From assembly GCA_038252885.1 (NCBI GenBank), contig JBBRZY010000001.1, positions 1-26,605 of the forward strand: DNA of 26,605 bases, written 5' to 3'. Position 1 is the first letter of the stretch. Each line of letters begins with the position of its first letter. The notes beneath the pieces were generated by a model. That model searched no databases, was not told where the DNA came from, and saw only the letters and a program-made list of their open reading frames with translations. This document shows positions 1-26,605 of this stretch, piece after piece. Both the position numbers and the translations under genes were made by a program. This DNA is from Anaerolineales bacterium (GTDB taxonomy: Bacteria > Chloroflexota > Anaerolineae > Anaerolineales > UBA6663).

Positions 1-80
1 CGGACGAGGGCGCGGATGAGCCTGACCCAGCGCCTAGCACTGACCCCGCCGGGCCAGAGGTTTTTGCCCCTAAACTGAAA
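1..80. repeat. 80-bp direct repeat, copy 1 (probably truncated by the window edge)
   Basis: Gap-free match to 26515-26594 with 6 mismatches (positions 23,39,50,56,65,71). Confidence 0.95.
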
Positions 81-87
81 TACTCCC

Positions 88-125
88 GCACAAGAAAGAA
101 CACTGACAGCACAAGAAAGAACACT
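88..125 (+). repeat. 17-bp tandem direct repeat GCACAAGAAAGAACACT (period 21)
   Basis: Identical copies at 88-104 and 109-125. Confidence 0.9.
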
Positions 126-131
126 TGTTCT
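118..131. promoter_or_regulatory. LexA/SOS-box-like palindrome AGAAC-ACTT-GTTCT
   Basis: Matches the GAAC-N4-GTTC LexA motif of Firmicutes/Actinobacteria/Chloroflexota; overlaps a putative -35. Confidence 0.6.
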
Positions 132-153
132 TATGTGCCAATCCGTTTATACT
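125..153 (+). promoter_or_regulatory. sigma70-type promoter for the VOC gene
   Basis: TTGTTC (125-130), 17-bp spacer, TATACT (148-153). Confidence 0.55.
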
Positions 154-215
154 GGCGGCCAGCTGGCTACAATTACATCCGTACCCCCTACTGGTTGGCC
201 AAGGCAGGAGGCCCC

Positions 216-713
216 ATGCACAAGATCACGCCGTATCTGTGGTTCGACAAGGAAGCCGAGGAGGCCGCCAAGTTCTACGTGTCGGTATTCAAGAACTCGA
301 AGATCAACAAAATTTCGCGTTATGGCAGCGAGTTCACTGATGTCACCGGCCAATTGGAGGGTACGGTGCTGACGGTGGAGCTCGAAGTGGACGGCCAGCC
401 GCTGATGCTGCTCAACGGCGGCGACGGCGGGCCGCGGTTTAAGTTCACGGAGGCGTTCTCGCTGATGGTCAGCTGCGACTCGCAGGCCGAGGCCGATGAG
501 TATTGGTACAAGCTGACGGCCGACGGCGGCGAGGAGAGCATGTGCGGCTGGCTGAAAGACAAATACGGTCTGTCGTGGCAGATTACGCCGACGCGGCTGA
601 TGGAGCTGCTCAATGACCCGGACAAGGAAAGGGCCGGGCGGGCGACGAACGCGATGCTGGAGATGAAGCGGATCGATATTGCCGCGTTGGAGCGGGCAGC
701 GAACGGCGGGTAA
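216..713 (+). CDS. VOC family protein (PhnB / 3-demethylubiquinone-9 3-methyltransferase-like), 165 aa
   Basis: MHKITPYLWFD..AEEAAKFY.SVF and CGWLKDKYGLSWQI motifs; SD AGGAGG upstream of ATG 216, so the ORF-track start at 135 is too early. Confidence 0.9.
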   Translation: MHKITPYLWFDKEAEEAAKFYVSVFKNSKINKISRYGSEFTDVTGQLEGTVLTVELEVDGQPLMLLNGGDGGPRFKFTEAFSLMVSCDSQAEADEYWYKLTADGGEESMCGWLKDKYGLSWQITPTRLMELLNDPDKERAGRATNAMLEMKRIDIAALERAANGG

Positions 714-716
714 GAG

Positions 717-744
717 CAAAGAACAAAGAACAAAGAACAAAGAA
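717..744 (+). repeat. heptamer tandem repeat (CAAAGAA)x4
   Basis: Four consecutive copies directly after the VOC stop codon; the IS66 element inserted at its end. Confidence 0.9.
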
Positions 745-746
745 AG

Positions 747-2259
747 GTAACTACTCAGCGGTCCCAGGCACGAGACATGCTATAAACTGTGCAAATGCTT
801 AGCCGTGACGAAATTCTGACCGTCTACGCCGCTGGCCCGGAGGCGGTGGTGGCCCTGGTGGAGCAGTTGCAAGCCACCCAGGCTGAGTTGCGCCAGCAGG
901 TGCAGGCTTTGACCGTGCGCGTGGCCGAACTGGAAGCGCGCCTCAAGCAGGACAGCCACAACAGCCATCAGCCGCCGTCGAGTGACGGGCCGGCCAAGTT
1001 GCCGCCCCGGCGCAGCCAGCGCCGGCGCAGAGGTAAAAAGAGTGGCGGGCAACCAGGCCATCCGGGGGCGACCCTGGTGCAGGTCAAACAGCCCGATACC
1101 GTCGTGCCGCACGCAGCGAGTGCCTGCGGGCAGTGCGGCGCGGCGCTGACGGCCGCTCCGGTGGTGAAGCGCGAGCGCCGGCAAGTCATGGACTTGCCGC
1201 CCATCCGGCCCCAGGTGACCGAGCATCAGGTGCTGCACCAGTGTTGCCCAGCGTGTCAGGCGGTAACCAGCGGCCAGTTTCCGGCGGAGGTGACCCAGCC
1301 GATCCAATACGGACCGGACATCAAGGCGCTGGCGGTGTACCTGCAAGAGTATCAGCATCTGCCGTTTGAGCGCACCCAGGAATTCTTTCAGGACGTCTGC
1401 CACCTGCCCTTGTCGGAAGGCACCCTGGCAGAGGCGCGCGCGACCTGCGCCGAGCGCCTGGAACCGGTCGAAACAGCCATTAAACAGGCCTTGAGTGAAG
1501 CGCCGGTCGTGCATTGCGACGAGACCGGCATGCGCGTCGCCGGCCACACCGACTGGCTGCACGTGGTCAGCACAGCCAGCTTGACTTACCTCGCCCGGCA
1601 TGCCAAACGCGGCCGGGAAGCCATGACGGCCATTGGCCTGTTGCCCATCTTCAAGGGCACGGCGATGCACGATGGACTGGGGGCCTACTTCCGATATGGC
1701 TGCCGGCATGCGCTCTGCAATGTCCACCTGCTGCGCGATCTGACCGCCGTGAGCGAGATCACCCGCCAGCGCTGGCCGCAGGGCCTGGCCGACTTGCTGC
1801 TGGGGATCAAGGCCAGTGTGGCGCGTGCCGTGGCGGCCGGTCATAAGCAGTTGACCGCCCGCCAAATCAAGACCTTCACCGACCAGTATCAGCACTTGTT
1901 CCAAACCGGACTGCGCGCCAACCCGCCGCCCAGCCGCACTGGCCGGCGCGGCCACCCCCGCCAGGGTCCAATTCGCAGCCTGCTCCTGCGGCTCAAGAAA
2001 CATCAGACTGCGGTCTTGGCTTTCATGCACGATTTCCGCGTCCCGTTCGACAACAACCAAGCCGAGCGCGACCTGCGCATGGCCAAGGTCCGCCAGAAAA
2101 TCGGCGGCGGTTTTCGCAGTCAGCGCGGAGCCGATATTTTCTGCCGCATCCGCGGCTACATCGCCACCATGCGCAAGCAGGGTCAAAACTCCTTGGCCGC
2201 GCTCCGCAGCGTTTTTGCCGGTCAAATCCTTATGCCCTGCCTGACCGCTGAGTAGTTAC
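747..2259 (+). mobile_element. IS66-family insertion sequence, single-ORF (ISBst12-type), 1513 bp
   Basis: Perfect 17-bp terminal inverted repeats GTAACTACTCAGCGGTC (747-763, 2243-2259); 8-bp target duplication AAAGAAAG (739-746, 2260-2267); no tnpA/tnpB. Confidence 0.95.
795..2255 (+). CDS. tnpC: IS66 family DDE transposase, ~486 aa
   Basis: Leucine-zipper N-terminus, SxNSxxPPSSD motif, CxxC...CxxC zinc finger, DETG, HDG, PFDNNQAERDLRMAKVRQK; ATG 795 (GTG 789 alternative); stop inside the right IR. Confidence 0.93.
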   Translation: MLSRDEILTVYAAGPEAVVALVEQLQATQAELRQQVQALTVRVAELEARLKQDSHNSHQPPSSDGPAKLPPRRSQRRRRGKKSGGQPGHPGATLVQVKQPDTVVPHAASACGQCGAALTAAPVVKRERRQVMDLPPIRPQVTEHQVLHQCCPACQAVTSGQFPAEVTQPIQYGPDIKALAVYLQEYQHLPFERTQEFFQDVCHLPLSEGTLAEARATCAERLEPVETAIKQALSEAPVVHCDETGMRVAGHTDWLHVVSTASLTYLARHAKRGREAMTAIGLLPIFKGTAMHDGLGAYFRYGCRHALCNVHLLRDLTAVSEITRQRWPQGLADLLLGIKASVARAVAAGHKQLTARQIKTFTDQYQHLFQTGLRANPPPSRTGRRGHPRQGPIRSLLLRLKKHQTAVLAFMHDFRVPFDNNQAERDLRMAKVRQKIGGGFRSQRGADIFCRIRGYIATMRKQGQNSLAALRSVFAGQILMPCLTAE

Positions 2260-2304
2260 AAAGAAAGAGAAAAAGAAAACTGTAGGGCAGGGGGAGCTGT
2301 TAGT

Positions 2305-2352
2305 AAAAATGGACGCAGGCACAGTCGCATGAATGGCTGTGCCTGCGTTTGG
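2305..2352. terminator. probable bidirectional intrinsic terminator
   Basis: 14-bp stem ACGCAGGCACAGTC / GGCTGTGCCTGCGT (2313-2348, one G-U) with flanking A/T runs, between convergent genes. Confidence 0.75.
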
Positions 2353-2376
2353 TTAAGGCCGAGACGGTGGGGCGAC

Positions 2377-3990
2377 TCAGGCGCGGCGGGTGTGCGCTTG
2401 CAGCTTGTCGGCGGCGAGACGGCGCAGGGGCTCGGGCAGGCCGAGGCTGGGGCTGGCAAGCGCGGTGGCGATGGCGGTGAAGATGTCTGGCGCGGCGGCG
2501 GCAAGCTCGCCGAGCAGGCGGCCGAGGCGCTGGGGATTGGCGGAGAGGCCCTTGCGGGCCTCGGTCTCGAGGCGCTGGACGGTCTGCTGCAATTCGTCGG
2601 GGTCAACGGCCGGGGCGGGCGGGCGGGCAGCCACTTGCCGGTGGAATTGGCGGAAGGCTTCGGTGAGCGCTTGGCCCGGCTGGGGGTCGGCGGTGGGGGT
2701 GGTGGTGAGCTTGTCGCCGCCGACGAGGTCGCCGCCGATAGTGACCGGCGCTCCAAAATAAGAGCCCTCGACGTGCAGGCCCCCAGTAACCACGCTGCCG
2801 CCGATGTGAGCGCCAGAGCCGATGCTGATGCTGCCCGAGCCGGCGGGGGTGGCTGGGGCGCCGGACGCGGGCGGGGCGGGCTCGGGCACCGACCACAGGC
2901 GGTCGCCTTCGACGCGCAGGAAGAGCACGGGCGTGGCGAAGACGGCCAGGTCGGGGGCTTGATCGAATAGGACGGCGCGGGCGCGGGTGAGGGCGGTCTC
3001 GACTTCGCCGGCCTCACTGCCGCTGAGCAGCGCGCGATAGAAGCCGGCGGCAAACGCCTGGGCGGCCCAGTCGAAGATATCCCACTGCATGGCGATGACG
3101 GCCGGCACGCCCTGGCCGGCCAGGCGCGGGGCCAGGCCAAGCAGCGCCTGGGCCGAGTCGGCGGCGGCACCCTGGCAGGCGTTGAGCACGACCAGCCGGA
3201 CGCTGTCTTGATTGCGGAAGAAGCCGGCCACCAGGCCGGCGGGCGCGGGCAGGGGGTCGCCCTGGTCGTCGGTCAGCAGCAGGCTGGGTTGGCCGTCTTC
3301 AAAGCGGCCGTGGCCGATGAAGTGGACGATGTGGGGCTGGTGATCGCTGAGGGCGGTGCGGATGGCGTCTTCGGTGACGATATCGGCCAGCCAGGTGAGC
3401 GCAACCAGCGGCTGGGCGCCGGCCGGTGCGCGGCGGTTGGCGGCGGCCACGGCCTCGTCGAGCGCGGCGCGGTGCTGGGCGGAGTCTACCCCGGCGGCGC
3501 GCGGCAGTAGGGCCAGCAGCCGCAGCGGGCGCAGCGGTTCGAGGCGCGGCACACGCAGCTTGAGGTTGAGGTAGCGGGTGACGACGGTGTCGGTGGAGAT
3601 GGCGAGCGGCTCATGGTCGTCGGGCCGCCAGAGCAACTCCCACGGCAGGGCGTTGAGCTCGGGGGCCAGCAGGCGCAGGCGGAGGCGCAGGCCGTGATCG
3701 TCTTGGGCGGCGGCGACGCTGCGGGCGTTGTCGAAGAGTTGGCCGATCTCGCCGGGGAGCAGGGCGGCGGCCAGGCGCTCGCCCAGGGCGCGCAGCGCGG
3801 CGGCGTCGGCGGTGCCGGCGCGCACGGCGTTCAGCGCGGCTTGCAGGGCCGGGTCGGCCGGGTCGAACGGGCTGAGCGGCTCGGGCCGGCCGACGGCAGG
3901 GGCCTGGCCGACGCTGGCGCACTCGGCGCGCAGCGGATAGCCGCCGGGGAGGCGCTGGCCGACGAAGAGATCAAAGGACAGGTAGTGCAT
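2377..3990 (-). CDS. CHAT (caspase-like) domain protein with Gly-rich low-complexity segment and C-terminal helical domain, 537 aa
   Basis: LPWELL, HIVHFIGHG (catalytic His) and LVVLNACQGA (catalytic Cys), VIAMQW and FAAGFYRAL motifs; SD GGAGG; TATAAT at 4017-4022. Confidence 0.88.
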   Translation of the reverse strand: MHYLSFDLFVGQRLPGGYPLRAECASVGQAPAVGRPEPLSPFDPADPALQAALNAVRAGTADAAALRALGERLAAALLPGEIGQLFDNARSVAAAQDDHGLRLRLRLLAPELNALPWELLWRPDDHEPLAISTDTVVTRYLNLKLRVPRLEPLRPLRLLALLPRAAGVDSAQHRAALDEAVAAANRRAPAGAQPLVALTWLADIVTEDAIRTALSDHQPHIVHFIGHGRFEDGQPSLLLTDDQGDPLPAPAGLVAGFFRNQDSVRLVVLNACQGAAADSAQALLGLAPRLAGQGVPAVIAMQWDIFDWAAQAFAAGFYRALLSGSEAGEVETALTRARAVLFDQAPDLAVFATPVLFLRVEGDRLWSVPEPAPPASGAPATPAGSGSISIGSGAHIGGSVVTGGLHVEGSYFGAPVTIGGDLVGGDKLTTTPTADPQPGQALTEAFRQFHRQVAARPPAPAVDPDELQQTVQRLETEARKGLSANPQRLGRLLGELAAAAPDIFTAIATALASPSLGLPEPLRRLAADKLQAHTRRA

Positions 3991-4064
3991 GGGCGGCCTC
4001 CGAAAGACGTGCGCCGATTATACGGGCGAACGCGGAAGGCAGGCGATACGCTGCGCAAGGTTGT

Positions 4065-4090
4065 GAAAGGGCCTGGCAATGCCAGGCCCT
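4065..4090 (-). terminator. probable terminator after higA
   Basis: 10-bp perfect stem AGGGCCTGGC-att-GCCAGGCCCT with a short T tail on the minus strand. Confidence 0.55.
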
Positions 4091-4122
4091 GGTCGCGTCG
4101 AGGGGGTGATACCAGCCGGCTG

Positions 4123-4434
4123 CTAGGCTGAGGCCGGCATGTGCCGATGGATTGATTTGAGCGTGTCTTGTTCGGTTTGCTGGGCTTGATACAAATCCCA
4201 ACGCAGTTGCACCGCCAGCCAGAAATCGGCCGACATGCCAAAGAACTTGCTCAAGCGCAGGGCGGTGCTGGGCGTGATGCCGCGCCGGCCATTGACGATT
4301 TCATTAATGCGCTGATAGGGAACGCGAATGGCGTCGGCCAGTTCGCGTTGCGTGAGCTGCATGGGGGCGAGAAATTCTTCCAGCAGCATTTCGCCGGGAT
4401 GCGTGGGCATGCGATGGGAGGGGACGCGTACCAT
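4123..4434 (-). CDS. higA: HigA family addiction-module antitoxin (HTH), 103 aa
   Basis: PTHPGEMLLEEFL, LTQRELADAI, RINEIVNGRRGITPSTALRLSKFFGMSADFW motifs. Confidence 0.93.
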   Translation of the reverse strand: MVRVPSHRMPTHPGEMLLEEFLAPMQLTQRELADAIRVPYQRINEIVNGRRGITPSTALRLSKFFGMSADFWLAVQLRWDLYQAQQTEQDTLKSIHRHMPASA

Positions 4435-4457
4435 GGTGACACCTATACTTTCCTGGC

Positions 4458-4751
4458 CTAGTGATAGTCGGCGATTTCGACTTGATCTGGGCCATTTTTC
4501 GACCAGCGGAAACAGAGCCGATATTGGTCGTTGATCCGAATACTGAACTGTCCGGTGCGATTGCCTGAAAGCGCTTCAAGCCGATTGCCAGGTGGAATAC
4601 GCAACTCAGCTAATTGGGTCACCGAGTCGAGTTGATCGAGTTTTCGAGCGGCGACTCTCCATACCGATTGGGGGCATGTCTTGCGAGCCGCCGGGCTGTT
4701 TTTGCCGTTGAAAACGTCTTCGGTGCCGGCGTCTCGGAAGGCAACGATCAT
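4458..4751 (-). CDS. higB: HigB (RelE/ParE superfamily, killer-type) toxin, 97 aa
   Basis: LRIPPGNRLEALSGNRTGQFSIRINDQYRLCFRW...VEIADYH; toxin upstream of antitoxin as in higBA. Confidence 0.93.
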   Translation of the reverse strand: MIVAFRDAGTEDVFNGKNSPAARKTCPQSVWRVAARKLDQLDSVTQLAELRIPPGNRLEALSGNRTGQFSIRINDQYRLCFRWSKNGPDQVEIADYH

Positions 4752-4757
4752 AATGCT

Positions 4758-4786
4758 AGGATAGCATGGTTGTCATGCTATGGCAA
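4758..4786 (-). promoter_or_regulatory. higBA promoter with palindromic operator; predicted leaderless mRNA
   Basis: TTGCCA-17bp-TATCCT, then 6 nt to the ATG; 8-bp inverted repeat ATAGCATG-N5-CATGCTAT (4761-4781) covers the spacer and -10. Confidence 0.75.
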
Positions 4787-4883
4787 TCCTTTGAGGATGT
4801 TGAAATTTGTATGGCAACCGGTGCGATGCCCCTGCAAGTCATTGGTGCTTTCATCGGCTACCAAATAGCACGGCAGCCTGGAC

Positions 4884-5149
4884 CTACTGATAGACGTCCG
4901 GCCGGCGATCATTGAACACGGGGATGCGCTGACGCACTTCATCCACTTTCGACAAGTCAATGTCGGCGGTGAGCAGGGCTGCGGTGCTGCCGCCCTCGAC
5001 CACGGCCTCGCCCCAGGGGTCGATGAGGGCCGAGCCGCCGCCGAAGCGTTCGCCTTGGCTTTCGCCGACGCGGTTGACGCCGGCGACGAACATCTGGTTC
5101 TCGATGGCGCGGGCGCGCAGGAGGGTGTGCCAGTGGGCGGCGCGGCGGG
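4884..5149 (-). pseudogene. duplicated 3' fragment of the nitrilase-family gene
   Basis: Gap-free 266-bp match to 6020-6285; lacks the catalytic E/K/C-encoding part. Confidence 0.9.
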
Positions 5150-5350
5150 TTGTCGGATCATGCACTAGGCGGGATGCGCGGCGGCGGGCGGGCGCTGCTC
5201 AGAAAACTGGCGATCGGGTAAGCCCGCTGGTGAGACGCCTCCTAAAGGAGGCTTCGCGATCACCCGCTGAGAGGCAGCGCGGCGTCCGGCGACCTGAGGC
5301 GGGGTTCGGCGTGACAGCAAGGAAGGCCGGTAGCGCAGGGGGTGAACGCT

Positions 5351-5791
5351 TTAGGAGAGTTCCTCACTAAGCCCGACGATGAGGCCCTCTGGGCCGCGGA
5401 CGTAGGCGAGGCGATACATGGCCTCGTATTGGACCACTTCGCCGACCAGTTCGGCGCCGTGGGCCAGCAGACGCGCGACGAGGTCGTGGAGGTCGTCGAC
5501 GGCGAACATGAGGCGGCGCATTCCGAGTTCGTTGACCGGAGCGTTCTGGGGCCCAGTTCTGATCGCTGCTGGCGTGTGAAACTTGTCTAGTTCGATCCGA
5601 CCGTGGCCGTCTGGAGTGCGCAGCAGCACGAGGGTAGCGCGGACGTTCTGAAGGCCAATGAGACGATCTACGGAGGGGCCCTCGACGGTGGTCTCGCCTT
5701 CTAACTCGAGTCCGAGATCGAGAAAGAAGGCCTTCGCGGCTTCGAGGTCGTCGACGACGATGAGGATGTTGTCTAAGCGCTGGATGGTCAT
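5351..5791 (-). CDS. VOC / glyoxalase family protein, 146 aa
   Basis: RLDNILIVVDDLEAAKAFF.DLGL, GRIELDKFHTP, MFAVDDL, RLAYVRGPEGLIVGLSEEL; no SD, TGcTAAAAT 6 nt upstream suggests a leaderless mRNA. Confidence 0.88.
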   Translation of the reverse strand: MTIQRLDNILIVVDDLEAAKAFFLDLGLELEGETTVEGPSVDRLIGLQNVRATLVLLRTPDGHGRIELDKFHTPAAIRTGPQNAPVNELGMRRLMFAVDDLHDLVARLLAHGAELVGEVVQYEAMYRLAYVRGPEGLIVGLSEELS

Positions 5792-6019
5792 GGCTGTATT
5801 TTAGCAGGGGCCGTGCGCGGCGGCGGCGCGCTGCGCGGCCACTACGAGGCAAGTAACGGTGCCATGGCCATGGCTCCCGCCTCCAGGGCACCCGCCTCCT
5901 GGGCGCTTGTTCGGCTTACTTGGCTGCTGGCGCGGCGGTTTGTTAGGCGAGGTTAGGAGAAATCGCAGAGTGCAAAACCACAGGGCTGCCGAGGGGTAGC
6001 TTGGACACGATAGCACCGG

Positions 6020-6802
6020 CTATGGGTATATGTCTGGGCGGCGGTCCTCAAAGACGGGGATGCGCTGGCGGACCTCATCCACTTTTGCCAAATCAATCTC
6101 GGCGGTGAGCAGGGCTGCGGTGCTGTCGCCCTCGACCACGGCCTCGCCCCAGGGGTCGATGAGGGCCGAGCCGCCGCCGAAGAGTTCGCCTTGGCTTTCG
6201 CCGACGCGGTTGACGCCGGCGACGAACATCTGGTTCTCGATGGCGCGGGCGCGCAGGAGGGTGTGCCAGTGGGCGGCGCGGCGGGCGGGCCACTCGGCGG
6301 GGAGCAGGACGAGGCGCGCGCCGGCCAGGGCGTAGTGGCGGAACAACTCGGGGAAGCGCAGGTCGTAGCAGATGCTCAGGCCGGTGAGGCCCCACGCGGC
6401 CTCGACCAACTCCAGGCGCTCGCCGGGGGCCAGCCACTTGTCCTCATCCATCAGTCGGAAGAGGTGGGTCTTGCGGTAGGTGGCGCTGAGCAAACCGGCG
6501 GCATCGAACAGCGCCAGGGCGTTGTAGGCGCGGCCGTGGCGCGCCTCGAGCACGGAGCCGGCCAGGGCAATGCGGTGCTCACGCGCCAGCGCGGCCAGGC
6601 GGGCGAACAAGCCCTCACCCGGTGGGCTGGCGTGGCGCGGCCAGTTTTCGAGGTCGTAGCCGGTCGACCACAGCTCGGGGAAGATCACCAGCGCCGACCC
6701 GCGCCGCGCGGCCTCGGCCGTCCAGGCGGCTACGCGCTCGAAGTTGGCTTCCACGTCGCCCAGCTTTACATCCATTTGGCCCAGCGAAATGTTTAGCGGC
6801 AT
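6020..6802 (-). CDS. carbon-nitrogen hydrolase (nitrilase superfamily, Nit1/YafV-like amidase), 260 aa
   Basis: Catalytic triad motifs FPELW, YRKTHLF, ICYDLRFPE; SD GGAG before ATG 6802 (ORF-track start 7183 overlaps the SDR). Confidence 0.92.
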   Translation of the reverse strand: MPLNISLGQMDVKLGDVEANFERVAAWTAEAARRGSALVIFPELWSTGYDLENWPRHASPPGEGLFARLAALAREHRIALAGSVLEARHGRAYNALALFDAAGLLSATYRKTHLFRLMDEDKWLAPGERLELVEAAWGLTGLSICYDLRFPELFRHYALAGARLVLLPAEWPARRAAHWHTLLRARAIENQMFVAGVNRVGESQGELFGGGSALIDPWGEAVVEGDSTAALLTAEIDLAKVDEVRQRIPVFEDRRPDIYP

Positions 6803-6849
6803 AGCGGCTCCATCCCTTGTCAATCTAATTTGGTCGCCAAAAGCAACCG

Positions 6850-7701
6850 CTACATTCGGTTGCCGCCGCCCACGCGAATGACCTGGCCGGTGATCCAGCG
6901 GGCCTGGTGCGAGGCCAGGAAGACGGCCACGTCGGCGATGTCGTCCGGCTGGCCGACGCGGCCCAGCGGCGAGGCGGCCGCGATCACTGCGTCTAGCTCG
7001 GGGGTGATCCAATCGGTTTGGATGGGGCCGGGCGAGATGACATTGACGGTAATGCCATAGCGGCCCAACTCGTAGGCGGCGGTGCGACTGTACGACTCGA
7101 GCGCGGCCTTGCTGGCGGCATAGCTGGCTTCGGACGGGAAGACGTCGGCGCCATCGGTGCTCAGGTTGAGAATGCGGCCCCACTGGGCGTGGCGCGCCGC
7201 GTGCCGCCGCGCAAACTCGGCCATGAGCAGGGCCACGGCGCGCGTGTTGACGGCGAAATGCGGGTCAATGGTTTCAGGCGAGAGCGTGACCGCGCTGGGC
7301 GGCCAAACCGCAGGGCCGGCGGGCGGCGGCGGATCGGGGCGCACGGTGTCGGCCTGCCAATGGGCGGCGTTATTAATCAGAATTTCCACCGGGCCCAGGC
7401 GGGCTTCGGCCTCGTCGAATAGGGCAGGCAGATTGGCCGGGTCGGCCAGGTCGGCTTCCCAGGCGACGGCCCGGCCGCCGCGGGCGTGAATGGCGGCCAG
7501 CACCGCCTCGGCCCCGCCGGCATGGTCGGCCTGGTAGGCGGCGCCGGCCCCGTGGGTGAGCGACGCGGGCAAGCGCCAGAAGTGAAGCAGCACGGCGCAG
7601 CCCTGAGCGGCGAGGGCTTGCGCACAGGCCGCGCCAATGCCGTGGGGGTTGTTCGCGCCGGTGACGACGGCCACTTTTCCGGCTAACTGGGGGTTGAGCA
7701 T
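6850..7701 (-). CDS. SDR family oxidoreductase, ~283 aa
   Basis: VVTGANNPHGIG Rossmann motif, INNAA, YAASK, VNVISPGPIQT, WITGQVIRVGGG. Confidence 0.9.
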   Translation of the reverse strand: MLNPQLAGKVAVVTGANNPHGIGAACAQALAAQGCAVLLHFWRLPASLTHGAGAAYQADHAGGAEAVLAAIHARGGRAVAWEADLADPANLPALFDEAEARLGPVEILINNAAHWQADTVRPDPPPPAGPAVWPPSAVTLSPETIDPHFAVNTRAVALLMAEFARRHAARHAQWGRILNLSTDGADVFPSEASYAASKAALESYSRTAAYELGRYGITVNVISPGPIQTDWITPELDAVIAAASPLGRVGQPDDIADVAVFLASHQARWITGQVIRVGGGNRM

Positions 7702-7708
7702 GAGACGG

Positions 7709-8314
7709 TCAGCACTCCACTCCAACTGCACTTAGCGCGGCGCGCACGTCGAGGCCAGGCGTGTAGTGAATGGCCTGCCACCCGGCGGCGCGCGCGCCCT
7801 CGACGTTGTGCAGGAAGTCGTCTACGAACACGGCCTCGGCTGGCTGCACGCCCAGGCGGGCGACGGCCAGGGCGTACAGGCGCGCGTCGGGCTTAGCCAA
7901 GCGCTCCTCGGACGAGATGATGAAGGCGTCGAAGACGTGGCCGGCGCTGAACAGTTCGGTGAATAGCGCGCGGCCGTCGGGCCAGGCGTTGCTGAGGATG
8001 GCGGTTTGGTAGCGCGGGCGCAGGCTTTGGATCAGCGCGACCAGTTTGGCGTCGAGGCGGTCGCCGCTCCAGAAGTCCTTTTGCAGCTCGGCCAGGGCGG
8101 CCGGCTCAAGCTGGAGCGTGCGGCCGACGTGCGCCCACACGTCGGCCACGGTGGCCTGTCCGGCAGTGGCGCGGCGGGCGGTGTCTGAGTCGAACACCAG
8201 CTTGCTCAGGCCGTGCGGGGCGAGGCCCAGGCGCGCCTCTAAGCGCTGGCGCGGGCCCTGGTCTTCGGTGCGCAGCAGCACACCGCCGAAGTCGAACAGC
8301 ACGGCTTTGATCAT
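7709..8314 (-). CDS. HAD-superfamily hydrolase (YihX-like), 201 aa
   Basis: MIKAVLFDFGGVL motif I, ILSNA, KPD, AVFVDDFLHNVEGA; ATGA overlap with the upstream GNAT. Confidence 0.9.
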   Translation of the reverse strand: MIKAVLFDFGGVLLRTEDQGPRQRLEARLGLAPHGLSKLVFDSDTARRATAGQATVADVWAHVGRTLQLEPAALAELQKDFWSGDRLDAKLVALIQSLRPRYQTAILSNAWPDGRALFTELFSAGHVFDAFIISSEERLAKPDARLYALAVARLGVQPAEAVFVDDFLHNVEGARAAGWQAIHYTPGLDVRAALSAVGVEC

Positions 8315-9291
8315 GGCAGGTCTTTCCCGAAGGCGATGGTGGTGCGGAAGGTGACGAAGCCCAGACGCTCGTACAGGCCAAGCGCGCCGCTGGGGTTCTC
8401 GGCATCCACGCCCAGGGTGGCAAAGTCTAGACCCTCGGCTTTGAAAGCGCGGAACGACTGGGCCAGCAGAAAGGCGGCCAGCCCGCGCTTGCGCCAGGGG
8501 CGGCGCGTGCCGAGCGAGCCGACCCAGCCGGTGGTGTAGCCCAGGCGCGCGTTCTCGTCGGGGTCGACGCGGTTGAGGCTGAAGGCCGCGATCTGCGCGC
8601 CGTCGTGGACGACCCACGTCAGGTCGGGCCGGAAGGCGGTGTGGCCGATGATGAACTTGTGACAATCCACCACGGAAATTTCCTCGTGCTGCCAGTGGTC
8701 GGTGAAGGCTTCGTTGTCGGCCTGGCGCAGCACCTCATCGAAGGCGAGTTGGTAGGGGGTGAGCGTTAGCCCGGCCGGCAGCGCCAGGTCGGGGATGGGC
8801 TGGCTAAGGTCGCGGCGCATGCGAAAGAAGTGGCGCACGGGCGTGAAACCCAGGCGGGTGTAAGCGCCGATGCGCGCGGCCAGCGCGGCGTTGGTGCGGC
8901 CCCGCACGGCGCGCGGTCCGCTGAAGCCGGTGGGGGCGGCGATCTCGGCCTGGCGGGCGCGGGCGCGGGTCTCGGCCCAGGTGAGCAGCGCCTCGGGCAG
9001 GCCGCCGTCGCGGTGGGCGGGATGCACGTCGTCATCAATGTGCGTGCGGAGGGCGTCGGTCGGGGCGGGGTTGGTGTAGAGGCGCGCATAGGCGGCGACT
9101 GTGCCGTCGGGCGCGAGGGCGAGCTGCGTCTCGGTCGGGGCCGGCGACCATTCGTCCTCAAACTCGCGCTGGAGGTCGGCCAAGGAGGGGAAGGTGGCGT
9201 CGCCGTCGGCCAGGCCGATGGCGACGAAAAGGGCGTGAATGGCGGGCAGGTCGGCGTAAGTGGCGGCGCGCCAGGTGTAGTCGGTCAGCAT
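8311..9291 (-). CDS. tandem-GNAT N-acetyltransferase, 326 aa
   Basis: LGTRRPWRKRGLAAFLL acetyl-CoA motif, LGVDAENPSGALGLYERLGF; degenerate N-terminal GNAT. Confidence 0.88.
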   Translation of the reverse strand: MLTDYTWRAATYADLPAIHALFVAIGLADGDATFPSLADLQREFEDEWSPAPTETQLALAPDGTVAAYARLYTNPAPTDALRTHIDDDVHPAHRDGGLPEALLTWAETRARARQAEIAAPTGFSGPRAVRGRTNAALAARIGAYTRLGFTPVRHFFRMRRDLSQPIPDLALPAGLTLTPYQLAFDEVLRQADNEAFTDHWQHEEISVVDCHKFIIGHTAFRPDLTWVVHDGAQIAAFSLNRVDPDENARLGYTTGWVGSLGTRRPWRKRGLAAFLLAQSFRAFKAEGLDFATLGVDAENPSGALGLYERLGFVTFRTTIAFGKDLP

Positions 9292-9333
9292 AGTGTCCTC
9301 AGCGTTGGGGGCCGGAGGCCGGCCCGCATGGGT

Positions 9334-10308
9334 TTAGGTCAGGTCGAGCGTGTACTCGGTGCTGCCGTGGTAGGCGACAAAGCCCAGGCGCTCGTATAGG
9401 CGGCGCGCCCCAACAGGGTCGGCGGCCAGGGCTTCGAGCGTGGCGTACTCTAGCCCGGCGGCGCGGAAGGCGGCCAGCGAGGCCGAGAGCAGGTGGGCGG
9501 CTAACCCCTGCCGCCGCCACGGCGCGCGCGTGCCCAGCGTGTGAATCCAGCCGGTGGAGTAGCCCAGGTGCGCTTTCTCATCTTCATGGACGCGGTTGAT
9601 GCTGTAGGCCGCGAGCTCGGGGCCGGCGAAGATGACGAAGGTGAGGTCGGGCCGGGCGGCTGAATTGTCGAGATAGTAAATCTGCCAGTCGGCGGGCGAG
9701 ATTTGGTCTTGCAGCGGGTCTTCGGCAAACACCTCGTTCTGGGCCACGCGCAGCGGCTCGCTGAAGGCGGGTGCGTAGGCGCGCAGGGTGAAGCCAGGCG
9801 GCAGAGGATAGTTGGGCAGCGGGTCGGTCAGCGGCCGGCGCATGCGCACCAACGCGAAACTGGGCTGAAAGCCGTGGCGCTGATAGGCGGCCACGCGCGC
9901 GGTCAGGGCGTCGTTGAGGTGCAAGCACAGTGAGCGCGAACTGGCAGCGGTGACGGGGGCCAGGCGGGCGCGGCCGCGTTCGACCAGCCAGGTGAGCAGC
10001 GGTTCTTCCAGGCCGGCCCCGCGATGGGCCGGATGCACCGTGTCGCTGAGGGTGGCGCGGGCCGGGCCGCCGGCCGCGGGCGCGGGGTCGGCGACGACGC
10101 GGCCAAAGGCGGCCACGCTGCCATCGGGCGCGAGGGCCACGCGGGTGTCGGTGGGCGGTGGACACCAGTCATCTTCAAACTGGCGCTGTAGGTCGGCCAG
10201 CGGCGGCACGATAGGGTCGCCATCGGCCAGGGCGGCGGCGGTTTTGAGGGCATGAATGCTGGGCAGATCGGCGGTGGTGGCGGCGCGCCAGGTGTAGGTG
10301 GGGGGCAT
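9334..10308 (-). CDS. tandem-GNAT N-acetyltransferase, 324 aa (close paralog of 8311-9291)
   Basis: VHPAHRGAGL and LGTRAPWRRQGLAAHLL motifs; N-terminus YTWRAAT.ADLP.IHAL shared with its neighbour. Confidence 0.88.
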   Translation of the reverse strand: MPPTYTWRAATTADLPSIHALKTAAALADGDPIVPPLADLQRQFEDDWCPPPTDTRVALAPDGSVAAFGRVVADPAPAAGGPARATLSDTVHPAHRGAGLEEPLLTWLVERGRARLAPVTAASSRSLCLHLNDALTARVAAYQRHGFQPSFALVRMRRPLTDPLPNYPLPPGFTLRAYAPAFSEPLRVAQNEVFAEDPLQDQISPADWQIYYLDNSAARPDLTFVIFAGPELAAYSINRVHEDEKAHLGYSTGWIHTLGTRAPWRRQGLAAHLLSASLAAFRAAGLEYATLEALAADPVGARRLYERLGFVAYHGSTEYTLDLT

Positions 10309-10311
10309 CGT

Positions 10312-10416
10312 TTAGTCCTTGAGGCGGCGATAGCGGGAAGTGTGCTTGACCGGGTGAGCGCCCAGGCCAGGGCACAGGCGCAGCGCGGCGAACATGGGTG
10401 CAAAGTCGGCGGACAC
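10312..10416 (-). CDS. putative 34-aa small ORF MSADFAPMFAALRLCPGLGAHPVKHTSRYRRLKD
   Basis: GTG start with strong SD GAAAGGGGG 6 nt upstream; stop 3 nt before the next GNAT ATG. Confidence 0.45.
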   Translation of the reverse strand: MSADFAPMFAALRLCPGLGAHPVKHTSRYRRLKD

Positions 10417-10463
10417 GGCAGGCCCCCTTTCAGGTGAGGCAGGCGAATGCGGCTCGAGTGCGG

Positions 10464-10502
10464 CTATATAAGTGACTCAGCCGTGAAGGAGGTGCGCCTC
10501 AT
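10464..10502 (-). CDS. putative 12-aa mini-ORF MRRTSFTAESLI
   Basis: ATG overlaps the stop of the Eis-like gene (ATGA); no independent SD. Confidence 0.25.
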   Translation of the reverse strand: MRRTSFTAESLI

Positions 10503-11851
10503 GTCAGGCTCCAGACGTTGCTGGCCTGCTTGGGGAACAAGGCGCCGAGCAACACGCGGGTGGCGTCGCCGTTGTAGCTGCAGTCGGCGTAGGCGTGCCG
10601 CAGCTCGTCGAGCGAGCGGTAGCCGAACAGCAATTGCAAGAAGGTCAGGTTGGGGAAGGCCGCGTCGCCGTTCTCGCCGACGGCGGCCTGCCAGGGCGCG
10701 ATGGTGGTCAGGCGGCCGGCGGTCAGCCCCAGGCGCAGCCCGCCGTGATAGAAGTTGAGCTTAAGCTCGCCGGTGTGCCCGACGGCGGCCGAGCGCGCTA
10801 ACTGCGCCTCCAGCGCGGGCGCAATGCGGCGCAGGAAAGCGGGCAGGTCGGGCACGCGCACGTACCAGGCGTAGGGCGGACGGACGACCGGCAGGTGATC
10901 GCGAAAGGCGTCGTAGACCGGGTGCTCGGCGCCCAGGGCGAAGATGAACCGATCGAGCGTCTTGTGCTTGGCGGCGGCCAGGGCGGCGCCGGTGGCCCAC
11001 AGATAGCGGATGACGCTGGGCGTGACGGCCAGCAGCGAGACGCCCGGTTTGACTTCGTAGCCCACGGCGGCCTGGCCGGCGCCCGGGCCGCCCTCGTTCA
11101 GCCGGGGAGGGTGCACCAAATAGCCGACCGGCTCGCCGGCGGCCGAGGTGATGACGCGCAGGTCAGAGCGCACCAAGCTGCCTTCGCTGCGGCCGTCGAG
11201 CTCGAAGCGCCAGGCGGGGGCCGACCGGATACAGGTGATGAGCTCGCGCCGGCCGACGGTGGCGGCGTAGACCTCTTCTAAGAAGGGGATATCGGCCGGC
11301 GTGGCGGGGCGCACGGGGTAGGGCTCGGCCTCACCCGCTGCCAGGGGCGGCAGGTGAGGCGCGGAGCCGCTGCGCCCGCCGCTGAGGGCCAGGCCCATCT
11401 CGTAGCCAAACTGGCGGTAGTAGAACGGGATGCCGCCGATGACCTGCACCAACTGGCCGCGCGCGGCGCTCCACTGGTGGACGGCGTCGAACTGGGCGCG
11501 CACCAGGCCGCGGCGGCGGAACTCGGGCAGGGTGCCCACGGCCTCCGGCTGCCCGACGCCGAATGGGATACCGGCGTAAGCCCACTCCTGGCTGATGAGG
11601 TTGAGCGAGGAAACGATGCGGCCGGTGGCGGTCTCTTCAACGACGGTGAAGTCGTCGGGGGCAAAGTTGGGGTGCGGCCGGGTGAGCAGGTCGCGGGTCC
11701 ACACGCCGACGAGCAGGTCGGGCGCGTCGTCGTGGCCGTGGATGCGGCTGTTGAAGTCGGCCAGCGCGTCGGCGTCGGCCGGGGTGGTGCGGCGCAGCAC
11801 CAGGCCGTCGCCCAGGTCGCGGATGATTTCGGCGGTGTGACTAACTGACAT
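10499..11851 (-). CDS. Eis-like GNAT acetyltransferase (GNAT plus C-terminal SCP2-like region), 450 aa
   Basis: VGTLPEFRRRGLVRAQF, GIPFYYRQFGYE; length and C-terminal LTFLQLLFGYRS region fit the Eis-like architecture. Confidence 0.8.
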   Translation of the reverse strand: MSVSHTAEIIRDLGDGLVLRRTTPADADALADFNSRIHGHDDAPDLLVGVWTRDLLTRPHPNFAPDDFTVVEETATGRIVSSLNLISQEWAYAGIPFGVGQPEAVGTLPEFRRRGLVRAQFDAVHQWSAARGQLVQVIGGIPFYYRQFGYEMGLALSGGRSGSAPHLPPLAAGEAEPYPVRPATPADIPFLEEVYAATVGRRELITCIRSAPAWRFELDGRSEGSLVRSDLRVITSAAGEPVGYLVHPPRLNEGGPGAGQAAVGYEVKPGVSLLAVTPSVIRYLWATGAALAAAKHKTLDRFIFALGAEHPVYDAFRDHLPVVRPPYAWYVRVPDLPAFLRRIAPALEAQLARSAAVGHTGELKLNFYHGGLRLGLTAGRLTTIAPWQAAVGENGDAAFPNLTFLQLLFGYRSLDELRHAYADCSYNGDATRVLLGALFPKQASNVWSLT

Positions 11852-11853
11852 GG

Positions 11854-12807
11854 TTACGGCTCTCCGAGAGTCGCGGAATGGCTGCCAGGGGCGACCCAAT
11901 CGACCCAGGCTTCGTTAAAGGCCGCGCCGTCAATCTGCGTGACGAGCTGCAAGGGCTTGCCGGCCGGGTCGGGCTGCTCAACCAGCCAGCCGCCGCGCAG
12001 TTCACACTTCAGCCGCTCGGTGCGCAGCTCGACGCCGGTGCGCCAGCCGAGGGCCAGGGCGACGGCCAGCGGGTCGTGCTGAAAGTTGAGGGTGTCATCC
12101 GGCAGGGCGGGGCAGGTGAGGCCGTAGCGCAGCTCGTTGCCCCAGTCGCGGGCGAAGACCTCGGCCTGGCGCGCGATCAGTTGGGCCACGGGGCCGGCGG
12201 CGCGCAGGCGCGGCAGGTGGGCACGGCGCAGGGCGGTTTCGACCGTCACGGTCAGCGGCACCAGCAGCGGCCGGCTGTGCGCCAGGACGAAGGCGGCCGA
12301 GGCGGCGTCGGCCTGCATGTTCCAATCCATGTCGTTGCCCCACTGCGGGAAGCCGGGGCGCGGGGCGTAGACGTAGCCGCCCATCAGGGTCAGGTTGGTG
12401 CGCGCAAGTAGGCGCGGCCGGCGCTCTTCGAGCAGGCGCAGGTTGGTGAATGGGCCGATGCCGATGAGCACGGCCCCGGCCGCCAGGCTGGCCTCGAGCA
12501 AGTCGAGCGCGGCGCCGACGGGGGTGGGGTAGGGCGTGACCGGCTCTGGCCAATAGTCGCGCTCTGGCGGGTAGCCCATGGGGGTGCGATAGACGCCGCT
12601 GGCGACGTCGGCCCCGGCGGCGACGGGGATGTCGGCGCGGCCGGCGAGACCCAGCACGTAGCGGGCGTAGCCGGCGCGGCGGCCGGCGTCGTCGGCCACG
12701 GTGGTCACGCCCACCAGGTCGACATCGGGCCGAGCCAGCAGCAGCGCCAGCGCACACAGGTCGTCCAGGTCGCCGCCGAGGTCGGTGTCGAGATGTACTT
12801 TTAGCAT
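11854..12807 (-). CDS. inosine/uridine-preferring nucleoside hydrolase family, 317 aa
   Basis: DTDLGGDLDDLCAL Asp-rich Ca-binding motif, IGPFTNL, MGG, DWNMQAD, HDPLA. Confidence 0.88.
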   Translation of the reverse strand: MLKVHLDTDLGGDLDDLCALALLLARPDVDLVGVTTVADDAGRRAGYARYVLGLAGRADIPVAAGADVASGVYRTPMGYPPERDYWPEPVTPYPTPVGAALDLLEASLAAGAVLIGIGPFTNLRLLEERRPRLLARTNLTLMGGYVYAPRPGFPQWGNDMDWNMQADAASAAFVLAHSRPLLVPLTVTVETALRRAHLPRLRAAGPVAQLIARQAEVFARDWGNELRYGLTCPALPDDTLNFQHDPLAVALALGWRTGVELRTERLKCELRGGWLVEQPDPAGKPLQLVTQIDGAAFNEAWVDWVAPGSHSATLGEP

Positions 12808-12860
12808 TCAGCCCCTACGCTCGTCCGTCTGGATTGGCTGTCTTGGCCTGGGCTCTGCCC

Positions 12861-14648
<1,788 letters not shown>

Positions 14649-14668
14649 GTCAACTTTCGCAACAACAA

Positions 14669-15715
14669 TTAGTGAGCTTCGAGCGCGGTGGTCGCCAGGT
14701 CGGCGCCGGCGCGCAGTTCTCTTTCCCAGACCTGATAAGTATAGTTCGGGTCGGAGCGCATGCCGGCCTTTTCGTAGAGGCGGGTGGCCCCGGTGAGGCT
14801 GCCGGCATCCACGCCCAGGCCCACGCGGCGGCGGCCGCGAGCGTAGAGCTTATTGAATGAGTCGTGCAGCAGCGCCAGCGCCAGACCGCGCCGCCGCCAC
14901 GCGCGCCGCACGCCGAGCGAGAAGATCCAGCCCATGGCCGGGTCTTCGGGCAGTTCCATGCGCGCGAACGAGGTGCCTATGATCTCACCCTTCGCGACGG
15001 CCAGCGACCACAGGCTGGGGTCGAAGCTGGGGTTGCTGGACCAGTTGTGCCGCCAACCCTGCAGGTCTTCCTCGAACGGGCGCGCGACGTGGCCCCAGTG
15101 ATCGTCAAAGGCGGCGCGCACGGTGTGCACGAGGGCTTCATCGTCCTGGCCGAGCACAAAGGTGCGACCACTAACGCCCTCTGGCCAGATGGGCGCGGGC
15201 GGTGGCGGGGCGTCGGCCAGATCAATGACCATGCGCCAGGCGGTGCGCACGTGGGCGTGGCCGAAGCCAGCCAGCAGGGCGTGGGTGGCGGTGTCGCGGC
15301 TGTTGTACCAGCCGGTGAGCACCACGCGCGTGCCGGCGGGGGCCAGGGCCACGGCTTGCTGCGCGCGCGCCTCTGACCAGGCCAGCAGGTAGGTGCCCAG
15401 CCCGCGGCCGGTGTGGGCCGGGTGCACGCGCCCCCACTGCTCGGGCTGCACGTGCGGCGCGGCGTCCCAGGTGTTGACAAAGCCGGCTAGGGCGCCGTCG
15501 GGCGCGAGCAGCAGCAGGCTATCGGTCGCCAGGTTTATCTCGGGCGACTGCCAGTCGCGCTGGGTGTCGGCCAGGGAGTGTTGATCGACGCCCAGCAGCG
15601 CCTGCGAGCTGGCGTTGAACAGGGCGGTGGCGGCGGCGGCGTCGGTGAGCTGCGCCGGGCGCGCGGTGTAGCCGGCCGGCAAAGCAGCGGCGGGCGCGAT
15701 GGTGTCAGTTTGCAT
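14669..15715 (-). CDS. tandem-GNAT N-acetyltransferase, 348 aa
   Basis: VHPAHTGRGLG and LGVRRAWRRRGLALALL, LGVDAGSLTGATRLYEKAGM; SD GAGGA before ATG 15715. Confidence 0.88.
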   Translation of the reverse strand: MQTDTIAPAAALPAGYTARPAQLTDAAAATALFNASSQALLGVDQHSLADTQRDWQSPEINLATDSLLLLAPDGALAGFVNTWDAAPHVQPEQWGRVHPAHTGRGLGTYLLAWSEARAQQAVALAPAGTRVVLTGWYNSRDTATHALLAGFGHAHVRTAWRMVIDLADAPPPPAPIWPEGVSGRTFVLGQDDEALVHTVRAAFDDHWGHVARPFEEDLQGWRHNWSSNPSFDPSLWSLAVAKGEIIGTSFARMELPEDPAMGWIFSLGVRRAWRRRGLALALLHDSFNKLYARGRRRVGLGVDAGSLTGATRLYEKAGMRSDPNYTYQVWERELRAGADLATTALEAH

Positions 15716-15772
15716 CAAGATTATCCTCACGGCGACCCGGGGGCCGCGGCACGTGCCAGTTAAGCATAGCGC

Positions 15773-16768
15773 TTATAGCGGTTTGCGCAGCGCCAGGCTA
15801 TGTTGAAAGGTCTTAAAGCCCACGCTTTCGTACAGGCCCAGCGCGCCGGTGGGGTTTTCGGCGTCGACGCCCAGGGCCACGTCGGTGAGGCCGCGCGCCC
15901 GCAGCGCGTGCAGGCTGTTAAGCAGCAGCGCTCGGCCCAGCCCGCGCCGGCGATAGGGGCGGCGCACGCTCAGGTCTTCGACCCAGCCGCGCTGGTGGCC
16001 GTGCTCGGAATTCTCGGCGGCGGGGATCATATTCATCGAAACGCCGGCGACTTCGTTGGTGACGGTATCCCAGGCTACCTGCCACAGATCGGGATCGGTG
16101 TCGGGGCTGTCCATCAGGCGCAGAAACTGCGCGTCGTCGGCTTCGCTGTTGCCCCAGTGGTCGCGGAAGGCTTCTTCGCTGGCCTGCCAGATGGTGTGCA
16201 GCAGGGCGCGGTCATGCCGATCGACCGGGCGCAGTTCGAGGCCGAGCGGCAGGGGGGCAGGCGGCAGGGCGTCGAGGCCAGTATGCAGCATCTCATAGAA
16301 ATGCCGGACGGGCACGTAGCCGCGCCGCTCGAACAGCGCTACTTTGCCGACGCGCGTGTCGGCGGTGAAGGACTGAAAGGCGCGCGGGGCTTCGGCGGGG
16401 TGTAAAGCGGCCACGGCGCGCAGGCGCGCCTCGCCGCGCTCGACCAGCGTGGCGCCCAGGCCCTGGCGGCGAAAGTCGGGGTCGACATAGCCGGCCAGGT
16501 TATAGACATAGGTGCCAGTGCCCTCGAGCCGCCAGGCGGTGTATTGATAGCCGGCGAGGCGGCCGCCGACTTCGGCCAGCAGGATATCTTCCTGCGGGTC
16601 AGTGTTCACGAGGTGGCGGAACCAAGCGGTCAGGCTTTCGACGGTCGGGCGCTCGTCTACCTGATCGGCCTGGTTGCAGCGCTGAGCGACAGCGGCCAGG
16701 GCGGGCAGGTCGGCCTCGCCGGCGATGGGGCGGATGACAACGTCAGTGACTAAGGTTGAGGCGGTCAT
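15773..16768 (-). CDS. tandem-GNAT N-acetyltransferase, 331 aa
   Basis: VDPDFRRQGLG and VRRPYRRRGLGRALL, LGVDAENPTGALGLYESVGF. Confidence 0.88.
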   Translation of the reverse strand: MTASTLVTDVVIRPIAGEADLPALAAVAQRCNQADQVDERPTVESLTAWFRHLVNTDPQEDILLAEVGGRLAGYQYTAWRLEGTGTYVYNLAGYVDPDFRRQGLGATLVERGEARLRAVAALHPAEAPRAFQSFTADTRVGKVALFERRGYVPVRHFYEMLHTGLDALPPAPLPLGLELRPVDRHDRALLHTIWQASEEAFRDHWGNSEADDAQFLRLMDSPDTDPDLWQVAWDTVTNEVAGVSMNMIPAAENSEHGHQRGWVEDLSVRRPYRRRGLGRALLLNSLHALRARGLTDVALGVDAENPTGALGLYESVGFKTFQHSLALRKPL

Positions 16769-17793
16769 ATTTCACTCGGGATTGGTTTACGGTAGGTGGC
16801 GCTGCGATGCACCGGGCGGAAGCCCATGGCTTCGTACACGCGCAGCGCGCCGGTCAGGTTTTCGGTATCCACGCCCAGGGCGGCCTCGGTCATGCCGCGC
16901 GCTTTAAGCTCGCGCAAGTTCTCAGCGATGAGGGCGCGGGCCACGCCCTGCCGGCGCCACGGCCGGCGCACGGTGATGGTTTCGGTATAGCCGCGGCGCC
17001 GATTGAACTTCTCGTTCTCGGCGGGGACGATGTAGCCCAGCACCGTGCCCACCACCTCGTTACGGGCGATGTCCCAGGCGACTTTCCAAATATCGCGCTG
17101 GAACTCCTGCTCATTGCCCACCCAGCGGGCATAGTCTTCAGCTGACTGTTCCTGTGCGCCCCAATGGTCTTGAAAGGCCTCGACTAGTTCGTTCCAAATG
17201 GCCTGATTGTGCTCGGGCAGCGCCGGGCGCAGCTCCACCCCGGCCGGCAGACGCAGATCGGGAATGTTCTCTAAATCTGGGCGGACCATCTGGTAGCCGT
17301 AGCGCACGGGCGTGTAGCCGGCGCGTTCCAGCAGGGCGGTCTTGGCGGTTTCAAGTTCGGACGACTCGGCCTGCCACATGGCCTGGGCCGCCGGCGGGCG
17401 CGGGTGGTTCTGCTCGGCGGCGATGGCGAGCGCGCGCGCCTCGAGCCAGGCCAGCAGGGCGCGGCCCAGACCCTGGCGGCGCACCTCTGGCCGCACATGC
17501 ACGGCAATGCGGTAGAGATAGGTTGGGCCGCTGCTCTCCAATTCCCACGAGGCGCGGCCGTAGGCGACCAGCCCAGATGGGCCCTCGACCAGCAGCATGT
17601 CGCGGGTCGGGTCGCAGTTGGTCAGGTGGGCGTAGAAATACTGCATCATCTCCAGCGTGACAGTGCTCTCGCGGTTATTGGCAGTCTCGTCGGCCGCCAA
17701 TACGTCTGCCACGGCGGGCAGGTCTTCCGCGCCACGGTAATGGCGAACGGTGAAGCCGGCGACAGTTGGCAGGGCAAGGGCTGGGGCGGTCAT
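16765..17793 (-). CDS. tandem-GNAT N-acetyltransferase, 342 aa
   Basis: VRPEVRRQGLGRALL and VRRPWRRQGVARALI, LGVDTENLTGALRVYEAMGF; ATGA overlaps on both sides. Confidence 0.88.
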   Translation of the reverse strand: MTAPALALPTVAGFTVRHYRGAEDLPAVADVLAADETANNRESTVTLEMMQYFYAHLTNCDPTRDMLLVEGPSGLVAYGRASWELESSGPTYLYRIAVHVRPEVRRQGLGRALLAWLEARALAIAAEQNHPRPPAAQAMWQAESSELETAKTALLERAGYTPVRYGYQMVRPDLENIPDLRLPAGVELRPALPEHNQAIWNELVEAFQDHWGAQEQSAEDYARWVGNEQEFQRDIWKVAWDIARNEVVGTVLGYIVPAENEKFNRRRGYTETITVRRPWRRQGVARALIAENLRELKARGMTEAALGVDTENLTGALRVYEAMGFRPVHRSATYRKPIPSEI

Positions 17794-18827
17794 GGGGCAC
17801 TCGCTTCACTCGGGAAGTTCTTGCGGTAGACGGCTTCGCGCTTCACCGGGCGGAAGCCCATGCTTTCATAGACGCCCAGCGCGCCGGTGGGGTTTTCGGT
17901 GTCGACGCCCAGGGCGGCTTCGGTCATGCCGCGCGCCTGGAGCTCGCGCAGGTTGGCGGCCATGAGGGCGCGGGCCACGCCCTGCTTGCGGTACGGCCGG
18001 CGCACGCAGATGTTCTCGGTCCAGCCGCGCAGGCGGTGGAACTGGGTGTTCTGCTCGGCGATGATGTAGCCTAGCACCATGCCGGCGACCTCGTTGGTGG
18101 CGGTGTCCCAGGCGACTTTCCAGATGGCGGGCTGGAACTCGCGCGTGTCACTCAGCCAACGCTGGTAGTCTTCGAGCGTGCGCTCGGTCTCGCCCCAGTG
18201 ATCGCGGAAGGCCTCGATGTTGGCATCCCAAATGGCTTGGTAGTGCTCGGGCTGCGCCGGACGCAGCTCTAGCCCGGCGGGTAGGCGCAGGTCGGGGATG
18301 TCATCCAAGTTTGGGCGGACCATCTCGTAGAAGTAACGCACGGGGGTGTAGCCGGCGCGCGCGAGCAGCGCGAGGTGGGCGCGTGAGCTCTCGTTGGCGA
18401 AGGACTGCCAGTAGGCCTGGGCGACGGGCGGGCGCGGGTGGCCCAGCTCGCCGGCGACGGCCAGAGCGCGGGCTTCGAGCCAGGCCAGCAGTGCGCGGCC
18501 CAGGCCCTGCCGGCGCACCTCTGGTTTGACAAACCCGACGATCAGGTACTGGTAGGCCTCGACGCCGTCTTCTTTGACCCAGAAGGTGCGGCCATAGGCG
18601 ACCAGGCCGGCCGGGCCCTCGACCAGCAGCACGTCGCGGTTGGGGTCGCAGTTGGTCAGGTGGCGATAGTGGTTGAGCATGGTCTCCGGCGTATCGGCGT
18701 CTTCCTGACCGTCGGCGGCTTTGCTGGCGCGAATGACGTCGAGCATGGCGGGCTGGTCGGCCTCGCCGCGGTAGGGGCGAAAGGTGTAACCGGCCAGGGC
18801 CGGCAGTTCAGGCGTAAGGGTGCTCAT
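17790..18827 (-). CDS. tandem-GNAT N-acetyltransferase, 345 aa (close paralog of 16765-17793)
   Basis: Shared HLTNCDP.RD.LLVEGP.GLVAYGR and VRRQGLGRALLAWLEARALA; VRRPYRKQGVARAL, LGVDTENPTGALGVYESMGF. Confidence 0.88.
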   Translation of the reverse strand: MSTLTPELPALAGYTFRPYRGEADQPAMLDVIRASKAADGQEDADTPETMLNHYRHLTNCDPNRDVLLVEGPAGLVAYGRTFWVKEDGVEAYQYLIVGFVKPEVRRQGLGRALLAWLEARALAVAGELGHPRPPVAQAYWQSFANESSRAHLALLARAGYTPVRYFYEMVRPNLDDIPDLRLPAGLELRPAQPEHYQAIWDANIEAFRDHWGETERTLEDYQRWLSDTREFQPAIWKVAWDTATNEVAGMVLGYIIAEQNTQFHRLRGWTENICVRRPYRKQGVARALMAANLRELQARGMTEAALGVDTENPTGALGVYESMGFRPVKREAVYRKNFPSEASAP

Positions 18828-18876
18828 GGCATCTCCGTAATCACTAAACAGTTCGAGGCTTTGTTAGTCGTGGGCG

Positions 18877-19452
18877 TCAGGCCGGTTGATCGGCTTGCTC
18901 CCAGTCGGCGCGCAAGAGGCCCATGCTGATGATGTGCTCGCGCCGGCCGTCGCGGCCATCCCATTCGCGCTGGGTGCCCTCGTGCACGAAGCCGCACTTC
19001 TCGTAGGAGCGGATGGCGCGGGCGTTGTCGGCGTTGGCCTCCAGGCTGATGCGTTCCAGGTTCAGCTCGTGAAAGCCGAAGCGCAGGGCCAGGCGCATGG
19101 CGTCGGTGCCATAGCCTTTGCTTAAGTCGGCCTGCTCGCCGAGGCCGATGCCGACGAAGGCTTCGGCGTTGGGCCAACTGATCACCCACAGGCCAACGTA
19201 GCCGATGAACTGGCCGGTGGTCAGCAGGTGAATGCCGAAGGGGAAGCTGCGGCCGTGCTCGGCGCGCTGCTCCATGGCGGCCAGCACGTGGGCGGCGCTC
19301 TCAGGGCGCACCGCGTCGCCGTCGGCCCAGCGGCGGAGCTCGCTGTTGGTCGTCCAGCGGGCGAAGGCGGCGGCGTCACGCTGCGGGTCTTGCGCGGCGA
19401 GCCGGACGAGTGTGCCAGCGTATAGATCAGGGTAACGCAGTTGGGTGGGCAT
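18877..19452 (-). CDS. RimJ/RimL-type GNAT N-acetyltransferase, 191 aa
   Basis: GIGLGE...KGYGTDAMRLALRFGFHELNLERISL..N.RAIRSYEKCGFVHEG. Confidence 0.9.
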   Translation of the reverse strand: MPTQLRYPDLYAGTLVRLAAQDPQRDAAAFARWTTNSELRRWADGDAVRPESAAHVLAAMEQRAEHGRSFPFGIHLLTTGQFIGYVGLWVISWPNAEAFVGIGLGEQADLSKGYGTDAMRLALRFGFHELNLERISLEANADNARAIRSYEKCGFVHEGTQREWDGRDGRREHIISMGLLRADWEQADQPA

Positions 19453-19455
19453 GGG

Positions 19456-20052
19456 CTAAAGCGCTCCTGCGCCGGTCTGCCACTCGCTGCGCAGCAGACC
19501 CATGAGCAGCAGATCGTGGCGCTGGTTGTCGCGCCGCAGCCGCTCGCGCTGGCGGCCCTCGTGCACGAAGCCCAGCTTTTCGTAGGTGTGGATGGCGCGC
19601 GGGTTGTAGCCGAAGACTGAGAGGGTGACCCGGAAGAGGTTGAGGTCGGCAAACGCGAAGCGCAGCAGCAGGCGCATGGCCTCGCTGCCGTAGCCCTGGT
19701 TCCAGTCGGACCGCTGGCCGAGGGCGATGCCGATCCAGGCGTCGCGGTGGGCCCAGGCTGGGATCATCAGGTCGAGCGTGCCCAGCAGCCGGTCATCGGC
19801 CAGGGCGCGGATGCCGAAGAAGTAACCCGCGGGGCCGCGTTCGTCAAACAGGTGCTCGTCCTCCAGGTCCTTACGCAGCTCGGCCAGCGACCAATGGCGG
19901 GCGACGTTGGTTTGCAGCAGGCGCAGAAACTCGCTGTCCTGCGACCAGGCGGCCATGGGCGCGAGGTCGCGGTCCACGTCGAGGGCGGCCAGGCGTAAAC
20001 GCGCTCCTTGTAGCGAGTTCGCCGGAGTGTTGGGGACAGAGGAGGCGGTCAT
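19456..20052 (-). CDS. RimJ/RimL-type GNAT N-acetyltransferase, 198 aa
   Basis: IALGQRSDWNQGYGSEAMRLLLRFAFADLNLFRVTLSVFGYNPRAIHTYEKLGFVHEG; ATG 20052 overlaps the upstream stop. Confidence 0.9.
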   Translation of the reverse strand: MTASSVPNTPANSLQGARLRLAALDVDRDLAPMAAWSQDSEFLRLLQTNVARHWSLAELRKDLEDEHLFDERGPAGYFFGIRALADDRLLGTLDLMIPAWAHRDAWIGIALGQRSDWNQGYGSEAMRLLLRFAFADLNLFRVTLSVFGYNPRAIHTYEKLGFVHEGRQRERLRRDNQRHDLLLMGLLRSEWQTGAGAL

Positions 20053-20666
20053 GGGGCCTCCGCTGTGAGGGCGCGGCGCGCCGCCCATTCGGCGCGCAGC
20101 AGGCCGTACATGAGAAGGTCCCAACGCTGGCCGTCGCGGGCCACGGCCTGGCGGCGGCGCACTTCGAGCGTGAAGGCGTTGCGCTCGCAGAAGCGGATGG
20201 CGCCGAGGTTATAGCCGCCGAGGTAGCCGGCCACGCGGTGCATACCCAGCTCGTCGAAGGTGTAGCGCAAAAGCAGGTCGAGCGCTTCTTGGCCGTAGCC
20301 CTGGCCACGGTCGGCTGGGTCGCCGATGCCTAGGCTGAGGACAGCGGCGCGGTGCATCCAGTCGAGGTTGTGTACGCGCGCAAAGCCAAGCAGCCGGTCG
20401 GGTGTAGGCGCGGTTGCGGCAGCGGCCTCCGTTGCGGGCGAGGCCGGGGCGCGCAGGCGCAGCGCGAAGTGAAAGGTCTTCTCGGCTTCCTTGGCGAGCT
20501 GTTCGTATTTCTTTTTCACCTGGGCCGGTGAGAGTGGGTGGGCCGGGGCGGTGTCGATCAGCCGCAGCCACTGGCCGGCGTGGGTCCAGGCGCTTTCGAT
20601 GGGCGCGTCGGGCTCGGGGTCGACGGCGGTGAGACGGACGCGCGGGCCTTCAAAGAGTTGGGTCAT
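20049..20666 (-). CDS. RimJ/RimL-type GNAT N-acetyltransferase, 205 aa
   Basis: LGIGDPADRGQGYGQEALDLLLRYTFDELGMHRV; SD GAGGAG; ATGA overlap with the ABC ATPase stop. Confidence 0.88.
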   Translation of the reverse strand: MTQLFEGPRVRLTAVDPEPDAPIESAWTHAGQWLRLIDTAPAHPLSPAQVKKKYEQLAKEAEKTFHFALRLRAPASPATEAAAATAPTPDRLLGFARVHNLDWMHRAAVLSLGIGDPADRGQGYGQEALDLLLRYTFDELGMHRVAGYLGGYNLGAIRFCERNAFTLEVRRRQAVARDGQRWDLLMYGLLRAEWAARRALTAEAP

Positions 20667-21487
20667 ACGGGCTCCTCGGCGGCCGGCGCGGGCCGGCGCG
20701 TGAGTGTGAGAAAGACGTCTTCGAGCGTGGCGCACGGCCCAGGGGCCAGGCGCTGCTTGAGGGCGGCGGGCGTGTCGAGCGCCACCAGCCGGCCGCTGTC
20801 GACGACGGCCACGCGGTCGCACAGGCGCTCGGCTTCGGCCATGTCGTGCGTGGTCAGCAGCACGGTGGTGGCGTGCGTGGCGCGCAGCTCTTGGATGAAG
20901 TCTTGCACGTCGCGGCGGGCGCGCGGGTCGAGGCCGGTGGTGGGCTCATCGAGCAGCAGCACGCTCGGCTCGGCCAAAAACGCGCGGGCGATGGTGACCT
21001 TTTGCTGTGTGCCACGGCTGAGGGCTTCCATGGGCCGGTAGAGCGCGGAGGCGGGCATGCCCAGCCGTTGCAGCAGTTCGACGACGCGGCGGCGCGTTTC
21101 GGCCGGGCGGCTGGCGTATTGCCGCGCGCCATATAGCAAGTTCTCGATCGGCGAGAGCTTCTTAAAGAAGGCGGCGTCGGGCGCGACCGGGCCGAAGCGG
21201 CCAAAGGCGGCCGGCGCGGCGGGGTCGTGGCCGAAGAGCGCCACCTGCCCGGCGTCGGGCGCGAGCTGCAAGGCCAGCAGGCGCACCAGGGTGGTCTTGC
21301 CGCTGCCATTGGGGCCGACGAGGCCGAAGATCTCGCCGCGGTGCACGTCGAAGGTGAGGTGATCGACGGCGACGGTGGCGCGGGCCGGCCGCAGGGTGCC
21401 GCCGTTGGGAACGCGGGTGAGCGGGCTATGAGGTTGGGGGGCAAAAGTTTTCACCGCGTTGTCGACGCGGATGGCCAGGTCTGACAT
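20663..21487 (-). CDS. ABC transporter ATP-binding protein (DrrA-like exporter type), 274 aa
   Basis: Walker A GPNGSGKT, signature LSRGTQQK, Walker B LLLDEPT, H-loop LTTHD; SD GGGGAGG before ATG 21487. Confidence 0.9.
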   Translation of the reverse strand: MSDLAIRVDNAVKTFAPQPHSPLTRVPNGGTLRPARATVAVDHLTFDVHRGEIFGLVGPNGSGKTTLVRLLALQLAPDAGQVALFGHDPAAPAAFGRFGPVAPDAAFFKKLSPIENLLYGARQYASRPAETRRRVVELLQRLGMPASALYRPMEALSRGTQQKVTIARAFLAEPSVLLLDEPTTGLDPRARRDVQDFIQELRATHATTVLLTTHDMAEAERLCDRVAVVDSGRLVALDTPAALKQRLAPGPCATLEDVFLTLTRRPAPAAEEPV

Positions 21488-21518
21488 CGGAACCTCCCCA
21501 GCGCGCAAGCACTGAGCG

Positions 21519-21560
21519 AAAAAAAGGGCCGTGAGCGAAGGAACTTCGCGCTCACGGCCC
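21519..21560 (-). terminator. leader terminator T2
   Basis: GGGCCGUGAG(CG)CGAAG-uuc-CUUCGCUCACGGCCC, 15 bp with a 2-nt bulge, followed by U7. Confidence 0.85.
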
Positions 21561-21578
21561 GCTCAGGGCTTGGTCGGT

Positions 21579-21619
21579 AAAAAAAAGGACCGTGGGCGCT
21601 ATTGCGGCGCCCACGGCCC
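21579..21619 (-). terminator. leader terminator T1
   Basis: 13-bp stem GGGCCGUGGGCGC / GCGCCCACGGUCC, 7-nt loop, followed by U8. Confidence 0.85.
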
Positions 21620-21644
21620 AGGAAGTCCGTTTAGAAGAACGGGT

Positions 21645-21740
21645 TTACTCTGGGCAACAGGCGCAATCCGACATAGAAAATCCGCCAACGGGGGCGCTGG
21701 TGGCGGCGATGAGAAAATCGGGCTTCTTGAATGTCACCAT
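21645..21740 (-). CDS. putative 31-aa leader peptide MVTFKKPDFLIAATSAPVGGFSMSDCACCPE
   Basis: Only ATG-initiated reading frame found between the promoter and T1; SD is weak or distant (AAGAAAGG 16 nt upstream); inner ATG gives MSDCACCPE. Confidence 0.55.
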   Translation of the reverse strand: MVTFKKPDFLIAATSAPVGGFSMSDCACCPE

Positions 21741-21775
21741 ATGTCGTGAGCCTGTGCCTTTCTTAGAGTGGGTGC

Positions 21776-21805
21776 AGTCTACCATAGGGCGGCGGGCGAA
21801 GTCAA
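21776..21805 (-). promoter_or_regulatory. sigma70-type promoter of the GNAT operon
   Basis: TTGACT, 18-bp spacer ending TG-n, TAGACT; A/T-rich tract just upstream. Confidence 0.7.
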
Positions 21806-21860
21806 TAAGATTTTTTGGGGGAGGCGCGCTAGGCGGCGGGGGCGACTGAACCTTTACGCC

Positions 21861-22063
21861 CAGGGCAATCGCATGTTAGTTCCGTAGGTTGAGAAATACT
21901 CAAAAGCTGCTCCGAAATTGGACCTGGCTGTGACCACCCGAGACGCTGCGCGTCACCCCCCACAGAAGGAGCGCTGAGATGAGCGACCTGACGGGGGGCT
22001 TCGAAATGACAGTTAAACGGGGCTGGTCAGTCAACGCCGTGCAAATTAGATGCAATTGCCCTG
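21861..22063. mobile_element. 203-bp MITE / internally deleted IS, ISAs1-like ends
   Basis: 14-bp terminal IRs CAGGGCAATCGCAT / ATGCAATTGCCCTG (13/14) flanked by a 10-bp direct repeat CCTTTACGCC (21851-21860, 22064-22073); no transposase. Confidence 0.85.
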
Positions 22064-22065
22064 CC

Positions 22066-22095
22066 TTTACGCCCGGCGCGATTTATAGGTATCAT
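22066..22095 (+). promoter_or_regulatory. putative promoter of the rightward operon
   Basis: TTTACG, 18 bp, TATCAT; the -35 lies inside the duplicated target site. Confidence 0.45.
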
Positions 22096-22170
22096 GTTCG
22101 GCATGAATGGCATGACTGCTTCGCCCTTGAGTCTCCCGAGTGCTCAGCCTGTGGCGCTCCCGGTGCATCT

Positions 22171-22797
22171 GTGAAACTGGCCATCTTCGGCGCTACCGGG
22201 CAGACCGGGCGGTTGGTGGCGCAGCAGGCGCTGGCAGCGGGGCATGGCGTGACGGCGCTCGGGCGCGACCCGGCGCGGGTGACGCCGGCGGCCGGCCTGC
22301 GGCTGGTGCGCGGCGATGTGCGCGACGCGGCGGCGGTGGCGCAGGCGATTGAGGGGGCAGAGGCGGTGGTGAGCGTGCTGGGGCCGAGCCGCAACGCGCC
22401 GGACTTTGCGGTGAGCGCGGGCACGGCCAATATCGTGGCGGCCATGCGCGCCGCCGGCCTGCGCCGGTTGATCGTGACCAGCGGCGCGGCGGTGCGCGAT
22501 CCGTTGGATCGGCCGGGGCTGTTCGACAATTTGATCGCGGCCTTGGTGCGGCGCGCGGCGCGGTATGTGTATGAAGACATGGCGCGGACGGTGGCGCTGG
22601 TGCGCGCCAGCGATTTGGATTGGACGGTGCTGCGCGTGCCCCGGCTGACCGATGGCCCGGTGACCGGCCGCTGGCGTCTGGGCTATGTGGGGGCGGGCAC
22701 CGGCCTGCGCCTGGCGCGCGCCGACCTGGCCGGGTGTGTGCTGGCGCAGTTGAACGACCCAGCTTATGTGCGGCGGGCGCCGGCGGTGAGCAATTAG
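22171..22797 (+). CDS. NAD(P)H-binding protein (BVR-B / flavin reductase-like atypical SDR), ~208 aa
   Basis: MKLAIFGATGQTG Rossmann start at GTG 22171; VRGDVRD, VVSVLG, DLDWTVLRVPRL; frame is open back to ATG 21979. Confidence 0.85.
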   Translation: MKLAIFGATGQTGRLVAQQALAAGHGVTALGRDPARVTPAAGLRLVRGDVRDAAAVAQAIEGAEAVVSVLGPSRNAPDFAVSAGTANIVAAMRAAGLRRLIVTSGAAVRDPLDRPGLFDNLIAALVRRAARYVYEDMARTVALVRASDLDWTVLRVPRLTDGPVTGRWRLGYVGAGTGLRLARADLAGCVLAQLNDPAYVRRAPAVSN

Positions 22798-23292
22798 ATG
22801 CCGCCGGCCCTGATCATCCTCTTCGGCCTGCCGGGCGCGGGCAAGTCGTTTGCGGGGCGGCTGCTGCGCGACGAGTTCGGCTATCATTTCCATGAAGCGG
22901 ATGACGATATTCCGGCCGACTACAAGCGCGATGTGGCGGCGGGGCAGGTGGTGTCGGACGAGCGGCGCGACGCCTATCACCGGCGGCTGGTCGAGCGCGT
23001 GGCCGCGCTGGCGGGCGAGCACCCACGCCTGGCGGTGGCGGTGCCGCTGCTGCGCGACAAGCACCGCCACTGGTTGGCCGAGCGCTTCCCCGCCGCCGTG
23101 TTCGCGCTGGTGACCTGCGCCAGCGAGCCGTGGGAGGCGCGGCTGGCGGCCCGCACGCACACTGTGGGGCTAGACTATGCGCGCAAGATTGTGGCGCTGT
23201 ACGAGCCGCCGACGCTGCCGCACGCGACGCTGGACGACAGCGCCGAGGGGGCTGCGCCGCTGCTGGAGCAGTTGCGGCGGCAGTTGAATTGA
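22798..23292 (+). CDS. P-loop kinase / AAA_33-like protein, 164 aa
   Basis: LIILFGLPGAGKS Walker A, EADD; ATG directly abuts the previous stop. Confidence 0.75.
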   Translation: MPPALIILFGLPGAGKSFAGRLLRDEFGYHFHEADDDIPADYKRDVAAGQVVSDERRDAYHRRLVERVAALAGEHPRLAVAVPLLRDKHRHWLAERFPAAVFALVTCASEPWEARLAARTHTVGLDYARKIVALYEPPTLPHATLDDSAEGAAPLLEQLRRQLN

Positions 23293-23317
23293 CACCGACT
23301 CTCGATTGGAGCAACCC

Positions 23318-24475
23318 ATGCCTGTGACCATTGACGCCGCCTTCGCCCTTGCCACGCTGGCCGAGTTGGTGCGCATCAACTCGATCAACCCCACGCTGGT
23401 GCCGGGTGCGCCGGGTGAGGCCGAGATCGCCGCGCACGTGGCGGGCAGGCTGGAGCGCAGTGGGCTGGAGGTGCACACGCACGCGCCGGAGCCGGGGCGG
23501 GTGAGTGTGGTGGGGGTGCTGCGCGGCAGCGGCGGCGGGCGCAGCCTGATGCTCAACGCGCATGTGGATACGGTGGGCGTGGACGGTATGGCCGAGCCGT
23601 TCTCCGGCGCGGTGCGGGAGGGGCGGCTGTATGGGCGCGGAGCGTATGATATGAAGGGGAGCCTGGCCGCCTGCCTGACGGCCGCGCAGGCGCTGGCGCA
23701 ATCACCCCAGCGGCTGCGCGGCGATGTGCTGGTGGCGGCGGTGGCCGACGAGGAGTACGCCAGCCTGGGCACGGCTGACTTGATTGACCGCTACCCGGTG
23801 GACGGCGCGGTGGTGACTGAGCCGACGCACTTGGACTTGTGTCTGGCGCACAAGGGCTTTACCTGGGTGACGGTGGAGACGTTCGGCCGCGCGGCGCACG
23901 GCAGCCGGGTTGACTTGGGGGTGGACGCGAACTTGAGGATGGGCCGCTTCTTGGGCGCGCTGGACGGGCTGGAGCGCGAATTGCGCGCTCGGACGCCGCA
24001 CCCGCTGGTGGGGCCGCCGTCGCTGCACGCGGCGCTGCTGGCGGGCGGCACGGGCCTGAGCACCTACGCCGCGCACAGCCAGGTGCAGATCGAGCGCCGG
24101 ACGATCCCGGGTGAGAGCGAGGCGCAGGTGGTGGCCGAGCTAGAGGCGCTGGTGCGCGCGCTGGCAGCGGCTGACCCGAGCTTTGAGGCCAAGGTGACGG
24201 CGTTCTTCTCGCGCCAGCCGTTTGAGGTGGCGCCTGAGGCGCGGCTGGTGCAGACGCTTCAGCGGGCGGTGACGGCGGTGCGCGGGCAGCCGCCGGCGCT
24301 GACCGGCCAGACGCCGTGGATGGACTCGGCGCTGCTGGCGGCGGCGGGCGTGGAGACGGTGGTGCTTGGCCCGACCGGCGCGGGCGCGCACGCCGCCGAG
24401 GAGTGGGTGGAGGTGCAGTCGGTGTGCGATTTGGCGCAGGCGTTGGTGCTGGCCGCCGAAGACTACTGTGGGTAG
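23318..24475 (+). CDS. M20 family ArgE/DapE-like deacylase, 385 aa
   Basis: LNAHVDTV, GRGAYDMKG, ADEE, EPT, AAHGS, WMDSA, GPTGAGAHAAEE; SD GGAG before ATG 23318. Confidence 0.9.
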   Translation: MPVTIDAAFALATLAELVRINSINPTLVPGAPGEAEIAAHVAGRLERSGLEVHTHAPEPGRVSVVGVLRGSGGGRSLMLNAHVDTVGVDGMAEPFSGAVREGRLYGRGAYDMKGSLAACLTAAQALAQSPQRLRGDVLVAAVADEEYASLGTADLIDRYPVDGAVVTEPTHLDLCLAHKGFTWVTVETFGRAAHGSRVDLGVDANLRMGRFLGALDGLERELRARTPHPLVGPPSLHAALLAGGTGLSTYAAHSQVQIERRTIPGESEAQVVAELEALVRALAAADPSFEAKVTAFFSRQPFEVAPEARLVQTLQRAVTAVRGQPPALTGQTPWMDSALLAAAGVETVVLGPTGAGAHAAEEWVEVQSVCDLAQALVLAAEDYCG

Positions 24476-24506
24476 TAGCCGGGGTGCGAATGGCGGAGAG
24501 AAAAGA

Positions 24507-24548
24507 GAAAGAGAAAAAGAAAAAGGTAGGGCCGAGGCAGCACCCTAC
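24507..24548 (+). repeat. purine tract plus GTAG-type REP-like hairpin
   Basis: GAAAGAGAAAAAGAAAA identical to 2263-2279, both followed after 2 nt by GTAGGGC; here GTAGGG-N11-CCCTAC. Confidence 0.55.
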
Positions 24549-24598
24549 TTTTATTCGTTCGCTATTTAGCCGTTGATGTTTGAAAAAGGAGGTCGGCC

Positions 24599-24700
24599 TT
24601 GAACGGCCGTCCTCCAATTCAGAATCTGGGCACTGCTCGCATTGGTGGGCTGCCAAGGCTGGGGCGGACCAGGCGATTTGCTCGATTCGACGGTCAGTAG
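24599..24700 (+). CDS. unannotated 33-aa Arg-rich peptide MNGRPPIQNLGTARIGGLPRLGRTRRFARFDGQ
   Basis: AGGAGGT SD 5 nt before TTG; gap-free paralog at 24906 with many synonymous changes. Confidence 0.65.
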   Translation: MNGRPPIQNLGTARIGGLPRLGRTRRFARFDGQ

Positions 24701-24765
24701 TGTTCAACGTCTGGGGGCCGTCGCAGCGCAAGATGGACGAATGAAAGCAACTATCTGACCCTTCA

Positions 24766-24817
24766 CGAAAAAACTAAGTGGATGGCAGTCAGGCCTGCCA
24801 TCCACTTAGTTTTTTCG
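24766..24817. terminator. perfect 23-bp inverted repeat, probable bidirectional terminator
   Basis: CGAAAAAACTAAGTGGATGGCAG-tcaggc-CTGCCATCCACTTAGTTTTTTCG. Confidence 0.85.
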
Positions 24818-24905
24818 TTGGCACGCGCACACGGCTGCGACAGACCTAACCGCTTGGTGCGGCGGGGTGTCCAGACTAATGATCCTTGGTAAAAGGAGGT
24901 CGCAC

Positions 24906-24983
24906 GTGAAGGGACGGCTCCCAATTCAGAATCCGGGCACTGCGCGCATTACCGAGCTGCTAAGGCGGGGACGGACGAGATAA
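24906..24983 (+). CDS. unannotated 25-aa Arg-rich peptide MKGRLPIQNPGTARITELLRRGRTR (paralog of 24599-24700)
   Basis: AGGAGGT SD 5 nt before GTG; homology continues past the TAA to FDGQ-stop at 25007. Confidence 0.6.
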   Translation: MKGRLPIQNPGTARITELLRRGRTR

Positions 24984-25135
24984 TACTCGTTATTCGACGG
25001 TCAATAATCGGGTGAGCTGTCTCCCCCGCCACACGGCCGGGTGGTGATGGAGGCTGCGAGCGGGGGTTCGGATGGACCGGGCCGAGGAGCGGGTGATGGG
25101 CCAGCGGCCGGAAGCGGGCGCGTTGCGCGGTAAAC

Positions 25136-25176
25136 GAAAAATGCCGGGGAAGTCAGCACGCTTGACTTCCCCGGCA
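25136..25176 (-). terminator. intrinsic terminator of the general-stress gene
   Basis: 14-bp perfect stem TGCCGGGGAAGTCA / TGACTTCCCCGGCA (25142-25176) with a T5 tail on the minus strand. Confidence 0.8.
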
Positions 25177-25204
25177 CTTGTATTGTTGCAAAGGCTGGCG
25201 CGAC

Positions 25205-26122
25205 TTACCGAATGGTTGCCTTGACGTTCTCCCAGGCGGTGCGCACGGCGAGCTTGAAGTCGGCCCAGGTGTTGTTGGGGTAGCGCGTCTCCCACTCGCG
25301 CTGGGCGTCGGGCTCCACGCGTTCCCAGTCGTAGTCCTTGTAGCGCGGGTCGGCCCGCAGGGTTTGGCCGTAGACGTAGGCCGGGCGGTAGACGTCAAAG
25401 TCGCGGCCGGTGGCGGCGAGGGCTTCGTCATAGTGGCGGCGGAAGTAGCTCTCGTCGTCATCGTAGCGGCTGGCCGGATCGACACTTTCGGCCAGGCCAT
25501 AGATGCGGCGCTCGGCGGCTACCTGTTCGCCGGTGTAAGGTTCAGACGTCGGGCTGTAGCCGGTCCAGCCGTTGGCGCGCCAGTCGGCCGCGCGGCGCTC
25601 GACATCGACCGCGTAGTGGCGGCTAAGGATGCCGCGCACCGCCTCGGCCTGGTCATCGGAGGCGTTCACCGTCACCAGTGCGCCGCCGCGCCGCACGCCC
25701 TCGGCGTAGTAGTGGGCCTGATCTTCCGGCACGCCCAGGTCGACCAGCGCGCCCAGCAGGCCGCCGGCCAGGCCGCCGCTGACTGCGCCCATGCCGACGC
25801 CGAAGATGCCGCTGAGGACCGTAGCCAGCGGGCCGGCCGCCAGCACCGGGCCGATGCCGGGCAGCACCAGCGCGCCCAGGCCGACCATGAGCCCGGCCAG
25901 GCCGCCCAGCACCGCGCCCATGCCCGCGCCGGTGGCGGTGGCGTCGCGGTGGACGGGGGTGGTGGTGGCCCAATCGGCCCCGTTGAGGCTCTGCGTGTAC
26001 GTGCCGGTGACGTCGTGCGCCACCAGGCTGACATCGCTGCTGGGCAAGCCCAGCTCGCGCAAATCGCGCACGGCCGCGTGGGCGGCGTCGAGGTTGTCAA
26101 ATAGTCCGGCGATAGTTTTCAT
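25205..26122 (-). CDS. general stress protein (YflT/17M-like N-terminus, glycine-zipper membrane segment), 305 aa
   Basis: MKTIAGLFDNLDAAHAAVRDL, GAGMGAVLGGLAGL...GIGPVLAAG...GGLLGALVDLGVPE.AHYYAEGVRRGG; SD AAGGAG. Confidence 0.75.
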   Translation of the reverse strand: MKTIAGLFDNLDAAHAAVRDLRELGLPSSDVSLVAHDVTGTYTQSLNGADWATTTPVHRDATATGAGMGAVLGGLAGLMVGLGALVLPGIGPVLAAGPLATVLSGIFGVGMGAVSGGLAGGLLGALVDLGVPEDQAHYYAEGVRRGGALVTVNASDDQAEAVRGILSRHYAVDVERRAADWRANGWTGYSPTSEPYTGEQVAAERRIYGLAESVDPASRYDDDESYFRRHYDEALAATGRDFDVYRPAYVYGQTLRADPRYKDYDWERVEPDAQREWETRYPNNTWADFKLAVRTAWENVKATIR

Positions 26123-26359
26123 GGGCTCACTCCTTAGGGGCTGCGAACAACGATCACACGCTCAGCCTGACGTTTACCATAGCAGACGGGAGGGGGTTTG
26201 CCTGTCGGCGCGCGGCTGAAAGGCGTGTCAGCCGTTGGCTTACGGGCCAGGGGGAGCATTTCAGTCTGGGGGCCAATTGTGTAAAAGGCTCGGTGGCGGC
26301 AACGTCGAGATAGGTTCTCACCGCAAGGGGAGGTTGTGAAAGGTCGTATCTGACCGAAG

Positions 26360-26415
26360 GAAATTTTTACCAGGGGGTCGGTGGGCAAGCCCACCTTCCC
26401 CCTGGTAAAAATTTC
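26360..26415. repeat. 56-bp near-perfect palindrome
   Basis: 18-bp arms GAAATTTTTACCAGGGGG / CCCCCTGGTAAAAATTTC, 2x2 internal loop, 7-bp GGTGGGC / GCCCACC, 2-nt centre. Confidence 0.9.
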
Positions 26416-26514
26416 TGGCTGGCCCAAAACGGCAGCGGCCCGAATGGGCGTGTAAACCCGCTGGCGGCAGGGATAGGTGCGCCGGTCAGTCAATCACCCC
26501 GGCGGCGCGGCGCG

Positions 26515-26594
26515 CGGACGAGGGCGCGGATGAGCCGGACCCAGCGCCTAGCGCTGACCCCGCTGGGCCGGAGGTTTTGGCCCCCAAACTGAAA
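26515..26594. repeat. 80-bp direct repeat, copy 2
   Basis: 74/80 identity to 1-80; similarity stops abruptly after AAACTGAAA. Confidence 0.95.
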
Positions 26595-26605
26595 CATACC
26601 CAGGC

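Follow-up and report, generated by a model that had tools for sequence, protein, structure and literature searches.

The WhiB7 (WblC) regulon of mycobacteria and streptomycetes couples a leader ORF and an intrinsic terminator, which sense slowed translation (PMC10274678), to a set of effectors comprising ABC-Fs, Eis-type and tandem-repeat GNATs (MAB_4324c), RimL-type GNATs, an APH and exporters (PMC10727445, PMC10274678). Drugs that target the ribosome induce MAB_4324c, eis2, ABC-Fs, RimL-type GNATs and an APH as direct targets of WhiB7, MAB_4324c giving marginal amikacin protection only (PMC10727445). The whiB7 gene itself is controlled by a uORF attenuator which senses alanine starvation, and a general leader ORF can sense amino-acid starvation (PMC10274678). 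Ribosome-mediated attenuation also governs ARE ABC-F genes (PMC12421871) and bmrCD (PMC4191407): in bmrB-bmrCD of Bacillus subtilis and in the leaders of vmlR, vgaA, msrD, lmrC and are5sc, ribosome-targeting drugs act through translated-leader transcription attenuation on a multidrug ABC system or an ABC-F. A literature search returned no paper on the leader/GNAT/exporter system described here. Within the literature searched, the preliminary description was right to state that no operon of this composition has been characterised; the close functional counterpart, WhiB7, heads a dispersed regulon (PMC10727445).

The window, a stretch of 26,605 nucleotides, belongs to the 5.35-Mb genome of an uncultured Chloroflexota (Anaerolineae) bacterium, and its sequence was found in the source DNA metagenome only. 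ORF listing, start-codon inspection and Pfam/NCBIfam scans reproduced in full the gene block reported in the preliminary description, with its overlaps, gaps and domain types. Sixteen co-directional genes (g1 to g16) occupy the minus strand, which also carries all the other features described below, from the ATG at 21487 to the stop at 6020. Five pairs share ATGA overlaps (g1/g2, g2/g3, g5/g6, g6/g7 and g13/g14), and the remaining gaps measure 2–57 nt, except a single one of 190 nt (10309..10498). Three RimJ/L-type, six tandem and one Eis-fold GNAT make ten acetyltransferases; the six other genes code for an ABC ATPase, an ABC-F, a nucleoside hydrolase, a HAD protein, an SDR and a nitrilase-family amidase. 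The genome as a whole contains 61 PF00583 domain hits, and the block holds ten GNAT genes in 15.5 kb, against approximately 0.2 expected under an even spread.

The first gene, g1 (20663..21487), codes for a 274-aa ABC ATPase (ABC_tran) of the DrrA/ABC-2 exporter type; no permease partner was found in this genome, and an ABC-2 permease is present in the cluster of relatives. It is followed by three GNAT genes with the Acetyltransf_3 domain, the RimJ/RimL-like g2 (20049..20666), g3 (19456..20052) and g4 (18877..19452), the last weakly similar to SpeG. The six two-domain GNATs (324–348 aa) form three old clades in the tree, with 27–35% identity between paralogue clades and orthologues in other genera. 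Clade D is represented by g5 (17790..18827), of which g6 (16765..17793) is a recent duplicate (65% identity), and by g7 (15773..16768; tG3 subclade), clade B by g8 (14669..15715) and clade C by g12 (9334..10308) and g13 (8311..9291). Because these divergent clades have each been retained across genera, the tree is consistent with the library of acetyltransferases proposed earlier. Scattered housekeeping orthologues, the outcome that had been named as speaking against a single locus, are not what we see: a genome search found no further copy of the tandem family elsewhere in the assembly, and the gene order is kept.

The predicted model of g5 (pLDDT 94.7) matches MAB_4324 of M. abscessus (7q3a) in Foldseek with a TM of 0.87–0.90 and 29% identity, the sequence match to 7q3a having an E-value of 6e-32, and its fold also matches MshD (TM 0.69/0.79). 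The tandem proteins share with MAB_4324c and MshD the fusion of two GNAT domains but are represented here by six paralogues in three clades. They are not mycothiol synthases, since the MshD model scores 47–69 bits against a cut-off of 163 and no MshC was found. The predicted model of g11 (10499..11851; 450 aa; pLDDT 92.4) matches Eis2 of M. abscessus and Eis of M. tuberculosis (TM 0.65/0.71) over its full length and all three domains (E 1e-19, approximately 450 aligned columns). With these aminoglycoside multi-acetyltransferases it has in common the three-domain fold and the N-terminal Acetyltransf_9 domain; unlike them, it is a member of a separate large family with more than 5,600 relatives; its identity to them is only 14–19%, and it has no sequence-level match to the PDB Eis entries. 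None of the GNATs of the block reaches a cut-off of the resistance or ribosomal-protein acetyltransferase models.

The ABC-F ATPase g9 (12861..14648; 595 aa; ABC_tran_Xtn) passes NF000355, the model for ribosomal-protection-like ABC-Fs, with 424 bits against a cut-off of 380; three other ABC-Fs of the genome pass it as well, and the model is consequently not resistance-specific. Among the accessory genes, two are variable: the nucleoside hydrolase gene g10 (11854..12807; IU_nuc_hydro), absent from the relatives' clusters examined, and the SDR gene g15 (6850..7701; domain scan). The conserved members are g14 (7709..8314; HAD), a HAD-IA phosphatase-like protein resembling house-cleaning HAD nucleotidases, and g16 (6020..6802; CN_hydrolase), a carbon–nitrogen hydrolase resembling YafV and deaminated-glutathione amidases, both below cut-offs. 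The house-cleaning or damage-control role once assigned to the block was built on these variable genes or on sub-cut-off matches (HAD and Nit pass no equivalog cut-off) and is not supported.

The core gene order is kept in at least eight genera. The succession of ABC ATPase, two to three Acetyltransf_3 GNATs, tandem GNATs, Eis-like protein, ABC-F, tandem GNAT, HAD and Nit recurs in seven relatives (G001, G003, G006, G007, G009, G013 and G020), three of which (G001, G003 and G009) carry g16 orthologues, 83–85% identical, at the cluster end; in G025 just the first part, from the ABC ATPase to the tandem GNATs, is kept. Besides the permease, clusters of relatives include genes for an APH phosphotransferase, RtcB and an amine oxidase.

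The region 21805–21519, upstream of g1, contains a promoter-like site, a leader ORF of 31 codons and a pair of intrinsic terminators. The promoter-like site, located by the promoter scan, is TTGACT-18-TAGACT, with a TG in front of the -10 (21776..21805). Next come a leader 5' block (21741..21764), made up of a Shine-Dalgarno-like AAGAAAGG and segment 1 (CAGGCTCACGACAT), and the leader ORF itself (21645..21740), which reads MVTFKKPDFLIAATSAPVGGFSMSDCACCPE followed by a stop. Overlapping the ORF is a conserved box, segment 2 (CTATGTCGGATTGCGCCTGTTGCC; 21653..21676), homologous to the relatives' CCTTGTCGTATTGCGCCTG and able to pair alternatively with segment 1 or with the 5' arm of terminator T1 (21579..21619; 13-bp stem, 11 G-C pairs, U8). 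The 5' arm of the second terminator, T2 (21519..21560), is a near-repeat of the T1 5' arm and can pair with the T1 3' arm. In an alignment of 33 leaders, the strong Shine-Dalgarno GAAAGGAG together with GGCGCA and the ATG are conserved. The leader ORF with twin terminators is present in 13 loci (families f1 and f4), all with the same start, frame and stop position; in other families the stop falls inside the box.

Between segment 1 and the box there are compensatory changes (AGGCGCAAU:AUUGCGCCU with AGACGCAC:GUGCGUCU), and the T1 stem covaries between families (GCCGUGG/CCACGGC with GCCACGG/CCGUGGC), which supports the alternative RNA pairings of the leader. For the segment 1:box duplex, z lies below -2 in 21 of 26 leaders, and pairing of the T1 3' arm with the T2 5' arm has z < -1.5 in 11 of 25. 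Pairing of the box with the T1 5' arm amounts to -22 kcal/mol in the window, a value reached by 0.7% of shuffles; in more distant families this antiterminator does not outperform shuffled sequences. Of 401 genomes of the order, 72 contain the 17-nt box, and the leader, single-copy in this genome, recurs across the order upstream of g1-type ATPases, GNAT arrays, an MDR-type ABC exporter and stand-alone ABC-Fs, the latter sitting within the g9 orthologue clade. It has no match in Rfam 15 at gathering thresholds. It differs from the bmrB-bmrCD and ARE leaders, which precede one or two genes, in being a separate order-wide family with twin terminators placed before 16 genes, mostly for acetyltransferases. 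Judged from sequence, the conserved leader-ORF attenuator makes the inducibility postulated earlier plausible, and this RNA leader probably switches the operon on when ribosomes stall.

A sigma-70 and terminator scan of the block, of a kind that could overlook Chloroflexota signals, detected neither a strong internal terminator nor, on the minus strand, a promoter-like site inside the block; the splitting of the block by such elements, raised earlier as a counter-argument, was accordingly not observed. The 190-nt gap has no significant structure (fold z = +1.07) and no terminator. Internal starts could hide in this gap and in the 229-nt gap preceding a VOC/glyoxalase/bleomycin-resistance-family gene (5351..5791), a cassette inserted downstream of g16 and possibly co-transcribed with the operon. 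The ABC-F gene g9 lacks a leader of its own here, and ABC-F orthologues in another family have one. Tight spacing and the outcome of the scan make one transcription unit plausible. The single operon of the preliminary description therefore stands as plausible; co-transcription of all 16 genes is what we infer from the spacing and the one leader.

Gene content, synteny, leader conservation, covariation and fold matches together suggest, with slightly better than even probability in our estimate, a translation-stress-induced acetylate-and-protect operon directed against ribosome-targeting, amine-bearing toxins and gated by a leader-peptide transcription attenuator. RNA polymerase would start near 21770 and transcribe the leader ORF. 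During brisk translation to the stop, the lead ribosome would cover the box, T1 and then T2 would form, and transcription would end before g1. If no ribosome loaded, segment 1, lying between the Shine-Dalgarno and the AUG, would pair with the box, and T1 would likewise form. A ribosome slowed in the first 20 or so codons, by a translation inhibitor or a lack of charged tRNA, would leave the box free to pair with the T1 5' arm; the freed T1 3' arm would pair with the T2 5' arm, and both terminators would be bypassed. The proteins produced by read-through would jointly blunt the toxins: the compounds would be modified by ten N-acetyltransferases, which represent at least three architectures and several old clades, the ABC-F would act on the ribosome, the exporter-type ATPase would contribute to export, and the accessory hydrolases and reductase would round out the set. 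The sensing logic, the inducing stress and the antibiotic nature of the substrates are the presumptive parts of this scheme.

The strongest alternative, which we nevertheless consider unlikely, is a starvation or metabolite-damage-control operon, in which the leader would sense a shortage of charged tRNA, the GNATs would acetylate endogenous amines (amino acids, polyamines, aminoacyl compounds), and the HAD, Nit, nucleoside hydrolase and SDR proteins would clean up damaged metabolites. The sensing capacity of leader ORFs (PMC10274678), the sub-cut-off resemblances and conservation of g14 and g16, and the weak similarity of g4 to SpeG are compatible with it. However, the conserved partners (ABC-F, exporter ATPase and permease, Eis-fold enzyme, APH of relatives) are those usually seen in drug responses, neither the nucleoside hydrolase nor the SDR is conserved, and the leader ORF has no conserved codon run for any single amino acid. 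Remodelling of the ribosome or proteome appears less probable again. Under translation stress the GNATs would in that case acetylate proteins, ribosomal or other, or aminoacyl-tRNAs, joined at the ribosome by the ABC-F. Small-molecule substrates agree better with a set of ten paralogues whose copy number changes by lineage and with genes placed between the two halves of an exporter, and the RimJ, RimI and RimL equivalog models score far under their cut-offs, even though g2–g4 fall in the RimJ/RimL Pfam family, there are tandem GNATs, such as VipF, that target translation factors, the RNA repair ligase RtcB is found in the relatives' cluster and, to judge from the titles of 3sxn and 6b0u, Eis acetylates proteins too.

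A chance assembly of unrelated units or of housekeeping GNATs could be read from the 190-nt gap and the varying content among relatives, but is very improbable and largely refuted: the core order is kept across genera and the tandem-GNAT paralogues are confined to the block, which is therefore not a chance pile-up, and the gap structure is not significant; a known anti-phage system fares no better, PADLOC yielding generic ATPase cross-hits only. Least credible is a small ORF acting as a cysteine-sensing leader, or as a RiPP precursor that the GNATs would modify and the ABC system export, despite the peptide end CACCPE in the window (ALSYCACCP in 12 relatives) and the polycysteine leader ORFs that the title of bioRxiv 10.1101/834739 presents as Cys attenuators in mycobacteria: the codons TTG TCG TAT TGC GCC lack synonymous change across genera, so that selection acts on the RNA; the box carries TAG in many lineages, where the ORF ends in ALS without Cys, and this lack of conserved Cys codons argues against both roles; a stall at these codons, which sit inside the antiterminator segment, would mask it; and domain scans of the cluster found no RiPP maturase, protease or RRE domain.

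The acetylate-and-protect operon would thus share with the WhiB7 regulon its leader-based sensing and much of its effector content, g5 and g11 matching MAB_4324 and Eis2, respectively. It differs in its phylum, in an unrelated leader sequence with two coupled terminators, in having its effectors contiguous rather than dispersed, and in an RNA switch that sits on the effector operon itself, not on a transcription factor; no WhiB-family protein was found in this genome. By analogy, the operon may represent a functional counterpart of the actinobacterial WhiB7 regulon, wired to an RNA switch without a transcription factor.

The sixteen minus-strand genes of the operon (g1–g16, 21487–6020, numbered from the 5' end) form an unbroken chain within a window of about 70% G+C. 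Gene starts were picked from upstream Shine–Dalgarno-like sequences and from domain boundaries. The chain opens with an ABC ATPase, g1 (21487–20663), followed by three Acetyltransf_3 (RimJ/RimL-like) GNATs, here called GNAT_3: g2 (20666–20049), g3 (20052–19456) and g4 (19452–18877). Four two-domain, or tandem, GNATs come next, g5 (18827–17790), g6 (17793–16765), g7 (16768–15773) and g8 (15715–14669), then an ABC-F, g9 (14648–12861), a nucleoside hydrolase, g10 (12807–11854), and a 450-aa Acetyltransf_9 protein, g11 (11851–10499). Two more tandem GNATs, g12 (10308–9334) and g13 (9291–8311), precede HAD, SDR and CN_hydrolase genes, g14 (8314–7709), g15 (7701–6850) and g16 (6802–6020). Five junctions are ATGA overlaps and the remaining gaps measure 2–57 nt, with a single exception of 190 nt. 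For every gene, Pfam and NCBIfam calls agree with the composition that the preliminary description had read from the sequence. Scans of the minus strand found no promoter-like site inside the operon and one terminator-like site, a weak one within g11; folding of the 190-nt gap does not rise above that of shuffles (z +1.07). When RNA sequencing runs were sought, the DNA metagenome of the source sediment was all that turned up.

The operon may extend beyond g16. A gene of the VOC/bleomycin-resistance family (5791–5351) follows 229 nt downstream. It lies between two 266-nt copies, in direct orientation, of the 3' end of g16 (4884–5149 and 6020–6285, 92% identical) and looks like a cassette inserted in the operon tail; the relatives examined have no VOC/glyoxalase gene at this position. 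Farther downstream lie an IS66-family transposase (789–2255, plus strand) and a CHAT-protease/TCAD2 protein (2377–3990, minus strand), adjoined by a stretch of lower G+C content (57% at 4001–5000). On the other side of the operon, divergent plus-strand genes (21979–24475) encode an NmrA-like NAD(P)-binding protein, a small AAA/kinase-like protein, whose gene also adjoins the cluster of genome G001 (74% identity), and an M20 peptidase/deacylase. Next to an operon of acetyltransferases, a deacylase could serve as a counter-activity.

Chance does not account for the block. The genome (5.35 Mb, 966 contigs, 95% complete) has 61 PF00583 domain hits. When every protein of the cluster was compared with the entire assembly by tblastn, all six tandem GNATs of the genome fell in the block, together with all close GNAT_3 paralogues bar one, on contig C559. 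Of 40 relatives searched with g5 (class Anaerolineae of the Chloroflexota: ‘Anaerolineales bacterium’, Litorilinea and Caldilineales MAGs), almost all have arrays of its family on single contigs, and the regions of these arrays were compared against the window proteins. Synteny, which the preliminary description had named as a check on its reading, is kept across genera in the order ABC ATPase, two or three GNAT_3 genes, tandem GNATs, Eis-like protein, ABC-F, tandem GNAT, HAD, (SDR), Nit. Seven other genomes of the f1 family (G001, G003, G006, G007, G009, G013 and G020) share most of it; G025, of family f4, shares only its first part. Protein identities between the window and these clusters range from 40 to 85%. 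In more distant Chloroflexota, ABC-F and GNAT genes occur together only sometimes.

The clusters of some relatives carry additional genes. RtcB and a further acetyltransferase-like protein, which has no Pfam match and an ESM Atlas feature score of 0.98, are encoded in two genera (G006; G007/G013/G020), and G007/G013/G020 additionally have an APH-family phosphotransferase, an amine oxidase and an Ig/CAP protein. At the G013 locus (L018, contig C30) these additions include an ABC-2 permease (2855–3682), the phosphotransferase (6719–7651), the RtcB RNA ligase (7662–9116), the acetyltransferase-like protein (9113–9967) and a flavin amine oxidase (12824–14122).

The region before g1 seems to provide the control of this block. 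On the minus strand it contains a promoter-like site (21805–21776), a 31-codon leader ORF with its own Shine–Dalgarno sequence and ATG (21740–21645), a strong terminator, T1 (21619–21579), and a second terminator, T2 (21560–21519), between T1 and the g1 ribosome-binding site. At 13 loci in families f1 and f4, g1 orthologues are preceded by this ORF and the two terminators. An alignment of 33 leaders shows conservation of the GAAAGGAG Shine–Dalgarno sequence and the ATG, and a GGCGCA element (segment 1) directly 5' of the ATG. T1 is present in all of the aligned leaders and T2 in most, and the T1 stem covaries (GCCGUGG/CCACGGC versus GCCACGG/CCGUGGC). Two of the features expected of an attenuator are thus found, namely an ORF that is short, conserved in position and equipped with a Shine–Dalgarno sequence and a start codon, and a terminator ahead of the first gene. 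Neither the leader nor the window matches Rfam 15 at gathering thresholds.

The 3' part of the ORF holds a conserved box (segment 2). Not one nucleotide of its codons TTG TCG TAT TGC GCC differs between genera, beside an adjacent protein that is only about 55% identical, which points to selection on the box as RNA rather than as peptide. Of 401 genomes from the order, 72 have the 17-nt box when one mismatch is allowed, and far fewer match a reversed control pattern. A RiPP precursor and a cysteine-sensing leader were both considered. In many lineages the box carries TAG and the ORF ends in ..ALS* with no Cys codons, which removes the two readings alike. Moreover, the Cys codons lie within the antiterminator segment, so that a ribosome stalled there would mask the antiterminator. 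The sensing window is more likely to be the variable first ~20 codons, where a general slowing of translation would be registered.

Pairing between segment 1 and the box was judged by per-sequence duplex tests, in which 21 of 26 leaders gave a duplex that outscored shuffles (z < -2). Compensatory variants occur (AGGCGCAAU:AUUGCGCCU versus AGACGCAC:GUGCGUCU); the pair in the window is CGACAUA:UAUGUCG. Pairing of the box with the 5' arm of T1 reaches -22 kcal/mol in the window, a value equalled by 0.7% of shuffles; it is strong in close relatives but not significant in distant families, and the antiterminator is the least secure element of the RNA model. Between the T1 3' arm and the T2 5' arm, pairing reaches z < -1.5 in 11 of 25 leaders, with values down to about -6. 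As predicted from these pairings, the leader is built like a ribosome-mediated attenuator of the trp type, with a terminator relay. A G+C-rich hairpin of the CCGGCGG...CGCCGG type (21685–21700, minus strand), in the ORF just 5' of the box, is kept in most leaders and may be an RNA polymerase pause hairpin.

Elsewhere, copies of the leader front g1-type ATPases, an ATPase with three GNAT_3 genes and a HAD gene, three GNAT_3 genes and tandem GNATs without the ATPase, tandem GNATs, a fused MDR-type ABC exporter, and stand-alone ABC-Fs. Two of the leader-fronted ABC-Fs, from family f16, nest in the tree within the clade of g9 orthologues, which excludes the window genome's own paralogue on contig C183 (support 96/99). 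The window genome has a single copy of the leader; g9 is 7 kb downstream from this copy and separated from g8 by 20 nt. This argues that g9 would rely for its expression on read-through from the sole leader and that the genes of the block make up one unit. In some relatives two or three copies of the box were found at other loci (G001:C34, G001:C64, G003:C26, G025:C94, G041:C9/C52 and G014; L116–L125); the hits at L120, L122, L123 and L124 may have arisen by chance within coding sequence. ORFs after second leader copies in G001, G003, G025 and G041 mostly gave no Pfam match, and the ORFs picked in this high-GC sequence may be wrong. At one extra locus an HtrA-like protease is encoded further downstream.

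The two ABC proteins of the operon are of different kinds. The g9 product has the ABC-F architecture: two ABC_tran domains and the ABC_tran_Xtn linker, without a membrane domain. NF000355 (‘ribosomal protection-like ABC-F’; 424 bits, cut-off 380) is the only model that it passes, and it scores far under the cut-offs of the named ARE subfamilies (Msr, Vga, Lsa, Sal, OptrA and the producer type). The genome also encodes a true EttA and three more ABC-Fs that likewise pass NF000355 only; consequently, this model alone is no proof of a resistance role. The g1 product, whose motifs are intact, is a DrrA-like exporter ATPase and scores 205 bits against TIGR01188 (cut-off 312). In three genera (G006; G007/G013/G020; G025) an ABC-2 permease gene follows the GNAT_3 genes, which thus lie between the exporter ATPase and the permease. 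With the relatives' permease as query, none was found in the window or in the 95% complete genome, nor, therefore, the pairing of ATPase with permease that marks a DrrAB-type exporter. The g1 product may be an orphan ATPase, or its permease may be unassembled.

No GNAT of the block reaches the equivalog cut-off for known resistance enzymes. The products of g2–g4 show a weak, below-cut-off resemblance to AAC(6'), SpeG and RimJ, and their RimJ/RimL-type assignment goes no further than the broad family PF13302: GNAT_3 genes score 27 bits against the RimJ equivalog (cut-off 190) and 20–33 bits against AAC(6') models (cut-offs 250–400). A maximum-likelihood tree of 36 tandem-GNAT sequences resolves four old, well-supported clades, with g8 in clade B, g12 and g13 in clade C, and g5, g6 and g7 in clade D. 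Clades B, C and D each contain orthologues from other genera. Identity between clades is 27–35%, and g5 and g6 are a recent duplicate (65% identical). Long retention of such divergent copies fits paralogues that would have different specificities.

The AlphaFold model of g5 (pLDDT 94.7) superimposes on the tandem-repeat GNAT MAB_4324 of Mycobacterium abscessus (PDB 7q3a; TM 0.87–0.90, rmsd 2.2–2.4 Å, identity 29%), and a sequence search agrees (7q3a, E 6e-32). With its two fused GNAT domains and this close sequence and structure, g5 belongs to the MAB_4324c type. The next structural match is MshD (TM 0.69/0.79). A mycothiol synthase reading is rejected, as the tandem GNATs score 47–69 bits against TIGR03448 (MshD; cut-off 163) and the genome search for MshC gave only a below-cut-off match (257 bits against 485). 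In g11, Pfam detects only the N-terminal Acetyltransf_9 domain (PF13527) and not the C-terminal domains of Eis, and a search of PDB sequences gave no match. The g11 model (pLDDT 92.4) matches full-length Eis2 of M. abscessus (6rft), Eis of M. tuberculosis and homologues over ~450 columns (E 1e-19, TM 0.65/0.71). The predicted structure thus has the three-domain Eis fold (GNAT, GNAT, SCP2-like), and the label ‘Eis-like’ applied in the preliminary description holds at the level of the fold.

A known anti-phage defence system can be set aside, since PADLOC component models gave only generic ABC ATPase cross-hits in the block. The closest parallel is the WhiB7 regulon. In M. abscessus, ribosome-targeting drugs induce WhiB7, whose top direct targets include two ABC-Fs, eis2, MAB_4324c, RimL-type and other GNATs, an APH, HflX, erm41 and transporters; the contribution of MAB_4324c to amikacin tolerance is modest (PMC10727445). 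Control of whiB7 itself runs through a uORF and a rho-independent terminator, which respond to translation stress and amino-acid starvation (PMC10274678), and ARE ABC-F genes (PMC12421871) and bmrCD (PMC4191407) are likewise controlled by attenuation. The operon encodes proteins that are structurally close to the WhiB7 effectors, behind what is predicted to be the same kind of sensor. It differs in that it has no WhiB protein, with no Whib domain found in the 95% complete genome, and in that its effectors lie in one predicted transcription unit. We found no paper on the cluster or its leader in Chloroflexota.

The preliminary description had proposed a single inducible locus for chemical defence or damage control, equipped with a library of GNATs. 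This is partly supported, and can be sharpened to a conserved operon, predicted to be attenuator-gated and to respond to translation stress, whose content parallels the WhiB7 resistome. More tentatively, and with the balance somewhat against it, we propose that an order-wide family of translation-sensing leaders constitutes a ‘resistome regulon’ of Anaerolineae without a transcription factor. The operon would be its largest effector module, and its ten acetyltransferases, from several ancient clades, would each have been retained for inactivating a different class of ribosome-targeting natural products, some with resistance activities as yet undescribed.

The main interest lies in the undescribed leader family, the unusually large set of acetyltransferases predicted to be co-regulated, and the convergence with actinobacterial intrinsic resistance. 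Should the reading of the operon hold, the leaders, with their twin coupled terminators, would be an experimentally tractable family outside Rfam 15 at gathering thresholds. The ten divergent, co-regulated acetyltransferases would form a panel whose substrates could reveal environmental antibiotic-modifying activities and could clarify the roles of many unexplained GNATs of the WhiB7 regulon. An RNA sensor would be wired directly to a 15-kb effector operon, and an abundant, poorly cultured phylum would possess an inducible intrinsic resistance convergent on the mycobacterial WhiB7 response.

Follow-up and report, generated by a model that had tools for sequence, protein, structure and literature searches.

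A leader with two terminators precedes an ABC ATPase gene

The window, by which we mean the whole stretch of DNA analysed (26,605 nucleotides), belongs to an Anaerolineales genome whose source is a sediment metagenome. Its genes include one for a DrrA-like single-domain ABC ATPase, with roughly ten GNAT genes and an ABC-F gene coming after it. The ATPase matches the NCBIfam drrA subfamily under the cut-off, and the ABC-F protein scores above the NCBIfam cut-off for ribosomal-protection-like ABC-F proteins. Upstream of the ATPase gene lies a leader with a promoter, a short open reading frame (ORF) and two terminators, T1 and T2, all on the minus strand (Table 1). An earlier note, made from this sequence alone, had described a promoter, a 31-residue ORF ending in CACCPE, T1 with a U8 tract and T2 with a U7 tract, and each of them is present where the note had placed it.

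Table 1. Leader features and the first downstream gene (window positions, minus strand).
Feature	Position	Details
Promoter	21776–21805	-35 TTGACT 21805–21800; 18-nt spacer with TG extension; -10 TAGACT 21781–21776
SD-like block of leader ORF	21757–21762	GAAAGG; near-invariant in alignment A1
Segment A	21741–21758	GGCACAGGCUCACGACAU; SD-to-AUG interval; predicted to pair with segment 0
Leader ORF	21645–21740	ATG 21740, TAA 21647–21645; 31 codons plus stop; MVTF...SMSDCACCPE
Hairpin within ORF	21685–21700	CCAGCG-CCCC-CGUUGG, then U-rich tract; terminator-like in scan; in predicted folds
Segment 0	21650–21674	AUGUCGGAUUGCGCCUGUUGCCCAG; holds the Cys codons; predicted partner A or segment 1; invariant columns in A1, A2 and A4
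Spacer hairpin	21627–21642	CCGUU-CUUCUA-AACGG; between stop codon and T1; enclosed by 0:1 helix; in predicted folds
T1	21579–21619	Segment 1 21619–21607, loop, segment 2 21599–21587, U8 21586–21579; 13-bp stem
T2	21519–21560	Segment 3 21560–21548, loop, segment 4 21538–21526, U7 21525–21519
Outer-helix 3' strand	21512–21518	CGCUCAG; pairs with CUGAGCG 21565–21559; brackets T2 and its U tract; in predicted folds
DrrA-like ABC ATPase gene	20663–21499	First regulated gene; SD GGGGAGG 21499–21493; ATG 21487; Pfam ABC_tran

The leader ORF translates to MVTFKKPDFLIAATSAPVGGFSMSDCACCPE, and its last eight or nine codons make up segment 0. In the window the GAAAGG block lies 16 nt from the leader AUG; in distant members the SD-like block is GAAAGGAG, with AAAGGAG 8–14 nt 5' of the AUG. 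Comparison of homologous leaders shows that the TTGACT...TGnTAGACT promoter arrangement is also kept. The sequences of segment 1 (GGGCCGUGGGCGC) and segment 3 (GGGCCGUGAGCGC) are identical but for one base, confirming what the earlier note had reported. The whole-leader fold has a z-score of -5.9 relative to shuffled sequences.

Three smaller structures accompany these elements. Equivalents of the hairpin within the ORF are visible in homologues, and this hairpin with its U-rich tract may possibly act as an RNA polymerase pause site directly 5' of segment 0. At the position of the spacer hairpin most homologues also have a hairpin, of different sequence. The outer helix around T2 is limited to the closest relatives (L010 and L011).

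The leader recurs in Anaerolineae upstream of resistance-type genes

Matches to CM R1 came from 23/23 family genomes, from 55/151 at the level of the order and from 46/151 at that of the class Anaerolineae; beyond the class, only a few genomes gave one. Some of the matched genomes consist of a single contig (G063, G095 and G307). Two of the matches outside the class, L208 and L212, were discarded as false positives: each is a plain terminator that follows a gene for a membrane protein. The same leader layout is found in every genome of the family, and because of this recurrence it goes beyond chance. A loose DNA pattern scan of genome contigs was far less selective: among the at least 120 matches listed, most were chance and six were real, from Anaerolineae and Chloroflexota MAGs. 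We conclude that the element is a real, conserved RNA switch of Anaerolineae. A search of the whole window against Rfam 15 gave no match at gathering score, and relaxed thresholds added chance-level matches only.

We also considered whether the T1/T2 stem is a genome-wide repeat or a common terminator style, and rejected this. A scan of the genome itself found a T1/T2-type stem followed by a T run at the leader only; two other pattern matches lie inside coding DNA, as do the other exact matches to the 13-mer and the matches to GCCGTG...CACGGC plus TTTT. No RNA sequencing run containing this organism was found. Contigs from RNA libraries of relatives span T2, although these may derive from DNA.

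The leader always lies directly 5' of resistance-type genes and in the same direction. Of 39 homologues, 28 have an ABC ATPase gene first downstream, among them six for ABC-F proteins and three for exporters that include a membrane domain, and nine have a GNAT gene there. The leaders L179, L183 and L184 precede heterodimeric-type ABC exporters, and L164–L166, L171 and L172 form an ABC-F subclass of the leader family. The identity of these neighbours supports the view that the controlled genes are of a resistance or drug-defence type, ABC-F genes included, and the link to such genes made in the earlier note is borne out. The leader could be used to read out a regulon of ABC-F genes, GNAT acetyltransferase arrays, DrrA-like ATPases and exporters.

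The end of the leader ORF is conserved as RNA

In 65 homologues the leader ORF has about 24–37 codons, and its stop codon falls 9–28 nt past the U of UGCGCC whichever of the three frames is used. The segment 0 block itself is read as ...CAxC in 31 leaders, as ...PCR[SI]AP in 30 and as ...LVVLRLL in four; C termini from different lineages include …LSYCACCP, …PCRSAP… and …LVVLRLLPVS. Because the block is read in three frames, Cys codons occur in only 31/65 homologues. Even in frame a, the middle Cys is swapped for D, W, L, Y or S. An in-frame indel of 6 nt distinguishes L070 from L074, and the N terminus of the peptide is variable. Thus, the peptide conservation that the earlier note had looked to in orthologous leaders is seen at neither end. 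Judged from these alignments, what is conserved is the RNA block and the position of the stop codon rather than the peptide, and the Cys codons are best read as a by-product of the RNA sequence and not as a sensor.

The earlier note had offered Cys-tRNA supply as one possible signal, in which case a shortage of Cys-tRNA would delay ribosomes on the Cys codons, as happens in mycobacterial polycysteine uORFs. The CACCPE end of the window peptide invites this reading, and there is precedent for it in polycysteine leader ORFs reported to be responsive to cysteine (bioRxiv 10.1101/834739). We nevertheless rejected Cys-tRNA sensing, since it is contradicted by the three-frame data, with 34 leaders reading PCR[SI]AP or LVVLRLL, and by the replaceable middle Cys. 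Downstream lie ABC ATPase, GNAT and ABC-F genes rather than ones for cysteine metabolism, and a ribosome stalled on the block would mask segment 0 and so favour termination. Taken together, cysteine sensing is highly improbable.

We give equally little credence to the ORF encoding a functional peptide, such as a RiPP precursor or a Cys-rich metal-binding peptide, with the hairpins serving as its own leaky terminators that set the ratio of peptide mRNA to downstream mRNA. The peptide is short, has a Cys-rich C terminus and is followed by ABC and acetyltransferase genes, as such a reading would have it. Against this, the C terminus is unconserved across the three frames, the N terminus is variable, and the block covaries as RNA with both the 5' UTR and the T1 loop. 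What follows the leader is not constant either (a gene for an ABC ATPase, GNAT, ABC-F, exporter or RIO kinase), and the window has no cyclodehydratase, radical SAM, LanM-type, MNIO or protease gene. Neither the window nor the first genes behind the homologous leaders yielded a RiPP maturase family. The RiPP precursor reading was therefore rejected for want of both a conserved core peptide and a linked maturation enzyme.

The R/K-x-R/K (+x+) arrest motif is absent from the window peptide. Among the 65 homologues it occurs in 20, compared with 8.4 expected, and RLR occurs in 10. Segment 0, which has three pairing partners yet three reading frames, would be a clean natural case of an RNA constraint overriding the peptide within an ORF, and it cautions that regulatory codons should not be inferred from one sequence.

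Alternative pairings of the terminator arms

Covariation of T1 is strong. Both sides have changed at 10/12 pairs, 95% of alignment cells are paired, and the stem flips from GUG to ACG with full compensation. In the window the duplex energies are -31.2 kcal/mol for 1:2 (T1) and -28.1 kcal/mol for 3:4 (T2).

The earlier note had proposed that the block holding the Cys codons pairs with segment 1 and so blocks T1. Indeed, 92% of alignment cells are paired in this 0:1 helix, as opposed to 20–58% with the register slid, and 0:1 appears in the minimum-free-energy fold of the stretch from segment 0 to segment 1 in 48/49 homologues. The duplex energy in the window is -24.3 kcal/mol. Folds with 0:1 and with T1 are nearly isoenergetic, with means of -21.9 and -23.3 kcal/mol in homologues and values of -27.8 and -29.3 in the window. 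Covariation also links one base of the T1 loop to the base 5' of UGCGCC, with U opposite A or G, and G opposite C. These two bases are paired in 45/54 cases, a level reached by 0/5000 shuffles, although this test, like the others applied to the pairings, ignores phylogeny. In L190 and L191, segment 0 (GCGUC), segment A (GACGC, GAUGC) and segment 1 (GGACGC) are altered jointly. Since segments 0 and 1 are highly conserved, the support for 0:1 consists mostly of conservation and one-sided changes, with double changes in few lineages. The alignments and predicted folds together support 0:1 as a conserved antiterminator that would be mutually exclusive with T1, as the earlier note had it.

Segment 2 can in turn pair with segment 3, with a duplex energy of -24.9 kcal/mol in the window. 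Among homologues, cognate 2:3 pairs average -19.4 kcal/mol, compared with -10.2 for shuffled and -16.0 for non-cognate pairs. The 5' arm of T2 tracks the 5' arm of T1, so that the 2:3 pairing is kept; the switch from GCCGUG to GCCACG, for example, is parallel in T1 and T2. For segment 2, 15 sequences show Watson-Crick pairs with segment 3 at positions where its pairs with segment 1 are G·U. In the window the stretch from segment 2 to segment 3 folds at -22.3 kcal/mol, compared with -26.5 for T2. The maintenance of 2:3 complementarity while the stems change is consistent with a cascade that would free both terminators. Thus, for the idea that 2:3 blocks T2 and releases both terminators jointly, the complementarity and parallel arm changes stand, and the helix itself may form. 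Of the four helices that the earlier note proposed to examine in orthologous leaders, 1:2 covaries strongly, 0:1 is kept, 2:3 is upheld by energy and parallel change, and T2 is found in 38/49 order-level homologues.

Predicted pairing between the start region and the ORF end

In the minimum-free-energy fold of the full leader, the partner of segment 0 is segment A, with an A:0 duplex energy of -25.0 kcal/mol in the window. The GGCGCA:UGCGCC core of this helix is conserved, with compensatory variants among homologues, and the A core of the window carries one mismatch (GGCUCA). Perfect variant helices are found in L203 (GGCGCACUUC:GAAGUGCGCC) and L070 (GGCGCAAUAC:GUAUUGCGCC). Cognate A:0 pairs average -19.5 kcal/mol and non-cognate pairs -17.2 kcal/mol (permutation p < 2e-4). 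An ungapped anchor test gave p of about 0.04; it fails at bulged helices, and the energy-based permutation is the better measure.

Segment A had been overlooked in the earlier note, which expected an uncoupled leader to favour read-through. Because A:0 is the favoured pairing of the full leader, a leader without translation should instead terminate. Folding models suggest that formation of A:0 would be governed by ribosome position. When a ribosome footprint is placed at the AUG of the window leader, the predicted fold has segment 0 intruding into the base of T1. With A blocked, equilibrium folding of the window leader still favours T1 plus T2, so the ON state would have to be a kinetic trap.

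That equilibrium folding alone does not produce the ON state might point to an additional factor, such as one RNA-binding protein or small RNA that binds the look-alike hairpins and decides read-through, the ORF being secondary. The stem GGCCGUGGG...CCCACGGCC is also unusually conserved, its sequence is common to T1 and T2 class-wide, and this likeness could in principle come from a shared protein partner. Hairpin loops are the usual protein contacts. Here, however, the loops are variable save for the bases that pair with segment 0, the stems tolerate the compensated GUG to ACG flip, and no linked candidate regulator gene is present in the window. Factor-dependent antitermination, which would also leave unexplained an ORF with a fixed stop and a start region that pairs with segment 0, is in our judgement unlikely.

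It is likewise rather improbable that the T1-terminated leader acts mainly in trans as a small RNA (perhaps also through a small protein) with the conserved block as its seed, comparable to rnTrpL/peTrpL in Sinorhizobium. An abundant terminated leader transcript is to be expected, and attenuator-derived small RNAs and leader peptides with antibiotic-linked roles are known (PMC7298713, PMC7968998). The conserved bases are, however, accounted for by the internal alternative pairings, and the leader keeps its co-directional position directly 5' of resistance-type genes. A role in trans could be an extra function beside attenuation rather than a substitute for it.

A probable ribosome-dependent attenuator of five RNA segments

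We favour, and consider probable, a reading in which five RNA segments make up a transcription attenuator that depends on the ribosome: an early delay of the ribosome would free the block, leading to the opening of T1 and then of T2. The attenuator with a translated leader put forward in the earlier note gains support from the ORF, its stop position and the helix conservation in homologues. Segment A would act as an anti-antiterminator and segment 0 would pair with A or with segment 1, while 1:2 forms T1, 3:4 forms T2, and segment 2 may pair with segment 3. The anatomy, its conservation, its covariation and its energetics are observed; translation of the leader ORF, the order of folding, the inducing condition and the actual formation of 2:3 are what we infer in the scheme that follows. 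Three features of the window count against the scheme: the 16 nt between GAAAGG and the leader AUG, the mismatch in the A core and the lack of a +x+ motif in the peptide.

Two situations would leave the operon OFF. If the leader is not translated, A:0 would form, followed by T1, and transcription would stop. If translation is normal, the ribosome would reach the stop codon and occupy segment 0 during synthesis of segments 1 and 2, and because a ribosome at the stop sits on segment 0, T1 would form. The few transcripts leaking past T1 would then encounter T2, which would fold since segment 2 is locked in T1.

The operon would be ON when the first ribosome is delayed on the start codon or on an early or middle codon, so that A is covered by the ribosome or separated from a free segment 0. 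In this case 0:1 would pair ahead of segment 2 synthesis, free segment 2 would capture segment 3, and T1 and T2 would both fail. Since the two terminators are linked by swappable arms, one antitermination event would release both. The signal is most likely slowed or stalled translation, caused for example by ribosome-targeting compounds, rather than the supply of any single amino acid.

More tentatively, and with somewhat less than even confidence, we suggest that the leader is a regulon switch used throughout the class Anaerolineae, which would respond to how far the first ribosome has advanced rather than to any codon or peptide. Its block, readable in any of three frames, would be contested by the start region and T1, and a domino of 0:1 and then 2:3 would open both serial terminators. 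If so, this would be an RNA family undescribed so far, without an Rfam 15 entry, that marks inducible operons of a drug-defence type and ranges over a whole class of abundant, poorly studied environmental and wastewater bacteria. Under such a domino switch, a battery of acetyltransferases, ABC-F proteins and exporters would be fully inducible yet leak very little.

Comparison with known leaders

We regard the present leader as a new variant of the bmrB- and vmlR-type attenuators. The bmrB leader of B. subtilis controls bmrCD by ribosome-mediated transcription attenuation (Reilman et al. 2014, PMC4191407), in which translation of the leader is required for read-through and ribosome-targeting antibiotics induce. 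Both leaders place an ORF, translated in the case of bmrB, and an intrinsic terminator 5' of ABC transporter genes. In contrast to bmrB, with its single terminator inside the ORF, the present ORF stops before two coupled terminators, and its start region pairs with its end. There is no known sequence relationship between the two.

The leaders of vmlR and other ARE ABC-F genes (PMC9226507) and of msrDL/mefAL/ermDL (PMC10314930) likewise combine a short uORF, alternative helices and a terminator upstream of an ABC-F or resistance gene, and polymerase pausing is invoked for them as it is here. They belong to another phylum than the present Chloroflexota leader. They depend on specific arrest peptides, whereas in the present family the frame of the C-terminal peptide can change, and no +x+ motif occurs in the window peptide. 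Some members do have R-L-R, which may be compared with the MRLR of ErmDL and MefAL (PMC10314930). Neither report, in the parts available, mentions tandem terminators whose arms could be swapped (PMC9226507, PMC10314930).

The chain of mutually exclusive helices, from anti-antiterminator through antiterminator to terminator, resembles that of the E. coli trp and his attenuators (PMC1183508). The logic is also the one we propose, in that transcription terminates when the leader is untranslated or the ribosome has reached the stop, and reads through when the ribosome is delayed early. Unlike trp and his, the present leader lacks a stretch of regulatory codons matching a cognate amino acid, its targets are not biosynthetic, and a second terminator is coupled through 2:3. 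In its first helix, the region of ribosome binding and translation start supplies the 5' strand, which in trp and his comes from codons within the ORF.

Lastly, a general role in sensing ribosome inhibitors of several classes has been proposed for the E. coli toiL uORF, where stalls at different codons would remodel the downstream RNA structure (PMC12121999). The two uORFs are alike as proposed sensors of ribosome stalling. They share no homology, and toiL controls topAI translation and Rho-dependent termination rather than intrinsic terminators (PMC12121999).

Anatomy of the leader in the window

The earlier note had described, on the minus strand, a cascade attenuator with a Cys-ending leader ORF and two terminators with swappable arms, and our analysis confirmed that observation as a whole. 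We refer to the terminator made by segments 1:2 as T1 and that made by segments 3:4 as T2. Segment 0 is the conserved block at the 3' end of the ORF holding the "Cys codons", and segment A is the region from the SD to the AUG. The leader is predicted to fold much more stably than shuffled sequence (z = -5.9), and all four pairings listed in the note are present, with duplex energies of -24.3 (0:1), -31.2 (1:2), -24.9 (2:3) and -28.1 kcal/mol (3:4). Because the upstream gene is divergent, the hairpins are not its 3' end. A genome-wide repeat or house terminator style was also rejected, as all other matches to the T1/T2 stem in the 5.35-Mb assembly fall within coding DNA.

Features of the leader and its operon in the window
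Feature	Position	Strand	Detail
Divergent gene upstream of leader	21979-22797	plus	
Sigma-70-type promoter, strong	21805-21776	minus	TTGACT, 18 nt with TG, TAGACT
Leader ORF	ATG 21740, TAA 21647-21645	minus	31 codons, product MVTFKKPDFLIAATSAPVGGFSMSDCACCPE
Hairpin and U-rich tract	21700-21685	minus	Conserved, just 5' of segment 0
T1	21619-21587 (stem)	minus	13-bp stem, then U8
T2	21560-21526 (stem)	minus	Stem, then U7
Outer helix around T2 and its U tract	21559-21565 with 21512-21518	minus	CUGAGCG:CGCUCAG, seen only in closest relatives L010, L011
SD and ABC ATPase start, downstream of T2	ATG 21487	minus	SD GGGGAGG
ABC ATPase, first regulated gene	20663-21487	minus	DrrA-like, single-domain
ABC-F	12861-14648	minus	NCBIfam equivalog "ribosomal protection-like ABC-F family protein", 424 bits vs cut-off 380
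Three RimJ/RimL-type GNATs			Operon
Several tandem-domain GNATs, one Eis-like GNAT			Operon
Nucleoside hydrolase, HAD hydrolase, nitrilase-family protein			Operon

The conserved block is read in three frames

Each of the 65 homologous leaders analysed contains one ORF of about 24-37 codons, with the ATG 55-95 nt 5' of the UGCGCC core and the stop 9-28 nt past the core's U. By BLAST against relatives, conservation covers the promoter and 5' UTR and then the ORF 3' end through both terminators, with none in the ORF middle. That an ORF is kept at all, together with an in-frame 6-nt indel within it (leader L070 compared with L074), argues that it is probably translated. The conserved block, CCUUGUCG(U/G)A(U/G)UGCGCCUGUUGCC, is translated as ...LS(Y/D)CAxC(P) in 31/65 leaders including that of the window (frame a), as ...PCR(S/I)AP... 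in 30/65 and as ...LVVLRLLPVS in 4/65, and frame a leaders can carry D, W, L, Y or S in place of the middle Cys. Because the block is read in three frames and the middle Cys varies, this comparison indicates that what is conserved is RNA sequence and stop position, the Cys codons being incidental.

The same two observations rule out sensing of Cys-tRNA, a signal suggested in the earlier note and not borne out with the Cys frame in only 31 of the homologues. The three-frame reading also rules out a RiPP or other functional peptide, and no maturase gene was found in the window or among the first downstream genes of homologues. Conservation of the peptide, a check the note had proposed, was not seen, since the C-terminal block occurs in three frames and the N-terminal peptide is variable.

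T1 and the antiterminator are close competitors in predicted folds

T1 is paired in 95% of alignment cells and has both-side changes in 10 of 12 pairs (kinship ignored), so the 1:2 helix proposed for covariation testing does covary. The antiterminator 0:1, in the register originally drawn, is paired in 92% of cells, compared with 20-58% for slid registers. Substitutions in the T1 stem (G to A, U to C and G to A, columns 89-91) leave the pairing with U32, G33 and U34 of segment 0 intact. Folds running from segment 0 through segment 1 contained the 0:1 helix, with a small spacer hairpin closing it, in 48/49 homologues; the mean energy of this helix was -21.9 kcal/mol vs -23.3 for T1. The two are thus predicted to be close competitors; an attenuator needs an antiterminator and terminator closely matched in stability.

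The second nucleotide past GGCGC in segment 1 is a T1 loop base with no part in T1, and covariation links it to the base that precedes UGCGCC (U with A or G, G with C). These bases are paired in 45/54 cases vs a shuffled mean of 28.5, with 0/5000 shuffles as high (kinship ignored), while adjacent loop positions show no covariation with segment 0. Register, folds and loop base together bear out the antiterminator role given to the "Cys" block. Additionally, L190 and L191 have a matching change in segments 0, A and 1 together.

Predicted pairing of segment A with segment 0

In the 5' UTR, GAAAGG is invariant; distant members have GAAAGGAG there, the SD. Segment A, a fifth segment absent from the earlier note, has its GGCGCA core between SD and AUG; in some lineages the core overlaps the first codons (AUGCGCAC...). 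Since the frame across segment A is not maintained, it is an RNA feature. Its core is complementary to that of segment 0 (GGCGCA:UGCGCC), and individual lineages extend the complementarity. In the minimum-free-energy fold of the full leader, this helix, the anti-antiterminator A:0, is the one that forms.

We assessed A:0 and 2:3 from energies and lineage examples. Compensating A:0 variants include UAUUGCGCC with GGCGCAAUA, (G/U)AGUGCGCC with GGCGCACU(A/C), GCGUC with GACGC or GAUGC (L188, L190, L191) and, in L203, GAAGUGCGCC with GGCGCACUUC (10 bp, no mismatch). Cognate duplexes average -19.5 kcal/mol vs -17.2 for non-cognate ones, and 0/5000 permutations were as low (kinship ignored). The window core has one mismatch (GGCUCA) and an extra pairing, CGACAU:AUGUCG.

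T2 changes in parallel with T1

A second terminator is found in 38/49 order-level homologues and most class-level ones. In every case its 5' arm repeats the T1 motif GCCGUG(G/A)G, whereas the two hairpins differ in loop and distal stem. Where T1 flips to GCCACGG...CCGUGGC, T2 flips as well; L202 has GACCGUGG in T1 and GACCGUGG in T2, and in L181 CCGCAGGCG goes with CCGCAAGCG. The mean 2:3 duplex energy is -19.4 kcal/mol for cognate pairs, -16.0 for non-cognate and -10.2 for shuffled. Fifteen sequences have a segment 2 (GCUCACGGCC) that is perfectly Watson-Crick to segment 3 and makes G·U with segment 1, and many of these have U·G within T2 where 2:3 gives U-A. In the window, the stretch from segment 2 to segment 3 has -22.3 kcal/mol vs -26.5 for T2.

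The likeness of T1 and T2 could come from shared ancestry or a shared protein partner. The parallel changes and 2:3 energies fit selection for 2:3, which is what a cascade would need. Because leaders linked to ABC-F genes, like those of one DrrA-type group, have only one terminator, T2 is an add-on to the core switch.

Proposed mechanism

With no ribosome, A:0 would form, followed by T1, and transcription would end. The earlier note had expected read-through in this uncoupled state, which we judge wrong, A:0 having been overlooked. In modelled footprints, a ribosome running normally to the stop would cover segment 0 as segments 1 and 2 emerge, again giving T1. A first ribosome held at the start or at early or middle codons would cover A or keep it off segment 0, and the free segment 0 would make 0:1 while segment 2 is still untranscribed. 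Placing a footprint over the AUG is enough for the minimum-free-energy fold to lose the bottom four pairs of T1, beside the U tract. The freed segment 2 would then capture segment 3, leaving T2 unable to fold. With segment 2 locked in T1 in the OFF state, T2 would be free to stop transcripts that leak past T1. The hairpin and U-rich tract 5' of segment 0 may pause polymerase, coupling it to the ribosome. In folds of the window, the ON state is less stable at equilibrium than the OFF state and would therefore have to be trapped kinetically, as happens in other attenuators. The architecture first proposed, a translated leader with a "Cys"-block antiterminator and coupled terminators, is in our judgement right.

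The variable N-terminal peptide, freedom of frame and resistance-type targets suggest that the leader senses slowed translation in general. Precedents are bmrB (PMC4191407), toiL and the leaders of vmlR, msrD, mefA and ermD. This kind of switch is well known, and the leader is a variant of it. The +x+ motif occurs in 20/65 leader peptides vs 8.4 expected and is absent from that of the window. Ten leaders (L147, L148, L159, L160, L163, L175-L177, L192, L198) have R-L-R at about codons 10-12, encoded by synonymously different codons; this R-L-R fits the +x+ motif of macrolide arrest known from ErmDL and MefAL.

Distribution and target genes

A covariance model of the segment 0 to T1 part (R1) matched 23/23 genomes of the family, 55/151 of the order (in 13/18 families) and 46/151 of the class, and few genomes outside the class in a phylum sample. 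Matches L208 and L212, from another Chloroflexota class, were false positives: plain terminators after a membrane-protein gene with a similar stem (AAGGCCGUGGGUU...AACCCACGGCCUU). In a pattern scan of genome contigs, the named records were Anaerolineae or Anaerolineales MAGs (Chloroflexota). No family in Rfam 15 matches the leader, and a full-text literature search returned no account of such a leader in Chloroflexi.

About 16 co-directional genes follow the window leader. The DrrA-like ATPase has no adjoining permease gene, the GNAT genes coming directly after, and RbbA, a ribosome-associated ATPase, is its second-best NCBIfam match. Of 39 homologues, 28 have an ABC ATPase gene first after the leader (ABC-F in 6, exporters with a membrane domain in 3), 9 a GNAT gene and 1 a RIO-type kinase gene. 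In the Anaerolineae homologue L067 (3302-4318, minus), the gene after the leader encodes neither an ABC protein nor a GNAT but a RIO1-like protein kinase. The ABC-F-linked leaders (L164-L166, L171, L172, L196, L204, L206) resemble leaderless mRNAs (TATAAT, 6-10 nt, ATG), with peptides starting M-x-Y, the block read ...(P)CRIPPA..., one terminator immediately 5' of the ABC-F start and no clear segment A.

Lastly, two metatranscriptome runs, from wastewater and soil, yielded contigs that are about 90% similar to window positions 21413-21563, hence from relatives, and that include T2 and the 5' end of the ABC gene; they could be read-through RNA or contaminating DNA.

Follow-up and report, generated by a model that had tools for sequence, protein, structure and literature searches.

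Very short genes and short intergenic repeats can resemble each other closely, and the locus described here has to be compared with described systems of both kinds. With the type I toxin-antitoxin (TA) toxins Hok, TisB, Fst and Ibs it shares a tiny ORF, an SD sequence and start codon enclosed in a stable hairpin (in copy 1), local duplication and a terminator-like hairpin on the opposite strand. The small basic proteins bL34 and bL36 offer a different likeness, as the peptide considered here has a length in their 30-45 aa range, a pI of about 12, many Arg residues and no hydrophobic core. At the non-coding level, BIME/REP-type clusters of Escherichia coli and MITE-rich spacers are generally known as mosaic arrays of intergenic repeats. 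Finally, the Chloroflexi-1 RNA motif (RF01698; Weinberg et al. 2010, PMC2864571), a multi-copy hairpin-plus-terminator element, serves as a comparison only for one of the dispersed repeats of the locus, R-b. When all the evidence is taken together, the likeliest reading, to us about an even proposition, is that the pair of homologous units analysed below (the twin units) arose recently and in this lineage only, through an intergenic, non-coding module that was duplicated or inserted.

The window, i.e., the whole stretch of 26,605 nt analysed from an Anaerolineales bacterium (assembly GCA_038252885.1, contig JBBRZY010000001.1), contains, according to the repeat finder, a two-copy direct-repeat family termed D2. 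Its copies are 121 nt long, gap-free and 75% identical, with a start-to-start spacing of 307 nt, and they differ by 30 substitutions and not a single indel. This repeat is far beyond chance: when copy 1 was compared by BLAST with the whole 5.35-Mb assembly, only copy 2 was found (E 4.9e-18) besides chance matches of 14-30 nt. An assembly artefact can be ruled out, since copies 25% apart would neither collapse nor duplicate in assembly. In both copies the SD-like box AAAAGGAGGT is followed, after 5 nt, by the start codon of a short frame (Table 1); the starts differ (TTG and GTG), yet both are starts, and the terminal stops differ (TAG and TAA), yet both are stops. Seven codons of this frame (3, 4, 13, 22, 24, 25 and 33) differ synonymously. 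The gap-free homology, the spacing, the box, the starts and stops and the seven synonymous codons, together with the TAA at codon 26 of copy 2 and the FDGQ-stop kept further downstream, had been described in an earlier note on this DNA and were reproduced here. Past its codon-26 TAA, the frame of copy 2 (24906-25007) continues as YSLFDGQ until the second TAA at 25005-25007, and the last 12 nt before the terminal stop (ATTCGACGGTCA) are identical in both copies. Because this segment is perfectly kept even beyond the in-frame TAA of copy 2, conservation proceeds without regard to the reading frame. The frame of ORF1, for its part, remains open for 63 more codons beyond its TAG, through R-b and until the TAA at 24890-24892 (region 24698-24892); this open extension is treated as a coincidence, there being no sign of TAG reassignment.

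Table 1. Coordinates of the twin units, of the neighbouring elements and of the corresponding intergenic gaps in relatives.
Feature	Position	Strand	Details
Gap, this genome	24476-25204		729 nt
Gap, L259 (metagenome contig)	1391-1661		271 nt
Gap, L114 (metagenome contig)	4168-4448 (compared region)		about 208 nt
Gap, L261 (metagenome contig)	2540-2717		178 nt
Gap, L260 (metagenome contig)	2989-3092		104 nt
Gap, two JGI contigs			224 nt; gene coordinates only, no DNA
R-a, pure-purine dispersed motif	24494-24534	+	about 19 nt 3' of the M20 peptidase stop; about 100 BLAST copies in own genome
Weak hairpin and U-run	24526-24556	+	GGUAGGG...CCCUAC then UUUUAUU; -11.8 kcal/mol, z -2.2
Twin unit copy 1	24579-24699	+	repeat family D2; sole other genome copy is 24886-25006
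SD-like AAAAGGAGGT of copy 1	24584-24593	+	sequence inspection
Strong hairpin over SD and start of copy 1	24588-24615		-21.6 kcal/mol, z -5.3; on the minus strand followed by UUUUU
ORF1 (putative gene)	24599-24700	+	TTG start, 33 aa, pI 12, TAG stop, ends FDGQ
R-b, dispersed element of about 150 nt	24704-24853	+	starts 3 nt after ORF1 stop
Twin unit copy 2	24886-25006	+	repeat family D2 and BLAST
SD-like AAAAGGAGGT of copy 2	24891-24900	+	sequence inspection
ORF2	24906-24983	+	GTG start, 25 aa, TAA at codon 26 (24981-24983)
R-c, GC-rich dispersed repeat	25011-25100	+	starts 3 nt after terminal stop of copy 2
Terminator hairpin of the convergent YflT-like gene	25139-25179	-	-28.4 kcal/mol, z -6.3

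Among the collections searched, the twin units are orphans that occur in this genome only. At the DNA level, they had no match in 60 relatives, of which two belong to the same genus and 20 to the same family. Exact and degenerate sequence patterns likewise found nothing among viral, metagenome and genome contigs, nor did tblastn against phages, and the own genome, searched by DNA, peptide and six frames, contains no third copy. The same six-frame comparison, meant to reveal whether the units are fragments of genes, gave no match. At the peptide level, the genomes examined, 22 of the family, 400 of the order and 400 of the class, yielded no homolog (the class-level sample took in one unpublished genome, G402, which gave nothing beyond a chance-level match), and the best matches (E 0.006-0.1) turned out on inspection to lie out of frame inside real genes, as expected of chance. 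Likewise, the peptide had no match among 1.84 billion protein representatives searched with phmmer, in an exact-product look-up, in the ESM Atlas, or in Pfam and NCBIfam, the latter two even at E 10. The peptide family put forward in the earlier note is thus reduced to two copies in one genome, with no frame-keeping homolog in the family, order and class genomes examined.

The twin units lie between two convergent genes, the upstream one encoding an M20 ArgE/DapE-type peptidase (+ strand, 23306/23318-24475) and the downstream one a YflT-like protein (minus strand, 25205-26122). In the syntenic relatives the peptidase is 88-93% identical and the convergent neighbour is conserved, and the gaps are much shorter (Table 1). 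None of the four sequenced syntenic gaps (L114, L259, L260 and L261) contains a twin-like unit: those of L114 and L259 hold nothing but the purine motif R-a and, behind it, a single R-b element, and those of L260 and L261 a plain terminator hairpin. The DNA that is extra with respect to these syntenic loci has a GC content of 0.54-0.58, versus 0.667 for the genome. With regard to the divergence of the two copies (0.30 after Jukes-Cantor correction), it is important to consider the dS of the flanking genes against the nearest relative, L114, which amounts to 0.36-0.38. Because the former is no larger than the latter, neutral value, the 75% identity needs no purifying selection, and a duplicate made after the split from L114 and left to neutral drift would be expected to show about such a divergence. 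What pure drift explains least comfortably is the complete lack of indels among 30 substitutions. Across the close relatives, the gap between the same convergent genes enlarges stepwise by added repeat modules (104, 178, about 208, 271 and 729 nt), which constitutes a small natural series of mosaic build-up. A further repeat is found in the intergenic DNA downstream of the YflT-like gene, namely a 27-nt inverted repeat (26360-26415) that is 93% complementary and has a 2-nt loop.

The surroundings of the twin units are rich in repeats. When the 729-nt gap is compared with the genome by BLAST, the coverage reveals three multi-copy blocks, R-a, R-b and R-c, and zero coverage over the twin units themselves. 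R-a is a motif of about 30 nt with a consensus near GCAGAGAAAAAAGAAAGAGAAAGAGAAAAAGGTAGGGC, 85-97% conserved in a genome of 66.7% GC. A strict pattern retrieves 53 copies, 28 of which sit 5-30 nt after the stop codon of a gene on the same strand, often between convergent genes; given this position behind the preceding gene, R-a is no marker of 5' UTRs; had it been one, a gene start behind it would have gained in likelihood. The motif is also present in the congener G002 and, at the same site, in L114 and L259, and it could constitute a 3'-UTR or RNA-binding-protein site, or else provide a U/C-rich tail for the opposite strand.

In R-b, two conserved arms, of 70 nt on the left and 35 nt on the right, enclose a hairpin that is preceded by an A-run and followed by a T-run. 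At this locus the hairpin is a perfect one of 24 bp (24765-24818, with A6/T6 flanks, -40.5 kcal/mol, z -10); its sequence is different in every copy and the pairing is always kept. At least 17 full and about 25 partial copies, many of them at contig ends, are found in the own genome (for instance, C94:25-173, C877:1450-1597 and C495:4118-4295, the last contig with two left arms converging on one hairpin), and about 30 in G002, whereas L114 (4265-4420) and L259 carry R-b at the same intergenic site. By its appearance, R-b would be a bidirectional terminator that is portable and may have a structured RNA attached to it. No common sequence precedes the left arms of its copies, so that a fixed insertion target derived from the 3' end of the twin unit can be discarded. 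Finally, R-c has at least 13 copies with the common sequence GGGTGAGATTCCTCACCCCGC...GCGAGCGGGGGTTCGGAATGACAG, among them those at C121:4630, C291:228, C80:4850 and C86:8377; its GGGTGAGATTCCTCACCC hairpin is separated from a conserved GCGAGCGGGGGTTCGGAATGACAGG block by a variable spacer of about 25 nt, and the repeat has no match in Rfam. Since the twin units abut R-a, R-b and R-c, the ends of their homology coincide with module boundaries within the mosaic, and their sharpness need not reflect selection on an ORF.

The duplication of a non-coding module could have proceeded as follows. A module of about 121-135 nt would have been duplicated or inserted inside a fast-growing repeat mosaic between the two convergent genes, and the SD-like box, the open frame and the hairpin would have been carried along within the duplicated segment. 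The copies would then have drifted apart at an about neutral rate, copy 1 retaining a strong palindrome and copy 2 losing it and gaining an in-frame stop. Such a module would probably have no peptide product. At most, the hairpin of copy 1 with its minus-strand U5 tail would insulate the converging genes from each other or add a further stop to transcription between them, and this palindrome may still serve as a stop signal for the minus strand.

The question of whether the units are translated was approached through the pattern of differences between the copies. Within the ORF frame, 27 of the 102 positions differ, distributed as 5, 9 and 13 over the first, second and third codon positions, with the changes at the second position (9 of 27) equalling random expectation and with replacements that are radical (P/L three times, G/E and L/R). 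Nei-Gojobori counts over codons 2-33, skipping the stop codon, yield a pS of 0.46 (12 changes over 26.2 sites) versus a pN of 0.17 (11 over 66.8 sites). For the permutations, copy 1 and the exact mutation spectrum were kept fixed and the changes redistributed among sites, with pS-pN as the statistic. The resulting p value over codons 2-33 is 0.019 in the ORF frame, the best of all six, followed by 5.7% in the antisense frame with common third positions and 32-92% in the remaining four; correction for six frames brings the ORF-frame value to about 0.11. Much of the synonymous signal comes from codons 3' of the TAA of copy 2, and over codons 2-25, the sole part (24 codons) translatable from both copies, p is 0.135. 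Of the coding selection invoked in the earlier note, what is seen is thus a marginal signal: pS exceeds pN and the ORF frame ranks first, and the values after correction and over the shared codons are not significant.

Codon usage and the SD box were evaluated against the rest of the genome. ORF1 has a GC3 of 0.55, compared with 0.86 for native long ORFs, and its codon log-likelihood of -0.53 per codon places it at the 0.8th percentile among windows of real genes and at the 94th among off-frame windows. Genuine L34 and L36 genes, located elsewhere in the genome on contigs C561 and C2, were taken as controls and show a GC3 of 0.81 and 0.65, respectively; since the genuine small basic L36 gene also has a low GC3, codon usage is a soft argument that does not exclude a gene. 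As for the box, AAAAGGAGG occurs seven times in the genome, two of these within the twin units, and AAGGAGGT occurs 47 times. A start codon at the right spacing follows at 18 of the AAGGAGGT sites, 12 of which lead into ORFs of at least 50 aa, while 29 of the 47 have no start codon behind them, so that the SD box alone is not diagnostic.

At the RNA level the two copies behave differently. The hairpin of copy 1 pairs GGAGG-U-CGGCC with GGCCG-U-CCUCC, placing UUG in the loop and burying GGAGG, whereas the equivalent stretch of copy 2 forms only a broken helix (-9.9 kcal/mol, z -1.3), matched by 20 of 200 shuffled sequences. When the whole units were folded against shuffles on both strands, copy 1 gave z scores of -3.0 and -3.5 and copy 2 of +0.9 and +0.6. 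Folding the two copies jointly yields weak consensus structures of -15 and -10.7 kcal/mol, either of them with a single compensatory pair, and the substitutions between the copies in the hairpin are non-compensatory. Of the SD-sequestering hairpins attributed to both units in the earlier note, that of copy 1 is therefore significant (z -5.3) and that of copy 2 is not, with no structure common to the two. A scan of the region against Rfam with E up to 10 returned hairpin noise and no match for the units. In the terminator scan, a terminator-like match emerged on the minus strand at 24609-24594, in the copy 1 hairpin, followed by UUUUUCAAA; copy 2 has no such hairpin with U5. A terminator lies just upstream of each unit and a plus-strand terminator hairpin downstream of each, and the weak hairpin at 24526-24556 is probably the terminator of the peptidase gene. 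No σ70-like promoter was detected on either strand between 24400 and 25300, in a scan whose consensus may differ from the promoter type of this organism.

Considered against the duplication of a non-coding module, the possibility that the units are an orphan pair of small-protein genes, acquired horizontally or born de novo, is on the unlikely side but deserves to be taken seriously. Copy 1 would encode a 33-aa, pI-12, unstructured and Arg/Gly-rich peptide whose translation is locked by the -21.6 kcal/mol hairpin, and copy 2 a truncated (25 aa) or decaying paralog. The observations that agree with such a pair are at the same time those that count against the duplication reading: the ORF frame has the best contrast of the six (pS 0.46 versus pN 0.17, permutation p 0.019), the rare AAAAGGAGGT is perfect and ideally spaced in both copies, start and stop survive change, the alignment lacks indels, and a plus-strand terminator hairpin follows each unit. 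Properly spaced AAGGAGGT sites also lead in their majority (12 of 18) into ORFs of at least 50 aa. Against the gene pair stand the loss of the signal in the codons translatable from both copies, the codon-26 stop of copy 2 with conserved sequence after it, the lack of a homolog in any collection searched and of the units themselves in syntenic relatives, the GC3 well below that of native genes, the absence of a promoter-like site together with a terminator just upstream of each unit, and the 29 AAGGAGGT sites without a start codon. If the units were real genes, they would represent a very recent birth or acquisition of small genes with built-in translational locking and an example of a non-hydrophobic toxin-like peptide. 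A stronger version, which we regard as quite improbable, is that of a newly arisen or acquired gene pair for a highly basic, non-hydrophobic micropeptide, in which the intact copy is silenced by its hairpin and the accessible copy is truncated. If true, this arrangement would be the one expected where the full-length peptide is harmful when freely made, as would be, for instance, a toxin binding nucleic acids or ribosomes, for which type I systems offer no described example so far.

Two further explanations dispense with a peptide. An RNA-level element, which we consider unlikely, could take the form of a minus-strand small RNA ending at the copy 1 hairpin and its U5, possibly antisense to a plus-strand message as in type I TA systems, or of a plus-strand sRNA ending at the R-b terminator. 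The minus-strand hairpin with UUUUUCAAA that was picked up in the terminator scan and the folding of whole copy 1, better than that of shuffles on both strands, are consistent with it, but copy 2 has no folding advantage over its shuffles on the plus or the minus strand, each weak consensus structure has a single compensatory pair, the hairpin substitutions do not compensate each other, and neither an Rfam match nor a promoter-like site was found. Alternatively, the units might be remnants of a mobile or foreign insertion, i.e., two ends or attachment-site copies of a lost element, or a low-copy MITE. Although the lower GC of the extra DNA and the setting of mobile-looking repeats, many at contig ends, would fit such an origin, sequence inspection reveals no terminal inverted repeats and no target duplication, the units exist as only two copies at one locus, phage and viral collections contain no match, and the left flanks of R-b show no common target, all of which makes these remnants very unlikely. 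Should the duplication of a non-coding module be the correct reading, the main lesson of the locus is that selection is not needed for a two-copy intergenic duplicate to come to hold an SD-like box, an open frame and a handful of synonymous differences. The more useful by-product of the analysis is a catalogue of intergenic repeats, with three families that are abundant in this lineage, including a pure-purine motif located right behind stop codons.

Returning to the described systems, the twin peptide differs from type I TA toxins in having no hydrophobic helix: the ORF1 and ORF2 peptides have GRAVY values of -0.79 and -0.95 and maximal Kyte-Doolittle hydropathies over 11 residues of 0.22 and -0.09, and the net charge is +5.5 with no hydrophobic stretch. 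The atypical type I toxin proposed in the earlier note thus fails in its main test, the hydrophobic segment being absent; moreover, no antisense promoter appeared in the scan, and the twin peptide matches no Pfam or NCBIfam profile. The likeness to bL34 and bL36 ends at the same point, as the twin peptide matches no profile in these two collections even at E 10, and the twin lacks conservation even among congeners. Readings as a lasso peptide or a leader peptide were dropped because copy 1 has no acidic ring-closing residue, no gene follows downstream on the same strand and no maturation genes lie nearby. As far as R-b is concerned, one of its copies (L061) matches the Chloroflexi-1 motif with 35 bits, far below the gathering score of 80 bits and driven mainly by the terminator hairpin, and the R-b copy of this locus has no match in Rfam, Chloroflexi-1 included.

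The comparison with BIME/REP-type clusters has limits as well, given that the twin unit has only two copies and no inverted termini, and that none of R-a, R-b and R-c has a sequence related to REP/BIME. Nevertheless, what the locus has in common with mosaic intergenic repeat arrays is their construction: short modules of several families between convergent genes, palindromes able to act as terminators, and variation between close relatives.
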